NCBI GenBank assembly: GCA_014728295.1
Contig: WJLW01000019.1
Coordinates: 72,527-136,526, forward strand
Length of the DNA stretch: 64,000 bases
Direction of reading: 5' to 3'
From: Chitinivibrionales bacterium
GTDB taxonomy: Bacteria; Fibrobacterota; Chitinivibrionia; Chitinivibrionales; WJKA01
The position numbers were made by a program, and so were the translations under genes. A model generated the notes under the pieces. The model was not told the origin of the DNA and made no database searches. It saw nothing but the letters and a program-made list of their open reading frames with translations. The first letter of the stretch is position 1; every line of letters starts with the position of its first letter. This document shows positions 1 to 64,000 of this stretch, piece by piece.

Positions 1-2143
1 TGATATTTTTTTGCGGCGGCAACACCCGTATCTGCGGTTTGAGCGTATCGGCGACGTTGCCGACCGAGGCGATAATCTCCAGCGTATGCAGGCCCGTATC
101 CTGTATCGTCGGCCTCCAGACGAGATGCGGATCAATGCTGTTATCCACCAAGATTGCATTGGTTCCCAGCACCCGCGCGTTGAAAAAGAACTCCCCGGAA
201 GAAACAATGCTCAGAAAAATATCAAGCGGCTCTTCTCCGAAAATAAGGGTATCGGGAAAATCCGACAGTGTTGTCAAGAATTTGACCGAATCAACCACGA
301 CCGGGGCCGGTTTGGCGACTGATACCGTATATGAATATTCGGCTGTTTGAAAACCGTCCGATGCAAAAAGGGTAATGTTTACCTTACCGGTGTCCGAAAG
401 CGTCGGCGTCCAGACAAGCTTTTTGGATGCATCGAGTGAAATGATTGTGTCACGCTGGGCACGCGTAATCTGGATTCGCGCCCATATCTGAACATCATCA
501 CCATCGTCATCACGGGCAGAGATATCGGCGGCATAGGCTTCTCCGGCGATAAGATAGGCGTCTTTGGGCGCCGTGGTAAATATCGGATATTGATTGTACA
601 TGACCTTGAAGGTCGTATCGGCGCGGTTATTGTCCATATCGAGCGCGACAACCGTGACAGCAAAGGCCGTATCGTGCGGGATGTCAAGCGTCGTTTGGTA
701 AACCGAAGGACCGGCTTCATTCACCGTGGTGCCGGCAATAGTCACGGTTGCAATGCCGACGCCGTTGTCAAGTATCGTCATTTCACAAAGCGAATTCTTA
801 CGGTTGGATATATGATTACTGCTTATCGGCTCCCCCTCGATGGTGATATTTTTTATGTTCGGCGGAATGGTATCTTCCACCTGGACATCCTTTATTACGG
901 TGATTGATTGAGAAGCGATAGTGTCGCTGGTCGAGCGCGAAGGAAGCGCATACAACTTTACCTTCGAAACATTTTCGGAAAGGGCTATTCGCAACTGGAA
1001 ATCCGAGATGTCGCGTGTTAAGACCACTGGTGAAGCGACGGGAACGTTATTGACCATGTAGAAGAGGTGCACCGAATCATAAATTTCAATATTGCGCATC
1101 GTTCCCAGCAGTGTCACAGCTTCGCCCTGAATTGTCGTTGTATCTTCGGCTGGTTCGGACAACACGATTTTGGGGGAATCGACAACAATCGTACCGGCAT
1201 CATAGTGCAGCCAGAAGGTATCGGTTGCGGCGTTCAACTGGTTATCGCTCGCGTTTACCACAATGGTCAGGGAGTCATCGCCGCCCAGTGTATCGAGGCC
1301 TCTGAATTCGGCAGTGCATCTGAATGTATCTGCGGCTGCGGTATCGCATACAAAAGGAGCTCCGTTCAACGAAACGCTCTTGATGTCGCTTTCACGATCG
1401 TACACCGCCGCCCGGAAGTAAAAACTCGAATTACCACTATATATATTCTTGCCAACCAGTGATGCATTCTCACATAAAATTATCGGCGCTTCGTAATCCT
1501 TGAGCGTAATGACAAATGCATGCCCCGGCGAACGAGCTGCGCCACTCTTGACATAGAGTTCTCCTGTCGCAGCAGTAAACGCCCCGTCGAACGAGATTTG
1601 CGTTGCCGGCGTATCCGTCACAATACGTGTCAGGCTTGATATGTCCCAGATGTAAAGCACATCATCGTCAACCGGAGGGGTCTGCAAAGTGATGGGCTCA
1701 CCTATTTTGCCGGCGATATTAGTCTGGTTGAGCGGGGACATGCCGTACAGGTCGGAAGACTTTGAAATCGTTTGGCCATTGCCAAGATAGCCCACCAGAG
1801 TTATGGCATGCATTCCGGTATCTTTGTATGATACTTCATAGAGCGCTACCTTGAGCGTCGCGAATTTATCGCTGGTAATCAGCGAGTCGGCATGTGACCA
1901 GAGTCGGTTGCCGGGCGCCGAAAGCTTGAGTGAATCGACATTATCGAGCAATATGCCGTCCAGGCTTATCGTAAAGGTCGAAAATATTTTGACCGTATCG
2001 CTGCCGCCGTTGGCGATTGAAATTGACACATCAGAATTGTCGGGATTACGGTAGGGATTTCTTTGTTCCTCAAGCACGCCACAGGACAGAGTCAGAATCA
2101 GTGCACCGGCAACGGCGACTGATCCATAAATTGTGGTTCTCAT
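1..2143 (-). CDS. Large lipoprotein with repeated Ig/cadherin-like modules; 3' end runs off the window; not in the ORF track
   Basis: Manual translation: AAGGAG RBS, then ATG at 2143 giving MRTTIYGSVAVAGALILTLSC (lipobox). The same frame near base 1 reads LVWTPTLSDTGKVNITLFASDG and LVWRPTIQDTGLHTLEI, typical of Ig-like beta-sandwich repeats. Both ends were translated; the middle was not checked codon by codon. Confidence 0.85.
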   Translation of the reverse strand, partial: MRTTIYGSVAVAGALILTLSCGVLEEQRNPYRNPDNSDVSISIANGGSDTVKIFSTFTISLDGILLDNVDSLKLSAPGNRLWSHADSLITSDKFATLKVALYEVSYKDTGMHAITLVGYLGNGQTISKSSDLYGMSPLNQTNIAGKIGEPITLQTPPVDDDVLYIWDISSLTRIVTDTPATQISFDGAFTAATGELYVKSGAARSPGHAFVITLKDYEAPIILCENASLVGKNIYSGNSSFYFRAAVYDRESDIKSVSLNGAPFVCDTAAADTFRCTAEFRGLDTLGGDDSLTIVVNASDNQLNAATDTFWLHYDAGTIVVDSPKIVLSEPAEDTTTIQGEAVTLLGTMRNIEIYDSVHLFYMVNNVPVASPVVLTRDISDFQLRIALSENVSKVKLYALPSRSTSDTIASQSITVIKDVQVEDTIPPNIKNITIEGEPISSNHISNRKNSLCEMTILDNGVGIATVTIAGTTVNEAGPSVYQTTLDIPHDTAFAVTVVALDMDNNRADTTFKVMYNQYPIFTTAPKDAYLIAGEAYAADISARDDDGDDVQIWARIQITRAQRDTIISLDASKKLVWTPTLSDTGKVNITLFASDGFQTAEYSYTVSVAKPAPVVVDSVKFLTTLSDFPDTLIFGEEPLDIFLSIVSSGEFFFNARVLGTNAILVDNSIDPHLVWRPTIQDTGLHTLEIIASVGNVADTLKPQIRVLPPQKNI

Positions 2144-2294
2144 GTTCGGAGCTCCTTGTATCAAGACCAAAATACGTTGCATCAAGCATCATGCCAATCG
2201 AATCAGCCTTCTTGATCCGAAAAAAGGCCTTTCACCGCACATGTTGTCCGCTTGAATAGAATTTGCGTCTCAATTCTGGGATGCCAAAACGCGC

Positions 2295-3176
2295 TCACCA
2301 CATAAACGAGAAACCAAAACCAATTGCACCAATCAGCGCCGCACCACTTCCCGCAAATGTAGCCAGCAGGTCTTCTTTCTTTTGCTTCCGGGCATCTTCC
2401 CACTTATCATCGATATCGGGATCGTTCTGGTTACCTGGATCGTCGGGATCGTTCAGTTTGTCAAAACGTGCCTGCGATTTCTGGTAGCTGAGCGCTTTCC
2501 AAGCTGTAAACGCACCACCCCCGATAAGCAAAGTAGCGCCGGAAATGCGAAATGCCATACGTGTGGCTAGTTTGCGTGAAATCGATTGTGAGACTTCATC
2601 CGGCAATTCGACATTTGAGGGTGCTGCCAATGAGAAGGGCTCGTTGTCGCCGGTATCTTCACGTTGACCATTGATGACAAGATTTGACTTGCCGTTTCTG
2701 AAAAAGCGACACTCCTTAATTCTGATAAATTGCGCCAAAGAGTTAATCCCGAAAAGTGAATAATAGATGCAACAGTGCTCGAATGTGGTCCCCAGGGCAT
2801 TTTCGTTGATGGTTATGCCATTCCAGTCATAGGGTGCGGGTTTCACCTGCGACAGGCTGCCGCGGGCGGAATCATTTTCGGAAGTAAAATAAATCGGCGT
2901 CTTTGGGGTACCCCGTGCCTGTAAGGTGCCATGCACCTGCATCCCGGTAAAATTTTTGAAAAGAAGCACAACCCCCGGCTCAATGATAATTGTTTTTCCA
3001 AACGGCACCACGATATCTGCGGTCACCAGGTATGGCTTGCCGTTGTCCTCAACAAGGTCGGGAAGATTTCCGGCCAGCGTGTCATATGGCCCGGCTGCGG
3101 TTGCCGATGCACATAGCGACAGGTACACCATGACCACTGATTGATATAAGCGCATCATACTGCCCCTACTCGCCAT
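2295..3176 (-). CDS. Secreted/membrane protein with a parallel beta-helix-like N-domain and two C-terminal hydrophobic segments
   Basis: Signal-like N-terminus; YLVTADIVVP..TIIIEPGV..F....MQVHGTLQARGT...PIYFTS...PAPYDWNGI pattern; Gly-rich hydrophobic helices at the C-terminus; 3 bp from the kinase stop. Confidence 0.7.
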   Translation of the reverse strand: MASRGSMMRLYQSVVMVYLSLCASATAAGPYDTLAGNLPDLVEDNGKPYLVTADIVVPFGKTIIIEPGVVLLFKNFTGMQVHGTLQARGTPKTPIYFTSENDSARGSLSQVKPAPYDWNGITINENALGTTFEHCCIYYSLFGINSLAQFIRIKECRFFRNGKSNLVINGQREDTGDNEPFSLAAPSNVELPDEVSQSISRKLATRMAFRISGATLLIGGGAFTAWKALSYQKSQARFDKLNDPDDPGNQNDPDIDDKWEDARKQKKEDLLATFAGSGAALIGAIGFGFSFMW

Positions 3177-3179
3177 GTA

Positions 3180-5123
3180 CTACTCCATCAATTTGCGGAT
3201 CTGCTCGTTGGCGGCGGCAAAATGAGCATGACCCTGATTGTTGCGATAGGTGTATTTGACGTTATACCAGGCATCCAGAGCCTTCTGCTTAGCTGCTTTT
3301 TCGGGATTGCGGGTATACAGGCCGGTCAGGCACAAAGCAGAATAATATTCCGCGCTCTGCGACAGCGCTGCTTTATTGCCGAAAAGCGACGGAGCGGTGG
3401 CACATTTGCCGAATTGCGTCAGTGCTGAATTGTATTTGCCCTGCCCATAGAGATACATTCCTTTTGCGTGATAATACGAAACATCGTGAATGATATGTTG
3501 TGAAAAAAAACCACCCAATTGAGTGCTTTTGCCCAGTGACTTGAGCGCCTGCATTTTGTACAGCAGGTGCCGCGGCCGGTTCGATTCGGCGGGAACCATC
3601 TCACTATGGATGCGCACAACGTTTGGATAATGCCTGTTGTTTGCCGCACGCATTATTGCTTCGGACAAGGTCCCCACTCCGTATTGCTGTTTGACCGAAT
3701 CACTCAACGTCATTTGCGGCGCAACCCGCCCGGATACCGACGCAGGCGTGTCGGCTATTTCGAGAGGCCTGGTGGTGCGCGATTCCGACTTTTTTGGCGG
3801 GCGGAAGCTCTGAACAGGAGGTTTTTTGCGCACCGGCTTCCCCCGACGCGGTTGAGGCGGCTGCCGCGAGGTTTTGACAGTTTCGTGCTTTGCCGGTTTC
3901 TGGGCCTCAGGCAAAGATTCTGCAGCATTTTCCCGAAAAGCTGTATCCGCCGCCTGCGAAGCCGTTTGCTGTGGCTCGGATTGCCGTGAAATTTCCACCG
4001 GTGCGCCGGAAAGGCGCGCAGGCGTCTTTGTGCGTATTTCAAGCGAATTGGTAATCAGCCAGGTTGCACCCGCTATCAGGCCGGCCCCGGCGATCACCAC
4101 AAACGCAACTTTCCAGGGGAATCGCCTGCGGTAATCGACGATGCGCTTGAATTCGTCATTTTGTATGAAAAATTCAACCGTCTCTTCCGGATTGAGCACC
4201 GTAATCTTGCCGTGTATTTTTTCGAGATCCTCCAACACTTCCGTTGCAAACTCATAGCGCTTATCCGCATCATAGGCCAGACACTTATTGACCAGGTTGA
4301 TTAGCTTGCCCGGGAGCTTGCGGCGAAAGTTCTTTAACGGTTCGAATTCATTCTTCATGCGGGCCGGTACCAGTTTGGTAACATTGACTTCCGGGAAAGC
4401 TCCGGCGCCGGTAAGCATTTCATATATCACGCAGCCGAATGAGTAGATATCCGAACGTGCATCCAGCTTTTTTCCGTCGAGTTGCTCAGGAGCCAGATAC
4501 TGCAGAGAACCCACAATAGTGCCCTGCAGGGTGTGCATTGATACGCTTGTCGGGGTGGCGATGCCAAAATCCATTATCTTGACGACGCCATTGCCGGGAA
4601 CCATTACATTGGCCGGCTTGAGATCGCGATGCAAAATGCCCTTGTAAGACTCCTCACCGAAAACATATGTGTGATTATGCGTAAATTTCAGCGCGCGCAA
4701 CAACATTATGCCGATGCCCGTGCACACTTCAAGCGGCAAAGCCCCGCGTTGTTCGACAATCTTCTCCAGGGATACTCCCTCAATCTTCTCCATCTCGATA
4801 AAGGGAAGATTATTCCACATCCCCACCGAATGAATTTCAATGATATGAGGATGACGCAGTTGCGCCGTGACTTTCATCTCGGTTTCGAAGCGGCTGATGG
4901 TTTCCCTGCTGTTATTCGGCTTAAGCAATTTTACGGCGCGATGAACCCCGAGTTTCTCAACCCAGATGTCATAGACAATTGCGGCGCCTCCCTCACCCAG
5001 AATCGAGGATATGACTCCAGACGCCAGCGCAACCGGCTGCGAGCCGTCGGGAAGCACTGTAAGCGATTGGGAATTTGTGTAATTCTCAGGGGTTATGGGA
5101 ACTATTTTTTCTGGCTCACCCAT
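3180..5123 (-). CDS. Hanks-type Ser/Thr protein kinase with TM helix, Pro/Lys-rich linker and TPR-like C-terminal region
   Basis: GEGG..IVY, AVKLL, HRDLKPAN, DFG, YLAPE and SDIYSFG motifs; TM segment VAFVVIAGAGLIAGATWLI; helical repeats at the C-terminus. Confidence 0.93.
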   Translation of the reverse strand: MGEPEKIVPITPENYTNSQSLTVLPDGSQPVALASGVISSILGEGGAAIVYDIWVEKLGVHRAVKLLKPNNSRETISRFETEMKVTAQLRHPHIIEIHSVGMWNNLPFIEMEKIEGVSLEKIVEQRGALPLEVCTGIGIMLLRALKFTHNHTYVFGEESYKGILHRDLKPANVMVPGNGVVKIMDFGIATPTSVSMHTLQGTIVGSLQYLAPEQLDGKKLDARSDIYSFGCVIYEMLTGAGAFPEVNVTKLVPARMKNEFEPLKNFRRKLPGKLINLVNKCLAYDADKRYEFATEVLEDLEKIHGKITVLNPEETVEFFIQNDEFKRIVDYRRRFPWKVAFVVIAGAGLIAGATWLITNSLEIRTKTPARLSGAPVEISRQSEPQQTASQAADTAFRENAAESLPEAQKPAKHETVKTSRQPPQPRRGKPVRKKPPVQSFRPPKKSESRTTRPLEIADTPASVSGRVAPQMTLSDSVKQQYGVGTLSEAIMRAANNRHYPNVVRIHSEMVPAESNRPRHLLYKMQALKSLGKSTQLGGFFSQHIIHDVSYYHAKGMYLYGQGKYNSALTQFGKCATAPSLFGNKAALSQSAEYYSALCLTGLYTRNPEKAAKQKALDAWYNVKYTYRNNQGHAHFAAANEQIRKLME

Positions 5124-5335
5124 GCTGCATTAAACTTTAATGAATTCAAGCATAGTTAACAAATTCAAAGCGTTACGTTTTCATTAAACGCCAGTGCAGG
5201 CATTTAGTGCGGCAGACGCGTCGATTGCACGATCTATGATAAATTAATTCAAATCATCACTTTATGCACAGAAAAAAAAATTGAGCGCTTAAATTACGTA
5301 AATCGGGATGCATGCACCCGGCACGTCATGAGTGA

Positions 5336-5610
5336 TCAAGGCCTGAGATAAAGTGTTTTTACCTCAAAAGGCGCGAATGAAATCTCTACTTCTTCCCCTT
5401 CCCGCCAGTCGAAAAGGGTTTCGCAGCGCAACAGCTTACTGCCACGGCGTAGCGAAAGCACCTGATTAATGATCGAATTGCCTACCGCATAGGTCAAATT
5501 CATTTCCGCGCAGAGAGAATTCGCAAGGATAACGTTTTTTCAATTAATTGGGCCTGTTGCGGAGTTGTGCTGCGAAAATAATCGAACACATTTCAGGCCT
5601 TTACTGCTTT
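5336..5610 (-). pseudogene. Internally deleted remnant of a GH38 alpha-mannosidase-like gene
   Basis: ORF 5503-5336 reads MNLTYAVGNSIINQVLSLRRGSKLLRCETLFDWRE-GEEVEISFAPFEVKTLYLRP, joining the GH38C S.I.Q...L..GS....TxxDWxE motif directly to the terminal PFE(I/V)KTL motif. Upstream, across a frameshift, A*NVFDYFR resembles the AWDI..Y motif. Confidence 0.6.
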
Positions 5611-5696
5611 TGGATCCGGATTGTTCCAGCTTAAGGAAAATGCGTCCGGTGGTGCAGCAAGTCAAAACTGGATCGTACCTGAAATCAACGCATCCG

Positions 5697-5722
5697 GTTT
5701 TCCGGACGGTAATCCGGAAAAC
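5697..5722 (-). terminator. Stem-loop just downstream of cheY (possible terminator or mRNA-stabilising hairpin)
   Basis: Perfect 10-bp inverted repeat GTTTTCCGGA/TCCGGAAAAC with a 6-nt loop; no clear U-tract. Confidence 0.4.
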
Positions 5723-5725
5723 GCG

Positions 5726-6082
5726 TCAGAGGCCGAGTTTTTCTTTGAACACTTCGGGAGTGAAGGGCTTGACGATATACCCATTAGCTCCGGCGCCGAC
5801 GGCTTCGATAACCTTGGATTTTTCGGACTCGGAAGTGACCATAATAATTTTAACATCCTTGTAAGCAGGATTCTGGCGCACATTCCTGAGCATGGCCATG
5901 CCGTCCATAATCGGCATATTAATATCGAGCAAAACTATGTCCACGGGCATGTTCTCGGCCAGTTTCTCCATTCCTTCCTGACCGTTTGCGGCATCGATGA
6001 TATCGGTGATACCGATGCCGCCCAACTGGTTCCGCTGTATTTTATGCATGGTGTTCGAATCATCAACCAGCAAAACACGCAT
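5726..6082 (-). CDS. cheY: CheY-like single-domain response regulator
   Basis: VLLVDD, LLDINMP..DG, IMVTSE and YIVKPF motifs; next to cheX. Confidence 0.9.
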   Translation of the reverse strand: MRVLLVDDSNTMHKIQRNQLGGIGITDIIDAANGQEGMEKLAENMPVDIVLLDINMPIMDGMAMLRNVRQNPAYKDVKIIMVTSESEKSKVIEAVGAGANGYIVKPFTPEVFKEKLGL

Positions 6083-6094
6083 TGTGCTACCTCC

Positions 6095-6553
6095 CTATTT
6101 CGTCTTGAGCGCCACTTCCATGGCAAAATCCCCGATCGGAGAGCTGAGCGGAACAATAATGGTAGGAATTCCGCTTTGCACCTCGATGCGATGATCGGCG
6201 CCGACGACTACATTCGGAAGTGAAATTGACAAATTATATTCGGTTAAATATTGTTTTGCATTGCCGGCAATAATATTGGCAATTTCGCCAATGCCGTCAA
6301 TCAATTCGGCACCGACTTCTTTAACTTCCGCGCCGATAAGCGTGGAGACGACCTTGAACGCAATATCGCGTGGAAAACTGACCGAAATCAGTCCTTGCGC
6401 TTCCCCGGACAGACCTATTACGCCCGATACGTCGAAGGCATGTTTGGCGTCCTTTTTCAGAGTGGGGGCGCCGATGGCCAGCTCGACGTTGAGCATTGTT
6501 TTAAACGTATCGTCGGTTGCTTTGAGAAAAGGATTAACAAATGAAACGTCCAT
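6095..6553 (-). CDS. cheX: Chemotaxis phosphatase CheX
   Basis: VNPF, DVSGVIGLSG, GEIANIIAGNAK and ISLP.VV.G signature motifs. Confidence 0.92.
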   Translation of the reverse strand: MDVSFVNPFLKATDDTFKTMLNVELAIGAPTLKKDAKHAFDVSGVIGLSGEAQGLISVSFPRDIAFKVVSTLIGAEVKEVGAELIDGIGEIANIIAGNAKQYLTEYNLSISLPNVVVGADHRIEVQSGIPTIIVPLSSPIGDFAMEVALKTK

Positions 6554-6711
6554 TGTTCACATTCTCCCGGATCTGATTGTAAATGATTCAAGGTGCATTC
6601 GTGACAGCAGGTCGACCTGGTTGATGCACGAATTGAGCTAAAGCTCGTATCATGCATCCATTATATCCCAATACCAACTACAAATCAATACATTTGTGAA
6701 ATAGCAGGCGC

Positions 6712-7050
6712 TTATGATTTTGCAATTGATTTGGTAATGCAGGCTGTTTCGCCAACGGTAAACAATGTATCAAAACAACAGGTTCTTATCAGCGATCTGA
6801 CCACATTGCTCGGGGAAAGGATGATCAATTCTTTGCCGTGTTTGGAAATGACTTTATGCAGATATATTAAGCCGCCGAGCCCCTGGCTGTTAATATACGT
6901 TGCCTTGCTGAGCTCAATGCATATCCTCCGGTAGGAGCTGTTTTTCAAGCTCTCGACCGCGCGCTGCAATTCTACAATATTAGCTCCGGCGATTTCACCT
7001 TCAACATAGATGATTTCGGTATCACCAAAATCTGCGGCATTAATGTTCAT
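6712..7050 (-). CDS. STAS-domain anti-sigma factor antagonist
   Basis: 112 aa; GEI, IELSKATYINSQGLGGL with the conserved Ser. Confidence 0.85.
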   Translation of the reverse strand: MNINAADFGDTEIIYVEGEIAGANIVELQRAVESLKNSSYRRICIELSKATYINSQGLGGLIYLHKVISKHGKELIILSPSNVVRSLIRTCCFDTLFTVGETACITKSIAKS

Positions 7051-7175
7051 TCGGGCTCTTTTAGGGATTCAGCGTTAAGGCAAAAATGCAGCGCGTACAC
7101 GCATTTTTGTTACGATGATCTTTGTAATTGTATCTCCGAATTTGCATTTAGTCAATACCTGCAAAGAAGATACTG

Positions 7176-9371
7176 TCAGCTTTGCTTTTCAACAAGATGT
7201 GCAATGATTTTCACTATCTCACTTGCTTTGAATGGCTTGGAAATAAATTCATTCATCCCTGCCACGATACATTTTTCCCTCTCCTCCCGACTCTTCGCAG
7301 CAGTAACGGCAATGATCGGCACTGCCGTGCCTTTTTCCGATTGCCTGATGAGTTGCGTCGCTTCATAGCCGTCCATAACCGGCATGCGACAGTCCATAAA
7401 TAAGATGTCATATTGTTTTTCTGCAGCGGCATCCACAGCCTCGCGACCATTGTGGGCAACATCACAGCGTATCCCCTGCTTTTCGAGCACCAGCGTCAGT
7501 ATCTTGCGATTTACGATATTATCATCCACTATCAATGCATATAGTCGATTGTTGCACAACTCCTCGGCCAGATGCTTGGTTATCAGACTTTTCTCAGAGG
7601 TGGGCTGTGGATTTTTCAATAAACCCTTGAGCAGCGCCAGTGCATTATATAAATGAGATTGCTTGATTGGCTTGGTTAGATAGCCACGATAACCGTGGTT
7701 CTGCAAAAACTGCGCATCACCCCGGCGCGCTTTGGCGGTCAAACACACCAGAGGAATATTTATGAGCTTTTGATACGTGTGAATTTCCTGCGCAGTAGCT
7801 ACATAGCGTTCCAGATCCCCCCCTTTATAATCGACAATGGTAACATCATAGCTTGCACCGCTGTCTGCCGAGGTGTGCAATACTTCGATAGCCTGCTCAA
7901 GCGTTTCGGCCTCAAAGCAGTTTCCTCCCCAGTGGGTTGTATAAAGGGACAGCACTTTGCGACTCGTTGGATTATCGCTTAAAACGAGTATGCGTGCACC
8001 ATACAGATTTTTTTCGGGACTGATTTTGCGAGGTTCAATTTCATCCGCTCGATCCAAAAGTGCAGTGAACCGAAAGGTACTGCCGGATTCCGGCTCGCTT
8101 TCCACGTCGATTTCGCCACCCATGAGTTCCACCAGCTTTTTTGAAATTGCCAAGCCCAGCCCGGTTCCACCGAATTGACGCGAAATCAATTCATCAGCCT
8201 GCTCAAAGGATTGGAATATTTTTGCCTTCACTTGGGGGGCAATACCTATTCCGGTATCACTGACCTCGAAAAGGAGCTTGATCTGTTTATCACCTGCAGC
8301 AGTACCGTGAGGATCGAGGCTGACCTGAATAAACACTTCCCCTTTTTCGGTGAACTTAATGGCATTGCCGGTCAAATTGAGGAGTATTTGCCGTATCCGT
8401 TCCGGATCGCCAACCAGTATCTCCGGTACACCGGCGTGAAAAAGAGCCGCCAGCTCCAGGCCTTTTTCCTGCGCTCGAATCGACATCAATTCGGCCACAT
8501 CTTCAACCGCCGTTCGGATGTCAAAATCAATGTGAGAAATCGGGGTTTTATCGGCTTCAAGTTTTGGGTAGTCAAGCACATCATTTACCATGGCCGCAAG
8601 CGAATCGCCTGATTTCTTGATCGCATCGGTATAATTCTTCTGGTCTTCGTCAAGCTCAGTGTCCAGCAGCAGCTCCGTCATGCCCATGATACCGTTCAGC
8701 GGCGTGCGGATTTCGTGACTGACATTGGAAAGGAACATGCTTTTGGCCAGGGTATCCGCTTCCGCTCTGGCTTTGAGTTCGCTCAGGTGCTCGACCATTT
8801 TTTTGAGCTCATCGGTACGGTACTCGACCTCTTTCTCCAGCTCGATCTGATGCTCCCGATTCTTTTTGTCAAGATCCCACTTGGTTGTCAATGAAAGTGC
8901 AATTTGCTTGACGGCAATAGCGTCAAAGGGCTTTTTTATAAACATCAAGTGATCTGTCCGCCCGAACTTCTCCATTATCTGATCCCAGGAATAGTCGGAA
9001 TATGCAGTACAGATGACCATTTCGATATGCGCATGCTTTTGCCAGATTTGCTGGATGGTTTGTATGCCGTCGATACCGGGCGGCATTCGCACATCCATAA
9101 AGGCCAGCGCATACGGTCTGCCCTCCCGGACGGCTTCATCCACCATTGCTACAGCTTCTTCACCCTGATGGGCATCGTCGATGATGTACTTCACGGCATC
9201 ATCAGAAGCGTCAATTCCTTGGGGAATGCTCTTTTCCCCAAACAATTCTTCTTCCAGGAATCGCGTCTCGGTATCTTTGTCTTTCGCCGCCGGGCTGAGG
9301 ATATGCTTGAAATCTTCATGAATGGCGGCATTGTCGTCAACCAGAAGAATTCTTTTTTCAGATAGTGACAT
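7176..9371 (-). CDS. Cytoplasmic hybrid histidine kinase (REC-HisKA-HATPase-degenerate REC-REC)
   Basis: Start taken at MSLSEKRILLVDD (9371); FMDVRMPPG; SHEIRTPLNG; GDP.RIRQ..NL.GNAIKFT; DTGIG; GGTGLGLAI; C-terminal LFMDCRMP. Confidence 0.92.
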   Translation of the reverse strand: MSLSEKRILLVDDNAAIHEDFKHILSPAAKDKDTETRFLEEELFGEKSIPQGIDASDDAVKYIIDDAHQGEEAVAMVDEAVREGRPYALAFMDVRMPPGIDGIQTIQQIWQKHAHIEMVICTAYSDYSWDQIMEKFGRTDHLMFIKKPFDAIAVKQIALSLTTKWDLDKKNREHQIELEKEVEYRTDELKKMVEHLSELKARAEADTLAKSMFLSNVSHEIRTPLNGIMGMTELLLDTELDEDQKNYTDAIKKSGDSLAAMVNDVLDYPKLEADKTPISHIDFDIRTAVEDVAELMSIRAQEKGLELAALFHAGVPEILVGDPERIRQILLNLTGNAIKFTEKGEVFIQVSLDPHGTAAGDKQIKLLFEVSDTGIGIAPQVKAKIFQSFEQADELISRQFGGTGLGLAISKKLVELMGGEIDVESEPESGSTFRFTALLDRADEIEPRKISPEKNLYGARILVLSDNPTSRKVLSLYTTHWGGNCFEAETLEQAIEVLHTSADSGASYDVTIVDYKGGDLERYVATAQEIHTYQKLINIPLVCLTAKARRGDAQFLQNHGYRGYLTKPIKQSHLYNALALLKGLLKNPQPTSEKSLITKHLAEELCNNRLYALIVDDNIVNRKILTLVLEKQGIRCDVAHNGREAVDAAAEKQYDILFMDCRMPVMDGYEATQLIRQSEKGTAVPIIAVTAAKSREEREKCIVAGMNEFISKPFKASEIVKIIAHLVEKQS

Positions 9372-9408
9372 GTCGGTATCCACTCCCCGCTTTAAAAAGG
9401 GACAATCA

Positions 9409-11118
9409 TCACGCAGCCTCTTTCTCAGCCTGCTCTTCAAGCGGAAACGAAATGACGAATGTCGCCCCCAGACCTTCACCATCGCTTTGCGCACAGAGTC
9501 TGCCGCCCATCTCTTTCATGTAATTGGCGCTGCTGTGCAAACCAAAACCATGTCCGTCCTGTTTGGTGGTAAATCCGTGAGCGAATATCTTTTTGATATC
9601 ATCCTGCGCGATTCCCGCACCGCTGTCTCTGACTTTGATGAAGGCATGCGTCTGGCTTTTGTCAATAGTTACCTTGAGCTCCCGCCTCCGGTCGCCCACC
9701 TGCGTCATCGCTTCTTTTGCGTTTTTGAGCAAATTGATAAGCACGTGGACCAGTTTGGTTTTCTGGACATGAACGGGTGGTGTGGGATGATAGTCGCGCG
9801 TGACAACAATGTTGAATTTTTCAATCGAGCCGCTTTGCATGGTCAAGGCATCTTCCACTACATCACCCAGGGCAACTTCCTCCCTCAGAGAACCTGCTCC
9901 GGCATAGCTTTGTTGCGCTGCGATTACCTCACATATTGCATTTACCTTGTCGGTCAACCGTCGCAAGTGAGAAAGTGTTTCTTCGTGCTCTTCTTTAAAA
10001 GCTTCTTCCAGCTTGAGGTAATAGTGCATCAGCTTTTTGCCCTTTGGATTTCGGGCGATAAAATCTTCAAGCGAATCCAGATTTTGGCGCAGCAACCGAT
10101 TTGCCTTGCTCAAGTCTTCGGTATGAGAATTTTCCAGGATCTCATCAATTACGTGTACAGAAGTCGATACGCTATTAAGGATATTGCCTACATTATGCAA
10201 TGTACCGGTGGCGATGTCGGCCATGCCTGCTTTATGCGCTTTTTCCACAATCTCCTGCTGAGCCGCCTCCAACTGTTGCGTACGCTCCTTTACCAGTGAC
10301 TCCAGGTTGTTGGTATATTTTTGAATCGTCTTGCGCATCTCCTCGAAGTTTTCAGCCAGAATGCCAACCTCGTCATCCGACATGGCCTTTATGTGTACGG
10401 AATAATCGCCCTGCGAAATAGTATCGGCCGCGCTCTTGAGTTGATCGAGCGGACGGGTAATGGCATTTGCCTGACGCCGGGCGGCCAGCGAGCCAAAGTA
10501 GAATATCAGCAGCGCCACTCCAAACATGATCAGGGCAAAGGTATAGATTGTCTTTTGTAAATCTCCCTTGGCGCGGGCAATAGCCAGACCCATTGACATG
10601 GTCGTGATCCCGTAGCGAATAGTTCCCTGTCGAACTTCTTCTATGCCGATCGGCGCCGCAAATTCGATTACGTGGTCATCATCAACGCGAGACTTTTTGT
10701 ATTCGATATTATCAATGGCATGCGCCCACAACGCAAGCGAATCTTCCAGCACGCGCACATCTCTGACAACCCCATACGGATTGCCGGCATCAGCCAATGC
10801 CCAGGGCCGCCGTTCGGCATCCATGTAGATACCGTAAATGACGTCAGGATCTTTTTCAACCGTAGCGGCTACCAGCTCCTGTATACCGGAAAATGAGTTA
10901 TCCTCGACCATGCCGCGCAGCGCAATGCGGTTGTTGGCGACCAAGAGATTTCCTTTGCTGATCAGATTGTTTTCGATACGAGACTCAATTTCTTGGAATG
11001 ATTCGCGTATGCTAATGACACCCAGTATCGCGCCGATGACAAGGAGGGCCCCGGTCGAACCGAACAATAGCTGAAAAATCAGCCGCAGCAGCTTATCGCG
11101 AATGCTTACAAAGTTCAT
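9409..11118 (-). CDS. Membrane sensor histidine kinase with periplasmic domain and HAMP
   Basis: Two TM segments; HAMP (ITRPL..L...A..IS.GD...DEVG.LA..F..M); AGMADIATGTLHNVGN H-box; NLLKNA, DSGAG, FTTK..GHGFGL. Confidence 0.92.
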   Translation of the reverse strand: MNFVSIRDKLLRLIFQLLFGSTGALLVIGAILGVISIRESFQEIESRIENNLISKGNLLVANNRIALRGMVEDNSFSGIQELVAATVEKDPDVIYGIYMDAERRPWALADAGNPYGVVRDVRVLEDSLALWAHAIDNIEYKKSRVDDDHVIEFAAPIGIEEVRQGTIRYGITTMSMGLAIARAKGDLQKTIYTFALIMFGVALLIFYFGSLAARRQANAITRPLDQLKSAADTISQGDYSVHIKAMSDDEVGILAENFEEMRKTIQKYTNNLESLVKERTQQLEAAQQEIVEKAHKAGMADIATGTLHNVGNILNSVSTSVHVIDEILENSHTEDLSKANRLLRQNLDSLEDFIARNPKGKKLMHYYLKLEEAFKEEHEETLSHLRRLTDKVNAICEVIAAQQSYAGAGSLREEVALGDVVEDALTMQSGSIEKFNIVVTRDYHPTPPVHVQKTKLVHVLINLLKNAKEAMTQVGDRRRELKVTIDKSQTHAFIKVRDSGAGIAQDDIKKIFAHGFTTKQDGHGFGLHSSANYMKEMGGRLCAQSDGEGLGATFVISFPLEEQAEKEAA

Positions 11119-11139
11119 AACAGATGCCGACAGCCCATC

Positions 11140-11475
11140 TCAACTGCCGGTAACTTCCTCCCTGGAGGATATGAGCGGCATGATTTTATCCAGATAAGCC
11201 AGCTTGACAATATCGAATACGTCGGGATTGTTGTCACACATAAGATTGACGGTTATTTCTTTTTTTCTGGACACGTGATACAACTCCAGAATCTTGCTGA
11301 TAAACCTGCTGTCGGGTAGTGAACACTCGTTAAAATCGAGTATGATATTTTCAAGCTCATCGGTGACCTTTTCGCTCACCTGCTTATAAAACGTCTCGGC
11401 ATCCCGAAATGCAGATATCGATCCGATCAGCTTAATAACGAGAGTCGTATGAGTTGTATCGAGGGCAACTTTCAT
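11140..11475 (-). CDS. STAS-domain protein
   Basis: 111 aa; IILDFNECSLPDSRFIS; start overlaps the stop of the upstream PP2C gene. Confidence 0.75.
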   Translation of the reverse strand: MKVALDTTHTTLVIKLIGSISAFRDAETFYKQVSEKVTDELENIILDFNECSLPDSRFISKILELYHVSRKKEITVNLMCDNNPDVFDIVKLAYLDKIMPLISSREEVTGS

Positions 11476-13262
11476 TCCGGCGTATCCTTTTTGCGGTAGG
11501 TTATGACTACCGGGCTTTTTCCGCCGTCGATAAACTTCAGCGAATCGACAAAACTCTTTACAAGGTGCAAACCGATATTGGCCGCATCCTCTAACGGCTG
11601 AAGATTGGCATCGGCTTCGAGCGCATGCTGATAATTAAATCGTTTGCCCTCATCGGCAACCCCGATAAGTATACGCTCGGTATTCACATGATAGGCGATA
11701 TGAACCCACAGATCACGGTTGTCGTTGTTGCCCTGTTTGACGGCCTTGAGCAAAATCTCGATGATGACCACTCGCATCTGTTTGATGGTGCGATCGTCAA
11801 AACCGTTTCTGTCAAGTTCTTTCAGGATCACATTGCAGCATCCGTCAATATCCGCTTCTCGGTTTATTCGAGTGTAATTCAACTGGTAAACCGATTCATT
11901 CCCGGGAAGCACCCGAGCAAGGCCGGCGACGAATTGACTCTGGGCAATTTCAACGACAACGACGCATACGTCATCGGACCGTTCCTGGTGCTGCATGTAT
12001 TCTGTATTGACTTTCAGGATTGTATCAAGAAACATTTTGCAGTTCATTTGAGCGGCATACTTCTGAACCACATCATGCAATCCTTTTTTGCCGAACATTT
12101 TGCGGTTGTCGTCAAAAACTTCGGTAAAGCCGTCGGTGTACATGATAATTTTATCGCCCTCTTCAAATTGCACAGAAACAACGGGGTATTCGGCGTCGTC
12201 AAACAAACCAAGGTAGAATCCCGTGCTTTTGAGCGAATGCAGGCAATTTTGTCTCTTCTTGAAGTACTGCGGCGGCACATGTCCCGCGCTGGAATAAGTT
12301 GCCGTGCGATGTTCCAGATCAAGTATCATGATAAAAGCGGTAACATACATTTCCGGTGTCGTGCAGGCAGTTATATCTTTGTTGACGCGCTCGAGAATCT
12401 CGCCAGGTGAATGCGATTTCTGTAAATGGCTCCTAAAGGAAGCCTTTCCGATAGCAGTAATCAGGGAGGCGGCAATGCCGTGCCCGGAAACATCAAAGAT
12501 ATATATGGCAACCGTTTTGGCATCCAGTTGCACTATATCGTATAAATCTCCCCCGACTTTTGCGCAGGGGATATATTTCGCTGCAAGTAGCAACAGTTCG
12601 AATTCGGGTATCGACTCAGGCAGAAACTGATGCTGCACCCGCTCGGCAAGATCGAGTTCGTTCTGGATCTGCTGAATGTAAAACTCCCGTTCACTCAGGG
12701 TATCGTTCAGCTTTTGGGTGCGCTCCTTGATTTTATCTTCGAGATTGTTAATATAGTGCCTGTTTTCAAGGGCAAGGTGCCACTTTTTGGTGAGCGCCAG
12801 AGCCGTCTGCTTAAGTGCAACGGCATCAAAGGGCTTGCGCAGGAACAACAGCTTGTCACTGGTTCCCAGCTCGTTGAGAATATCATTCCAGGAATAATCC
12901 GAATACGCAGTACATATGACTATCTCGATATCAGGGTGTCCCGACCAGATTTCTTTTATGGCTTTTATCCCGTCCATGCCGGGAGGCATGCGCACATCCA
13001 TGAAGATGAGTGCATAGGGATCATTGATCTCTTCGGCCCTGCGCACCATTTCCACTGCCTGCTCGCCCTGATATGCGTCATCTATCTGGTATTCGATGCG
13101 TTCCGACACGGGCGCCTGCTCAATGCCTGCTTCATCGCCAAACAGTTCATCGGCCAGTTGGTTAATTTCGCGGTCGGTTTCCCGCCTCGACAGGCCTATA
13201 ACATTTTTAATATCATCGTGAATCGACTTGTTGTCGTCTACAACTAAAATGCGCCGCTTCAT
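11472..13262 (-). CDS. REC - SpoIIE/PP2C phosphatase - RsbW-like HATPase (degenerate) fusion
   Basis: REC (VDD, FMDVRMP, RKPF); PP2C motifs GGDLYD, DVSGHG, SAGH, YTDG, DD; C-terminal EILLKAVKQGN...DEGKRF...GLHLVKSFVD. Confidence 0.9.
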   Translation of the reverse strand: MKRRILVVDDNKSIHDDIKNVIGLSRRETDREINQLADELFGDEAGIEQAPVSERIEYQIDDAYQGEQAVEMVRRAEEINDPYALIFMDVRMPPGMDGIKAIKEIWSGHPDIEIVICTAYSDYSWNDILNELGTSDKLLFLRKPFDAVALKQTALALTKKWHLALENRHYINNLEDKIKERTQKLNDTLSEREFYIQQIQNELDLAERVQHQFLPESIPEFELLLLAAKYIPCAKVGGDLYDIVQLDAKTVAIYIFDVSGHGIAASLITAIGKASFRSHLQKSHSPGEILERVNKDITACTTPEMYVTAFIMILDLEHRTATYSSAGHVPPQYFKKRQNCLHSLKSTGFYLGLFDDAEYPVVSVQFEEGDKIIMYTDGFTEVFDDNRKMFGKKGLHDVVQKYAAQMNCKMFLDTILKVNTEYMQHQERSDDVCVVVVEIAQSQFVAGLARVLPGNESVYQLNYTRINREADIDGCCNVILKELDRNGFDDRTIKQMRVVIIEILLKAVKQGNNDNRDLWVHIAYHVNTERILIGVADEGKRFNYQHALEADANLQPLEDAANIGLHLVKSFVDSLKFIDGGKSPVVITYRKKDTPE

Positions 13263-13349
13263 ACCTGCTCTATTCGATATGCGTTGCTGCCACTATTAAA
13301 TTGTAGTGCAATAGCTGATAAAATGCAATCGGCTTTTCCGAATTCGTCT

Positions 13350-15488
13350 TCAGAACCGAAAACGCATTCCCAGTGAAACATGTCGACCGTATTGACCGAG
13401 CGTGCCGTTCCATACCGTTAAATGATTCTGATCGGTAATATCGGTAATGTTGTCAAGGTAAAGATAAATATCCATAAAATCATATGGGCTGTAGCCGATA
13501 TTCAAATCGAGATAGTAGAAACGATTTGTCGTGGCATAGTTTGCTTCAGAGTCTACTTCTGCGGAACCGGCGGGTGCGGTGCGGTACTTGACCGGAGCGA
13601 CAACCCGCAATGCAGGAGTACAGAATACCTTTTCTTTGAAAAAGCGGGCCGTTGCGCCCAGATTGGCGATATAGCGGGGATAGCTGAGAAGATATCCGTC
13701 CAGATCGACGCGCACGGAATTATAAGCCAGGTCCTTCGGAAAGTTGGTGCCCGTTGCTATCGAATAATACCCGTTCGTCCAGATTTCGTGGCGTTCAAGC
13801 AGCCGCAAAGTAGCATCCACTTCCACTCCCTGAGACTGATAATCACCGGAATTGGCAAAACCCTTATAGCTGATGCCAGAAAGGATATTGATAAACCCTT
13901 TCAATTCCTGCCAATAATAGGTGGCGGCGAATGACACCAGGCCCAATTTCTGCAACCACTGAATGTCAATTTGATTCATTTCCTCAGATTCAACTCTGGC
14001 GCCGGCACTCTGGAAATTTGCCGGGCGAAGGAAACCTTTGTTGTATATAATTTTGAGTGCCGTCTGTTCAAATGGGTATGCCATGAGTGCGACGCGGGGA
14101 TTGAAGTTATAGCTGTCGTCGCCCCGGTCGGGATTGTAATCACCGCGTATGCCCAGCACGAAAGCAAGATAGGTAATCGGCTGTATGTTGAGCATAGCAT
14201 ATCCACCTAACTGATCGTCTTCAAGATATGGATCGGTCCAATAACCGTTTTTCAGATAGCCCAGCTCAAGGGAATCCAACGCCCGCATTGAATCTGTCAA
14301 ACCTATCGATAAAGTATCATCGCGATTTTTGGGATCGTCCGGATTGATATCATTTACGCTCTGATTTGGTCCGATTTTGGTAAATGCGTAATCCATTCCA
14401 CCGTTAAGCTCTATCCGTTCGCTCCAGAATGATTTTTGCACGTCAAGCGAAGTGCCAAATCGTCGATCCATCCAGACAATATTGAAAGGAAGCTTCTGCG
14501 GTTCTCCCTGCACCATCGGAAAATATTCGGCCCGATTGAAATCGGACGATACCTTTGCCGTCGTTACCAAATCGCTGAACCAGTTTTTCTCGTATATACC
14601 CTCAACAAATGTTTTGTGCGTCGTCAAATAATTTTCCCGACCGCGTCCCCATTCAAAGTGCCTATTAAATACCTCGGTAGAAAACGCATAGGCATTGATT
14701 CCCAATTCTCCTGCGTTCCCTTTGAATTGGAGCATATATCCCGGCCGGTGCTTATCGAGCATCGTCGTATAGGCCCCATGCGGATGATCACCATACCCGG
14801 TTGCAGTTTCCAGAATCGGCAGCGTGGTGGCTGCGGACTCGGTTATCTTTCTGCCCCCCTGCTTGGCAAACGAGCCCATCAGCATAAAGTCAACATCCTT
14901 GTTCAATCGCTGACCCACCTGTACATCTGCGACATAATAGTCATCCTGACCAATGCGCACCTGCCCTCTGACCATCCGTTCACCCAGGTCTTCGGCCGTA
15001 CAGGTTATTATGTTGATCACCCCGGCCAGCGCATCCGGACCCCAGACGGCCGAGCCGGGCCCGCGAATTATTTCGATCCGGCTTACATTACTGAGATTAT
15101 TCGGCAATTCGATGATTTGGCCGGGACCGAAATTTTCAATTGAATTCATGCGGTGGCCGTCAATCAGTATGAGGTACTTTTGATTATTATCACTGACATT
15201 TCCCCGCGCGGCAAATACCCATTCATCCCGATCGGCTATTAACGGATAGCCAACGCCTCTTCTGAGTACGTCCTTAATGTCGCGACTGCCCCATTCGCTG
15301 ATTTGCCGGGCCGTCACAACCGTTACATTCGATGGGGCTTCAAAGACCGTTTCCTTTCTCTTCGATGCCGTTGTAATTTCGATATTCATCAAACCGCTAA
15401 GCGACAAGTCGTCAATGACATCGCTGTTTTCTCCGGCGCAAATTGCAACAACAGCAAGAACCGGTAAAATCATTGTTCGTGGAGACAT
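13350..15488 (-). CDS. TonB-dependent receptor
   Basis: Signal peptide; LSLSGLMNIEITTASKR..APS..TVVT plug start; LILIDG; RIEIIRGPGSAVWG..A.AGVINIIT; C-terminal ...LGMRFRF. Confidence 0.92.
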   Translation of the reverse strand: MSPRTMILPVLAVVAICAGENSDVIDDLSLSGLMNIEITTASKRKETVFEAPSNVTVVTARQISEWGSRDIKDVLRRGVGYPLIADRDEWVFAARGNVSDNNQKYLILIDGHRMNSIENFGPGQIIELPNNLSNVSRIEIIRGPGSAVWGPDALAGVINIITCTAEDLGERMVRGQVRIGQDDYYVADVQVGQRLNKDVDFMLMGSFAKQGGRKITESAATTLPILETATGYGDHPHGAYTTMLDKHRPGYMLQFKGNAGELGINAYAFSTEVFNRHFEWGRGRENYLTTHKTFVEGIYEKNWFSDLVTTAKVSSDFNRAEYFPMVQGEPQKLPFNIVWMDRRFGTSLDVQKSFWSERIELNGGMDYAFTKIGPNQSVNDINPDDPKNRDDTLSIGLTDSMRALDSLELGYLKNGYWTDPYLEDDQLGGYAMLNIQPITYLAFVLGIRGDYNPDRGDDSYNFNPRVALMAYPFEQTALKIIYNKGFLRPANFQSAGARVESEEMNQIDIQWLQKLGLVSFAATYYWQELKGFINILSGISYKGFANSGDYQSQGVEVDATLRLLERHEIWTNGYYSIATGTNFPKDLAYNSVRVDLDGYLLSYPRYIANLGATARFFKEKVFCTPALRVVAPVKYRTAPAGSAEVDSEANYATTNRFYYLDLNIGYSPYDFMDIYLYLDNITDITDQNHLTVWNGTLGQYGRHVSLGMRFRF

Positions 15489-15507
15489 AACTCTGCCCTC
15501 GGCTGAA

Positions 15508-16509
15508 TTATTTGATAATGCGGTCTATTTTTTCCAATGCACTTTCATGTAACTGAAGCATATCTTTTGCATTTGCAAAGTTGAGTATTTTGAGTACCGA
15601 GAGCGGCTCCTGCACGACCGCTTCGGCAAAAACGTGATCATTGTCAAGCGCTTCGCGCATTAGCTGTGCAGCCTGCATGCCGATATTGCGATTGTCCGGC
15701 AATACGGCAAGAGTTCCCAGGCTGACCGGCGGTTTGACAAGTACATCTACACCGACCAGGAGAGGAAATTTCAATGATTGTTTTTTTGCAAGCCAGACAT
15801 TCTGCAATAGGTCGCTGTTGAGCAATCCATTGTCATTGGGAATCCACAATGCGTCGACGGAGGTAGTGCGCGAAAAACCGGTGAGTATCCCGGCTAACTC
15901 CCGCGCCATATTACGAGGTTCATTCTTAATTTCCCGTGCGATGATCTCGATGCCCTCCCTGGTGCAGTAGCCTTGCTGCCGTTTGACATAATCACGCATG
16001 AACGCCCGGTACACAACTCCAATTCTGGTCAATGCACCCCCTTGCAGAGAACGCAGACTGATTGCAGACGTTACCAGCGGTACTTCGTATGCTACTCCGG
16101 CAGCATTGTCAATCCGACCAACCGCCTTTTCGATAAATACACCCATTAGCAGAACGGCAGGGATTCTTTCAAGTGAGTCGGCTAAGTCACTTTGAAATTT
16201 GCGATACAGCCTAAAGGACTGATTGTCCATCAGGAAAATTGCTCCGGGATGGAGTGAAGCAATAGCATTGGCAAACTTTGCCCGATCAGTGCCTTTGTCA
16301 ACAATAAGTTCGCTGAAAGAATAGCCGTCTTCTAATTCTTCTTTTATGCCCCGGGCCGCATCGACAAAGCTTTTACCTTCGCATCTGACAATGAGCATCC
16401 GCTCCCCGGCCAATACGGCAAAGCTGATGATAGTCAGCAGACATAAAGATTTCTCGAGTGCCCTGAAGAAAAAAAACTGCCGGGTTTCAGACAATAAAAA
16501 TGTGAACAT
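15508..16509 (-). CDS. Periplasmic ABC-substrate-binding-like protein (type 1 periplasmic binding fold)
   Basis: Hydrophobic leader; RIGVVY, VDALWIPND, G.LAV.PD...IG.QAAQL and LN pattern like the ABC_sub_bind family; no permease or ATPase nearby. Confidence 0.7.
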   Translation of the reverse strand: MFTFLLSETRQFFFFRALEKSLCLLTIISFAVLAGERMLIVRCEGKSFVDAARGIKEELEDGYSFSELIVDKGTDRAKFANAIASLHPGAIFLMDNQSFRLYRKFQSDLADSLERIPAVLLMGVFIEKAVGRIDNAAGVAYEVPLVTSAISLRSLQGGALTRIGVVYRAFMRDYVKRQQGYCTREGIEIIAREIKNEPRNMARELAGILTGFSRTTSVDALWIPNDNGLLNSDLLQNVWLAKKQSLKFPLLVGVDVLVKPPVSLGTLAVLPDNRNIGMQAAQLMREALDNDHVFAEAVVQEPLSVLKILNFANAKDMLQLHESALEKIDRIIK

Positions 16510-16666
16510 ATTTCATAGTTTATATACTTCACACATAAGATGCAAGTAAAATGCAATTGACAAGCGGCCCATCATTCCATGACCATGTGTTCTCTACTCG
16601 AAAATGCCGGATCGCGTGCTATGTGCTCAGAGCTTACTGCAATTGAGACAGGTGAATACCCCTTGA

Positions 16667-17156
16667 TCAGGAGAGCAGCTCCCGCAGCATCTCCAGGTCT
16701 ACCGGTTTCTCAAAGATCAGTCCGCCCTGCGCCGCCAGCGTCTCGACCGGCAATGCTGCTTTATCCCGGGTGCAGAGCACGATACGTGCAGCGGGATTGA
16801 TGGTTTTCACATTGGTGAATACATCTGTTGCCATTTTCCAGTCTGTCGGCTCATCCATGTCAAGTATAATGCTGGTAATTGTGTTATCAAGACAATGATT
16901 GACGGCTTTTTCCGAATCGTCAAACCAGGTCTCTTCAAAGATACCCCGGATGCCATAGAGAAAATTGCGCATAAAATGTGACTGCTTGCCGTAGACAATC
17001 ACTTTTTGTTTTTCCAGCGGAGTCGTGCGAGATTCCGAAACTTCAGGGGCTGGGCTACGCGTGCCCCGTGCCTTTTTTTGCATGGCCTTATCGCGTTTGA
17101 TCTGCGACAATTGTTTCATAATCGCTTTGCGGTTGTCTTCAAAATTGTCCGTCATG
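16667..17156 (-). CDS. Atypical receiver-domain protein with basic N-terminal extension
   Basis: IILDMD, LCT and FEKPVD match a REC fold, but the acidic pocket DD is replaced (VIVYGK); start uncertain (17156 or 17182). Confidence 0.65.
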
Positions 17157-17168
17157 ACAACAATCCTT

Positions 17169-17525
17169 TTAATTGCCAGCATCTTGCTGAGTTAACTGAG
17201 CTTGGACATGTTGGTAAACGCGTTGAATTTCTGCGAGCATACTTGCGGGATTCTCCAAATTTGCTCGGCGTGCGCCGAATTCCAGTTTTTCTGCATGACT
17301 GCCCAGCAGCATCGCACCAACTGTCCGGCTGGTGCTTTTCAGTGAATGGGCATGGCGTTCGAGTGAAGTTGCATCCCCGTTGGCAATATCAGCCGAAAGC
17401 TCCTGCAGCAAACGCGGGGTTTCTTCCAAATAAGCGGCTGCAACTTCGTCGTATATCTCCAGGTCCCCCCCCATTTCCCCCAAGGCCCTCTGCTTGTCGA
17501 TCAAAGCTTCTTCCCGCATATGCAC
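17169..17525 (-). CDS. Hpt histidine phosphotransfer protein
   Basis: AL..MGGD..IY, RHAHSLKSTSRTVGA and LE motifs. Confidence 0.9.
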   Translation of the reverse strand: MHMREEALIDKQRALGEMGGDLEIYDEVAAAYLEETPRLLQELSADIANGDATSLERHAHSLKSTSRTVGAMLLGSHAEKLEFGARRANLENPASMLAEIQRVYQHVQAQLTQQDAGN

Positions 17526-17531
17526 TATCCT

Positions 17532-20147
17532 TCAGGTATGCTCAACCTTGCCTCTGCTGACTGCTGGGCTCTCTGCGGTCCAGTGAGTCACTTTTTCGAT
17601 GAGCTCTTTTTTATTTATCGGTTTGCTTAGGTAATCATCCATTCCCGCATCAATGCACTTCTGCTTATCGCCCTTCATGGCGTTGGCGGTCATCGCAACA
17701 ATGGGAACGTGGGCACCGCCTTCGACCCTTGCTTCACCCTCACGGATGGCACGTGTAGCATCATAGCCGCTTAATACGGGCATCTGACAGTCCATCAGAA
17801 TTAAATTGTATATCTTTTTTCCCTGTTCCTCAAGCGCCTCCATGCCGTTATGGGCGACATCACATATGAATCCCGCCTTTTCCAGCATCTTTATTGCCAC
17901 TTTTTCGTTGACGGGATTATCTTCCGCAAGGAGAATACGGATTTTGGCTTTATTCACCTCCTCGGCAAGGGTGTGCCGGGTAACCAGCGCTGAGTCGTAC
18001 GAGCTACCTGCACTCTCTGATTCACTGCTCCTTGCCACAACCAGGCTCAGGCAATCGGCAAGGTTAGCGTGCTTGACAGGTTTGGTCAGATATGCCTCCA
18101 CCCCTACTGATTTCATGAGCGAAGCATCTCCCCGATTGCCGATCGCGGTAGTAATCACAATGTGCGTACGCGCCAGCTTTGGATCCGCTTTTATGAGCCT
18201 GGCAAGTTGCACCCCGTTCATGCCGGGCAGTTGCATGTTGATAATAGCCACATCAAAGGGCTTGCCGTTGTCAATTCCCTGGCGCAAAACATCCAAAGCC
18301 CCGTGGGCGTCTCCACATTCACTGGAATGTGTATCCCAAAGTGCAAGATAGTTGAGCAAGGATGTACGGCCGGCGCTATTGGGATCAACAAGCAGAATGC
18401 ACTTGCCTTTGACCTCGCCCCTGGGTCGCAGAGTTGCCGGAGCGTCCTCGGGAGCTTTTTTAAACCGGATTCGAAACCAGAACGTCGAGCCGTCGCCTTC
18501 ACGGCTGGTAACCCCGATCGCGCCTTCCATAAGCTCGCTCAATTTTTTCGAAATTGCCAGCCCCAACCCGGTGCCCCCGAATTTGCGGGTAGTCGAAGCA
18601 TCGACCTGCTCAAACGGTTTAAACAGATTTTTCACTTTGCTTTGCGGAATACCGATGCCGGTATCGCGTATTTCAAAATGCAGTTTGATGAAGTGTTTGC
18701 TTTCTTCATGCACTCCGGCAGAGAGCACGACTTCGCCTTTGTCGGTAAATTTGACGGCATTGCCGGCCAGATTGACAATCACCTGACGGAAGCGCCCGGG
18801 ATCGCCGATGACCCGTGAAGGAATTCTGGAGCTGATAATCGAAGCAATCTCGAGTTCCTTCTCATGGGCCTTGAAAGCCGCCAGCTCCATTGCATTTTCT
18901 ATTGCCGTGCGTATATCAAATTCAATCTCCTCTGTTTCGATTTTGCCTGCTTCGATTTTCGAAAAATCCAGTATATCATTGATCAGGCTGAGCAATAATT
19001 CGGCCGAACTCTGTATGCTCTCGGCATATTCCTTTTGCTCGAGAATGAGTTCGGTCTCGCGCAACAAGCTGTTCATCCCCAGTATGCCGTTCAGCGGAGT
19101 GCGTATTTCATGCGACATGTTAGCCAGAAATGCGCTCTTTGAATTGTTGGCCGCTTCGGCGCGAACACGCGCCTTAACCAGCTCCTGATACGTACGTTCC
19201 TGCTCGGTAATATCAACAAATGTTTCGATACCGCCAATTATTTCACCTTGATCATTTTTAATAATGCTGGAATTTTTCTGTATGGTTCTCTCCGAACCAT
19301 CTTTGCATTTAATGATACACTTTACCTTATTGGCAGAGGCGATGACCGATGTGTCCTGATGAGCACAGCATATGTCCGAAGCACTATACAGTTCCCGGCA
19401 GTTCTTCATGAGCACATCTTCTATGCGATATCCGGTAATCTGCTCGGCCCACTTGTTAAAACTGAGGATAGTCCCATGCTTATCTACTGTGTAAATAGCG
19501 CAGGGAGCAATATCATTCAAACGTTCGGCGCTCTCCTTGGCTTTAAGCAAGTCGCTTTCGACGATTCCGCGTAACTTCATCTGCTCCTGCAACTGGCTTA
19601 CAATTTTTATTTGCGTGTACTCATAGAAAAAGGCAATAATCGAGGTTATGGCAAATGCACCGGTAAACCTTACTTTGAATTCCAGAGAATATTTTGCCGA
19701 AACCTCATAAAGCGGCGGCAAAAAAAAGATGAGAAATATTAAAACAAAGAAAGTGCCGCTGGCAATGGCGCCATGCAACAAGCCCAGCAGAAAAAACGTA
19801 CCTACCGGAAAGATAAAACACCACAACGCGCCGGTATAATCCACACTCTGCGACATGATCAGATATAAGAAAAAAGGTGCAATAACTCCCAGGGAAATAT
19901 AGGAAGCCACTTTGGAGTTGCCGGTTTGAAGCAAGTAGGCAAAAGCCACAGCCATTCCAATGAAAGCCAGAAAATCGATAATTGACAGGGCGTAATTTTC
20001 GTCAATCAGCGCCGTAATACCAAAGGTCAACCCAAAAAGTGCTCCAATGATCGTCGTGATCAAAACCAGATAATAGCGTGACTGGGGCACATTGGAAAAT
20101 TTGGTATCGGTAAGTACATTGAAATGCGTTGCATTGCTTTTTTTCAT
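17532..20147 (-). CDS. Multi-TM PAS hybrid histidine kinase with two receiver domains
   Basis: About 6 hydrophobic segments; PAS (FN..AE.ITGY); FLANMSHEIRTPLNG; NAVKFT; GGTGLGL; LAEDN..LMDCQMP..SKP. Confidence 0.93.
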   Translation of the reverse strand: MKKSNATHFNVLTDTKFSNVPQSRYYLVLITTIIGALFGLTFGITALIDENYALSIIDFLAFIGMAVAFAYLLQTGNSKVASYISLGVIAPFFLYLIMSQSVDYTGALWCFIFPVGTFFLLGLLHGAIASGTFFVLIFLIFFLPPLYEVSAKYSLEFKVRFTGAFAITSIIAFFYEYTQIKIVSQLQEQMKLRGIVESDLLKAKESAERLNDIAPCAIYTVDKHGTILSFNKWAEQITGYRIEDVLMKNCRELYSASDICCAHQDTSVIASANKVKCIIKCKDGSERTIQKNSSIIKNDQGEIIGGIETFVDITEQERTYQELVKARVRAEAANNSKSAFLANMSHEIRTPLNGILGMNSLLRETELILEQKEYAESIQSSAELLLSLINDILDFSKIEAGKIETEEIEFDIRTAIENAMELAAFKAHEKELEIASIISSRIPSRVIGDPGRFRQVIVNLAGNAVKFTDKGEVVLSAGVHEESKHFIKLHFEIRDTGIGIPQSKVKNLFKPFEQVDASTTRKFGGTGLGLAISKKLSELMEGAIGVTSREGDGSTFWFRIRFKKAPEDAPATLRPRGEVKGKCILLVDPNSAGRTSLLNYLALWDTHSSECGDAHGALDVLRQGIDNGKPFDVAIINMQLPGMNGVQLARLIKADPKLARTHIVITTAIGNRGDASLMKSVGVEAYLTKPVKHANLADCLSLVVARSSESESAGSSYDSALVTRHTLAEEVNKAKIRILLAEDNPVNEKVAIKMLEKAGFICDVAHNGMEALEEQGKKIYNLILMDCQMPVLSGYDATRAIREGEARVEGGAHVPIVAMTANAMKGDKQKCIDAGMDDYLSKPINKKELIEKVTHWTAESPAVSRGKVEHT

Positions 20148-20170
20148 ACAGATGCTTCGGACGAAAGTCG

Positions 20171-20545
20171 CTAAATTCCCATACTAAGGCTTTCCATAAT
20201 CTTGGCGATGAGGTCTTCTTGTGAGAAAGGCTTCATAACATAATTCTTTGCGCCCGCCCCCACCGCTTCTACTACTTTGTGACGCTCGATTTCGGTGGTG
20301 ACCATCGTAACCGGGATGGTCTGAAAACGCGCGTCGGCTTTGATTGACTTGAGCATTTCGAGCCCGTTCATATTGGGCATATTCCAATCGAGCAGTATAA
20401 GATTCACCTTACCGTTTTCACGTTCCAGCAGGTCAATTCCCTCCCTGCCGTCACCAGCTTCCAAAAATTCAAAACCCAGAACGTCAACCGCATTTTTTAT
20501 GAACTGCCTGGTCGTTTGTGAATCGTCAACGGATAGTATTCGCAT
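20171..20545 (-). CDS. cheY: CheY-like response regulator
   Basis: Start taken at MRILSVDDS (20545); LLDWNMP.MNG; MVTTE; YVMKPF. Confidence 0.88.
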   Translation of the reverse strand: MRILSVDDSQTTRQFIKNAVDVLGFEFLEAGDGREGIDLLERENGKVNLILLDWNMPNMNGLEMLKSIKADARFQTIPVTMVTTEIERHKVVEAVGAGAKNYVMKPFSQEDLIAKIMESLSMGI

Positions 20546-21404
20546 ACACTGCTCCTGAAGCTTTTGCCTGGTAGTAGAGCCCGCGGGTATAGCGCTGCAT
20601 CTGGAAATCGCTCGTATAATTGATGATCGATTCAGAAGCACCAAGAAACAAAAATCCGTCGGGTCGCAAAAGCTGTGCAATTCGTTTGAGAATATCACGC
20701 TTAAATGTGTCTGCAAAGTAAATAAGTACATTCCGGCAGAATACAATATCACGCTTACCTACTACCGCAAGCGGCTCCTGCAAATTGAGCTTTTTGAAGG
20801 TCACCATATTCTTAACCTCATCGCGCACAGCCCAGACTTTGCCGTTCTGCGTAAAGTATTTCGACTTGAGAGAGTCATCCATACCGCGCGATATTGCCAG
20901 ATTGTCGTAGCGTCCCGCCATGGCGAGGAAGAGTACGGATGGTGAAATGTCGGTTGCCAGGATGTCGAACTGATCGGACCGCAATCCGGGATGACGGCGA
21001 ATATAATCAAGAATAACCATGGCAATCGAATACGGCTCTTGTCCCGTTGAGCTTGCTGCGCTCCAGATACGCACTTTGCTGCGCTTACCGCTTTTTATTT
21101 CCGCAACATATCTGTCAAGCAGAACCGAATCAAGTATTTCGAAAGGAGATTTATCACGAAACCACAGGGTTTCATTGGTGGTCATGGCATCTACAATTTT
21201 ATCACGCAGACCGTTGGTTTTGTCTGCGGTCGCCTTTTGATAAAACTGCATAAAGGTTGAACAGCCATTTTCTACCATCAGGGTCGTCAGGCGCGTCTCA
21301 ACCAGGTACATTTTATCTTCGGTTATATGAATGCCGCAGCTTTTTTCTATATAATCCCGCATCATGCGAAATTCATTTTGATCAATGCGATTTGCCGGGG
21401 GCAT
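20526..21404 (-). CDS. cheR: Chemotaxis methyltransferase CheR
   Basis: TTNETLWFRD, RIWSAASSTGQEPYSIAM, ATDIS, DIVFCRNVLIYF and LGASE motifs. Confidence 0.95.
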   Translation of the reverse strand: MPPANRIDQNEFRMMRDYIEKSCGIHITEDKMYLVETRLTTLMVENGCSTFMQFYQKATADKTNGLRDKIVDAMTTNETLWFRDKSPFEILDSVLLDRYVAEIKSGKRSKVRIWSAASSTGQEPYSIAMVILDYIRRHPGLRSDQFDILATDISPSVLFLAMAGRYDNLAISRGMDDSLKSKYFTQNGKVWAVRDEVKNMVTFKKLNLQEPLAVVGKRDIVFCRNVLIYFADTFKRDILKRIAQLLRPDGFLFLGASESIINYTSDFQMQRYTRGLYYQAKASGAVYANTIR

Positions 21405-21439
21405 AGATGATCCTTTATACTTAATGGTCACGCACGCAA

Positions 21440-22015
21440 TCAAGCAGCGTTGACAATCTTATCCAGTATCATTGTAATAGCTTTCATTTTCTCTGAATCC
21501 GAAGCGTTTCGCTCTTTGACTGCTTTGATATCATCGACGATGCGCAGGTAATTATCGAGGGAAATCTCCAGATCCGCAATGGTTCGCTGTGCGTTCACTT
21601 CGATTGTCTCTTTTGCAAAGCGGTAGTCTTCCGCTTCATGCGCCCGATCGATGAATTCGCGCAGGTTTTCGATTTTTTCAATCAACAATCCCTGATTAAG
21701 AGGCTTCGTCAGATAATCGCGTGCACCCAGACGCATTGCTTCGACCGCAGAATCTATTGATGCCTGGCCAGTTACCACAATGACCTCAATGGATGATCGG
21801 ACGGCTTTTGCCTGTTCCAAAACGTCAAGCCCCGACTTTCCCGGCATGACCAGATCGGTGACAATTACGTCAACGGCAGTGTTATGCACCGTGTCAATTG
21901 CCTTTTCCCCGTCCCCGGCAAACAGTAGCTCATCATCGGGATGCAGAATTTTCTCGAGTATTTTTTTATACATTGTCAAGAATAACTGATCGTCGTCAAC
22001 ACAGAGAATCCTCAT
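21440..22015 (-). CDS. Response regulator (REC plus short coiled coil, no recognisable output domain)
   Basis: VDDD, TDLVMPG, VTG...AVEAMRLGA.DYLTKP. Confidence 0.85.
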   Translation of the reverse strand: MRILCVDDDQLFLTMYKKILEKILHPDDELLFAGDGEKAIDTVHNTAVDVIVTDLVMPGKSGLDVLEQAKAVRSSIEVIVVTGQASIDSAVEAMRLGARDYLTKPLNQGLLIEKIENLREFIDRAHEAEDYRFAKETIEVNAQRTIADLEISLDNYLRIVDDIKAVKERNASDSEKMKAITMILDKIVNAA

Positions 22016-22033
22016 AGCGCTTCCTCGCTTTCC

Positions 22034-23128
22034 TTATCTGCAATGCAATTTCATACCTATTTCAGCTGCGATGCTTTCTATGGGCAGTGATTTATCCGAT
22101 AAGCCGGCTTCGTCAACCGCTCTGGGCATGCCATAGACGACGCATGAACTGTCTGATTGAGTTACGCAATAACATCCCCTACGTTTCAGCACGCGCATAC
22201 CTTTGGCGCCGTCGCTGCCCATGCCGGTCAGCACACAGCTCATAATGCCCGCAGAACCGTAGACATTTGCAACAGATCGGAACAGCACGTCAACAGCCGG
22301 GCGGCAACTGTTTTCGGGCGGACCGTCATTCAGTGCAATACGCACGCGACCCTGTTTATGCACAACCGTCATATGCCGTCCACCCGGTGCGATATATACT
22401 ATGCCGTGCTGTACGGATTGACCGTCTTCACCTTCAACCACCTTCAGCGCCGATTTTTTATCCAAGCTTTCTGCAAGCGACTTTGTAAAGTGCGCCGGCA
22501 TATGCTGCACCAGCAGCACCGGGACCGGCAAGCCGGCCGGTAATTGCGGAATGAGCTTGTTCAGTGCTTCGGGGCCGCCCGTGGAAACTCCTATGGTCAG
22601 CACACCGAATGATCGCGGGATGGGCGCAATTGCTACGACCGGCTCAATTCTTTCCGGCCGCGACGGTGGCGGCGCAGCCGCTTTCGATTCGCCTTCGTCA
22701 CGGCGCAAAATCCGACGCGTATTCATTTTTGTACGCACATGCCGTAAAACATTATTCAGGTCATCGTGCAATTGTCTGCGGTTTTCTTCAGGCGTAGCGC
22801 CGTCGGGTTTGCGGATAAAATCAAGCGCCCCCATTTGAAGGGCCTTGATTGTTATTGATGCGCTTCGAGTACTGATGCCGCTCATCATGACGACCAGGGT
22901 ATCGCTAAATTCCCGCTGAATTTCGGCCAGGGTTTCCACCCCGTCCTTTTCCGGCATATGCACATCGCACAATACCAGATCAACCGGATTCTGCCTGAGT
23001 TTGCGCAATGCCAGATCACCGTTGGGCGCGGTACCAACCACCTCAATATCTGGAAGCGAGGCAGCAACCTCGAACGCCAACCTGCGATAGAGTACCGAAT
23101 CGTCTACAACTAGAATCTTAATTGGCAT
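22034..23128 (-). CDS. cheB: Chemotaxis methylesterase CheB (REC + esterase)
   Basis: GVSTGGP, VQHMP and LTGMGSDG catalytic triad motifs; RPAVDVLF; VVYGMP. Confidence 0.96.
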   Translation of the reverse strand: MPIKILVVDDSVLYRRLAFEVAASLPDIEVVGTAPNGDLALRKLRQNPVDLVLCDVHMPEKDGVETLAEIQREFSDTLVVMMSGISTRSASITIKALQMGALDFIRKPDGATPEENRRQLHDDLNNVLRHVRTKMNTRRILRRDEGESKAAAPPPSRPERIEPVVAIAPIPRSFGVLTIGVSTGGPEALNKLIPQLPAGLPVPVLLVQHMPAHFTKSLAESLDKKSALKVVEGEDGQSVQHGIVYIAPGGRHMTVVHKQGRVRIALNDGPPENSCRPAVDVLFRSVANVYGSAGIMSCVLTGMGSDGAKGMRVLKRRGCYCVTQSDSSCVVYGMPRAVDEAGLSDKSLPIESIAAEIGMKLHCR

Positions 23129-23147
23129 ATCCGACCCGTATACCTGA

Positions 23148-23306
23148 TCATGTTACGCCCCCGGCATTGAATGCCGAAGAATACTTTTTGTCGGTTCTCA
23201 TAGTGTGGGCAACCAGCCATTCCGTGAGAAAAATCATGATAGCCTTTAATATCATTGCTAAACCAGCTTCTTCGCACGGTGCGGGAAGGGCGGACTTGAA
23301 CTTCAC
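23148..23306 (-). pseudogene. 52-codon remnant ending in a bacteriohemerythrin C-terminus; possibly a deleted hemerythrin or MCP-hemerythrin gene
   Basis: AAGGA, then GTG 23306: VKFKSALPAPCEEAGLAMILKAIMIFLTEWLVAHTMRTDKKYSSAFNAGGVT*. FL.EWL..H....DKKY is the last iron-ligand helix of hemerythrins. Confidence 0.65.
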
Positions 23307-23338
23307 AAACAGGATCCTTACCGTACAAGTTGCTAATG

Positions 23339-23809
23339 CTACATTGCCAGAATTTCGGCAACTTTTAATGTGGCCATAAGCTCCGCATCCAGCTTGACAA
23401 CACCACCCAGAAACTTTCCGTCAACACCATTCATATTGGCAGGCGGCGGCTCGATGTTTCTATCGTCAACAGTTATCATATCACCGATTTTGTCAACGAC
23501 CAATCCCACGATGTCCTTGGAGGTGTTTTCGCTCAGCAGACCTTCGTCCCGAAGCCGTTGCAGCTCTTCATCGGTTTTAAGTACAATACAGCAGGTGGCT
23601 TTGCCGATGATGCGCCTTTCAAGTCCCAGGCGGACCCCCAGGTCGGCAACCGAGACTATCTGGCCGCGCAGGTTCATTAAGCCGACAACAAAATCGGGAG
23701 ACGGATCAACATCGGTTATTTCCAGGTTGCGATTTATTTCCCGTACCAACAATACGTCTATGCCGAACAGACCTTCTCCAAGATAAAATGTAGCGAATTG
23801 TCTGATCAT
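23339..23809 (-). CDS. cheW: Chemotaxis coupling protein CheW
   Basis: QFATFYL..FGIDV..VREI, GLMNLRGQI and GLVVD.IGD motifs. Confidence 0.94.
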   Translation of the reverse strand: MIRQFATFYLGEGLFGIDVLLVREINRNLEITDVDPSPDFVVGLMNLRGQIVSVADLGVRLGLERRIIGKATCCIVLKTDEELQRLRDEGLLSENTSKDIVGLVVDKIGDMITVDDRNIEPPPANMNGVDGKFLGGVVKLDAELMATLKVAEILAM

Positions 23810-23819
23810 CGATATGCTC

Positions 23820-26630
23820 CTATCCTGCTGCTTCCACTATGGCTGGAATGTCAAGTACTACCGTCAGATTTTTATTGATGATGGTCGATCCCTTCACGCC
23901 GGTTCCGTGTATCGAATTGATATCGAGCTCGAGTGCGGTTTGCACGGTGTCTTCCACCTTGTGGGCAATAAGGCCGATCTGTCCGGTAGCCGAGCGGGGC
24001 ACTATTACAAAGGTGGTGTCTGCCTGTTCCATCGAGGCTGATATCGGCATGAAATGTTCCAGACGAATAATGCGCAGGGTGGAATCATCATATTTGAGAA
24101 ATTCCTTATCACCCACCGCCTCTATTTCGTGCGTCTTGCGTTTCTCGATACGGGCGACTTCGGCCAATGACATCGCCAGGTGTTCTTTACCGCCGATCGT
24201 AAACAGCAGCATGTCCTGCATCTGTTGATTGGCTTCATTTTCCGCCTTCTTCTTCTCGGCTGTAATATCTTTTTCCAGATCTTCGAATTTCAAGTCTGCC
24301 ATGGCGGCTATACCGTTGGGATCCAGAATCATCGCCACACGTCCATCGCCCATGATGGTTGATCCGGCAAAGCATTGTGATGCCTTGAGCGTCTCGGGCA
24401 GGGCTTTGACGACAATCTCTTCACTGTCAAGAACATCATCTACCACCAGACCATATAAATGGCGTTCCATACGCAAAACAACAATCTTAACGGCATTGCC
24501 TACGCTTTGGCGACGGTCGCCTTTGCCGGTGCGCCGCTCCTCAATCTCAGGCTCGGCCGGGGGTGACGCTCCGTCGTCGCCGGGTTTGCCCCTGCGATCT
24601 GACCACCGGCGCCGGTGATCGGGCAGCATATCTCCGGTTTCGGGATGCTCAAAGCTCGGTGACATTCCCAGCGTTTGCGCCAACCGTACCAGAGGCAGCA
24701 ACTTGCCGCGCAGACGCAACACTTCCGAATTGTGAATGCACTCGATTTGGCGGGTCACATCTTTAGCGCGTATGCGCACTACTTCTTCAAGGCCGACTTG
24801 CGGCACGGCAAAGCGGCGATTTTCCGACTTGACGATCAGCGATGGAATAATAGCGAGTGTCAAGGGCAGCTTTAAAGTGATTTTTGTGCCTGCCCCCAAT
24901 TGCGAATCGACTTCCACCGTACCGCCGAGACGTTCGATATTTGTCTTGACAACATCCATACCCACGCCGCGTCCGGAGACGTCACTGACCGTAGTAGCTG
25001 TTGAAAAGCCGGGCGCAAATATGAGCATCTGCGACTCACGTGAATTCATGTCGGCGGCCTGTTCCGGGGTTACAATGCCTTTTTCGACAGCCTTCGACTT
25101 GACTTTTTCGTGATCGATTCCCGCACCGTCGTCACCGATCTCGATAATGACTTTGCCGCCTTCCTGATAGGCGCGCAAAATGACCTCTCCGGCCGCTTCC
25201 TTGCCCGCCGCGCGACGCTCGGCAGGCAGCTCGATACCATGATCGGCGCAGTTGCGCACCAGATGCGTCAATGGATCCGACAGCAATTCGATGATTGATT
25301 TGTCAAGTTCGACTTCCTGTCCGATCTGGGTTAGCGACATCTCTTTATTCAGCTTTTTTGCCAGATCACGGATCACACGCGGGAACTTGCTGAACACAAC
25401 CGATATCGGCTGCATACGTGTCTGCATGATTCCTTCCTGCAACACAGAAGTCACCATGTCGATATTTTGCACAATGCCGTTGATTCCCTGTATGTCGGAA
25501 ATCTCAAATCCCAGCGCCTCGCGCAGGCTTTTTTCAATCTGACCAAGCTCTGTTTCAACGGCCTGTTTGTCGTTTCCGAAATTTTGTTTGCTTTCCATAA
25601 GCCGGTTCAATGCTGCTCTGATCGTTTCCAACGTCAGCCGAACGACCTTTTCGGCCTCCGAAGAATCGCCTATCTTGCGCGACAGCATTTGCATGAGCTG
25701 ATTGCGCGCCAGCACCAGCTCCGATGCGTAGTTCATGAGATTGTTGAGCAGGCTGACCTTGACCCGCAATGCCTCTTCTATGCGCGTTTCGTGTTTCGAT
25801 TCCTGCCTTGCCGTATCCCGGCTACTTGCTGATTTTGCTTCCTGAGCTTCCTGCTGCCGCAGGTACTTGCGTTTTTGCTCTTCCAAATCAAGCGTATAAA
25901 TCCGTTCGTCAGGCACACCGAGTGCTTCACTTATAAGATCAGGCTCAAGTACCGATGCAATCAGTATCGATGCCTCCGATTGGGGTGATGGTTCCCCGGT
26001 CAGTTGTTCACGTTTCGGGTCGGTATCGATAATATTGCCGAATTTCTCCCAGCGCTCAAACAGCAAATCATAGGTCAGCTTCTGCCGGGCAAGGTCTACA
26101 TCCGGATTGAGACTGACCTGATATATCAGTTTGCCCTCTTTGACGGCATCTTTGATATGCACTTCATTAAACGAGGGATGACGAAGTTTAATTTCCTGCA
26201 CACTATCATCCCGGCTTCCATTCGCTTCCCGCCGGGTATCCGAGCGCACCTTTTCGGAGAGGAACGGTTCGAGCAGGCGCAACTCTTCGTTAATGTCAAT
26301 CGAATCGGAATTATTTACATCATCCAGCATTGCCCGCAGCTTGTCAACGCCCTGAAAAAAGCAGTCCGTCATCTCGGAAGTAACAGCCAATTCTTTATCA
26401 CGAATGCGCGACATGACATTTTCCATCACGTGGGACAACGATACAATTTGCTTCAAGCCGAAAAAACCAAATCCGCCCTTGATGCTGTGAACTGCCCGAA
26501 ACAGGCGGTTGATCAAATCATCCGGAACATCATTGCCCTTTTGCTCCAGCTCAAGCAGGTCGGGTTCGATATTTTCTAGATGCTCCCGGCTTTCCACAAT
26601 CAAATCATTGAGCATTTCCTGGTCTTGCAT
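23820..26630 (-). CDS. cheA: Chemotaxis kinase CheA with an extra C-terminal CheW-like domain
   Basis: FRAVHSIKG (Hpt), TRMQP, DPLTHLVRN..DHGIE, SGRGVGMDVV, LPLTLAI, followed by two CheW-like domains; start taken at MQDQEM. Confidence 0.96.
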   Translation of the reverse strand: MQDQEMLNDLIVESREHLENIEPDLLELEQKGNDVPDDLINRLFRAVHSIKGGFGFFGLKQIVSLSHVMENVMSRIRDKELAVTSEMTDCFFQGVDKLRAMLDDVNNSDSIDINEELRLLEPFLSEKVRSDTRREANGSRDDSVQEIKLRHPSFNEVHIKDAVKEGKLIYQVSLNPDVDLARQKLTYDLLFERWEKFGNIIDTDPKREQLTGEPSPQSEASILIASVLEPDLISEALGVPDERIYTLDLEEQKRKYLRQQEAQEAKSASSRDTARQESKHETRIEEALRVKVSLLNNLMNYASELVLARNQLMQMLSRKIGDSSEAEKVVRLTLETIRAALNRLMESKQNFGNDKQAVETELGQIEKSLREALGFEISDIQGINGIVQNIDMVTSVLQEGIMQTRMQPISVVFSKFPRVIRDLAKKLNKEMSLTQIGQEVELDKSIIELLSDPLTHLVRNCADHGIELPAERRAAGKEAAGEVILRAYQEGGKVIIEIGDDGAGIDHEKVKSKAVEKGIVTPEQAADMNSRESQMLIFAPGFSTATTVSDVSGRGVGMDVVKTNIERLGGTVEVDSQLGAGTKITLKLPLTLAIIPSLIVKSENRRFAVPQVGLEEVVRIRAKDVTRQIECIHNSEVLRLRGKLLPLVRLAQTLGMSPSFEHPETGDMLPDHRRRWSDRRGKPGDDGASPPAEPEIEERRTGKGDRRQSVGNAVKIVVLRMERHLYGLVVDDVLDSEEIVVKALPETLKASQCFAGSTIMGDGRVAMILDPNGIAAMADLKFEDLEKDITAEKKKAENEANQQMQDMLLFTIGGKEHLAMSLAEVARIEKRKTHEIEAVGDKEFLKYDDSTLRIIRLEHFMPISASMEQADTTFVIVPRSATGQIGLIAHKVEDTVQTALELDINSIHGTGVKGSTIINKNLTVVLDIPAIVEAAG

Positions 26631-26849
26631 TGCAGGCTCCTGGACTAGTATTGAAAAGAGCTGCATACACATTTATGCAGGTACTGCGACACGCAATATT
26701 GTTTCAGCGAAATTGTAACATTTGGGAAAGATAATGACAATTAGAATTGTGCAAATTTTTTCTGAAGGTCGCATTCAGCGCAAAGCCATCTGCAATGGCC
26801 TCCCCCGGCATAAATCCAGGCATACTTGTTACCATCACAGCTCATGCTT

Positions 26850-27120
26850 TTCCTGCCCGAAAGAAACGCGAGCTCGACCGATATGTTCATGCGCCACTCG
26901 TGCGGACAGAACCAGGCAAATTGCCGTCAATCAGTTTAATTCGCATAAAGCAATATTGACATATGGAAATAAAGACTTCAAGCCGGCATGGTCGCAGGAT
27001 GGCAACTTCATAACCTTTTTTCCGCCTCCGGGAGCTTCTTCCGGTGGACCGCTGCCAATCGCTCCATTCGAGATCAGAAAAACAAGTTGCCTTGTCATTG
27101 ACGAAAACGGTGAATCTAGC
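26850..27120 (+). pseudogene. Possible remnant of a TolB/PD40 beta-propeller gene
   Basis: LTYGNKDFKPAWSQDGNFITF is a PD40-like repeat; flanking sequence degrades near a T6 run. Confidence 0.35.
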
Positions 27121-27220
27121 CATATTTCGAACGAAAATCACACGGGCGGGCTGCTAGCCTGTTATGAATACCTGCCGAAATGATCGAAGCGATATTCAAG
27201 AAACTGCTCGATGCCTTCTT

Positions 27221-29532
27221 TCACCAGGCAAGCAAAACAGTTCGGCGCATTTGCAGCGACGCGGTGCGAATATCGAGAACATAGGCGCCGTTGGGAAGGT
27301 TTTCGAGCGACAGAGCTGCCCACCCGTCCGATATGGTTCCCGCCAGGCGCTCAACAACCTTCCCGCGGACATCAATAGCTTTCACGGCAATATCTCGATG
27401 ATTGACCAAAGGCACATTTAAATACAAGACATTGTGCTCCGTCAACCGGACGCGCAATGCGCAATGCTCGTTGCGCGTGAACATATCTGCAAGGCGTGCA
27501 CGGCATTTTGGTTGTCAAATGCAAAATACGCAAATAAGCCGTCCCAGTTGTCTTGAGCTGCCGTCTTTTGCTCCATCGGTTCGCTGCTGCCCCATGAGGG
27601 TACATGTGCCGACGGCATCGAAGTAGCGTCATCTTCATCTTTGGCATGTGCCCCCACGGCAAATACCCCATGCGATGTTGGCCATATGCCGCTCAGTTGC
27701 TGGTGCGCACCGCCTGCTTGGGTGGAAATGTCCCAGGGCGCAGCAACGATGGTACTATAACGTAATGTCCTAAGATCTCGTGAGTAGACGCGTGCAAATT
27801 CGTTCCAGACCGAATGCCCTTCGGCCGGCTTTGGCATTTGCATATAAGCGTTTGAGGTGGTGATCGTTCGTCGGCCGGTTCCGAGCAGGTACACATTGCC
27901 ATTGCCATCAACTCGCACACTATTCGGCTCTGTTTTCGTGGTATTGACATCCGGCCATCCTCCATTGGGATTATACCAGCCGATAAGTAGTGGGTCATTC
28001 AACGACCCTTGCGTATTTGCACCTTCATTCATCTCGGCAACATAGGTGCTGTGTCGGATCTCTTCCGTATCGAGAGTGAAACGACCGATCCACGATATAT
28101 GGATATTGCCATTGGTGCCGGTAAACCGGTTCTGAAATGATCCTCCGGGATTGGCACTGTACTGAATACTGTTTCCATTCCAGAAATTGATCACATTGTT
28201 ACCATGACACCGGGCTACCACCACCAAAGCTCCGCCGCCGGGTGCACTGTAATCGATTGCAAGTCCGTCAACGTACTGATCGGGGCTGGAGGTCGTCACA
28301 TCTCCCGACGTTACATCGCCGCTGCTATCCTTATCAATAAACTCCGCATACAAGCGGCTCCACCACTTCAAACGCCCTTCGTTGTCCATAGCAACCACCG
28401 CCGGTTCATAGTCGGGATTACCGCCCGGCAGAACTGATTGGTTGTTATAGCCGAAATACAGATGGTTGTTGCGCCGGTCGATAGCAATCCCACCCACGCG
28501 ATTCGTCGGCTTACCCGACAGGCGGTAGCCGGTATAGCCGCCTTTGGATGAATATCCCTTCGGTCCGGAAAAATAGTAGTCATTGGGCCATTTTCCTTTT
28601 TTGCGTCCGCCGTTGCCATCATTTTGCCAGAGGTTGTAATCGTCGATAGTCCACGAACGCAAGCTTCCCCTTCCTGTTTTCATGACGATACCGCTCCATT
28701 TTGGGGTACCGTTGCTGTTGTTGTAGATATCGAGGGTTGTTGCGATCTCGGTCGGTTGATCGGTCCAGTGCGTGCGCCAGTGCGTAACCGTCGTCAGGCT
28801 GCCCTGGGCGTCAAGTTTTTCGATAATCGCCCAGTCAAAATCAAACTCTGCGCCCCGTCCGAATACAACACTGCCGTCATTACCGACATCCCAGGGCTGA
28901 ATCTCACCATAGGAAGACAGACCATTCATAGTGCCGCCGGCGCGTCTTGCCGGGCATTCAGCATCATAGCTCCAGTCAAGATCATCCGGAACGCCGTTGA
29001 CGAAATTATTGTTCAACCGCGCAATGACATATCCGTTCAATGTCTGCCCCCTGTTATTTACCCCGGTGGCATTGATGCGCGTTCCGGAGATATAAAGGCC
29101 GCCGGTTGCCTCTCCGGGAATATTCGTCGTGCGCATGCGCCTGATATCCTGCAAGGTTCCTTCGGGAAAGTAAATAACCGACAGCACCTGCTCCATATCA
29201 GCGCTCAACTGCATTATGAAACCAATGCACCCATCGGCGCGTGAATCGATTCCCGTCGCGGGCAGCTTCTTCTTGGTGGCCGACGAAGGTATCCACCCCA
29301 GATCGGCCGTCTGACCGGCAATAAGAATCGTACCGTCCGACAACTGCAACACATCGGTATAAACATCCTCTCCCTGTGCGCCACTAAACGCAACGATATT
29401 GTCGCCCGGAGTGATAACCGGATATTGCGCCGCAGAAGCCACAATCGAGGTAATGATGATGACGGAGCACATGACTCGCATCGAGTTGCATAAGTTAATA
29501 AAGGCGTTATCGGCAAACAGTGCATTTCGCAT
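27221..29532 (-). CDS. Secreted beta-propeller-like protein whose T9SS-like C-terminal domain is separated by a frameshift
   Basis: GGAGA RBS, ATG 29532 and signal-like segment; Gly/Asn/Trp-rich beta sequence. The overlapping frame 27484-27221 encodes AIDVRGKVV...LPNGAYVLDI, a sorting-domain motif. Confidence 0.7.
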
Positions 29533-29737
29533 AGTATCTCCCTGAAAGAATAGTTGTGTTTGTACGCACATATTTATGATTTATGATTTTTAGTATTTCA
29601 TACTACTGTACTGTGCATTTAGTTAACGCTCTTTTTCGAGAAGATAAGAGTCGCTTATTGTCATGATCCGGGTACTCGATAACGCAGAATGTGCCAATAC
29701 CTGCGTTTCTGCCTGAAAAACTCAATGCATACTCGAC

Positions 29738-32700
29738 CTAATCGATATCGTGCCGTCCTCCAATAACTTTCAACACCGGTTTGCGCCCGACACGTGAGAT
29801 GTAGACACCTGCCTGCATCGATTTTTTGCGAACATCACGGTGCCGTAGTTTTCTTCCATTGAGAGAATACATGGCGGATGAGGATTGTGATTCCATAGCA
29901 TGAGATTTGCGCCCGTATTCAGGTTGCACGTCACTCTTGAGCGATACCAGTCCGTCCACCTTGCGATACTCAACCTCAGCCGTTGCCGGATCTACGATAA
30001 TCTGCAGGCCCTTGCCCCCGACAGAAGCCGTCAGGGCGCCGCTGCCCCAGTTTTGCTCGACTATTTTTTCGCCATGCGTCACATGCCAGCTCTGCCATTT
30101 CGAAAAGTCAAGCAACTTGCCGTCGCACCAGACTTTCGGCGTCACGCCGGCTGGGGATATTGTTTTGAGAACAGCACTTTTATTAGCTTCACCATGCCAA
30201 TAGGGGTAATGGTCCCTGAGCGGCATGAACTCCATCCTGAGTTTACGGGCGCTTGATCCGATATATTCGACCCGATTCGCACCTGCCGCTGTCAGAGAAG
30301 TATTTGTTTGTATTGCGGATTTGAATCCGCCAAAGGAGCCGTGTTCTGCCTTTGTGCCCGCTTCGAGCACTAACGCTCCCAAAGTGGATGGTGCAAACTT
30401 CCAGGAATATTTTTCGTAGGCTCCGTCTTTGGAATAAGTTTCGTGGGCGGTAGCTGTTGCCTGATAGGGAATCAATGCGATATATACGCCATTGCCCAGA
30501 TCGGCGAATGCCGTTTTGTTGTCATACTCGACAGCTTTCGACGCCGGAATACCGACCCACAATTCATCGGCGCCGTTAATGATTCGCATCATGCAATTAC
30601 GATACTGCCCCACCTGCTCGTACGGTGAGCGGCCGCAGCTCAATTCCGAATTTGCAAATCCGCTTGCATTGCCGAATATCTGGACAGCGCCGTTGCTGCT
30701 GCCTTTGACGGCCATTTTCCAGACGCTCTGCTCCCAGAAACAGTCGATACCTTCGGGATAGTTCGTCGCAACGCTCGCAAGGGTATAGTTTTTTTCCAGG
30801 TAAAGCGTTTCGAAATCGAACCGGCGGCTGAGGCGGTGATCGCCCTTCCAGTGCGCATAATCCTCGTAGTCGCCCTGATAGAACGGTTTTGCACCGTGCA
30901 GCTCGACCGGCGTCCGGTATTTTCGATGCGCGATATCCAGCGCCACCAGAATGTATTCGAGGTGCTGACCGACGCCGCCCATGTTGTCTGAGACGCTAAG
31001 GGTCGGCAGGTAGATGCCGGGAGTGTTGAACGTAAAGGCCGGCTGCTGTCCGGAAGCTCTCCGGCTGTCGTCAAATCGCCAGTCGAATCCAAGATCGGCC
31101 AGGTCGTCATTGGGATCGGTGGTTTTTGCTCCATTGAAGGTGATCTCGAGCGGCGCCTGCCCTGCTCTGGTTGACATGTTAAAGGCTGCCTGCGGCGGCC
31201 CGAAGAAAAAGTCGCGCTGATCCCACCCACCGGTTGCATCGATCAACGTCAGGGAAACACGATAGTTATTTGACAATGGAGATGGATAGGTGTGCTGCAC
31301 GACGGTGCCGTTGCCCCAGTGCAGCGAATCATTGAAACTCCAGATATATTCAAGTGCGTCACCGTCTGCATCAGAAGAAGCAGATGCATTGAATTCAAGT
31401 TTCGTTCCGGATACCTGTCGCGCACTGAAAGCCGCGACGGGGGGTGTATTTGTGGTCATGCCTTTGCTGTGTTCAATGAAGGCAAAAAAACCATCATGTT
31501 TTCCGTCAAGTGTCGACTGCAATGGATTACGCAAGTAAAGTGAATGGCCGCTCGAATTCTGCGCGCTGCCACACCACACTATTTTTTGCGTTCCGTCGGC
31601 ATTTTTGCGCACGGCGAGTCCATGCGTTCCCCCTTTGCCGATGCGACTGCACAGCAGGCGTTGCGAAAAATCCGATTTGACGATGAGCAGATACGCGCCC
31701 CCGGTATAACCTCCGTTCGGATCAAAAGTCAACGGCAAACCCGACGCCGAAGCGCCCGCCAGATACATCGTTCCGTCTTCATCAACCGCCAGCGCGCCGT
31801 TTTTGATGCGTATGGTGTTCGACTTGTTATTGTCAAGCCGGTTGGTAAAAAACTGACCGTTGATATAATCGCCATTTTCGGGATTATAGCGTCCGTAAAA
31901 AAGGCTTGGGTCGGTACCGGTATTATAGCTCTGATTGTAGACATCACCGGTCGTCCAGGCAACATTTTGCATGACATCCTTGGGATCGTTGTCGAACACG
32001 AAATTTCCTCCGTCAACCTCGAAAACCAGATAGAGATACCCGTCTTTGCCGATAATGCAACGATGACCGCGGGCATCCGCCATGTTAGAACCGTTTGCGT
32101 TCAATTCACTTGACGCGTAATTGTAGCCTTCGAATATGGTGGTTCCGTCAAAGCTGCGTCCCTGATACGCCGGAACATCAACCGGATACTTCTTGCCGTT
32201 GCTGGTCATTGCGCCGTAATTTTTGAATCCGGTTGTAACGATGGTTTGATTGTTTTCGTCAACGCACACATCACGCGTGTAGTGCGAGTTTCCGCCGAAT
32301 GATCCCACCACCGCTCCTTGTGGAGAAAAGACCGTAATGGTAGCGCTGTTTATCTTTTGCGAGAGATGATCTCCAGCCGCAGACGTAAGAACGGCAAAAT
32401 AGCCTGAAGGCCCGGCATCGACGCGATGCGCATTGCCGTCAAATGATTTGGACCAGACCAGGTTTTTTGCCTGAGCACCCAGAATGATTACCCCGCCGTC
32501 CATTGCCGCGCAATAGATATTGTCATTTGCATCAATGCACACGTCAACAATTTTGTCCGCAACACGTGTCATCGATATAACTGTTGAACCGTCGGCTGCA
32601 ATCCGGATAATCGCACCGGAGCTGGATCCGGTTGCGCCATTGAGATGCGTTTCGGCTATGCCGCTAATCTTTTTGTCGCCAATTATGCCTGCTAAAACCA

Positions 32701-32860
32701 GTACGCCGTCTGATTGAATTGCGGCTCCATAGAGTGCTTCACCATCGCCGCTACCGCCGAAATAGGTGGAAACGTCAATGCCGTATTCATTGCTGCCGGC
32801 AAAAAGAGTAGCCGAGACAGCGAATACCGCTCCCAATACTTGTACGAATTTTTTAATCAT
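29738..32860 (-). CDS. Secreted protein: beta-propeller, two PKD domains, unrelated beta-rich region, sorting tail
   Basis: Signal peptide; STYFGGSG; NTPPVAAF..FNASASSDADGDAL.Y.WSF and G.APL.ITF...W.FDD PKD motifs; C-terminal YSLNGRK...AGVYI. Confidence 0.8.
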   Translation of the reverse strand: MIKKFVQVLGAVFAVSATLFAGSNEYGIDVSTYFGGSGDGEALYGAAIQSDGVLVLAGIIGDKKISGIAETHLNGATGSSSGAIIRIAADGSTVISMTRVADKIVDVCIDANDNIYCAAMDGGVIILGAQAKNLVWSKSFDGNAHRVDAGPSGYFAVLTSAAGDHLSQKINSATITVFSPQGAVVGSFGGNSHYTRDVCVDENNQTIVTTGFKNYGAMTSNGKKYPVDVPAYQGRSFDGTTIFEGYNYASSELNANGSNMADARGHRCIIGKDGYLYLVFEVDGGNFVFDNDPKDVMQNVAWTTGDVYNQSYNTGTDPSLFYGRYNPENGDYINGQFFTNRLDNNKSNTIRIKNGALAVDEDGTMYLAGASASGLPLTFDPNGGYTGGAYLLIVKSDFSQRLLCSRIGKGGTHGLAVRKNADGTQKIVWCGSAQNSSGHSLYLRNPLQSTLDGKHDGFFAFIEHSKGMTTNTPPVAAFSARQVSGTKLEFNASASSDADGDALEYIWSFNDSLHWGNGTVVQHTYPSPLSNNYRVSLTLIDATGGWDQRDFFFGPPQAAFNMSTRAGQAPLEITFNGAKTTDPNDDLADLGFDWRFDDSRRASGQQPAFTFNTPGIYLPTLSVSDNMGGVGQHLEYILVALDIAHRKYRTPVELHGAKPFYQGDYEDYAHWKGDHRLSRRFDFETLYLEKNYTLASVATNYPEGIDCFWEQSVWKMAVKGSSNGAVQIFGNASGFANSELSCGRSPYEQVGQYRNCMMRIINGADELWVGIPASKAVEYDNKTAFADLGNGVYIALIPYQATATAHETYSKDGAYEKYSWKFAPSTLGALVLEAGTKAEHGSFGGFKSAIQTNTSLTAAGANRVEYIGSSARKLRMEFMPLRDHYPYWHGEANKSAVLKTISPAGVTPKVWCDGKLLDFSKWQSWHVTHGEKIVEQNWGSGALTASVGGKGLQIIVDPATAEVEYRKVDGLVSLKSDVQPEYGRKSHAMESQSSSAMYSLNGRKLRHRDVRKKSMQAGVYISRVGRKPVLKVIGGRHDID

Positions 32861-32947
32861 TAGTGCGTCCTTTGGAAAGTTTTACCTGCATGCCTGCTGC
32901 CAGCTGCTTATCTATGATTTGCTCTATAGTAAAGCGCTGTCCGGCTC

Positions 32948-35118
32948 TTAACGGACATACACAACCTGCCGAACTATCTTCGGCATTGTATCTCCCGACA
33001 CCAGAACAATAAATCTGCCGGATTGCATAGCCTGCCTGAGTGGCAGCAGCGCAAGGCTGCCGTTTCGCATCCTGGTTTTCAGGTTTACCAGCGTCCTGCC
33101 GGTATGATCGAAAACCTGAATGCGCAGGCCGTTCATTCTATCAGGAAGATTATCGAGGTACATAATCTGGTTGCCAATGCGCAGGTTCGCCGTCAAGTCA
33201 TACCCAGAAACAAAATCCCGAACGGTATGCGACAACGCTCCACCAACAGCAACCCAGTCACCAGCGCCGGCATCGTTATCATCGCAATTGATAGCGACAA
33301 CGCGGTATTGGGCCGCAGCCCCGGTTGGCAAAGAATAATCGATCCACTCCTGCCGGTTGAAATCATATCCTGCCGGTGCTGCGCAATTGCAGGGCCCGCC
33401 GTTCCCGGCGCCGGTTGGGGCATAGTCCAGGTTTGTGCTTCCGTTTGAATGACGGGGTCGATACGCAATTGTAGTCGCCGGTCCCGATCCAATTCTGCGT
33501 TCGACGCGAAAGCCGATCTCATTATCCGCCTGATCCTGCCAGGTAATCTTCGCACCGAAATCAACCGCTTCAACCAAAGCATTGGCGGGGGCAGAGGGGA
33601 CGCCCGGGGGACAGTCGTGCAGAAAATCCTGCACACCGCTTCCCGATATGCCGTCATCAGCTTCATTCTTGACAATGGCGATATCGGCAAATACATTCGA
33701 TGCCGGTTTGCGAATGCCAACGTTTCCCGAAGTCTTGTTACGCAATTGCAGGAGCCCCAGCACATGGACATCATACGGGGCAATGTACCCCTTGTCCGAT
33801 GCCTGATTTGCATGCGCGAAGCAACGATTGTCTGTCCAGGAGTGAGAGAAGGTCTCTACCTCGTTGTGGCGCTGTACGAGCATACCTTCGCCGTCATTAC
33901 CACCGGAACCGGCTTCTTTGACCTGGTTGTTATGCGCCCAGACATTCATGCCGCCGAAATCGTAGCCGCGATTCATGTAATCTGAAGCCCCGTCTCCGTC
34001 AATACAGGAATTATAGGTGGGCGTTCCGTTGAGGAATTCTTTATGCGCAACATTATCTTTGACAACCATCCAGGTCCCCGAAACTTCGAAGCTTTTGTTG
34101 CCCCGGTTGTAAACCCAGTTGTCACGCACGATAACATCCAGGGCATAGTAACCGGTGTGCGCAACAACATCACAGCGGTTACGGTACATGCCGATGAGCT
34201 GCTTGTTGACGTCTACGCAGAGGCGGTTGTCTGCCGATGATCCCGTCTGGGGAATAACATTATTGCCAACCAAAATATGATCGCCGTACACGCTGATGAT
34301 TCCGCCAAAGCGCCACGATTCATCGTCTGAGGAGAAAGTGGAGCAGTTTGCCTTGTTCAGCGCATAATTATGAATCTTCGCATCGGTAAACCTGCACCCG
34401 AATACGAAACGCTGTTTGCCAAACGAAAGCCTGCCGCTGTCATATTTGCCCGATGTGCCGTCACCGGCGAACGGATCCATGATATGCGTACCGTCCGGGT
34501 TGCGCTCGCCCCAGCCGTTGACATGATTGGCGGAAAGCCAGGAGTCTGCTACCGCCCAGCTTGCAGCCCAGTCTGTTGCGTCAAAGCCAAAGTGTACATA
34601 GCCGTTTTGCACCTCCACCCAGGCGATGCCGATGCGTGATGCATTTGCCGGTTGCGAACCGATATGATTATGCAGGCCGGGTCCGCCAGAGTTACGTGAA
34701 GTAAAGTTGAACACGGTTTTCAATGCACGCAGACCGGCCGCGTCATAGCTTATAACCGCAGCCTCATCAGACACCGGGGCCTGTCCTCTGATTACTACCC
34801 CTTCCTTGAGCATCAGCCCCCTCCCATTGGGCCCGTCGGGTACGTCAAATGAATAGGTCCCCTGTGGATAATACAATACACCCCCGCCTTGTGCGTATAA
34901 TTCATCGCGGGCATTTTCGAATTTTTCAAAATGGTCAGCGCCGACCTTGTAATATGACATGTCGACGACCCGATCCCATGCTATCGCATCTGTCCATGAA
35001 GGACTGCCTGTTTGGTCATCATAATACGAAGCAACGGGATTATCCACAGGTGGTGCTGCAACACGCATTGCGTTGCGAAGACTATTCCGGTGCTGCATAA
35101 GGCCAAACGTCCAAACAT
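32948..35118 (-). CDS. Secreted pectate-lyase-superfamily-like beta-helix protein with FN3 and T9SS-like tail; signal peptide out of frame by one base
   Basis: GGGVLYYPQGTY, Asn-ladder repeats, ITWQDQADNEIGFRVER (FN3), IQVFDHTGR...SGRFIV. GGAG + ATG 35118 encodes MFGRLALCSTGIVFATQCV, which joins the long frame near 35060. Confidence 0.75.
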
Positions 35119-35230
35119 AGGCAGGGCTCCAAAAAAATGATTATACGTGAAAAATTGACCCGGTTGGCGCATCACACTCCGAATCGCTCAATTGCCGGTC
35201 TACTGGCTGTCGAAGGGTACCGGCCTTTTT

Positions 35231-36757
35231 TCATGGGCACATCTGCAGGGTATCCCACCCCGGTTGCTGCTGTTCGAGCCAGGTTTCCAGCGTGACGGAT
35301 ACATTGCAGAGTTTGTTGTTGCTAATTCTGAAATGACCCAGATATTTGATTTCCTTAATGGAAAGCGGCAAATCTGAAAGATTATTATCGCTGACATCGA
35401 AGGTAACCAGTTTCGGTTTCCGGTAGCCGATGCATGACGGCAGTGAATCCAGTTCGTTTTTTTCAATTTGCAGTTCTCTCAACATTACCAGATTGCATAA
35501 ACCTTCCGGTAACCAGGTAAGATGGTTATCGCTTAAGCTGAGCTTTTCGAGCGTCACTGCCTCTCCAAGCGTCGAGGGCAGGTAGTCGATCTGGTTTGCC
35601 GCAACGCTCATTCGCTTGATTCCGGGCAATTGAAACAATTCTGCGGGTAACCGGGTAAGCTTGTTTGATTGAGCAAGGAAATGCTGCAGCGAAGAGAGTT
35701 GGTCAATTGCGCTCGAAATCGAGTCGATACTGTTGCCGCCGAGATGCAGTTCATTCAATGCACCGCACGAATACACAACATCCGGAACGCGTTGGAAAGC
35801 ATTGACGGTCAGCGAAAGCACGGTCAGGCTACTGCACGACGCCAGCTCGAACGGCAAGAAGGTGAGCTGGTTTGTATCGAGATACACATGCTGCAATTTG
35901 TCAAGCTCACCAATTTCCGGAGGTATCGTATGTAAACCTAACGCGCGGGCGGCCAGCGTCGTCACCTGCTGCGTTGTCGAATCGACGATTGCGATCTTCG
36001 TCGCCGGCATGGCCGACAAGCCATTCGAGTCCAGCAGCGCCCGAATTGCCGTAGTATCATGAACGAAGTTGATCCGATGCTCAATAACGCCAATATCCAT
36101 TTCGGCATTTTCGCGTATGCGTGCGGGAACGCAATCCACAACCGGTACATCGTTATACGAGGCAACGATGTTGAGCTTGAAAGATTGCCTGCTCAAATTG
36201 CCGGTGTGCGGCACATGCGAAAAAGCAAACATTCCATTCGAATCGATACGGGCGGTACGCTCGAGACCGTGAATGCGAACATAGCCAGGGACCTGCCGGT
36301 TGACGTACCGCATGTTGAGCTTCCCGACAAGAGCACCGGCCGGCGTGAGCGAAATCGTATCCAGATCGATACGTGCCGTGCCGCGGTAAATTATCAATTC
36401 ATTGACATATGTAAAAACGGCAGCCGGACCGGTTGAGTCCCAGATCTCAATGTAGTAATTACCCGGCTCAATATTTTCCAATGCACACATTCCTTGTGCA
36501 TCGACGGTAGCGTTTACCCTCTGCATCATTGACTTGCTGAGCATGATTGCCGCCGTATCAGCCAGGTACGAATCGGGACGTATCCGCACCAGCGCCCCGC
36601 GGGCGGGTGTGCCATCCGGTCTCATCACGCTGCAGGATACCCTCGCATTTCCGGTGTTGGTGGTTCCGGCAATATCATCAACGTTGCTGCTGCAAGACAG
36701 CATAGCGACAAGAGCTGCAAGTCCAACGAACGGATGAATGTGTCCTGTCAACCTCAC
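35231..36757 (-). CDS. Lipoprotein with carboxypeptidase-regulatory-like beta domains and leucine-rich repeats
   Basis: GTG 36757 overlaps the upstream TGA and follows GGAGG; lipobox MLSC; about 9 LxxLxLxxNxLxxLP repeats. Confidence 0.85.
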   Translation of the reverse strand: MRLTGHIHPFVGLAALVAMLSCSSNVDDIAGTTNTGNARVSCSVMRPDGTPARGALVRIRPDSYLADTAAIMLSKSMMQRVNATVDAQGMCALENIEPGNYYIEIWDSTGPAAVFTYVNELIIYRGTARIDLDTISLTPAGALVGKLNMRYVNRQVPGYVRIHGLERTARIDSNGMFAFSHVPHTGNLSRQSFKLNIVASYNDVPVVDCVPARIRENAEMDIGVIEHRINFVHDTTAIRALLDSNGLSAMPATKIAIVDSTTQQVTTLAARALGLHTIPPEIGELDKLQHVYLDTNQLTFLPFELASCSSLTVLSLTVNAFQRVPDVVYSCGALNELHLGGNSIDSISSAIDQLSSLQHFLAQSNKLTRLPAELFQLPGIKRMSVAANQIDYLPSTLGEAVTLEKLSLSDNHLTWLPEGLCNLVMLRELQIEKNELDSLPSCIGYRKPKLVTFDVSDNNLSDLPLSIKEIKYLGHFRISNNKLCNVSVTLETWLEQQQPGWDTLQMCP

Positions 36758-37611
36758 GTGCGCCCTCCCGGCAAAAGCGAGTGGCCATTTGCTACATCCG
36801 ACACCGGAAACAACTGCACGTTCAGTTGGCATACCTGCGTATGCGGTTCGGCGCTATTATTAACAAGCGTGACAATTCTGTCTTTGAATGCGTCTATTTC
36901 GGCATTGATTGCCTTGTACAACTCCGGTGTGCAGGTCAGAGTAATGCCCGAGGCGTGCCGCCGATCGAGTGGGAAACGCTCAACGGCCTCACCGGCACGC
37001 GCGATCATTTCCCGATTAAAGCTGCGTACCGCCAGCGAGATAACTTCACTGCCGGTACCAAGCGCTTTGTCATTCTGCATATATCGGCCCGGTTCGACTT
37101 CTTGCACCAAACCGAGATTCAGCAATAAGGTCAGTGACTTCTTTGCCTGAGCAGGTGTGATCGCAGGAACAACCATCTTTGCAATCGTCTTGAAATCACC
37201 GTCAAATTTCACCATGCAGAACAGCTCGCGCAGCACCGGATTATACCATTTGTCAAAGTAATCGTATAATTCCGGTGCGAGGACCCGCTCGTTGATGCGA
37301 TTCATCATCGAACGAAGTAGAGCGTAGCATTCCTGCTTCTGGTGGGATGTGCGGGCCTGATTAAATTTGACAAGACTGGAAAAATAGCGAGCCTGCTTAT
37401 CGGAAAGCTTGAGCGCACTCATGAAGCGCTCACACATGGTATCGGTCAGATTGCGATCACCTTCGATTACCTGCTTGAGGAAAACCGGCGATTTGATACC
37501 GGCCTTTTGTGCAAAGAAACGATACGAGAAAGCGGCACTTTCCTGCTTTCTCGTCGCATAATAATCGGCTAAAAACCGACGGTAATCGATATAATCAAAG
37601 ATGCTTTTCAT
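36754..37611 (-). CDS. TIGR02147/DUF4423-family protein (putative HTH regulator)
   Basis: IFDY.DYR.FL.DYY...K....FSYR.FA.KAG..SP.FL..VI.G.RNL; WY..V.REL; QLNVQLFP. Confidence 0.9.
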   Translation of the reverse strand: MKSIFDYIDYRRFLADYYATRKQESAAFSYRFFAQKAGIKSPVFLKQVIEGDRNLTDTMCERFMSALKLSDKQARYFSSLVKFNQARTSHQKQECYALLRSMMNRINERVLAPELYDYFDKWYNPVLRELFCMVKFDGDFKTIAKMVVPAITPAQAKKSLTLLLNLGLVQEVEPGRYMQNDKALGTGSEVISLAVRSFNREMIARAGEAVERFPLDRRHASGITLTCTPELYKAINAEIDAFKDRIVTLVNNSAEPHTQVCQLNVQLFPVSDVANGHSLLPGGRT

Positions 37612-37850
37612 CAATTATCGCAAAAATATGAGATAAACTGAATACACTGCTCATCATTAAAATAGCTAATACTGAGGGATAATGCGTGCTTATTGCCGCG
37701 AAATCAAAATTTTCGTACTCAAATTGAATACGTTGCTCCGTTTTACCAATCACTATCCTGCAAAAAAGCTTTCGCCGGCTCGATGCGTTCTCAGCCTTGG
37801 TAAATGGGCAAAACGTTAGTATTTTGAAATATCGTTTTCGAAAGGCATGC

Positions 37851-38702
37851 ATGAAGCTTCTCAGATTTGGCGAATTCGGCCGGGAAAAACCGGGAATCGA
37901 ACTCGCAACCGGACAGCGCAAGGATTTGTCGGCGCATTTTGCCGATTGGAATCGAGACTTTTTTCAGAGTAATGGTCTTGCTGCGTTGCGGAAATTACTT
38001 GACAGCGGCAAGAACTTGCCGGATGTTGCCCCCGGGCTGCGTCACGGATCATGTGTTGCACGACCGGGCAAAATTGTTGCCATTGGCTTGAATTACCGAG
38101 ATCATGCAGCGGAATCAAACCTGGCGGTTCCGCAAGAGCCGGTCATCTTTTTCAAGGCGCCCAATACAACGGTCGGCCCGTATGACGATATCCTCATCCC
38201 GCGCAACAGCACCAAAACCGACTGGGAAATTGAGCTGGGCGTTATCATCGCCAGGGATGTGCGCTATCTGGCTTCTCAAACACAGGCGGCCGACCATATT
38301 GCCGGCTATTGCATATCTCACGACGTCTCTGAGCGCGAGTTTCAGCTCGAACACGGCGGGCAGTGGGTCAAAGGCAAGTCGTGCGACACCTTCAACCCGC
38401 TGGGTCCCGTGCTGGTGACCCCCGATGATATTGAAGACATCGCTAATCTTGACATGCACCTTGCGGTCAATGGTGAAACCCGCCAGAAGGGAAACACACG
38501 AAACATGGTTTTCGGACCGCATTATCTCGTCTATTACCTCTCGCAATTCATGACGCTCGAAGCGGGTGATCTCATTACCACCGGCACTCCGGCAGGTGTC
38601 GGCCTGGGATTCGATCCGCCACAATTTCTGCAGCAGGGAGACGTCGTTTCCTTGACAATCGACCACCTGGGTTCTCAGCGGCAACAATGCCGCAACGCAT
38701 AA
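37851..38702 (+). CDS. Fumarylacetoacetate hydrolase family protein
   Basis: MKLLRFG..G.EKPG, KIVAIGLNY.DHA, DWEIELG, DVSER, W.KGKS.DTF.PLGP, GDLI.TGTP.GVG. Confidence 0.93.
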   Translation: MKLLRFGEFGREKPGIELATGQRKDLSAHFADWNRDFFQSNGLAALRKLLDSGKNLPDVAPGLRHGSCVARPGKIVAIGLNYRDHAAESNLAVPQEPVIFFKAPNTTVGPYDDILIPRNSTKTDWEIELGVIIARDVRYLASQTQAADHIAGYCISHDVSEREFQLEHGGQWVKGKSCDTFNPLGPVLVTPDDIEDIANLDMHLAVNGETRQKGNTRNMVFGPHYLVYYLSQFMTLEAGDLITTGTPAGVGLGFDPPQFLQQGDVVSLTIDHLGSQRQQCRNA

Positions 38703-38718
38703 CACAAAAGAGGCGCCA

Positions 38719-39477
38719 ATGAGCAGCAAACGCTTTGAAAATCAGACAGCATTCGTCACCGGAGCCGCAGAGGGTATCGGAAAAGGTGTGGCACACCGCC
38801 TGGCACAGGAAGGTGCAACCGTCGTTCTCTGTGATATCAACGAATCATCACTCAAAGCCACCGCCGGCGAGTTTTCGAATGCTAATCTGCAGGTTGAAAC
38901 ACAATGTATCGATATATCGCAGGAGCCTCAGGTGCAGGAAGCGCTTGACGGCGTTATGCGCGATCATGGCCGCCTCGACGTCGTGGTGAACTGCGCGGCT
39001 GTCGTCGGACCGACAGGCATTAACATTTGCGATTATCCGGTTGAGGAGCTCGACAAATTATGCTTAGTCAATTTCAGGGGCGCCTTCCTGGTAACCAAAT
39101 ACAGCATCATGCACATGCGCAAACGTAACTATGGACGCATATTGCTCTATTCATCGGTTGCCGGCAAAGAAGGCAACCCCAATGCCTGCGGCTATTCAAC
39201 AACCAAAGCGGCCGTTATCGGACTGGTAAAGGGCACCGGAAAAGAGTTTGCCGAAACCGGCATTACGGTCAATGGCATTGCACCCGCGGTGATTAAAACG
39301 AAAATGGTCGAAGCAACAGCCCCGCAGCAGGTCGAGTATATGCTCAGCAAAATCCCGATGAAACGATGCGGTACCATCGAAGAAGCAGCAGCACTGTCGG
39401 CCTGGATTGTCTCGCCCGAATGCAGCTTTGTAACCGGCTTTATTTTCGATCTCACCGGCGGCCGGGCTACCTATTGA
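38719..39477 (+). CDS. Short-chain dehydrogenase/reductase (sugar-acid type)
   Basis: TGAAEGIG, SSVAGKEGNPN, YSTTK and C-terminal FDLTGGRATY. Confidence 0.92.
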   Translation: MSSKRFENQTAFVTGAAEGIGKGVAHRLAQEGATVVLCDINESSLKATAGEFSNANLQVETQCIDISQEPQVQEALDGVMRDHGRLDVVVNCAAVVGPTGINICDYPVEELDKLCLVNFRGAFLVTKYSIMHMRKRNYGRILLYSSVAGKEGNPNACGYSTTKAAVIGLVKGTGKEFAETGITVNGIAPAVIKTKMVEATAPQQVEYMLSKIPMKRCGTIEEAAALSAWIVSPECSFVTGFIFDLTGGRATY

Positions 39478-39500
39478 AAAAGGCGTCGGATTATTACCCT

Positions 39501-40553
39501 ATGAAATCAGCACAGCCCGAAGACTCGCTCCCCAGGATCGCCATAACGATGGGTGACCCCGCCGGAATCGGCCCTGAAATTGCCGTGAAATCCTTGACAC
39601 ATTCAAACGTTCACGCCCTGTGCCGACCGATACTCATCGGAGATGCCGCCGTCATCAGACAGACCGTGGCTTTGACGCATTCGTCCCATAAAGTCCGGTC
39701 AATCGCACATGTCCACCAGGCCCCGGAGGCCGAGGATGTCATTTCGGTTTACGACCTGGCCAATGCTGCGCCCGATTCGTTTGCTTGCGGTGAGGTCAGC
39801 GCGATTGCGGGTAACGCGGCATACGAAGCGATCACGACAGCGATATCACTGGCACAAAGCGGCGAGGTGGATGCAACCGTCACCGGCCCCATCAACAAGC
39901 AGGCTCTGCGGGCAGCCGGCCACGCGTTTGCCGGTCACACCGAAATATATGCACACGTTACCGAAACGAAAAGCTACGCCATGCTGCTGGCGGACAGAGA
40001 ATTGCGGATTATCCATGTTACGACGCATGTTCCTTTACGCAAAGTCTGTGACATGATTACCCGGGAGCGCGTCTTTGCCGCAATCGATATGCTGGCGAAT
40101 TTTTGTCACTCGATCGGCATCAAACGCCCCCGAATCGGCGTTGCCGGCCTCAATCCACACGCCGGCGACGGTGGATTGTTCGGCAATGAAGAAGCTGTCG
40201 CCATTGCGCCGGCAATCGAGCAGGCAGTCGACTCCGGCTATGACGCTGCCGGACCGGTACCGCCGGACACTCTTTTTTGTAAAGCAAAAGGCGGTCTCTA
40301 TGACGGCTGTGTGGCCATGTACCACGACCAGGGGCATATTCCTTTCAAATACAACGGTTTTGAATGGGACCATGCCGCCCGGACGATGAAACGAGTGAGC
40401 GGGGTCAACATCACGCTGGGCTTGCCGATTATACGCACGTCCGTGGATCACGGTACTGCATTCGACATTGCCGGGCAGGGGGTAGCCAGCGAAGAAGCGA
40501 TGGTGAATGCCATCGAATATGCCGCAAAGATGGCCCGTACGGTACGGGCGTAG
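39501..40553 (+). CDS. pdxA: PdxA-family dehydrogenase (PdxA2, 4-phospho-tetronate dehydrogenase-like)
   Basis: TMGDPAGIGPE, GHTE, TTHVPL, GLNPHAG, MYHDQG and IRTSVDHGTAFDIAG motifs. Confidence 0.93.
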   Translation: MKSAQPEDSLPRIAITMGDPAGIGPEIAVKSLTHSNVHALCRPILIGDAAVIRQTVALTHSSHKVRSIAHVHQAPEAEDVISVYDLANAAPDSFACGEVSAIAGNAAYEAITTAISLAQSGEVDATVTGPINKQALRAAGHAFAGHTEIYAHVTETKSYAMLLADRELRIIHVTTHVPLRKVCDMITRERVFAAIDMLANFCHSIGIKRPRIGVAGLNPHAGDGGLFGNEEAVAIAPAIEQAVDSGYDAAGPVPPDTLFCKAKGGLYDGCVAMYHDQGHIPFKYNGFEWDHAARTMKRVSGVNITLGLPIIRTSVDHGTAFDIAGQGVASEEAMVNAIEYAAKMARTVRA

Positions 40554-40571
40554 ACAACCTTGCATTGACCT

Positions 40572-41735
40572 ATGATCGTAGTGCTTGCTGATGACTTTAC
40601 CGGTGCGGCCGAGCTTGCCGGAATCGGGCTGCGGTATGGCCTTAATGTCAAGCTGCAAACACGCTGCACAACCGACACCTCAGTTGACCTCCTCGCTATC
40701 GACAGCGACACGCGCGCACTGGAGGCACACACGGCAAGCCGCAAACTATCCGCATACGCCGCAGCGATTGAAACCATTCCGGTGGACCTGCTCTACAAAA
40801 AAACGGATTCAGTTTGGCGGGGGCATATCGGGCTCGAAATAACGACACTCATGCAGGAACTCGCCTACCGGCGCGCCCTGCTGATTCCGGCAAATCCATC
40901 TTCGGGGAGAATCATTAAAGACGGCGCCTGCTTTATTCATAACACTCCCTTGCACCTGACTGATTTTGCCAACGATCCGCACTTTCCGGTGCGCGGCTCA
41001 CGCGTGCGCGAGTACCTCGCGTCTTCGCATCTGCCGGTTTCTGTCTGCAAAGCAACCGACGCAATCCCGCAAGAGGGCATAGTCATCGGTGAAGCCTCCC
41101 ACTTCGACGATCTGCTGGCCTGGTGCCCCAGCGTTACATCGCAAACGCTTGCTGCCGGTGCTGCAGAATTTTTTGCTGCGCTCCTCACCCATCGCGGCTA
41201 CTCAGTGATCGCACATCCTGACTATCATCCCACCGCTGAAGCCCGAACGCTTTTTGTCAACGGCAGTGCATCATCAGCGTCACGAAAGTTCGTCGCCACA
41301 TGCCGCAGCGCCGGAGTTCCCGTTTGCACCTTTCCCGGAGAACTGAACGCACTTTTTGATAACTATGAAGCGCTGCTTGATCGCTGGGTTGAAGCGACGA
41401 TTCACGCCTTTCAGTCAAGCAGATGTGTTTTGGCAGCAATTGACAAACCCCTATTAACGGATACGACCATATCCGCAGCGCTGACCCAATGCCTTGCCCT
41501 GCTCGTCGAGCGTTTGCTGGCGGAACGTGCCATTACGGAAATTTTCGCCGAGGGCGGAGCAACAGCCGCCGGCATTATCAAGCGCATGAACTGGACGTCG
41601 TTGGCGCCCGTCAATGAGATTGCGCCGGGTACGGTTCGCATGCGCATCGAGACGAATCCACTCCTGCACTTCACGACCAAGCCGGGCAGCTATCCGTGGC
41701 CGCAATCGGTATCAGCGTATATATTCAACCCGTAA
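40572..41735 (+). CDS. Four-carbon acid sugar kinase (DUF1537 family)
   Basis: LADDFTGA, YKKTDS..RGHI, PANP..GR, F.NDP.FP, EGGATA and TKPGS motifs. Confidence 0.92.
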   Translation: MIVVLADDFTGAAELAGIGLRYGLNVKLQTRCTTDTSVDLLAIDSDTRALEAHTASRKLSAYAAAIETIPVDLLYKKTDSVWRGHIGLEITTLMQELAYRRALLIPANPSSGRIIKDGACFIHNTPLHLTDFANDPHFPVRGSRVREYLASSHLPVSVCKATDAIPQEGIVIGEASHFDDLLAWCPSVTSQTLAAGAAEFFAALLTHRGYSVIAHPDYHPTAEARTLFVNGSASSASRKFVATCRSAGVPVCTFPGELNALFDNYEALLDRWVEATIHAFQSSRCVLAAIDKPLLTDTTISAALTQCLALLVERLLAERAITEIFAEGGATAAGIIKRMNWTSLAPVNEIAPGTVRMRIETNPLLHFTTKPGSYPWPQSVSAYIFNP

Positions 41736-41756
41736 GAAAACTGCACCACCTCCTGT

Positions 41757-43658
41757 TTATACTTTTACTTTAACAGGCACAGATCGACTGCTTTCGACCT
41801 TCGATGCATTGACTGCCGTAACGAAATACTCGTACGTCTGCCCGGCCCGGGCGTGCATGTCAATAAAAGTGGCCGTATTCAGCATTGTCTGATCCGATAT
41901 CTCATCTTCCCGCCCCTGGTCGTCCCTGCGAAAGACCCGGTACATGAGCAGATCTTTTTCCGGCGCGCAGCCCCACTTCAGAAAAACCTGGTCGTTGCCG
42001 CAATAACCTTTCTCGGCCGCCGCTCTGAGAATCTGAGGTGCGGCGGGAGGCGATTGGTTGACAGGTACAAGCAGGAAGAGCGATACGGCATGCATGGGCA
42101 AGTGCACGCCACACTCAAAAGCACCTTTGAGCGAAATGCACTGCACTTCATCGCACAGTTCCAATCCTTCCTTGGATCGGATTTCCTCGATGACACCGGC
42201 GGTCAACTCGTTTTCGGTTGACCTGATAAAGCTCCAGCAGCCATGTGCGTTGCTGTACTCATAGTCAATGCGGTAGTGCAGCAGGAGGTACTCGCCAAAA
42301 AACGGAATATTGGATACGCTAAGGTGCACATCGCGTGCGTTGACATCCTCATTTATGCCGTCTTCGAAGTTCCAGACCATAACCGCAAGCGAATCGTCAT
42401 CCAGCGTGGGCAGCACACCGAATTTACGGCCGAAGCCTTCGTCGTCACACTCGCCCCGCAGACGCTGATCACGCAGTTTGCTCAATAGAACATATGCGTT
42501 AAATGCCGGTTTTTTGATGAGATCGGTGGACGGATAGCTCATCAGCGGCGTCAGTTGCGAACGGTAACCGCCGAAATACTCCCGTTCCCATTGCAGATGA
42601 CAATTATCACTGTCAACTATCGACAAATTGACGTTATGGCAATCTTCAATTTGCGTACAGTATGTGGATACCATTTTGCAGATAAAGCCGGGGAAATAAT
42701 GAGTATTGCGAAAGTTAAGCCAGCTTTCATGTTTGACGCCCAGATTCCCGTCCCAGACAATATCGGATTCGTCGTTGAAAAATTGGGTCGTATGAAATTG
42801 CGGATATTTTCCGATAATGCCGCAATAACGCTTGAGTGAATTGAACAGAGTCTCGGTTGACGGACAGTACGAATCGGGACGTCCGCCCTTGCAGTGTACC
42901 GAAATGAAATCGAGCCGCGCACCCTGCTCGCCGGTGAGGTAATGATAGCCGTTGGCACAGTGCTCGAGGAATGATTCGAACATCCCAAACGATGTCTCAC
43001 GCTGCATGGTTGCCGGACCACCGGTTTTATATTCTGAATCGACGCCGTGTATTGCATGCTCGAAATAATCGTAAAGCTTACATAAGAGATCGTGACTTTC
43101 CCGGTACTCCCGAATGCCGTCCGGTTCGTTCCACAACTCGAAGTACCAGTGCCGAACCTCCTCTTTTCCATAGCGCTCTTGGAGATGGGTAACAAAATGC
43201 GTGAGTACATCCGCCCACATCGCAAAATCACGCGGCGGCGTCAATACGTCAGTCGCACCGTCCGGCCAGAGGCAGGTCGGCATCCAGACAGTCTCGACGA
43301 TGGGTTTCATATTGTGCGACAGGATAATGTCATACACCTCATCCACCAGCGAAAAATCGAAGACCAATTTACCGTTTGCATCGACACGCACGACCTTGTC
43401 ATAATGCGAATCCTTTTTGCGGGGGTTGCCATACGACTGGCCTTCTTCAACGAGGTATTTGTCACCATCGCCGTGCAGCGTCAGGATATTGTGCAGGCGC
43501 ATGTAACGGGCATGGCCGTGAAATGACGACAGGTAATCGTACATGCGCCGCGAGGGAGCGGTGCTGGTGTAGTCTGCATTGGCATATCCGAAGGCACGGT
43601 AGAAATGTGTAAACGGCTTGGCGATACTACCTGCGTCAACAGTGATGTGGATTGACAT
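41757..43658 (-). CDS. GH39 glycoside hydrolase (beta-xylosidase/iduronidase-like) with C-terminal FN3-like domain, no signal peptide
   Basis: YMRLHNIL, WYFELWNEPD, GGPA, LDFISVH.KG and FNDE motifs; YEYFVTAVN. Confidence 0.88.
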   Translation of the reverse strand: MSIHITVDAGSIAKPFTHFYRAFGYANADYTSTAPSRRMYDYLSSFHGHARYMRLHNILTLHGDGDKYLVEEGQSYGNPRKKDSHYDKVVRVDANGKLVFDFSLVDEVYDIILSHNMKPIVETVWMPTCLWPDGATDVLTPPRDFAMWADVLTHFVTHLQERYGKEEVRHWYFELWNEPDGIREYRESHDLLCKLYDYFEHAIHGVDSEYKTGGPATMQRETSFGMFESFLEHCANGYHYLTGEQGARLDFISVHCKGGRPDSYCPSTETLFNSLKRYCGIIGKYPQFHTTQFFNDESDIVWDGNLGVKHESWLNFRNTHYFPGFICKMVSTYCTQIEDCHNVNLSIVDSDNCHLQWEREYFGGYRSQLTPLMSYPSTDLIKKPAFNAYVLLSKLRDQRLRGECDDEGFGRKFGVLPTLDDDSLAVMVWNFEDGINEDVNARDVHLSVSNIPFFGEYLLLHYRIDYEYSNAHGCWSFIRSTENELTAGVIEEIRSKEGLELCDEVQCISLKGAFECGVHLPMHAVSLFLLVPVNQSPPAAPQILRAAAEKGYCGNDQVFLKWGCAPEKDLLMYRVFRRDDQGREDEISDQTMLNTATFIDMHARAGQTYEYFVTAVNASKVESSRSVPVKVKV

Positions 43659-43825
43659 GAAGTACTCCTGAGAGGAAAGTGCTACTCACCTTCTGCGGCA
43701 CATGATGATGTTGTTATGCGTGCTGATTGATCACAATAGCGCACTCAACCTGGATATATTTGAAAATGTGGCCGCGCGATCATAAGCGTCATCAAAAAAT
43801 ATTCTATGCAGTCCCGCCAGACCAA

Positions 43826-44368
43826 TTACTCATCAATGTCCCGCCTGAGTACCGCTTCCAGAAACGATTCAACCTCATCGGCATACTCAGACGCTGCAAC
43901 CATGCGATCTTTGATTGCAAACGTTGACGCTACCTTGTTAATTTTGAGATGTACGTCCAGCGGCCGAGCACCCATTTTGAAAAAGAATTTATAGAGCGCA
44001 TCGAAGCACCCGCCGCCGCCGTGCGCACCGCCCGAAACCGTTGCGATACCGACAATCTTACCTTCGTATTCATCATTCAGATAATCCAGCGCATTTTTCA
44101 GAACCCCCGCAAACGAGCCGTTATATTCGGGAGAGACAACGATAATGCGATCCGCCGTACGAATGGATTCCCCCCACTTCACGACAGGTTCGGGCGGCGA
44201 GTCGAGATACTTGAGCCGCTCATCCATAAACGGCAGTGCCGGCTCCCGGAAGTCAACTGTCTCATGCACGATTTCATCCCGCAAATCCAACCTGCCAGCA
44301 AGGTAGCTAGCGACTTTTTCCGATTGGCGTCCCCGGCGGATGCTTCCGAGTATGATTATGACCTTCAT
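43826..44368 (-). CDS. NADPH-dependent FMN reductase
   Basis: GSIRRGRQS, VSPEYNGS..GVLKNALD and S.G..GG motifs; start taken at MKVIII. Confidence 0.92.
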   Translation of the reverse strand: MKVIIILGSIRRGRQSEKVASYLAGRLDLRDEIVHETVDFREPALPFMDERLKYLDSPPEPVVKWGESIRTADRIIVVSPEYNGSFAGVLKNALDYLNDEYEGKIVGIATVSGGAHGGGGCFDALYKFFFKMGARPLDVHLKINKVASTFAIKDRMVAASEYADEVESFLEAVLRRDIDE

Positions 44369-44477
44369 GGCGCAACCTTTCTCGCTGACTTGGTGAGCTA
44401 TGATAAAAATACCACTTTCGGCAGGAATGCAGTGCCGTGGTGCGCGTGATCGGATGTCAATAAATGATTTTATAACT

Positions 44478-45650
44478 ATGATGCAGGCAAACACGATTGA
44501 CACTTCGATCTGCCGACACTTCGGCGAATGCGGCGGATGCGCGCATCTGGATGTTGACTATAACACGCAACTTCAGCGCAAGCACGATCTTCTGCGTGAA
44601 ATGTTAAGACCCTTCGAACCGCATTCGTTCCGGGATATACTGCCCTCGCCCGACGTGTACTATTACCGCAACAAAATGGAATTCTCGTTCGGCGGCCGCA
44701 AACAGGATCCTCCGAAACTTGGGCTGAAGCTCAAAAAACGCTTTGATATTGTCGTTGACTTGCAGGAATGCCGCTTGATGTCGCCGGAAGCAGTGACGCT
44801 AATTGCCGCCATACGTCACTGGGCCATTGCGGAACAATTGCCGACCTATCACAACCGTGCACACAAAGGCTTTTTGCGCTATGTTGTCATGCGGGAAGGC
44901 AAAAATACCGGGCAACGCATGGTGCACCTGGTCACGGCTGTGGGCACGCTCCCCGAATCAAGCTTTGTGCAGGCGCTGGATAGATCCGGTGCAGCGATTG
45001 ATACGATTATCTGGAGCCAGACCGCAAACGTTGCAGATGTTGCTGCGGGCGAGCAGACCCGCATTCTGACGGGAAACGGGTTGATTTTCGAAGAACTCGA
45101 CGGCAAACCGTTCATCATTAAACCAACGACCTTCTTCCAGACAAATACGCACGGTGCGCAAGTGGTCTACTCGATCATCAAGCAGGCAATTGATGAGTGC
45201 GTGGAAACGCTTTTCGATATCTACTGCGGCTCAGGATCCATCGGGCTGTTCTGTGCGGACAGCGTCTCCCGCATCATTGGCATTGAATCGGTTGAAGATT
45301 CTGTCATCGCCGCCCGTGAAAATGCCGCATTGCAGAACGTTTTGCACGCCGAGTTCATCCACGCCGATGCAGGCCTTTTTGCACGAGACACTTCCCACCA
45401 CGCAACCTGGTCCCATCCGTCAAGCATGATCGTGCTCGATCCGCCGCGCGCCGGTTTACACAAGCACATGAGACGCCTGCTCATCGAATGTCCGGTACGT
45501 AAATTTGTTTATATATCGTGCAATCCCAACGCATTGGCGCAGGATCTTGCCTATTTGCAGGATACCTATAGCATCGAGCTTATTCAGCCGGTTGACATGT
45601 TCCCGCACACTCCGCATGTCGAGACGGTTTGTGTTTTGCATAGAAAGTAA
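44478..45650 (+). CDS. rlmD: 23S rRNA (uracil-C5)-methyltransferase, RlmD/TrmA family
   Basis: C.HF..CGGC, YRNKMEF, FFQTN, DIYCGSG, DPPRAG, YISCNP and DMFPHT.HVE motifs. Confidence 0.93.
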   Translation: MMQANTIDTSICRHFGECGGCAHLDVDYNTQLQRKHDLLREMLRPFEPHSFRDILPSPDVYYYRNKMEFSFGGRKQDPPKLGLKLKKRFDIVVDLQECRLMSPEAVTLIAAIRHWAIAEQLPTYHNRAHKGFLRYVVMREGKNTGQRMVHLVTAVGTLPESSFVQALDRSGAAIDTIIWSQTANVADVAAGEQTRILTGNGLIFEELDGKPFIIKPTTFFQTNTHGAQVVYSIIKQAIDECVETLFDIYCGSGSIGLFCADSVSRIIGIESVEDSVIAARENAALQNVLHAEFIHADAGLFARDTSHHATWSHPSSMIVLDPPRAGLHKHMRRLLIECPVRKFVYISCNPNALAQDLAYLQDTYSIELIQPVDMFPHTPHVETVCVLHRK

Positions 45651-45665
45651 ACCACAGTTCATTGT

Positions 45666-48600
45666 ATGCAATCCTCGCCATATACACAATTAAACTCATT
45701 CGCCGCGACATGCCCCGGCGTTACGGTTGTTGCCGGATCGCACAGCAATGATCCAGTGCACAATCTGCTCGCCTATGCCGGGCGTCATCTCGATGAGCAC
45801 CTTCGGGATGAAATTGGTTCGCTTGTTGATGCATTTATTACGGGCCTGCAAAAGCCCGCGCCGCTGGTGCTGCAATTCAATACGATAATCCCCCGCATTC
45901 CCCTTCCTCATCGCGCGCAGATTGAAGCCCTGCTCAGAGATTTGGAAGTGCTGTTTCTTGACAGAAGATACAATTTGCTCCGAATGGTCGTGCAAACCGC
46001 TCCGTCCTATGGCGAGCTTGTCGGCTTGCTCGATACCTATTGCCTCGGACAATCCTGGGCGTCCGACCCGGAAATTCCCCGCATAGCCGCCCGGGTGGTG
46101 ATTCGTCACCTGAGTCAATGGCAGCTCATGTGTCTGTTGCACGATAAAATGCGAAGACCTCTCGACGCGCTCGCCGAGGCAACGTCCATCAATGATATCG
46201 ATATAAAGCGCACATTTGCCTGGCTGGGAAGACTTATGCTCTTTTTGCGCTGGACGCCGTACAACTGGACCGAAGAGATATTGCTCGAGATCCTTGACAG
46301 GATAAGACTTGCCGGTACGATTGACGAAACGCGACTGTGTACTTCGGTTTTGCGTTCCTTTTTCTGTCGCAGCACCGTCTCCATAACCGCAATCGAGCGC
46401 CTCGGTGAGAATATCTTTGCCCGGTTCCAGGGCAAGCTGCCCAATTCCCTGCTCCCCCTGCTGCGTGCAATTCTTATCAGCGGGGGCAATGAATGCCGAC
46501 TGTTTCTTGAGCGGCAACTCGATGAGCACCCCGAACGTTATCGTACGAGCTGGTTTCTGGAAGTAATGAGCGCACTGGACAAAGCGGCAACAGCACGTTT
46601 GCTGTGCAACAAATCGGAATCGCTCCTCACCGCTATTGACAAAGTATCCTTCATCAACCTGCTGGCCGAAACCGGGGAATCCGACGGGATGGTTTCGGAT
46701 ATGCTGCTTTCGCTCTGGGATGACAATGATGCGCGGGTCAAGATTGCCGTTCTGCAGGCAATTGACAAGCTGCGCTGTTCACGGGCCTGCGCTTTTCTGG
46801 TTGATGCATTATTGCACGAACAGGATACGCAATTGCAACTGGTGATGCTGGATACTATTGCCGACTCGGGCAGCTTTGATGCGCTCCGGCGCCTGCCTCG
46901 CAAACTGGCACAAGGCCATCCCGTAATCTACTTTCACTCAATTGACCTCTGCCATCGCAGGCTGCTGGCCAATCCGGTGCTGCTGACGCGACTCAAAAGC
47001 TATTCCCTGTTCAGGCATTTCGAAGCCGCTCGGATACGCATTTATGCATTGTATCGCTTTTTGCATGCGTTTCGCGATCTGATCGAAAGTAACCGCACAT
47101 TAGTTCGGGAAGTCGCAAACCGCAACGGTACGATTGCATATGGTGTTGCCTCCTTTATCCCCGAAGTAAATGCTCACGGCGCTGCGCACAATCACGTTCA
47201 CATCCCGCCGATGCTGCAGGCGGTACTTGACAAAATCTTCAATCTGAGCACCTCTCATTTTCGAAACATTGCATTGAGCACGGAGATGAGCGCAATCCTG
47301 GATTTTGCCCCGTATTTCAATCCGCGCTATTCCGATGATGTATTCGGCCAATCCAGCGCGCAATTTGCACGCCAGAAGGTGTTGCACCAGGCCGACTTCA
47401 CCGGTATGCCGTCCGTCGTTATCGGCGTCGAGGAGACTGCGAAAGTGCTCGATGATCTGCTCGTGCGCAGCGCCAATTCGCTCATCATGATCCAGGAGTA
47501 CTTCCTCTTCAAAGAGTGGTTTATCCGCAAAGCGCCGTTTCTGCTGCATGACGGTATTTCGGCCGTGATCGAAACAATCCGCCGCGGTGAAGAGCTGCAA
47601 TTCAGCCCCGATGCATTTCGCCAAGAAGCCGTTACGAACCGGCATCGGGAGATATTCCACATTTTTTACGAGTGCACTAAACAAGGCGTGTACCTGACCG
47701 ACCGGCTGCTCGATTACCTGAAAAAATGGCCCGGGCCAACCATTCCCGGACATGTGTGGAAAGACTTGACACACCGCCGGGCCGAAATCGCGCGTGAGGA
47801 GAAGGTTTACGATCCGCACAATGATTTCGAGCGCCATCTGCAATTCACCACCTTCGCACATCGTTACCGCTACGGCAAGGAATCGGTCGACCGTCCGTCA
47901 ATCACCTATCTCTGGCTGAAATTTGAGCTGGCATCCACGCAGCTTATCAACCAGGTTCAGGCAAACACCTGGCCGGACTTGCCGCCCCACCCCCAAATGC
48001 GCGCCACGATCGGCCCTCTGGTGAAAAACAGGTATCAGCAACAAATCGATGAGGCGGCAAACTTATTCGCATTCATCGAACAGGTTTACGAACGATACCA
48101 TCCACGCGGCATACGCATACGCATCATTCCCAACATCACCTACGGGCTGTTCTGCCTGGCGCCGATCGTCATGAATATTGTCAGAAAGGGAATACATGTC
48201 TCGCTTGCCGGCATCTCTTCGCGGTACTGTGACGATATGAATATCAGCGAATTCAAACTCGGCCGCGACGCCCTCTTCCCCGTCAAGCCATATCCATTCA
48301 GTACGGCCAGTAATTACGGCACGCTCAATCACGATCGCATACTCATTGTCATCGATGGAACCATGGAGCCGCTGCACCGCCAGTGCCCGCGCTATGTCAG
48401 GCTTCCCATGGCGCATCGGGGGTATCTCAACCACATCGCAGCGGTAAACTATGTGCGCAGCAAGTACGGATATGGCATGGACGATCCCTGCCGGGACGTT
48501 GCCTCGGCGCTGGGATTAAGTGCACGCTATATTCGTAATCTGGCACGCACCGCCACCTTTGCGCAAACCGTCGAGAATCTGCTGCAAAACTTTGACAAGC

Positions 48601-48941
48601 ATGAGCTGCAGCGCTTCCATCGCGCCACCGGCGCCGGGCGCACCTATTATACCTTTGCCCAGTGGAATCAGGACGGCCTGAGCGCACAGACCGGTGCGCG
48701 CGGCTATACCCAGCGCATTATTCCCTGCGCCACCCCGCACAACATCACCAGCCCGACCCTTCTGTTTGTCAGCATGAACGGATTTACCCAAAAAGCACAG
48801 ATTCCCGCCTTCTTTGACAACAACCCTGAAGTGGAGAAATCCCGCATCGTCATCGGTCCCTACGGCGTTAACCTCGATACCGGCTGGCCGGCTAAAGGAA
48901 AAGGTAGTGTCGTGCAGTTTCCGGAAGGTGAAAACCGCTAA
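45666..48941 (+). CDS. 1091-aa hypothetical protein with central HEAT-like repeats and an alpha/beta C-terminal domain
   Basis: Long uninterrupted ORF 15 bp after rlmD; DDNDARVKIAVLQAIDKL and LVDALLHEQD..LQ...LD.IA are HEAT-like. Confidence 0.75.
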   Translation: MQSSPYTQLNSFAATCPGVTVVAGSHSNDPVHNLLAYAGRHLDEHLRDEIGSLVDAFITGLQKPAPLVLQFNTIIPRIPLPHRAQIEALLRDLEVLFLDRRYNLLRMVVQTAPSYGELVGLLDTYCLGQSWASDPEIPRIAARVVIRHLSQWQLMCLLHDKMRRPLDALAEATSINDIDIKRTFAWLGRLMLFLRWTPYNWTEEILLEILDRIRLAGTIDETRLCTSVLRSFFCRSTVSITAIERLGENIFARFQGKLPNSLLPLLRAILISGGNECRLFLERQLDEHPERYRTSWFLEVMSALDKAATARLLCNKSESLLTAIDKVSFINLLAETGESDGMVSDMLLSLWDDNDARVKIAVLQAIDKLRCSRACAFLVDALLHEQDTQLQLVMLDTIADSGSFDALRRLPRKLAQGHPVIYFHSIDLCHRRLLANPVLLTRLKSYSLFRHFEAARIRIYALYRFLHAFRDLIESNRTLVREVANRNGTIAYGVASFIPEVNAHGAAHNHVHIPPMLQAVLDKIFNLSTSHFRNIALSTEMSAILDFAPYFNPRYSDDVFGQSSAQFARQKVLHQADFTGMPSVVIGVEETAKVLDDLLVRSANSLIMIQEYFLFKEWFIRKAPFLLHDGISAVIETIRRGEELQFSPDAFRQEAVTNRHREIFHIFYECTKQGVYLTDRLLDYLKKWPGPTIPGHVWKDLTHRRAEIAREEKVYDPHNDFERHLQFTTFAHRYRYGKESVDRPSITYLWLKFELASTQLINQVQANTWPDLPPHPQMRATIGPLVKNRYQQQIDEAANLFAFIEQVYERYHPRGIRIRIIPNITYGLFCLAPIVMNIVRKGIHVSLAGISSRYCDDMNISEFKLGRDALFPVKPYPFSTASNYGTLNHDRILIVIDGTMEPLHRQCPRYVRLPMAHRGYLNHIAAVNYVRSKYGYGMDDPCRDVASALGLSARYIRNLARTATFAQTVENLLQNFDKHELQRFHRATGAGRTYYTFAQWNQDGLSAQTGARGYTQRIIPCATPHNITSPTLLFVSMNGFTQKAQIPAFFDNNPEVEKSRIVIGPYGVNLDTGWPAKGKGSVVQFPEGENR

Positions 48942-49001
48942 CCATGCCACAGCGACACGATAGACGACCATGATTCAACCTGACTTCGGGAATCAAGGCG
49001 C

Positions 49002-49784
49002 CTAACCTTCTCCTTCGGCTGCCTGCATAGCGGCATTTTGTTTCTGGCGAACCAGGTACGGCCTGATTTGCTCGATAACGTTCATGGCCGCCGATGGTGC
49101 ATGCACGGGAAAATGTTTTGCATTTGCTTCACCTGCAACCAGGCTCATCGCGTTATCGCTTTTGGCGGCAAACGTGTGCTCCATGATAATCCCCTTGCCC
49201 GCCTGATACAGTTTGATCTCGGTGAAAAGATTCAAGTGAGATGTCTTAATTGAGAACAGGGCGCTGCTCGAATCGTATCCCATCCTGTTCTCAATCAGCA
49301 AAAGCGTCTGCACATTAAAAAGCTTTGCCACCGAATCGAGTTTTTCGTCATTATAGGAGGAAATGTAATTAATTCCCTCCGGCGTCAGCATATTCGCGCC
49401 GGGCGCTATATCTTGTCCCATAATAATTTTAGGCGTATGCCGGCTAAGCTCCTGATACTTTTTATTTGCGGCAATCTCTTCCCAACCTACAAACGGAACA
49501 TTGAGAAACGCTATGCGAATATTTTCCCTGAAGTATTTCCACAATGAATCGAGAGTTTCATCATGGCCTGCATAGTAGCGCTTTTTGCTTTGCAACAGCC
49601 CCGGGCCGGTATCTTTTTCATTGCCGGTTCCGACTATCGATCGATCAAGTGCGAAACTGATCAGGGCAATATCACCCTGCTCGTCGATATCGACATATTG
49701 CGGCGGCGGAAGGCAGCCGGTTGATACAACAAACAGCAGTCCTGCTGCGATACTCAGGAAGAGTCTCGCTTTTTGTGAGTTCAC
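49002..49784 (-). CDS. Hypothetical lipoprotein
   Basis: AAGGAG RBS before GTG; lipobox VSTGC. Confidence 0.7.
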   Translation of the reverse strand: MNSQKARLFLSIAAGLLFVVSTGCLPPPQYVDIDEQGDIALISFALDRSIVGTGNEKDTGPGLLQSKKRYYAGHDETLDSLWKYFRENIRIAFLNVPFVGWEEIAANKKYQELSRHTPKIIMGQDIAPGANMLTPEGINYISSYNDEKLDSVAKLFNVQTLLLIENRMGYDSSSALFSIKTSHLNLFTEIKLYQAGKGIIMEHTFAAKSDNAMSLVAGEANAKHFPVHAPSAAMNVIEQIRPYLVRQKQNAAMQAAEGEG

Positions 49785-49858
49785 TGTAACTCCTTTGCCG
49801 GGTGATGAAGGTGCTAATTGACCTGCTCAACGATACGTATGCGCAACCGGCATCCGAT

Positions 49859-50548
49859 TCAATTAAAGAGCAGCTTTTCGAATTCATAGGTTACACCGAG
49901 CCCGAATTGAATTTCATTCCACTCAGAGGTTAAATTTCGAAAATAGGAATACTCCAGTAAAATGCCGTATTTCGCCCCCAGATGAAGATTGGCATTCCCG
50001 CCAACCAGATTTTGCAGCGGGACATCACCGAACGTATAGATGCGTCCATTATAGGCAGGAACCAGGGAGACGCTGAACCATTCTGCGGGGTAATAGCTGA
50101 AATACAGGGGAAGCGAGTATTCCACACGGGCGAGCGCCTCGCCGTCATCGGCATCGCCGAATGACGTGTACCCTAATCGCACTCCAACTGCGCTGAATAT
50201 ACCCGTTTCTTTACTCCCGCCAAGAAACGTATACTTTGCCTCGACGCACCCGGCGGTTGGAAATGTGTACTTGAAACCAACATCGAACTTGTCAAGCAAA
50301 CCGAACATGCCGCCAAGCTCAAAAAAGATTCCCTGCGGCACATAGGTTTGGACCGTATCGATATCCTCATCTTCCAGAAGCACCAGGGTATCGCCCGAGA
50401 ACTGTGCAAACGAAAATGCAGTAAATGCGTGCGCCTGGCCCTTACCTGACGCACGCGCCGTATGAAAGTTGGAGTTCGATGCACAACCGGACAAAACCAG
50501 CACGGCTGATGCACCCAGTGCCAATGCGTGGAACAAGCGGTTGCTCAT
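49859..50548 (-). CDS. Lipoprotein with a predicted beta-barrel-like body
   Basis: Lipobox LSGC; alternating hydrophobic strands; ends EIQFGLGVTYEF. Confidence 0.7.
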   Translation of the reverse strand: MSNRLFHALALGASAVLVLSGCASNSNFHTARASGKGQAHAFTAFSFAQFSGDTLVLLEDEDIDTVQTYVPQGIFFELGGMFGLLDKFDVGFKYTFPTAGCVEAKYTFLGGSKETGIFSAVGVRLGYTSFGDADDGEALARVEYSLPLYFSYYPAEWFSVSLVPAYNGRIYTFGDVPLQNLVGGNANLHLGAKYGILLEYSYFRNLTSEWNEIQFGLGVTYEFEKLLFN

Positions 50549-50828
50549 ACACTTTCCCTTCAAAGATTAAGTATGTGCCTGTGGCAACCTCGATTTTGGC
50601 GCAAATATATTTTAATGTCGAGCGCTATTCTTTGATGGCCGGATTTCCCTTGTACGAAACTCCTTTGCAAGATATGCACTACATTTTTAAAGCACCCAGG
50701 TAATTCACCAAGGAATATAAATTGCCTCCGAAATGAAACGCAATAACCAATTGCTGAATACATTCGTCTGCCGTGCATGAAAATGCTTGGCTCTCAAAGC
50801 GCTCAAACACTCGCCCGGGAAACACGTC

Positions 50829-51539
50829 ATGCAAATTGAAACTCCGATAATCCACACATTTGCCTTCGAACAACTCGGTATCACCGATGCGGAAATTATG
50901 CAGGCCATGGGCTACGGCCCTGAAGATTACGACAGCCATATTATCGCACAGGTCAACTCCTGTCTGCAGTCGGTACCGGATAATCTGCGTATCGAAGGGG
51001 GCTGTGTGCTCTATGATAACGTTACCGTATACCCCGAATCAGGCGAAATCTTTGTCCGGAATTCAAGCTTTACAACCGGAAAAATCGTAGCGCATGAAAT
51101 GAAAAATCCACAATACATCGCCGTATTTGCGTGCACGGCAGGGGAAGAGATTTCGCATAAGTCAAAAATAGCAATCTCGGGAGATCCGCTAAATGGCTAC
51201 CTGTTCGACACGATCGGATCTGAAATAGCCGAACGGGCAATGGACCGAGTTCAGTCGCATCTGAGCGAGCACGCTGCAGCAGAAAAGATGAACATCACCA
51301 ATCGATTCAGTCCCGGATACTGCTCGTGGCCGGTTTCCGACCAGCATGCCCTGTTTGCATTGTTGCCAAATCGCTTTTGCGGCATAACGCTGACCCCGTC
51401 CGCACTGATGCAGCCGGTCAAATCGGTAAGTGGTTTTATCGGTATCGGCACAAACGTGCGCTACCGCGACTATCAATGCTTGCTGTGCGATATGCATGAC
51501 TGTATCCGGCGTAAGCAGCGTATTCGGCAGACCGGATGA
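50829..51539 (+). CDS. Stand-alone methionine synthase activation-domain protein
   Basis: AVFACTAG, D.IGSE.AE, RFSPGY..W, GITLT.S.LM.P.KSVSG.IG, and C-terminal CxxCxxxxC. Confidence 0.88.
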   Translation: MQIETPIIHTFAFEQLGITDAEIMQAMGYGPEDYDSHIIAQVNSCLQSVPDNLRIEGGCVLYDNVTVYPESGEIFVRNSSFTTGKIVAHEMKNPQYIAVFACTAGEEISHKSKIAISGDPLNGYLFDTIGSEIAERAMDRVQSHLSEHAAAEKMNITNRFSPGYCSWPVSDQHALFALLPNRFCGITLTPSALMQPVKSVSGFIGIGTNVRYRDYQCLLCDMHDCIRRKQRIRQTG

Positions 51540-51699
51540 GTGAGCGCTGGATTGACATCCTGAGTCAAAATAGCCTATATTCAGATTATCTTTTTCCACG
51601 ACCAACTCTTGCCTGAACATAATTAATTTCCTGCTCCTGTATTAGTGCAGAAGACACGCTATCTGACACAGATTTGAAAGGAAATCAACCAGGTAAATC

Positions 51700-52398
51700 A
51701 TGGGATTTTACGACAGCTACCAAAAAAGAAATGTTTCACCTGTCGGCAGAATGCTGAATGAACGATTTACCCGCAGAGTATCGCGGCTCGTTGCTGCTTA
51801 TGCTCAAAAAAACGATACCATAATTGAAATTGGATCAGGCAAGGGAGCATTGGCAGCCGCACTCAGCAGCAAATATTCTTACATAGGATACGAGCCCGGC
51901 CCAGCGCTTCATAAATCCCTGGTGCAGGGCGGCTTAAAGGTGCACAACGAGTTTGCTCCCCCATTGCGGGAAGAAAGTGATACGAGTACCGCAATAATTG
52001 CCTCACACGTCGTAGAACACATGGAAAATGTCGGTGTTGCCATGTAATTATTCAAAGAGGTAAACCGTGTGCTCAAGAAAGGTGGAGTATTCATTTGCAT
52101 CACTCCGGATTTTCGAGATTGGAAGTATTTGTTTTATGATGTTGACTATACGCACAGCTTTCCCACGACGCCAAACAGATTATGGGATCTCGCAACCGAC
52201 AATGGGTTTTCAATTGCAGCAAGCACATATCTATATGGGGCTTTACCTTTTTTTCCCGGATATTTTATGAATCAGAGCATTAAGCTTCTCTTTACAATAC
52301 TCAACATTTTGTTGCACAATTCAGTCTATAAAAGAAAGAGAATATCAAAATTGGAGCACTTGTGTTCGAGATGCATACTTATCGTTTGTCAAAAATAA
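51700..52398 (+). pseudogene. Class I SAM methyltransferase interrupted by an in-frame TAA
   Basis: IEIGSGKG and SHVVEH, then ATG-TAA (52045-52047), continuing in frame LFKEVNRVLKKGG.FICITP...DYTH. Confidence 0.85.
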
Positions 52399-52421
52399 AA
52401 AGGCAAGGACGCTCATCATGA

Positions 52422-52931
52422 ATGAAATCAAAATGGGATACGATCATGATATTTTATACAGAATTCAGAATGCATTTTTTTTTATCATTAATCTTAGTCT
52501 GCTTTTCACTGGCATTAGCTGAAGATCTATTAAAAAGCGGAAAAACTACTATCAGCAATAGTATTGTATTAGAAACTACGCTCGATGTTAGATTTGATTC
52601 ATTCAATGCAGATACAATCACATTATGTGAAATTCTTAAGAAGAGCACGAAAAATGTCTATGAATGCAATAATCCAATTTCGATAGGAATCTATTGTGCG
52701 GTTATGGCCGGATACAAAATTCTCCTCTTAAATAAAGGATTGCATGAGAATGAAATGATTATTAGTTCTGTTGACAGCATCAAGATGAAAATCAAAAGTC
52801 AAAATAAGAAAAATGCAAAGATAGCAGATGTTTATTTAAATGGGAAATTACTTGGAAAAACCAACGTCCGAAAACTTAAGGAGGAATTCACGAGAATAAG
52901 GGATAAATACCTGGCGATCTGGATCATATAG
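52422..52931 (+). CDS. AT-rich hypothetical exported protein
   Basis: Open frame with a signal-like segment (MHFFLSLILVCFSLALA); visibly lower GC than the flanks. Confidence 0.5.
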   Translation: MKSKWDTIMIFYTEFRMHFFLSLILVCFSLALAEDLLKSGKTTISNSIVLETTLDVRFDSFNADTITLCEILKKSTKNVYECNNPISIGIYCAVMAGYKILLLNKGLHENEMIISSVDSIKMKIKSQNKKNAKIADVYLNGKLLGKTNVRKLKEEFTRIRDKYLAIWII

Positions 52932-53199
52932 GAATTGTAGTAAATGTCCAGGTCGCAGATGCCAACCGGTATTACCTTGTTCATAATATCGGCAATGGAG
53001 CAGAACTCGAAGATGTGCTTTTCGAATTTAAGATCGCTGGTCAATACAGCTTTTTTAGCGGGCTTTGATAGATTCACCAGCACCCGGCTAACCCCTGCAA
53101 GAAGTCCGGATTTTACAATTATTCTCTCTCAGATTAGTGTATCTTTTATACCATCATCCCCGGCCGGGAAAAAACATTAATCCCAACGAAAGGTACACA

Positions 53200-53568
53200 A
53201 TGAAATTCCTCATCAACTGGTTCGAAATACCCGCCCGGAACATCGACCGGGCGGTACAATTTTATAATCAGGTTTTTGATCTCGAGCTGAAGGTTACCGA
53301 TTGCGGTGGTGAGAAAATGGCCTGTTTTCCTGAGATGAACGGTATGTCCGGTTCAATCTCGCAGGTTGCCGGCTTCACCCCCTCACCAGACGGCGTTCAG
53401 ATTACCTTTGACGGAGGCGACGACCTGAACAATACTCTTGCGCGTGTTAAAAAAGCCGGCGGTACGGTAGTTCGCGAAAAGACCGTCATCGAAGCCCTAG
53501 GCAGAGGCTCTTTTGCGCTCTTCACCGATTCCGAAGGCAATACCATTGGCGTATATTCCGATACGTAA
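53200..53568 (+). CDS. VOC/glyoxalase family protein
   Basis: NWFEIPA..DRA..FY..VF, V.KAGG and F.DSEGN motifs. Confidence 0.92.
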   Translation: MKFLINWFEIPARNIDRAVQFYNQVFDLELKVTDCGGEKMACFPEMNGMSGSISQVAGFTPSPDGVQITFDGGDDLNNTLARVKKAGGTVVREKTVIEALGRGSFALFTDSEGNTIGVYSDT

Positions 53569-53578
53569 TCTCAAAACG

Positions 53579-53614
53579 AATGGCCCGCGTGCACAAGCGG
53601 GCCATTTGGCTTTC
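53579..53614 (+). terminator. Probable intrinsic terminator after the VOC gene
   Basis: Perfect 10-bp stem AATGGCCCGC/GCGGGCCATT with an 8-nt loop and a weak T-rich tail. Confidence 0.55.
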
Positions 53615-53712
53615 GATCGCACGCCTGGTTACAACTGGATACCAGGCTCTCAGCTCGAACGTGTAGTAGATTTTTCGTCGTTTCGCTGCGCTGAGCGGGA
53701 TGCCAAAACAAT

Positions 53713-54525
53713 ATGAACTACGAAATTAGAAAACCGGCTCCATCACTCGCACCATACGTGCGCTACTATTGGGCGCTTGACGTATCAAATCCGGACGTTA
53801 TTCATCCGTACCGGGTGATACCACAAGGCTGTGTTGAACTCATGTTCTTTTATCGAGAGCCATATTATGCCATAAACAGCGCAGAAAACAGGCTGTCCCT
53901 TCTTCCGTATTCCATCATTTCGGGTCAGCAGCACTCCTGGTTTGAGCTTCAGGCCGCCGGATCCATCGGGCTGTTTTCGGTATTGTTCAAACCGCACGGT
54001 GCGCACGCCTTCTTGCGCCTGCCATTGAGCGCATTGACGGACAGGAGCATTCCATTCGAAGACTTGGCCGGCAGGGAAGCATTGGAATTGGAAAACAAAG
54101 TCGTATCGGCAAATTCTATTGACGAACGGGTAAAATGTATCGAATCATTCCTGCTCAAAAGAATTCCCGAAAAGACCGATGATTTGCGACGTATGGATGC
54201 AGTCCAGGAAACCATCCGGGCACTGCGTGCCGAGACCAGCGTTGAAGACCTCGCTTCACGTGCATGCCTGGGATATAAGCAACTCAGCAGAATTTTTACA
54301 CGTTTTATCGGGATGACGCCTAAGCAATACTTAAAGATCGTTCGTTTTCAGCACAGCCTGCATGTCAAGCAGCATGCGCCTCATATAAGCCTGACACGAC
54401 TCGCAATGAATTGCGGCTATTACGACCAGGCGCACTTCATACGCGACTTCAAGGAGATAACCGGCATGACGCCGCGCAGATTCTTTGCATTGTCGGATGC
54501 TTATTCCGACTTTTTTACCAGGTAG
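53713..54525 (+). CDS. AraC-family transcriptional regulator
   Basis: L.PYVRYYW N-domain; L.R.F...IG.TPK; LA...GYYDQAHF.RDFK..TG.TP. Confidence 0.93.
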   Translation: MNYEIRKPAPSLAPYVRYYWALDVSNPDVIHPYRVIPQGCVELMFFYREPYYAINSAENRLSLLPYSIISGQQHSWFELQAAGSIGLFSVLFKPHGAHAFLRLPLSALTDRSIPFEDLAGREALELENKVVSANSIDERVKCIESFLLKRIPEKTDDLRRMDAVQETIRALRAETSVEDLASRACLGYKQLSRIFTRFIGMTPKQYLKIVRFQHSLHVKQHAPHISLTRLAMNCGYYDQAHFIRDFKEITGMTPRRFFALSDAYSDFFTR

Positions 54526-54602
54526 TGCGACAACTGCGGGCAGTAGCCCGTCTGCGAATCACCTATTTTTAGGTTGTCGTATTTTCATCCGCGAACAAGC
54601 AC

Positions 54603-55601
54603 ATGCACAACTTCTGGTCACGCCTGGAATCGCCGATTTTTACCCTTGCGCCAATGGAAGATGTCACCGACACTTCGTTTCGGGAGGTGATTCTCTCGGC
54701 TTCTGCTCCGGAGTGCCTGCACGCAGTCTTTACCGAATTTACCTCGACCGACGGTCTCTACAGTGAAAAGGGACGTGCAAATGTCAAGCGTCGATTAGCG
54801 GTGAATGACTCGGAACGCAAGCTGCTGCAGAAGATGGGGGTAAGGCTGGTTGCTCAGATCTGGGGCGCAAATCCGGTCAAATTCCACTGGGCTACACGCT
54901 GGATCTGCGATAATTTTGAGTTTGACGGCATCGATATTAACATGGGGTGCCCGGTCAAAAAAATCGTCAAAGGCGGTGGCTGCTCGGCGCTGATCAAAGA
55001 TTTTGCCCTGGCCCGGGAAATCATCGCCGCTACAAAGAATGCCACCGATCTACCCGTGAGCGTCAAGACAAGAATCGGCTTTAACAGCGTGGTTACCGAA
55101 GAGTGGTCCGAAAACCTTTTGTCAACCGGATTGGCGGCGCTCATCGTTCACGGCAGAACGCAGCGCATGCAGTCGGAAGGACGTGCCGACTGGAATGAAG
55201 TTGCAAAAACTGCTGCAATTCGCACCAGCATGGGGCTGCAGACAAAAATACTGGGCAATGGAGACGTAGGCTCATACGCACAAGGTGTGGATTACACGAA
55301 ACGCTACGGCCTTGACGGCGTGATGATCGGCAGGGGCGTCTTTAAAAACCCCTGGTTTTTCGCGCAACATGATTCAGAGCGATCGCTTGATGAAAAGCTT
55401 ACGCTCATCCGCTCACACATTCGGCTCTTCGATCAAACCTGGGGTGAAGTAAAGAAATTCGAAATGCTGAAACGTTTTTTCAAAATATACCTGACCGGAT
55501 TCAAAGGTGCGGCTGCTTTGCGGGGGCAATTGATGGAGACAAAAACTGCTCAGGAAGCGTTGTCACTGCTTTCAAATCCCGCTCCTACCAGATCTTTATA
55601 G
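54603..55601 (+). CDS. dus: tRNA-dihydrouridine synthase
   Basis: LAPMEDVTD, DINMGCP, SVKTRIG, HGRT, NGDV and DGVMIGRG motifs. Confidence 0.93.
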   Translation: MHNFWSRLESPIFTLAPMEDVTDTSFREVILSASAPECLHAVFTEFTSTDGLYSEKGRANVKRRLAVNDSERKLLQKMGVRLVAQIWGANPVKFHWATRWICDNFEFDGIDINMGCPVKKIVKGGGCSALIKDFALAREIIAATKNATDLPVSVKTRIGFNSVVTEEWSENLLSTGLAALIVHGRTQRMQSEGRADWNEVAKTAAIRTSMGLQTKILGNGDVGSYAQGVDYTKRYGLDGVMIGRGVFKNPWFFAQHDSERSLDEKLTLIRSHIRLFDQTWGEVKKFEMLKRFFKIYLTGFKGAAALRGQLMETKTAQEALSLLSNPAPTRSL

Positions 55602-55870
55602 CCCTCGCTCAAAGGAATTAGCCGCTCAAAACCCAGTTTCTCCAGCAAAGGTGCGGCAATGCGCACGCGATTGCCACTGCGGCAATGCAGATACGTTTTA
55701 GCCGATTTATCCAGATCGGCAGGATAATCGCCGCGTCGCAGTTGACTCAGCGGAACCAGGCGTGCATCACGCAGATGACCTGCGTCCCATTCATCCAGTT
55801 CACGAACATCGAGAAGCTGGGCGGCATTGTCGTTGAGTTCCTTCTGCAAACTTTTCAGATGTGGTTGCAT
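55550..55870 (-). CDS. Rhodanese-like sulfurtransferase domain protein
   Basis: LLDVRE..EW..GHL and HCRSGNR motifs; directly follows cysM; 3' end overlaps dus. Confidence 0.88.
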   Translation of the reverse strand: MQPHLKSLQKELNDNAAQLLDVRELDEWDAGHLRDARLVPLSQLRRGDYPADLDKSAKTYLHCRSGNRVRIAAPLLEKLGFERLIPLSEGYKDLVGAGFESSDNAS

Positions 55871-55874
55871 ATTC

Positions 55875-56756
55875 CTATCCGTCAAATAAGGGTGAAGAAA
55901 GATACCGATCGCCGCGATCGCAAATAATAGTCACGACAACCCCTTCTTGCAGCTCCCGGCAGAGCCCACAGGCCGCGTGTACCGCCCCGCCGCTGCTCAT
56001 ACCGGCAAATACGCCAAGTTCCCGCGCCAGCCGCCGCGTCATTTCAACAGCTTCTTCTTGCGAAACGTCTATAATCCGATCCACGCGGTCTGCTTCGAAG
56101 ATTTTCGGCAGGTATTCTTTTGGCCATCGCCTGATGCCGGGAATTCGAGCGCCCTCTTGAGGCTGTACGCCGATGATCTGTATGTTATGGTTGCGTTCCT
56201 TGAGATAGCGAGATACGCCCATGATAGTACCGGTGGTGCCCATCGACGATACGAAATGGGTCACCTTTTGCTGCGTTGCCTGCCAGACTTCGGGCCCCGT
56301 AGTGCGGTAGTGGGCGCGATAGTTATCGGGATTACCGAATTGGTCAAGCATGACGTATCCGCCCTTCGTCACCTGGTCACGGGCATAATCGATCGCCCCC
56401 TCCATGCTGCGATCGGCAGAGGTCAATATTACTTTTGCTCCGAAGGCCTGCATGGTGAGCACACGCTCCCGCGTTGAATTTTCGGGCATGACCAGGTCGA
56501 TGTCATAGCCCTTGGAGCCGGCCATCATGGCCAGTGCAATGCCTGTATTCCCGCTGGTTGGTTCGATGAGCTTGATACCGGGTCGCAGGAGGCCGCGCCG
56601 TTCGGCCCCCTCGATCATCGATAGTGCAGCACGGTCTTTTACCGAGCTTCCGGGATTATTCCCTTCCAGTTTACCGAACAGGCGCACCCCGCTTATGCCG
56701 TGCAATTCACTCAAGTCAACCAGCGGCGTCGTGCCGACCAAGTCCGTTATTTTGAT
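55875..56756 (-). CDS. cysM: Cysteine synthase B
   Basis: KLEGNNP..SVKDR, EPTSGNTG, GTTGT, IPGIRRWP and DRGDRYLS motifs; start codon uncertain (see findings). Confidence 0.93.
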   Translation of the reverse strand: MKITDLVGTTPLVDLSELHGISGVRLFGKLEGNNPGSSVKDRAALSMIEGAERRGLLRPGIKLIEPTSGNTGIALAMMAGSKGYDIDLVMPENSTRERVLTMQAFGAKVILTSADRSMEGAIDYARDQVTKGGYVMLDQFGNPDNYRAHYRTTGPEVWQATQQKVTHFVSSMGTTGTIMGVSRYLKERNHNIQIIGVQPQEGARIPGIRRWPKEYLPKIFEADRVDRIIDVSQEEAVEMTRRLARELGVFAGMSSGGAVHAACGLCRELQEGVVVTIICDRGDRYLSSPLFDG

Positions 56757-56854
56757 AATAAGCTCCTTATCTCAGCAGTGAAACCGAAAAATAGATTTAC
56801 CTGAAAAAGAGGTCAAATACCGATGGGATACGGGGTAACAGCGTGTGCGGAAAA

Positions 56855-58441
56855 TCAGCCCTGGCGATACTCGAACCAGTCGAAATCTGCGCAATTTTCA
56901 CTTTGAGCACCGTTGCTGCTTGCGTACATCCCGATGTAGGTACCGGTAAAGCCGCCCGCAATTTCGGTGCTGAGTATGCGTGAGTCAACTTTTTCGGCAA
57001 GTGATTGCAGGCAATCGGCATTGCTGCCGAACATAAAGCTAAGCTCCTGACCGCGGGCACTGGCTGCAAGCACCAGCGGACCTGCAGCAGGGGCTGGGAC
57101 AGATGCAAGAACGTCTTCAGTGTTTCGATACCGCTTTGTCAGGCGCAGCAATCGCCCCTCATTCGATTGGCAGATTTCCACGCGGAAATGAAATCCGCTG
57201 TTCTGCAGCAGCACCAGGCCGGCGGTTTCGGTTGCCGAGTCCGGTTCGAATTCCACTTTGCAGGAGGCATGGAAATCAATATGCTGCTGCCGCCTGCCGA
57301 CAAACGACGGGTTGACATGCTCGGCAATGCGCTCCGGTCTCAACCGCAGGCGCAGGAACCCGACCCGTTCGTCAAGGTTCCAGAACCGCTCACGCGGCGT
57401 GCGCAGGAAATTGTAACAAAGTGCGAGTTCCTGTGCGTCAAAGCCGTCACGATCCGGCATGCGGTATGGGGCATGCTGCGGCAAATCAGGGGCCTGGTAT
57501 TCGAATTCGATCCGGCCGCATCCCGGACTGACAATCGGCCAGTCATACAGCCAGCTTACCGGCGCCAGGAAGGTTTCCCGGCCAAGATTTCGATAGAGAC
57601 CGCCGTAGGGGCGCGAGCCAAGCAGTACCAGCCACCATTCACCGTTCTGCGTTTGCACCAGATCGCCGTGACCGACATTGGTAATGGGAATGTCATTTCC
57701 CATGTGCCGGTGGGTGATAATCGGATTGCGCGGGTTATTTTCGTACGGTCCAGTAATCTGCCTGCTGCGTGCGACGGTGATAGCATGCGCGTATCCGGTT
57801 CCGCCCTCGGCGACCATCAGATAGTAATAACCACGTGTCTTGTAGATGTGCGGTCCTTCGGTATGACGTGCAGCATCGGCCAGTGCGCCTTCCCAGAGAT
57901 AGTACTTTGGGCCGGCCATTTCCATTTTTTCGATATCCAGCTCCTGCAGCCAGATTGCATTGTTGCCTTTGTAGCGCGGCCCGTTCGGGGGATATCCGGT
58001 GCCGGCAAACCAGGCACGGCCGTCATCGTCAAAAAACAGCGATGGATCGATACCACAGGCGTTGTCCAGCCAGTGCGGCTCCGACCAGGGACCGGCGGGA
58101 TTGACGGCGGTAACGATGAAATTGCCCCCTTCCATCGATTCGCCGCGTATTTTTCTGCACACATTGGTTGTACAGATGTAGAACGTCCCACCGTGATATC
58201 GAATAGTCGCCGCCCAAATGCCGCGTGATGGTTCGCACATGTCCAGATCAAGTTGCGACGGACGATTCAGCACGTGTCCGATTTGGCGCCAGTTGACGAG
58301 GTCTTTGCTGTGGAAGACGGGTACTCCGGGGAAGTATTCGAAACTGGATGTTACGAGATAGTAGTCATCGTCCACGCGGCATAGTGATGGATCGGGGTAG
58401 AATCCAGGCAGCACAGGATTAGTATAAACCGGCACAAGCAT
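56855..58441 (-). CDS. GH43 beta-xylosidase/arabinofuranosidase with C-terminal beta-sandwich
   Basis: NPVLPGFYPDPS, SSFEYFPG, IDPSLF, EGPHIY, AEGGT, GHGDLV and GGFTG motifs; no signal peptide. Confidence 0.94.
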   Translation of the reverse strand: MLVPVYTNPVLPGFYPDPSLCRVDDDYYLVTSSFEYFPGVPVFHSKDLVNWRQIGHVLNRPSQLDLDMCEPSRGIWAATIRYHGGTFYICTTNVCRKIRGESMEGGNFIVTAVNPAGPWSEPHWLDNACGIDPSLFFDDDGRAWFAGTGYPPNGPRYKGNNAIWLQELDIEKMEMAGPKYYLWEGALADAARHTEGPHIYKTRGYYYLMVAEGGTGYAHAITVARSRQITGPYENNPRNPIITHRHMGNDIPITNVGHGDLVQTQNGEWWLVLLGSRPYGGLYRNLGRETFLAPVSWLYDWPIVSPGCGRIEFEYQAPDLPQHAPYRMPDRDGFDAQELALCYNFLRTPRERFWNLDERVGFLRLRLRPERIAEHVNPSFVGRRQQHIDFHASCKVEFEPDSATETAGLVLLQNSGFHFRVEICQSNEGRLLRLTKRYRNTEDVLASVPAPAAGPLVLAASARGQELSFMFGSNADCLQSLAEKVDSRILSTEIAGGFTGTYIGMYASSNGAQSENCADFDWFEYRQG

Positions 58442-58532
58442 TCCCTGCGACCAAAGGTGATACGCTATAATAATTAGGTACAAAAATAACAGAAGGCAGA
58501 GATGTTGTTTTACGCCGGGTAGCTATGCGCTT

Positions 58533-58562
58533 AAAAAATGCCCGGAGCTTTACCCTCCGGGC
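58533..58562 (-). terminator. Intrinsic terminator of the Ig-repeat lipoprotein gene
   Basis: GCCCGGAG/CTCCGGGC 8-bp stem followed on the minus strand by ATTTTTT. Confidence 0.75.
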
Positions 58563-61018
58563 TACTTCAGTAAACTAAATCGCTCACTCCACCCGAAATA
58601 TCCCGCGTTATCGATCAGTTTGACTTTGAACTCATCTCCCGTACCCCAGCTCGACGGAATAGAATCTGTGCGGGTGCAGGCCAGAACCGAATCAATTTTC
58701 TGCCAGTCGCAGAACAGACCGAGGTAGACGTTTTGCCGGTACAGTTCAACCTTGGCACTGTCCCCGACATTGCCGATGAAGGTAACACTGATAGTGGTAT
58801 CGAACGTGTTCCAGACGCTTGCGGCGTCCGGTTCCACAATGTCAATTACATTCAGGGAGTCAGCCCGGATCTCGAACGTATCACTGACCCCGAAACGGCC
58901 CAGCGAATCAATCACTTTAACCGTAAAGGCATCTCCGGCGCCCCAGTTTGAGGGAATTGCCGCTGCGCGCAAAGCAGAAGCTACCGAAACGATACTGTCG
59001 GTAAACGTATCGACCAGCGTATTTGCATAATAGAGCAGCGCGCTTAAATTCATATTCTCCGGCCCGTTAAATGCGAGTGCAATATCTGTCTGTCCATGAT
59101 ACCAGACGTCATCTGCATCGGGCGTTGTAACGCTATACTGTTCCAGAGAGTCGGATTTGATGGCAAATCTCCTGCTCCATCCCCGGTTGCCGATTCCGTC
59201 GACAACTCTTATCTGGTAGGTATCACCGGGCGTCCAGGTTGTCTGTACGGGATTGTTAAAGTAAAGCACAGAATCCGTCGGTGCTAGAGTATCCCGGGGG
59301 ATAAGATTCACGAGAAAAGCCCCGCTGCGCCACAGCTCGGCCTGCACCAGCGAATCTTCATGGCCGGTAGCAGTAATCACGCGTTTGGTCTGATGGTGAA
59401 ACCAGATCGTAGTCGAGTCGGGTTGACGCACCGTAATGACCGCCTGGGTATCGGCGGCGATACGTAGCGGACCACCCCATCCGAAATTGCCGGTATTGTC
59501 AAGTACTTTGATGCGATAGTCGACACCTTTGCCATAGCTTGACGGGATAGAATCACCCGCGGGACAGAATCCCTGGGAGATGTCCCAGTTACAGAGGGTG
59601 TCCATCAGGATGTCTGCGCGGTAAATCAGCACCAGCGCCGAGTCACCGAAAGACTCTTCCCAGGTAATCGTGCGGGTGGAGTCGCCATGATACCAACTCA
59701 TGCCGGAATCGGGGGAAGTGACGTTTATCGTTCCACCACTTTCGATCCGGAAAGTTCTACTCAAGCCGAAATTGCCGTTATCATCGCGAACCTTGATTTG
59801 GTACCCGTCTCCATTCCCCCATGCGACTTGCAGTGCCGTATCCCGGATGCAGAATGTATCGAGTGCGCTGCCGGTCACGCAGAAGGTATCCAGCAGCGAG
59901 TCTTGCAGGTACAGTTCTGCAACAAGGGATACTCCCCGGATACTGTCCCAGGCAACGGCGAAACGCTCCTGCCCGTGGCGCCATGCGGTGGCATAGCCGG
60001 GCTCGATCACGTTAATAATTTCCCGGGGATCAGCCTTTATTTGAAATTTTGCACTGTACCCGAAATTGCCTTTGTCATCCTCGACCTTCACCTGGAAATT
60101 CTTTCCCGTTCCCCATGCAGATTTAATTACCATATCTTCTTCGAATAAACCATCATTGCTGATGTCTGAAGCAAGGGAGTCGATTAAAACATTGTCCTGC
60201 ATCAACACCAGAGCTGCATCACTTCCGAATGATCTCGTCCAGTCTACTTTGATTCCCGACGTGTTGTGATTCCACACAGTTCCGGCATCCGGTGCGGCTA
60301 CGCTGATAGCCTCGCCAAGCGCGCGTTCGATTTCGAACACCGGACTCCAGCCGAAATGCCCGCTTTTGTCAACTACTTTGATGCGATAGCCGTTCCCCTG
60401 CCTCCAGCTATACTCGACGGTTCCGCCGCCTTCGTAAATCCCGGTATTGGGCCGCAACGCTGCATATTTGCCGATAGAGCTGTTGTCTTTGTAAAGAAGC
60501 AGTTCAACGCTGTCCGCTTTGGAAACGGACCATTGCACTTTGGTTTGGCCGGCTCCGTGCACCAGGGCCGAATCGGGATGCAATTCGGGCAGCATTACAT
60601 CGTAGGTATTAAGCGGATCGGAAGCGATGGTAAAGGAGGCGCTCCAGCCGACGTTTCCCTTTTCGTCAATGATTTGAATAGAGTAATTGCTGTCGTTGTA
60701 TCCTTTGGATATCAGATTGGTGTGAAGGTACTGCCCGGTGTTTGGCGTCGAGGAAGGGAAGAGTTTCTGCAACCTGCTCCCTTCATACAGCCGCAATTGA
60801 ACACTGTCACCTTCCGCATTGCTCCAGCGCACAGTGTCACCGAATGTAGCATTTCGCCAGATCGTTGACGAGCCGGGTTTGGCAATACTGATGTCTTGAC
60901 TGTCTGCGGGACACACCGGACAGTTCGGGGCATCTTCATCTTCGCTGCAGCTTATCGCCAGTATTGCGGCAACAGCAACGAGCGCTGCACTACTGAAAAG
61001 GATAGCTTTTTGTTTCAC
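58562..61018 (-). CDS. Lipoprotein with eight tandem ~97-aa Ig-like repeats
   Basis: Lipobox AISC; repeat consensus I.V..P....W.HG....I.W....G......LY...W..G..Y.IKV.D..GNFGWS..F.I. Confidence 0.88.
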   Translation of the reverse strand: MKQKAILFSSAALVAVAAILAISCSEDEDAPNCPVCPADSQDISIAKPGSSTIWRNATFGDTVRWSNAEGDSVQLRLYEGSRLQKLFPSSTPNTGQYLHTNLISKGYNDSNYSIQIIDEKGNVGWSASFTIASDPLNTYDVMLPELHPDSALVHGAGQTKVQWSVSKADSVELLLYKDNSSIGKYAALRPNTGIYEGGGTVEYSWRQGNGYRIKVVDKSGHFGWSPVFEIERALGEAISVAAPDAGTVWNHNTSGIKVDWTRSFGSDAALVLMQDNVLIDSLASDISNDGLFEEDMVIKSAWGTGKNFQVKVEDDKGNFGYSAKFQIKADPREIINVIEPGYATAWRHGQERFAVAWDSIRGVSLVAELYLQDSLLDTFCVTGSALDTFCIRDTALQVAWGNGDGYQIKVRDDNGNFGLSRTFRIESGGTINVTSPDSGMSWYHGDSTRTITWEESFGDSALVLIYRADILMDTLCNWDISQGFCPAGDSIPSSYGKGVDYRIKVLDNTGNFGWGGPLRIAADTQAVITVRQPDSTTIWFHHQTKRVITATGHEDSLVQAELWRSGAFLVNLIPRDTLAPTDSVLYFNNPVQTTWTPGDTYQIRVVDGIGNRGWSRRFAIKSDSLEQYSVTTPDADDVWYHGQTDIALAFNGPENMNLSALLYYANTLVDTFTDSIVSVASALRAAAIPSNWGAGDAFTVKVIDSLGRFGVSDTFEIRADSLNVIDIVEPDAASVWNTFDTTISVTFIGNVGDSAKVELYRQNVYLGLFCDWQKIDSVLACTRTDSIPSSWGTGDEFKVKLIDNAGYFGWSERFSLLK

Positions 61019-61145
61019 CTTTTATGCTCCTCTCTGCGTGGTGGGAAACCGGGCATAAACTCAATAATCGTAATGGTTGGGAGAACCTGTAAAAATATGT
61101 TATTTTAGAATTTTTCGCCTGACTCGAACCCTAAAGGCAATCTGT

Positions 61146-62072
61146 GTGAAGACAATCAAGATCATTTTTAAAAGTATCATTGCCGTTTTGGTGACATACT
61201 CAGTAATTTTCTCGATTGCCGGCACAGCGGGTATCATATGGACCGGCTGCACCATTTACAAGCCGGTGAGGGCCGTCAAGCGATTGCAAAAAAATAATCC
61301 GGCACACAGCAGATATATGCAAAGCATGGCGCGGGACCTCAAAGCCAAATCCAGCGGGGATAGCATCAGACATCGTTTCGTTCCTCTGGATTCGATTTCA
61401 CCAAACCTGATTCAGGCGGTTCTGGCTGCCGAAGACGACGGTTTTTATGTTCATCCCGGATTTGATATTTCGGCTATGGCGGCGGCATTCGAGCGCAACC
61501 GCGCCCGCAACAAAATCAAATATGGTGGAAGTACGATTACGCAGCAACTGGCAAAAAATTTATTCCTGGCCGGCGAAAAAACCTTTGCCCGCAAATATCA
61601 GGAGTTGCTCTATGCGGTGCTACTGGAAGCATATCTGGACAAAGACCGCATTCTCGAGCTCTATCTGAATTATGCGCAGTGGGGAAAAACAATCTTCGGC
61701 TGCGAAGCCGCTGCACAAAATTATTATCACAAACCGGCCTCCCGACTCTCGTTGTGGGAAGCCGGCCGAATGGCGGCAATACTGGCCAAGCCGGCCAGAT
61801 TGAATCCGCACGCCGCCAAATCAATTTTTATCGGGAAACGTGTTAGGGTGATTGCCGAAAACATGCACAAGCGCAAACAGATATCGGACTCGGTTTACAC
61901 GCACATGACCGGGAGCCCGGCGCCGGCCTCAGAGGCCACGGACGACGAAGCAAAATCCGATTCTGCCGTTACCGCGTCATCAAATACCGTTTTCGATACC
62001 ACTTCCCCGGCGCCAGTCGAGGTTACCAACGGAGCACTCGTTGTCGATGATTCGATTTCTACGGATCAATAG
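61146..62072 (+). CDS. mtgA: Monofunctional peptidoglycan transglycosylase
   Basis: EDDGFYVH.GFD, GGSTITQQLAKNLFL, RK..E and K.RILELYLN motifs; N-terminal TM; no transpeptidase domain. Confidence 0.9.
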   Translation: MKTIKIIFKSIIAVLVTYSVIFSIAGTAGIIWTGCTIYKPVRAVKRLQKNNPAHSRYMQSMARDLKAKSSGDSIRHRFVPLDSISPNLIQAVLAAEDDGFYVHPGFDISAMAAAFERNRARNKIKYGGSTITQQLAKNLFLAGEKTFARKYQELLYAVLLEAYLDKDRILELYLNYAQWGKTIFGCEAAAQNYYHKPASRLSLWEAGRMAAILAKPARLNPHAAKSIFIGKRVRVIAENMHKRKQISDSVYTHMTGSPAPASEATDDEAKSDSAVTASSNTVFDTTSPAPVEVTNGALVVDDSISTDQ

Positions 62073-62172
62073 CGGTCGATCGATCGTGCGAGTTTGTTTG
62101 CTGTACTAAACACATGCTTCGAAAACAAATTTCTCTTCCCCGGCAGAATTCTAACCTCTGAGACTCTGCCCT

Positions 62173-64000
62173 CTACCCGATAACCCGCTTAGCCTTCACT
62201 TTGATTCGCTCCGACAGGCCATCGATTAGCTTGTATACAACCGGAACAACGAACAACGTCAGGAAGGTAGCACTGATCAATCCACCGATTACCGTGAGCG
62301 ACATCGGCGCGCGCAGTTCCGATCCCTCCGAGCGCGACAGCGCCATCGGCATCATACCCATAATGGTCGTGCCGGCAGTGATGAGAATAGGACGCACACG
62401 TGTTGCACCGCTTTTGAGCAGTGCATCGACGCAGGACATACCGCCTCTGCGCAATTGGTTTACGTAATCGACCAGAACGATACCGTTGTTTACCACGATC
62501 CCGGCCAGAATAATAACCCCGATGAAGGCGACCACCGAAAATGTTTTGCCGGTAATGGTCAACAGAAGCGAGACGCCGATTAGCGAAAGCGGCACCGTAG
62601 CCATGATGATAAACGGCTGCAGCAGGCTTTCGAATTGCGCGGCCATAACCATATAGACAAGCAGCAAGGCAAGCAACAATCCCAGCAGCAGTTGCCGGAA
62701 CGTTTCCTGCATATCTTCGAACGCACCGCCAAAGCGCAAAGAATAGCCCCGGGGAAGCGATTTTTCGAGCGGTTCGAGGGCCAATTTGAAGTCGGCAATT
62801 ACTTTGCCCAAAGCGCGCTCGTGAATATTCGCATCCACCGTACCAACGCGAAATTTATTGTTGCGATTAATCAGGGTCGGCCCTGACGTCCGGGTTATCT
62901 CGACCACCTGAGCCAGGGGAATGATCGCACCGGTTGCCGAGGAGAGGGGCAAGTTGCGCAGAGCATCGAGGGAAGTACGGAATTGTTTGTCAAGTATGAT
63001 GCGCACGTCAATTTCATCTTCACCGGTGCGATAGCGGGTGACAATAGTGCCGAGATTTGCTGTTTCGAGCGCAGCCTGGATGTGGGCGGGCATAAGTCCG
63101 TACGAAACGGCCTTGCGACGGTTGATCGTGAAGTGATATTCGGGCCGTCCCGTATCAAAGGATGATTCGACATCCTTGACTCCGGCGACCGTAGCGGCAA
63201 TACCGGCTACTTTCCGGCAGATTTCTTCCAGCGTTTCGAGATCTTTGCCCTGCACGTAAACCTGCACCGGTTTGCTGCCGTCATTCATAACCCCCATTGA
63301 CATGAAAGTAATCTTCGTGTCGGCAAGTGCCGGCAATCTCTTGCGCACCTGATCCTGAACCTGCATTTCCGCAAGCTCTCTTTTTTTGGCCTCCACGAGC
63401 TTTATGTACAATTGTGCGGCATGCGGACCGGTGATTTCGGCCTGCTCTCCCCCGCGCTGCGTCTCGCTGCGCCCGATAACCTCGGCAACCGTGACGACTT
63501 CGGGCATGGTTTTGAGAAGCTCCCGGATTTGCCCCGTTAGAGCTGCCGTTTCTTCCAGAGTCGTGCCAACGGGTAATTCGACCTTGACAACAAAGCGATT
63601 GCCGTCAAGGGCAGGAAGGAATTCACGTCCCAGGTTGAGCCAACCCAGTGCGATACTGCCACCGAAAATGAGTGCCGAAATCATCAATGTCACCCGGGGA
63701 CGGGCGAGAGCGACTTGTAATCGGCCAACATACCAGTTTCGCACCGCATCGAACCACGATTGCCGCTCCTGCATGCGCTGCTCTTTGAAGAGCACCGACG
63801 CCAGCATCGGCACGATCGTCAGGGCAACAAACAGGCTGGCCAGCAGCGAGAAAATGATCGTCAACCCAACACCGCGAAAGAGTTGACTTGCCATACCCTC
63901 CGAAAACAGGATCGGCAAAAATACGACCACCGTCGTGAACGTTGATGCCGTGATTGCCGCCGCAACTTCGGAAGCGCCCCGTTTCGCCGCTTCCCGCCGG
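62173..64000 (-). CDS. RND efflux permease (AcrB/AcrD/AcrF family), 5' end outside the window
   Basis: AITASTFTT..VFLP, MAAQFES..QP, GIVVNNGIVLVD and R.RPIL.T motifs; frame open to the window edge. Confidence 0.93.
   Translation of the reverse strand, partial: RREAAKRGASEVAAAITASTFTTVVVFLPILFSEGMASQLFRGVGLTIIFSLLASLFVALTIVPMLASVLFKEQRMQERQSWFDAVRNWYVGRLQVALARPRVTLMISALIFGGSIALGWLNLGREFLPALDGNRFVVKVELPVGTTLEETAALTGQIRELLKTMPEVVTVAEVIGRSETQRGGEQAEITGPHAAQLYIKLVEAKKRELAEMQVQDQVRKRLPALADTKITFMSMGVMNDGSKPVQVYVQGKDLETLEEICRKVAGIAATVAGVKDVESSFDTGRPEYHFTINRRKAVSYGLMPAHIQAALETANLGTIVTRYRTGEDEIDVRIILDKQFRTSLDALRNLPLSSATGAIIPLAQVVEITRTSGPTLINRNNKFRVGTVDANIHERALGKVIADFKLALEPLEKSLPRGYSLRFGGAFEDMQETFRQLLLGLLLALLLVYMVMAAQFESLLQPFIIMATVPLSLIGVSLLLTITGKTFSVVAFIGVIILAGIVVNNGIVLVDYVNQLRRGGMSCVDALLKSGATRVRPILITAGTTIMGMMPMALSRSEGSELRAPMSLTVIGGLISATFLTLFVVPVVYKLIDGLSERIKVKAKRVIG

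Follow-up and report, generated by a model that had tools for sequence, protein, structure and literature searches.

A putative receptor, binding protein, and sensor kinase module with a possible branched phosphorylation output in a Chitinivibrionales bacterium

What is the role of a TonB-dependent receptor gene and a periplasmic binding-protein-like gene that are encoded beside a histidine kinase gene? The question is raised by a block of genes in the window, a 64,000-nucleotide stretch of DNA from a Chitinivibrionales bacterium (contig WJLW01000019.1). A first-pass annotation had described a co-directional seven-gene block and proposed that an outer membrane signal passes through the binding protein to a HAMP kinase, which feeds a PP2C/STAS partner switch and a phosphorelay. 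The block was borne out: the seven ORFs lie at 6712 to 16509, all on the minus strand, at coordinates checked against the ORFs of the window, and their domains were found by Pfam and NCBIfam. The features of the block and its flanks are as follows.

15508..16509, minus strand: periplasmic binding-protein-like gene; 333 aa; signal-peptide-like segment at the N terminus; class I PBP fold with two lobes (PF04392/3LFT lineage); no ABC transporter linked to it
13350..15488, minus strand: TonB-dependent receptor; 712 aa; Plug at 15018-15344; pre-plug motif DLSLSGLMNIEITTASK at 15360-15410
11472..13262, minus strand: REC(with insertion)-PP2C-GHKL protein, HsbR/CrsR-like; 596 aa; REC at 12768-13262; PP2C at 11946-12521; RsbW-like domain at 11523-11834
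11140..11475, minus strand: STAS protein 1; 111 aa; STAS, 31.4 bits
9409..11118, minus strand: sensor kinase; 569 aa; TM, single PDC/sCache at 10549-11007, TM, HAMP at 10321-10470, unclassified DHp with His308 at 10195-10197, catalytic domain at 9436-9759
7176..9371, minus strand: hybrid kinase; 731 aa; REC with insertion at 8868-9359; HisKA at 8553-8747; HATPase_c at 8061-8411; degenerate middle receiver; canonical C-terminal receiver at 7203-7535
6712..7050, minus strand: STAS protein 2; 112 aa; STAS, 45 bits
16667..20147, minus strand: upstream context; MASE6-PAS hybrid kinase at 17532-20147; Hpt protein at 17169-17525; 171-aa receiver-like protein at 16667-17182 (Pfam; Hpt-like matches to TorS/ArcB C termini)
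5726..6553, minus strand: downstream context; CheX at 6095-6553; CheY-like receiver at 5726-6082

From the binding protein gene to the hybrid kinase gene the intergenic gaps are, in order, 19, 87, -4, 21, and ~37 nt, and because of these gaps the spacing fits a single predicted operon; the later gaps are 125 nt between the hybrid kinase and STAS 2 and 158 nt before CheX. The hybrid kinase had been placed at 7176-9494. Its REC-led hybrid architecture holds, and its most likely start is the ATG at 9371 (MSLSEKRILLVDD), the point at which its relatives begin. A start at the GTG of position 9494 is less likely, as the gene would then run into that of the upstream kinase. A scan of the genes at 1 to 27 kb of the window found no ABC permease, ABC ATPase, or catabolic enzyme, in agreement with the first-pass annotation of the block. 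The MASE6 hybrid kinase, Hpt protein, and receiver-like protein encoded upstream are possible alternative donors or an acceptor of the hybrid kinase's relay. Relatives of the 171-aa receiver-like protein are present in two of the related loci (L087 and L090).

The binding protein has no Pfam family at E values of ≤0.01, the PF04392 model included; a precomputed PF04392 label was found on one relative (P0002), and the match to NF041285, the model of a tryptophan ABC binding protein, is weak (23.6 bits, with a cutoff of 390). The AlphaFold model (pLDDT of 96.4) is a two-lobed class I periplasmic binding protein whose nearest structures are 3LFT, 3LKV, and CD0873, which identifies it as a PF04392-type fold. 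This is the fold of ABC substrate-binding proteins for aromatic amino acids (3lft and 6hni), and LuxP and XylFII are also among the Foldseek matches. The near-invariant residues of the family (LMDN, YExP, WxxND, and PD) are found at the C-terminal strand ends in both lobes of the model, probably at the ligand site typical of class I binding proteins, where they outline a candidate cleft. With both lobes kept and conserved residues at cleft-type positions, the model fits small-molecule binding. The first-pass annotation had stated that receptors of this kind often sit with a YfiR-like periplasmic protein and a sensor. The sensor is present, but PF13689 (DUF4154, YfiR-like) has no match in the whole genome (98.8% complete), with a positive Escherichia coli control, and the binding protein itself occupies that place. 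There is indirect support for a common structural lineage of the two proteins, in that 3LFT and 3LKV are among the structures nearest to the model and, according to PMC4655355, are also nearest to YfiR.

The Pfam match of the receptor is to Plug only (50.5 bits), with no other N-terminal domain. Its best NCBIfam match is NF053590 (TOL_0244 family TonB-dependent receptor); the score is 98 bits (cutoff of 645), and the match spans only profile positions 2 to 187 of 604. The pre-plug motif occupies the usual place of the TonB box and is common to receptors adjoining homologous binding proteins. Fusions of the two proteins occur: the genome of the window itself encodes a 1,090-aa binding-protein::Plug::barrel fusion, and binding-protein::receptor fusions make up 8 of the best 150 cluster representatives. 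In the repeated fusions the binding-protein part directly precedes the conserved pre-plug motif. Such sequences argue for a direct contact between receptor and binding protein, which a pure ligand-shuttle model would not need. Several relatives join the binding-protein domain to a cytoplasmic DUF4388 signaling protein.

The sensor kinase has HAMP and HATPase_c matches in Pfam (67.6 bits for the catalytic domain) and no match to the HisKA, HisKA_2, or HisKA_3 model. Its His308, within TLHNVGN, is conserved; the histidine of LHNVGN(L/I)LNS is present in the kinases of the window, locus L062, and locus L058, which are the three sequences aligned over this site. In the predicted structure (pLDDT of 90.4), the periplasmic domain has a WalK-like single PDC/sCache fold, with TM scores of 0.73 to 0.75 to the WalK extracellular domain (4ywz/7dud). 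NF053592 matches the N-terminal region with 47.2 bits (cutoff of 194), over the TM-HAMP part only.

The binding protein was found in 64 of 296 Fibrobacterota genomes and the sCache domain of the kinase in 56, all within those 64, which leaves 8 genomes with the binding protein only and none with the sensor domain only; these are counts over related, nonindependent genomes, and the sensor-domain profile, built from sensors adjoining binding proteins, favors co-occurrence. We also surveyed the neighborhoods, within 6 kb, of 64 homologous binding-protein genes from 60 loci. For 36 of them, a receptor sharing the pre-plug motif is nearby or fused, a rough count obtained with a divergent query that matches just ~150 N-terminal residues. 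For 37 genes there is a nearby sensor that shares the periplasmic domain of the kinase; 21 have both partners, and 12 have neither, some of the latter on short contigs. Linkage to ABC transporters, which the first-pass annotation had named as evidence against its proposal, is nearly absent: two ABC-ATPase-like ORFs were found across all 60 loci, and no ABC part was found among 46 annotated neighboring proteins of 7 loci. The same gene sets are seen in metagenome-assembled genomes of Desulfobacteraceae, “Candidatus Parabeggiatoa,” and Polyangiaceae.

What follows the input domain varies. All 12 tested sensors of ~800 aa are HAMP-Hpt-HATPase proteins, and a CheY-like gene lies within 6 kb of 27 of the 64 binding-protein genes; three sensors are HisKA kinases, one of which (in locus L046) has a sigma-54 activator as its tested neighbor; four more belong to the kinase type seen in the window. 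The outputs thus appear to be exchangeable on one common input domain. Gene neighborhoods, fusions, and nested co-occurrence together support the view that receptor, transporter-less binding protein, and sensor form a conserved module, so that the linkage proposed earlier stands.

On the output side, the REC domains of the PP2C protein and the hybrid kinase are indeed close paralogs (85 of 163 residues identical [52%]; E value of 1e-63) and are the only matches at E values of ≤1e-15 among 62 receiver candidates in the genome. They keep the D, T, and K residues. The hybrid kinase matches Response_reg in three stretches, together with HisKA and HATPase_c. Its orthologues are encoded after the sensor kinase in loci L055, L058, L077, L108, and L111, and 8 of 9 full-length orthologues of the sensor kinase adjoin a gene that opens with the insertion-bearing type of receiver; only 5 of the 9 have the binding protein within 6 kb. 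The sensor kinase is the sole copy of its type in the genome. The idea of one donor kinase with two receiver branches fits these data, because one kinase and two receivers of these types are all that the genome encodes and because of the adjacency in the orthologous loci.

The protein at 11472-13262 has Response_reg, SpoIIE (158.5 bits), and HATPase_c_2 matches and resembles 3eq2 (RssB; E value of 1.3e-22). Its PP2C domain has the metal-binding motifs. In its RsbW-like domain, Asn and His of what we take to be the N-box are replaced by Lys and Gln, DEGxGF has become DEGKRF (loss of the second Gly of the presumed G1 motif), and GRG has become NIG (loss of the first Gly of the presumed G2 motif), while 7 of 7 aligned relatives retain the N-box Asn and His, DEGxGF, and GRG. 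This kinase-like domain therefore looks degenerate and is probably a mere binding module here, and the PP2C/STAS/RsbW arrangement is not a canonical partner switch. There is a 4-nt overlap between the STAS 1 gene and the stop of the REC-PP2C gene; the STAS 1 product has a conserved Ser in SLPDSRF, and an orthologue is placed after the REC-PP2C gene in locus L062. Both STAS domains of the block were confirmed. The case that STAS 2 belongs to the module is weak, since it is one of 45 STAS matches in the genome; an alignment search detected no similarity to STAS 1, and the gene is set apart by the 125-nt gap.

From the observed domains, folds, linkage, fusions, and co-occurrence we infer contacts, a signal direction, a ligand, and a final target, and we give roughly a 50% probability to the resulting three-part envelope sensor with a branched phosphorylation output. 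The TonB-dependent receptor would admit or present a specific ligand, which the binding protein, a two-lobed YfiR relative without a transporter, would take into its interlobe cleft. The loaded protein would dock on the WalK-like sCache domain of the HAMP kinase, as in LuxP/LuxQ or TorT/TorS, and switch autophosphorylation at His308, and the kinase would then phosphorylate both paralogous insertion-bearing receivers. In one branch, the receiver would control the PP2C phosphatase acting on the adjacent STAS protein, in an HsbR/HsbA-like switch; in the other, it would control the hybrid kinase, which would relay onward, perhaps to the nearby Hpt protein.

The first steps could run differently. 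In a YfiBNR-type sequestration, which we consider rather unlikely, the binding protein would hold the sCache domain until the N-terminal segment of the occupied receptor captures it and frees the sensor; the cleft would then hold a receptor peptide segment instead of a small molecule, and phosphorylation downstream would be as above. In FecA-type transducers a signaling domain holds the position ahead of the plug, and the repeated fusion of the binding protein just before the pre-plug motif speaks for such a capture, as does the best NCBIfam match of the receptor, the receptor model of the YfiR-like trio. The two lobes and the cleft-type positions of the conserved residues, however, fit small-molecule binding, and a fused binding domain is not releasable, so a conformational change would be required. 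A plain nutrient uptake pair with its importer encoded elsewhere, the signaling genes being neighbors with no direct link in mechanism or regulators only of the pair's expression, would account for the fold shared with substrate-binding proteins for aromatic amino acids and for the 12 genes with neither partner nearby. We judge it highly improbable given the scarcity of ABC parts in the neighborhoods, a sensor domain that never occurs without the binding protein in the 296 genomes, the joining of this input domain to three kinds of kinase output, and the DUF4388 fusions.

Alternatively, the upstream MASE6 hybrid kinase, acting via Hpt as in HptB-HsbR-HsbA, could be the main phosphodonor of the receivers, with the HAMP kinase serving another partner or acting as a phosphatase. 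The genes for such a route lie directly upstream on the same strand, Hpt genes are also near related binding-protein loci (L042, L075, and L076), and HsbR, which has the same three-domain layout, is phosphorylated by HptB, as described in PMC6482189. Yet a phmmer search with the window's Hpt query found no Hpt-like ORF in any of the 8 other fetched loci with a full-length kinase orthologue, and in 7 of these 8 a receiver-led gene adjoins the kinase; moreover, the sole kinase and the only two receivers of these types are all in the block. As the main source of phosphoryl groups the Hpt route seems improbable, but it is compatible with phosphorylation by the HAMP kinase, and the two are not mutually exclusive.

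How does the proposed three-part sensor compare with known systems? LuxP-LuxQ, TorT-TorS, and XylFII-LytS are binding-protein-dependent sensor kinases and, as in the window, a transporter-less class I binding protein is encoded beside the kinase it would control; they are not known to have a dedicated outer membrane receptor or fusions to one. In FecA-FecR-FecI, the receptor has an N-terminal signaling domain and is accompanied by genes for a FecR-like anti-sigma factor and an ECF sigma factor. Here too a receptor would pass a signal across the envelope, and the fused relatives bear an extra periplasmic domain ahead of the plug, but the window's receptor has Plug only, and the relay would go to a histidine kinase; no sigma or anti-sigma family was matched among the genes scanned at 1 to 27 kb. 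Closest is the NCBIfam trio (NF053590 and NF053592) of receptor, YfiR-like DUF4154 protein, and sensor kinase, in which, as here, an outer membrane receptor, a periplasmic protein, and an inner membrane HAMP sensor are encoded together and conserved. The window's receptor and kinase TM-HAMP region match the trio models (NF053590 and NF053592, respectively), but at scores far under the curated cutoffs (98 versus 645 and 47.2 versus 194). The periplasmic protein differs in being two-lobed, with 333 aa and no DUF4154 match, and the sensor domain in being a WalK-like single PDC/sCache, with CheA-like kinases among the outputs of relatives. No study of the trio, or of a relay from receptor through binding protein to kinase, came up in a literature search.

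In YfiBNR (TpbB/DgcN) of Pseudomonas aeruginosa, as described in PMC4655355, a 3LFT-like periplasmic protein is placed between an outer membrane partner and the periplasmic domain of an inner membrane signaling protein, the same placement as that proposed for the window's binding protein. There, the outer membrane partner is the OmpA-like lipoprotein YfiB, the output is a diguanylate cyclase, and YfiR is one-lobed. A single-domain substrate-binding protein of Rhodothermus marinus (5Z6V) also has one lobe; the available portion of its description mentions no receptor or kinase. The output resembles HptB-HsbR-HsbA of P. aeruginosa and CrsR-CrsA of Shewanella oneidensis, in which, according to PMC6482189, a receiver-PP2C-GHKL regulator is followed by a STAS antagonist. 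An Hpt gene likewise lies nearby. The window's regulator differs from these in the ~35-residue insertion in its receiver, in its genomic pairing with a membrane kinase instead of an Hpt protein, and in the lost ATP-binding motifs of its GHKL domain. No sigma factor, FlgM, or cyclase partner of the window's PP2C/STAS pair was identified.

The block thus looks like an unstudied variant of the widespread receptor/YfiR-like/kinase trio, wired to an HsbR-like phosphatase with STAS and a hybrid kinase. Beyond this, we tentatively suggest, at a little under even odds, an undescribed class of trans-envelope sensors, in which a receptor would signal via a two-lobed YfiR-lineage binding protein, free or fused in the place of the FecA-type domain, and gate a WalK-like sCache domain on at least three kinase types (CheA-like, HisKA with a sigma-54 activator, and unclassified HNVGN); YfiR-like adaptors would be its reduced one-lobe form.

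TonB-dependent receptors are known to signal across the envelope via sigma/anti-sigma pairs, and a route from receptor to two-component kinase has so far been recognized only in annotation models. To this the locus and its relatives contribute a soluble component that is tractable, confidently modeled, and probably has a ligand cleft; natural fusions that hint at which parts are in contact; and a structural link from full-size binding proteins to YfiR. The locus is also a clean one-kinase/two-receiver case for studies of branched phosphotransfer. If the proposal is true, Fibrobacterota and some Desulfobacterota, Myxococcota, and Gammaproteobacteria would have a widespread means of sensing compounds that do not diffuse across the outer membrane.

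The first-pass annotation had proposed seven co-directional genes, and all seven open reading frames (ORFs) were recovered on the minus strand where it had placed them. Pfam and NCBIfam scans also bore out the domains claimed for the block, which are as follows:

15508-16509, minus strand, 333-aa periplasmic binding protein
13350-15488, minus strand, 712-aa TonB-dependent receptor with a Plug domain
11472-13262, minus strand, 596-aa protein with Response_reg, SpoIIE, and HATPase_c_2 (REC-PP2C-GHKL protein)
11140-11475, minus strand, small STAS protein (STAS 1)
9409-11118, minus strand, 569-aa sensor kinase with HAMP and HATPase_c
7176-9494, minus strand, 772-aa ORF (731 aa from the more probable start at 9371), hybrid kinase with a receiver first, HisKA, HATPase_c, and more receivers
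6712-7050, minus strand, small STAS protein (STAS 2)

Two entries needed amendment. The domains of the hybrid kinase stand, but its start at 9494 probably does not: the more likely start is the ATG at 9371, since a start at 9494 creates an 86-nt overlap with the upstream gene and relatives start at the residue encoded at 9371. STAS 2 has the STAS domain claimed for it, but its membership in the block is uncertain, as it is separated by a gap of 125 nt and there are 45 STAS-family matches in its own 5.3-Mb genome. A count this high points to a very large repertoire of partner-switching modules in that genome. We rejected STAS 2 as a duplicate of STAS 1, since BLASTP gave no alignment.

As claimed, the block has no ABC transporter or catabolic gene, and none was found between 1 and 27 kb of the window. 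The same scans showed that it is part of a longer same-strand run of signaling genes, with CheA, CheW, CheB, a receiver, CheR, a MASE6-PAS hybrid kinase, an Hpt protein, and a receiver-like protein upstream and CheX, CheY, and a Ser/Thr kinase downstream. The CheA-CheW-CheB-receiver-CheR set lies immediately upstream at 20526-26672; no chemoreceptor was found by Pfam among its neighboring genes, and a 709-aa ORF at 27442-29571 has no Pfam family. The receiver-like protein (171 aa, 16667-17182), just upstream of the binding-protein gene, also has no Pfam match, and two further genomes encode relatives of it close to their binding-protein loci (L087:6528-7079 and L090:11737-12288). A consensus scan for promoters and terminators returned numerous weak sites, from which no operon boundary stood out, and an Rfam scan of positions 5000 to 21000 gave no matches.

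The binding protein belongs to no Pfam family and matches a tryptophan ABC binding-protein model weakly (23.6 bits, with a cutoff of 390). Its AlphaFold model (mean pLDDT of 96.4 from an alignment of 61 sequences) is that of a two-lobed class I periplasmic binding protein, and the top Foldseek ranks are 3LFT (tryptophan bound), CD0873 (6HNI/6HNJ), and 3LKV. The near-invariant residues of the family (LMDN, YExP, WxxND, and PD) lie at C-terminal strand ends in both lobes of the model. As this is where class I binding proteins hold their ligands, we infer from the model that the protein still uses its cleft.

A full HMMER search found 1,469 cluster representatives related to the binding protein, 421 of them at an E value of ≤1e-30; a word-based homologue search had found just 7 relatives. 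Among the best 150 of the 1,469 representatives, nine are longer than 1,000 aa, namely, eight binding-protein::Plug fusions and one protein ending in DUF4388. The window's own genome encodes the binding protein a second time, in a single frame with Plug and barrel (first entry below), and fusions with other partners were also seen (second entry):

L003:8551-11823 (contig C21 of the same genome), binding-protein::TonB-receptor fusion, 1,090 aa
L084:1862-4252, L088:11542-14004, and L089:5821-8265, proteins of ~800 aa with a binding-protein domain, SH3_3, and DUF4388; similar ones in L086, L087, L090, L093, and L105

A gene for a 230-aa secreted protein without a Pfam family (L003:11814-12506) precedes the 1,090-aa fusion, and ~1.6 kb without an ORF of ≥100 aa (L003:6888-8551), in which Rfam gave no matches, follows it. 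The ~800-aa proteins occur in one genus and in some others; their N terminus is a divergent binding-protein domain, followed by SH3_3 and a terminal DUF4388. Their genes adjoin those of an unfused binding protein and of a receptor, and their genomes have no sCache sensor. In P0096 (588 aa), a relative from the protein search, the binding-protein domain is joined to a Phenol_MetA_deg-type barrel, so fusions to outer-membrane channels are of two kinds.

We surveyed the gene neighborhood of the binding protein, which is present in 64 of the 296 genomes of the phylum. A single binding-protein sequence as the query found no related locus, and a four-row alignment found 13. In 60 fetched loci, simple ORF calls were matched to the window proteins by phmmer. 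A receptor lies within 6 kb of, or is fused to, 36 of the 64 binding-protein genes (detected with a divergent query), a sensor sharing the window sensor's periplasmic domain lies by 37, and both accompany 21; the 12 genes with no such partner include several on short contigs. All linked receptors share a motif before the plug (D/E-L-S-L-x-D/G-L-L-N-hydrophobic-x-hydrophobic-T), and a CheY-like gene is found within 6 kb of 27 of the 64 genes. The homologues are not mostly linked to ABC transporters, which would have spoken against a signaling role: ABC-ATPase-like ORFs numbered two across the 60 loci, and no ABC parts were seen among 46 annotated neighbors at seven loci without a sensor.

A profile of the sensor periplasmic domain alone, built from sensors beside binding proteins, hit 56 of the 296 genomes, all of them among the 64 with the binding protein, so that eight genomes have the binding protein only and none has the sensor only; these genomes are related and the counts are not independent, and both include the unpublished genome G253. 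Six of the eight belong to one genus, with the ~800-aa SH3/DUF4388 protein, and the other two are 81 to 84% complete. Relatives of the binding protein come from Chitinispirillaceae, Fibrobacteres, and Fibrobacterota metagenome-assembled genomes (MAGs) and from MAGs beyond that group. The gene order is binding protein, receptor, sensor in a Desulfobacteraceae MAG; a "Ca. Parabeggiatoa" MAG carries the sensor, CheY, and the binding protein, and a Polyangiaceae MAG has the binding protein and receptor.

The same input domain is attached to several outputs. Across the 60 loci, 38 ORFs carry the sensor domain. Most of them (28) are 729 to 842 aa long, and all 12 of these that were scanned are HAMP-Hpt-HATPase_c proteins with CheA-like C termini. 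Three are HisKA kinases, one of which (L046) has a sigma-54 activator as its scanned neighbor, and four are of the window's kinase type. The last three are cut by contig ends, and one of these counts a gene for the second time where two loci overlap. At L043:10951-12975, an sCache_3_2-HAMP-SpoIIE (PP2C) protein with a SiaA-like layout comes after the binding-protein gene and adds a fourth output to the three kinds of kinase.

In the window's sensor kinase, the model of residues 1 to 300 (pLDDT of 90.4, 36 sequences) shows a transmembrane helix, one PDC/sCache-like domain, a second transmembrane helix, and HAMP. The best per-target structural similarities of the sensor domain are to the WalK extracellular domain (4YWZ and 7DUD; TM scores of 0.73 to 0.75) and CitA; against PDB sequences, the N terminus has HAMP matches only. 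The DHp region fits no Pfam model, and its histidine, in LHNVGN(L/I)LNS, is present in all three aligned sequences that reach it (window, L062, and L058). The kinase core (9409-10308) and its relatives in L107 to L115 have the His box LHNVGNxLNS with ~145 residues from the histidine to the catalytic domain, and the same core occurs six to seven times with other N termini in two genomes of another family.

The claimed paralogy of the leading receivers of the REC-PP2C-GHKL protein and the hybrid kinase holds (52% identity over 163 residues; E value of 1e-63), and both have an insertion of ~35 residues after the first strand. Among 62 receiver candidates in the genome, these two are the only matches to this insertion type at an E value of ≤1e-15, and a single kinase matches the window's kinase core at ≤1e-20. 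This kinase type occurs in at least 12 of the 296 genomes, a lower bound as eight candidates per genome were scored. Full-length orthologues, with periplasmic domain and core, number nine (window, L055, L058, L062, L077, and L107 to L110). Eight adjoin a gene opening with an insertion-type receiver, which encodes a hybrid kinase, REC-PAS-kinase, REC-PP2C, or REC-PP2C-GHKL with STAS; the binding protein is encoded within 6 kb of five. Receivers of the insertion type are also frequent elsewhere, attached to kinases, GGDEF-EAL, or PP2C. By these comparisons, the HAMP kinase is the most likely source of phosphate for both receivers. The Hpt protein encoded upstream (17169-17525) is a possible second donor or, alternatively, a possible acceptor of the hybrid kinase's C-terminal receiver.

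The proposed partner switch stands in its layout, with a STAS neighbor, but not in its GHKL motifs. REC-PP2C-GHKL is the architecture given for HsbR and CrsR in PMC6482189. The window protein keeps the receiver Asp, Thr, and Lys and the PP2C metal motifs, and its gene overlaps that of STAS 1 by 4 nt. STAS 1 keeps the serine of SLPDSRF, as does its L062 orthologue. In the RsbW-like GHKL domain (11523-11834), three stretches, which we take to be the N-box, G1, and G2 motifs, differ from all seven aligned relatives: Asn to Lys and His to Gln in the N-box, DEGxGF to DEGKRF with loss of the second Gly in G1, and GRG to NIG with loss of the first Gly in G2. With these substitutions, the domain is probably a pseudokinase inside an otherwise intact switch protein, and it may still bind the STAS protein or a sigma factor.

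The closest known system is the receptor/YfiR-like protein/kinase trio modeled in NCBIfam. Window proteins match two of the trio models best or well, yet far under the cutoffs, and no DUF4154 was found in the window's genome. The locus differs from the trio in its periplasmic component and sensor domain, which belong to different families. Searches of a literature collection with few subscription journals turned up no account of a TonB-dependent receptor that acts together with a binding protein and a kinase. Nothing was found on YfiR-like proteins or TonB-dependent receptors with DUF4154; matches for such receptors with YfiR and a histidine kinase, and for COG2984, were judged unrelated at the level of titles and abstracts, and a match for receptor, binding protein, and kinase concerns polysaccharide use by gut Bacteroides.

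We favor a model in which the receptor would admit or present a ligand, and the binding protein would capture it and dock on the sCache domain of the kinase. The kinase would then phosphorylate two receivers, of which one would control the removal of phosphate from the STAS protein and one the hybrid kinase. The main rival is YfiBNR-style sequestration, which is favored by the fusions because they place the binding domain immediately before the pre-plug motif. The ligand relay and sequestration part ways at two points only, namely, the occupant of the cleft and whether the receptor touches the binding protein.
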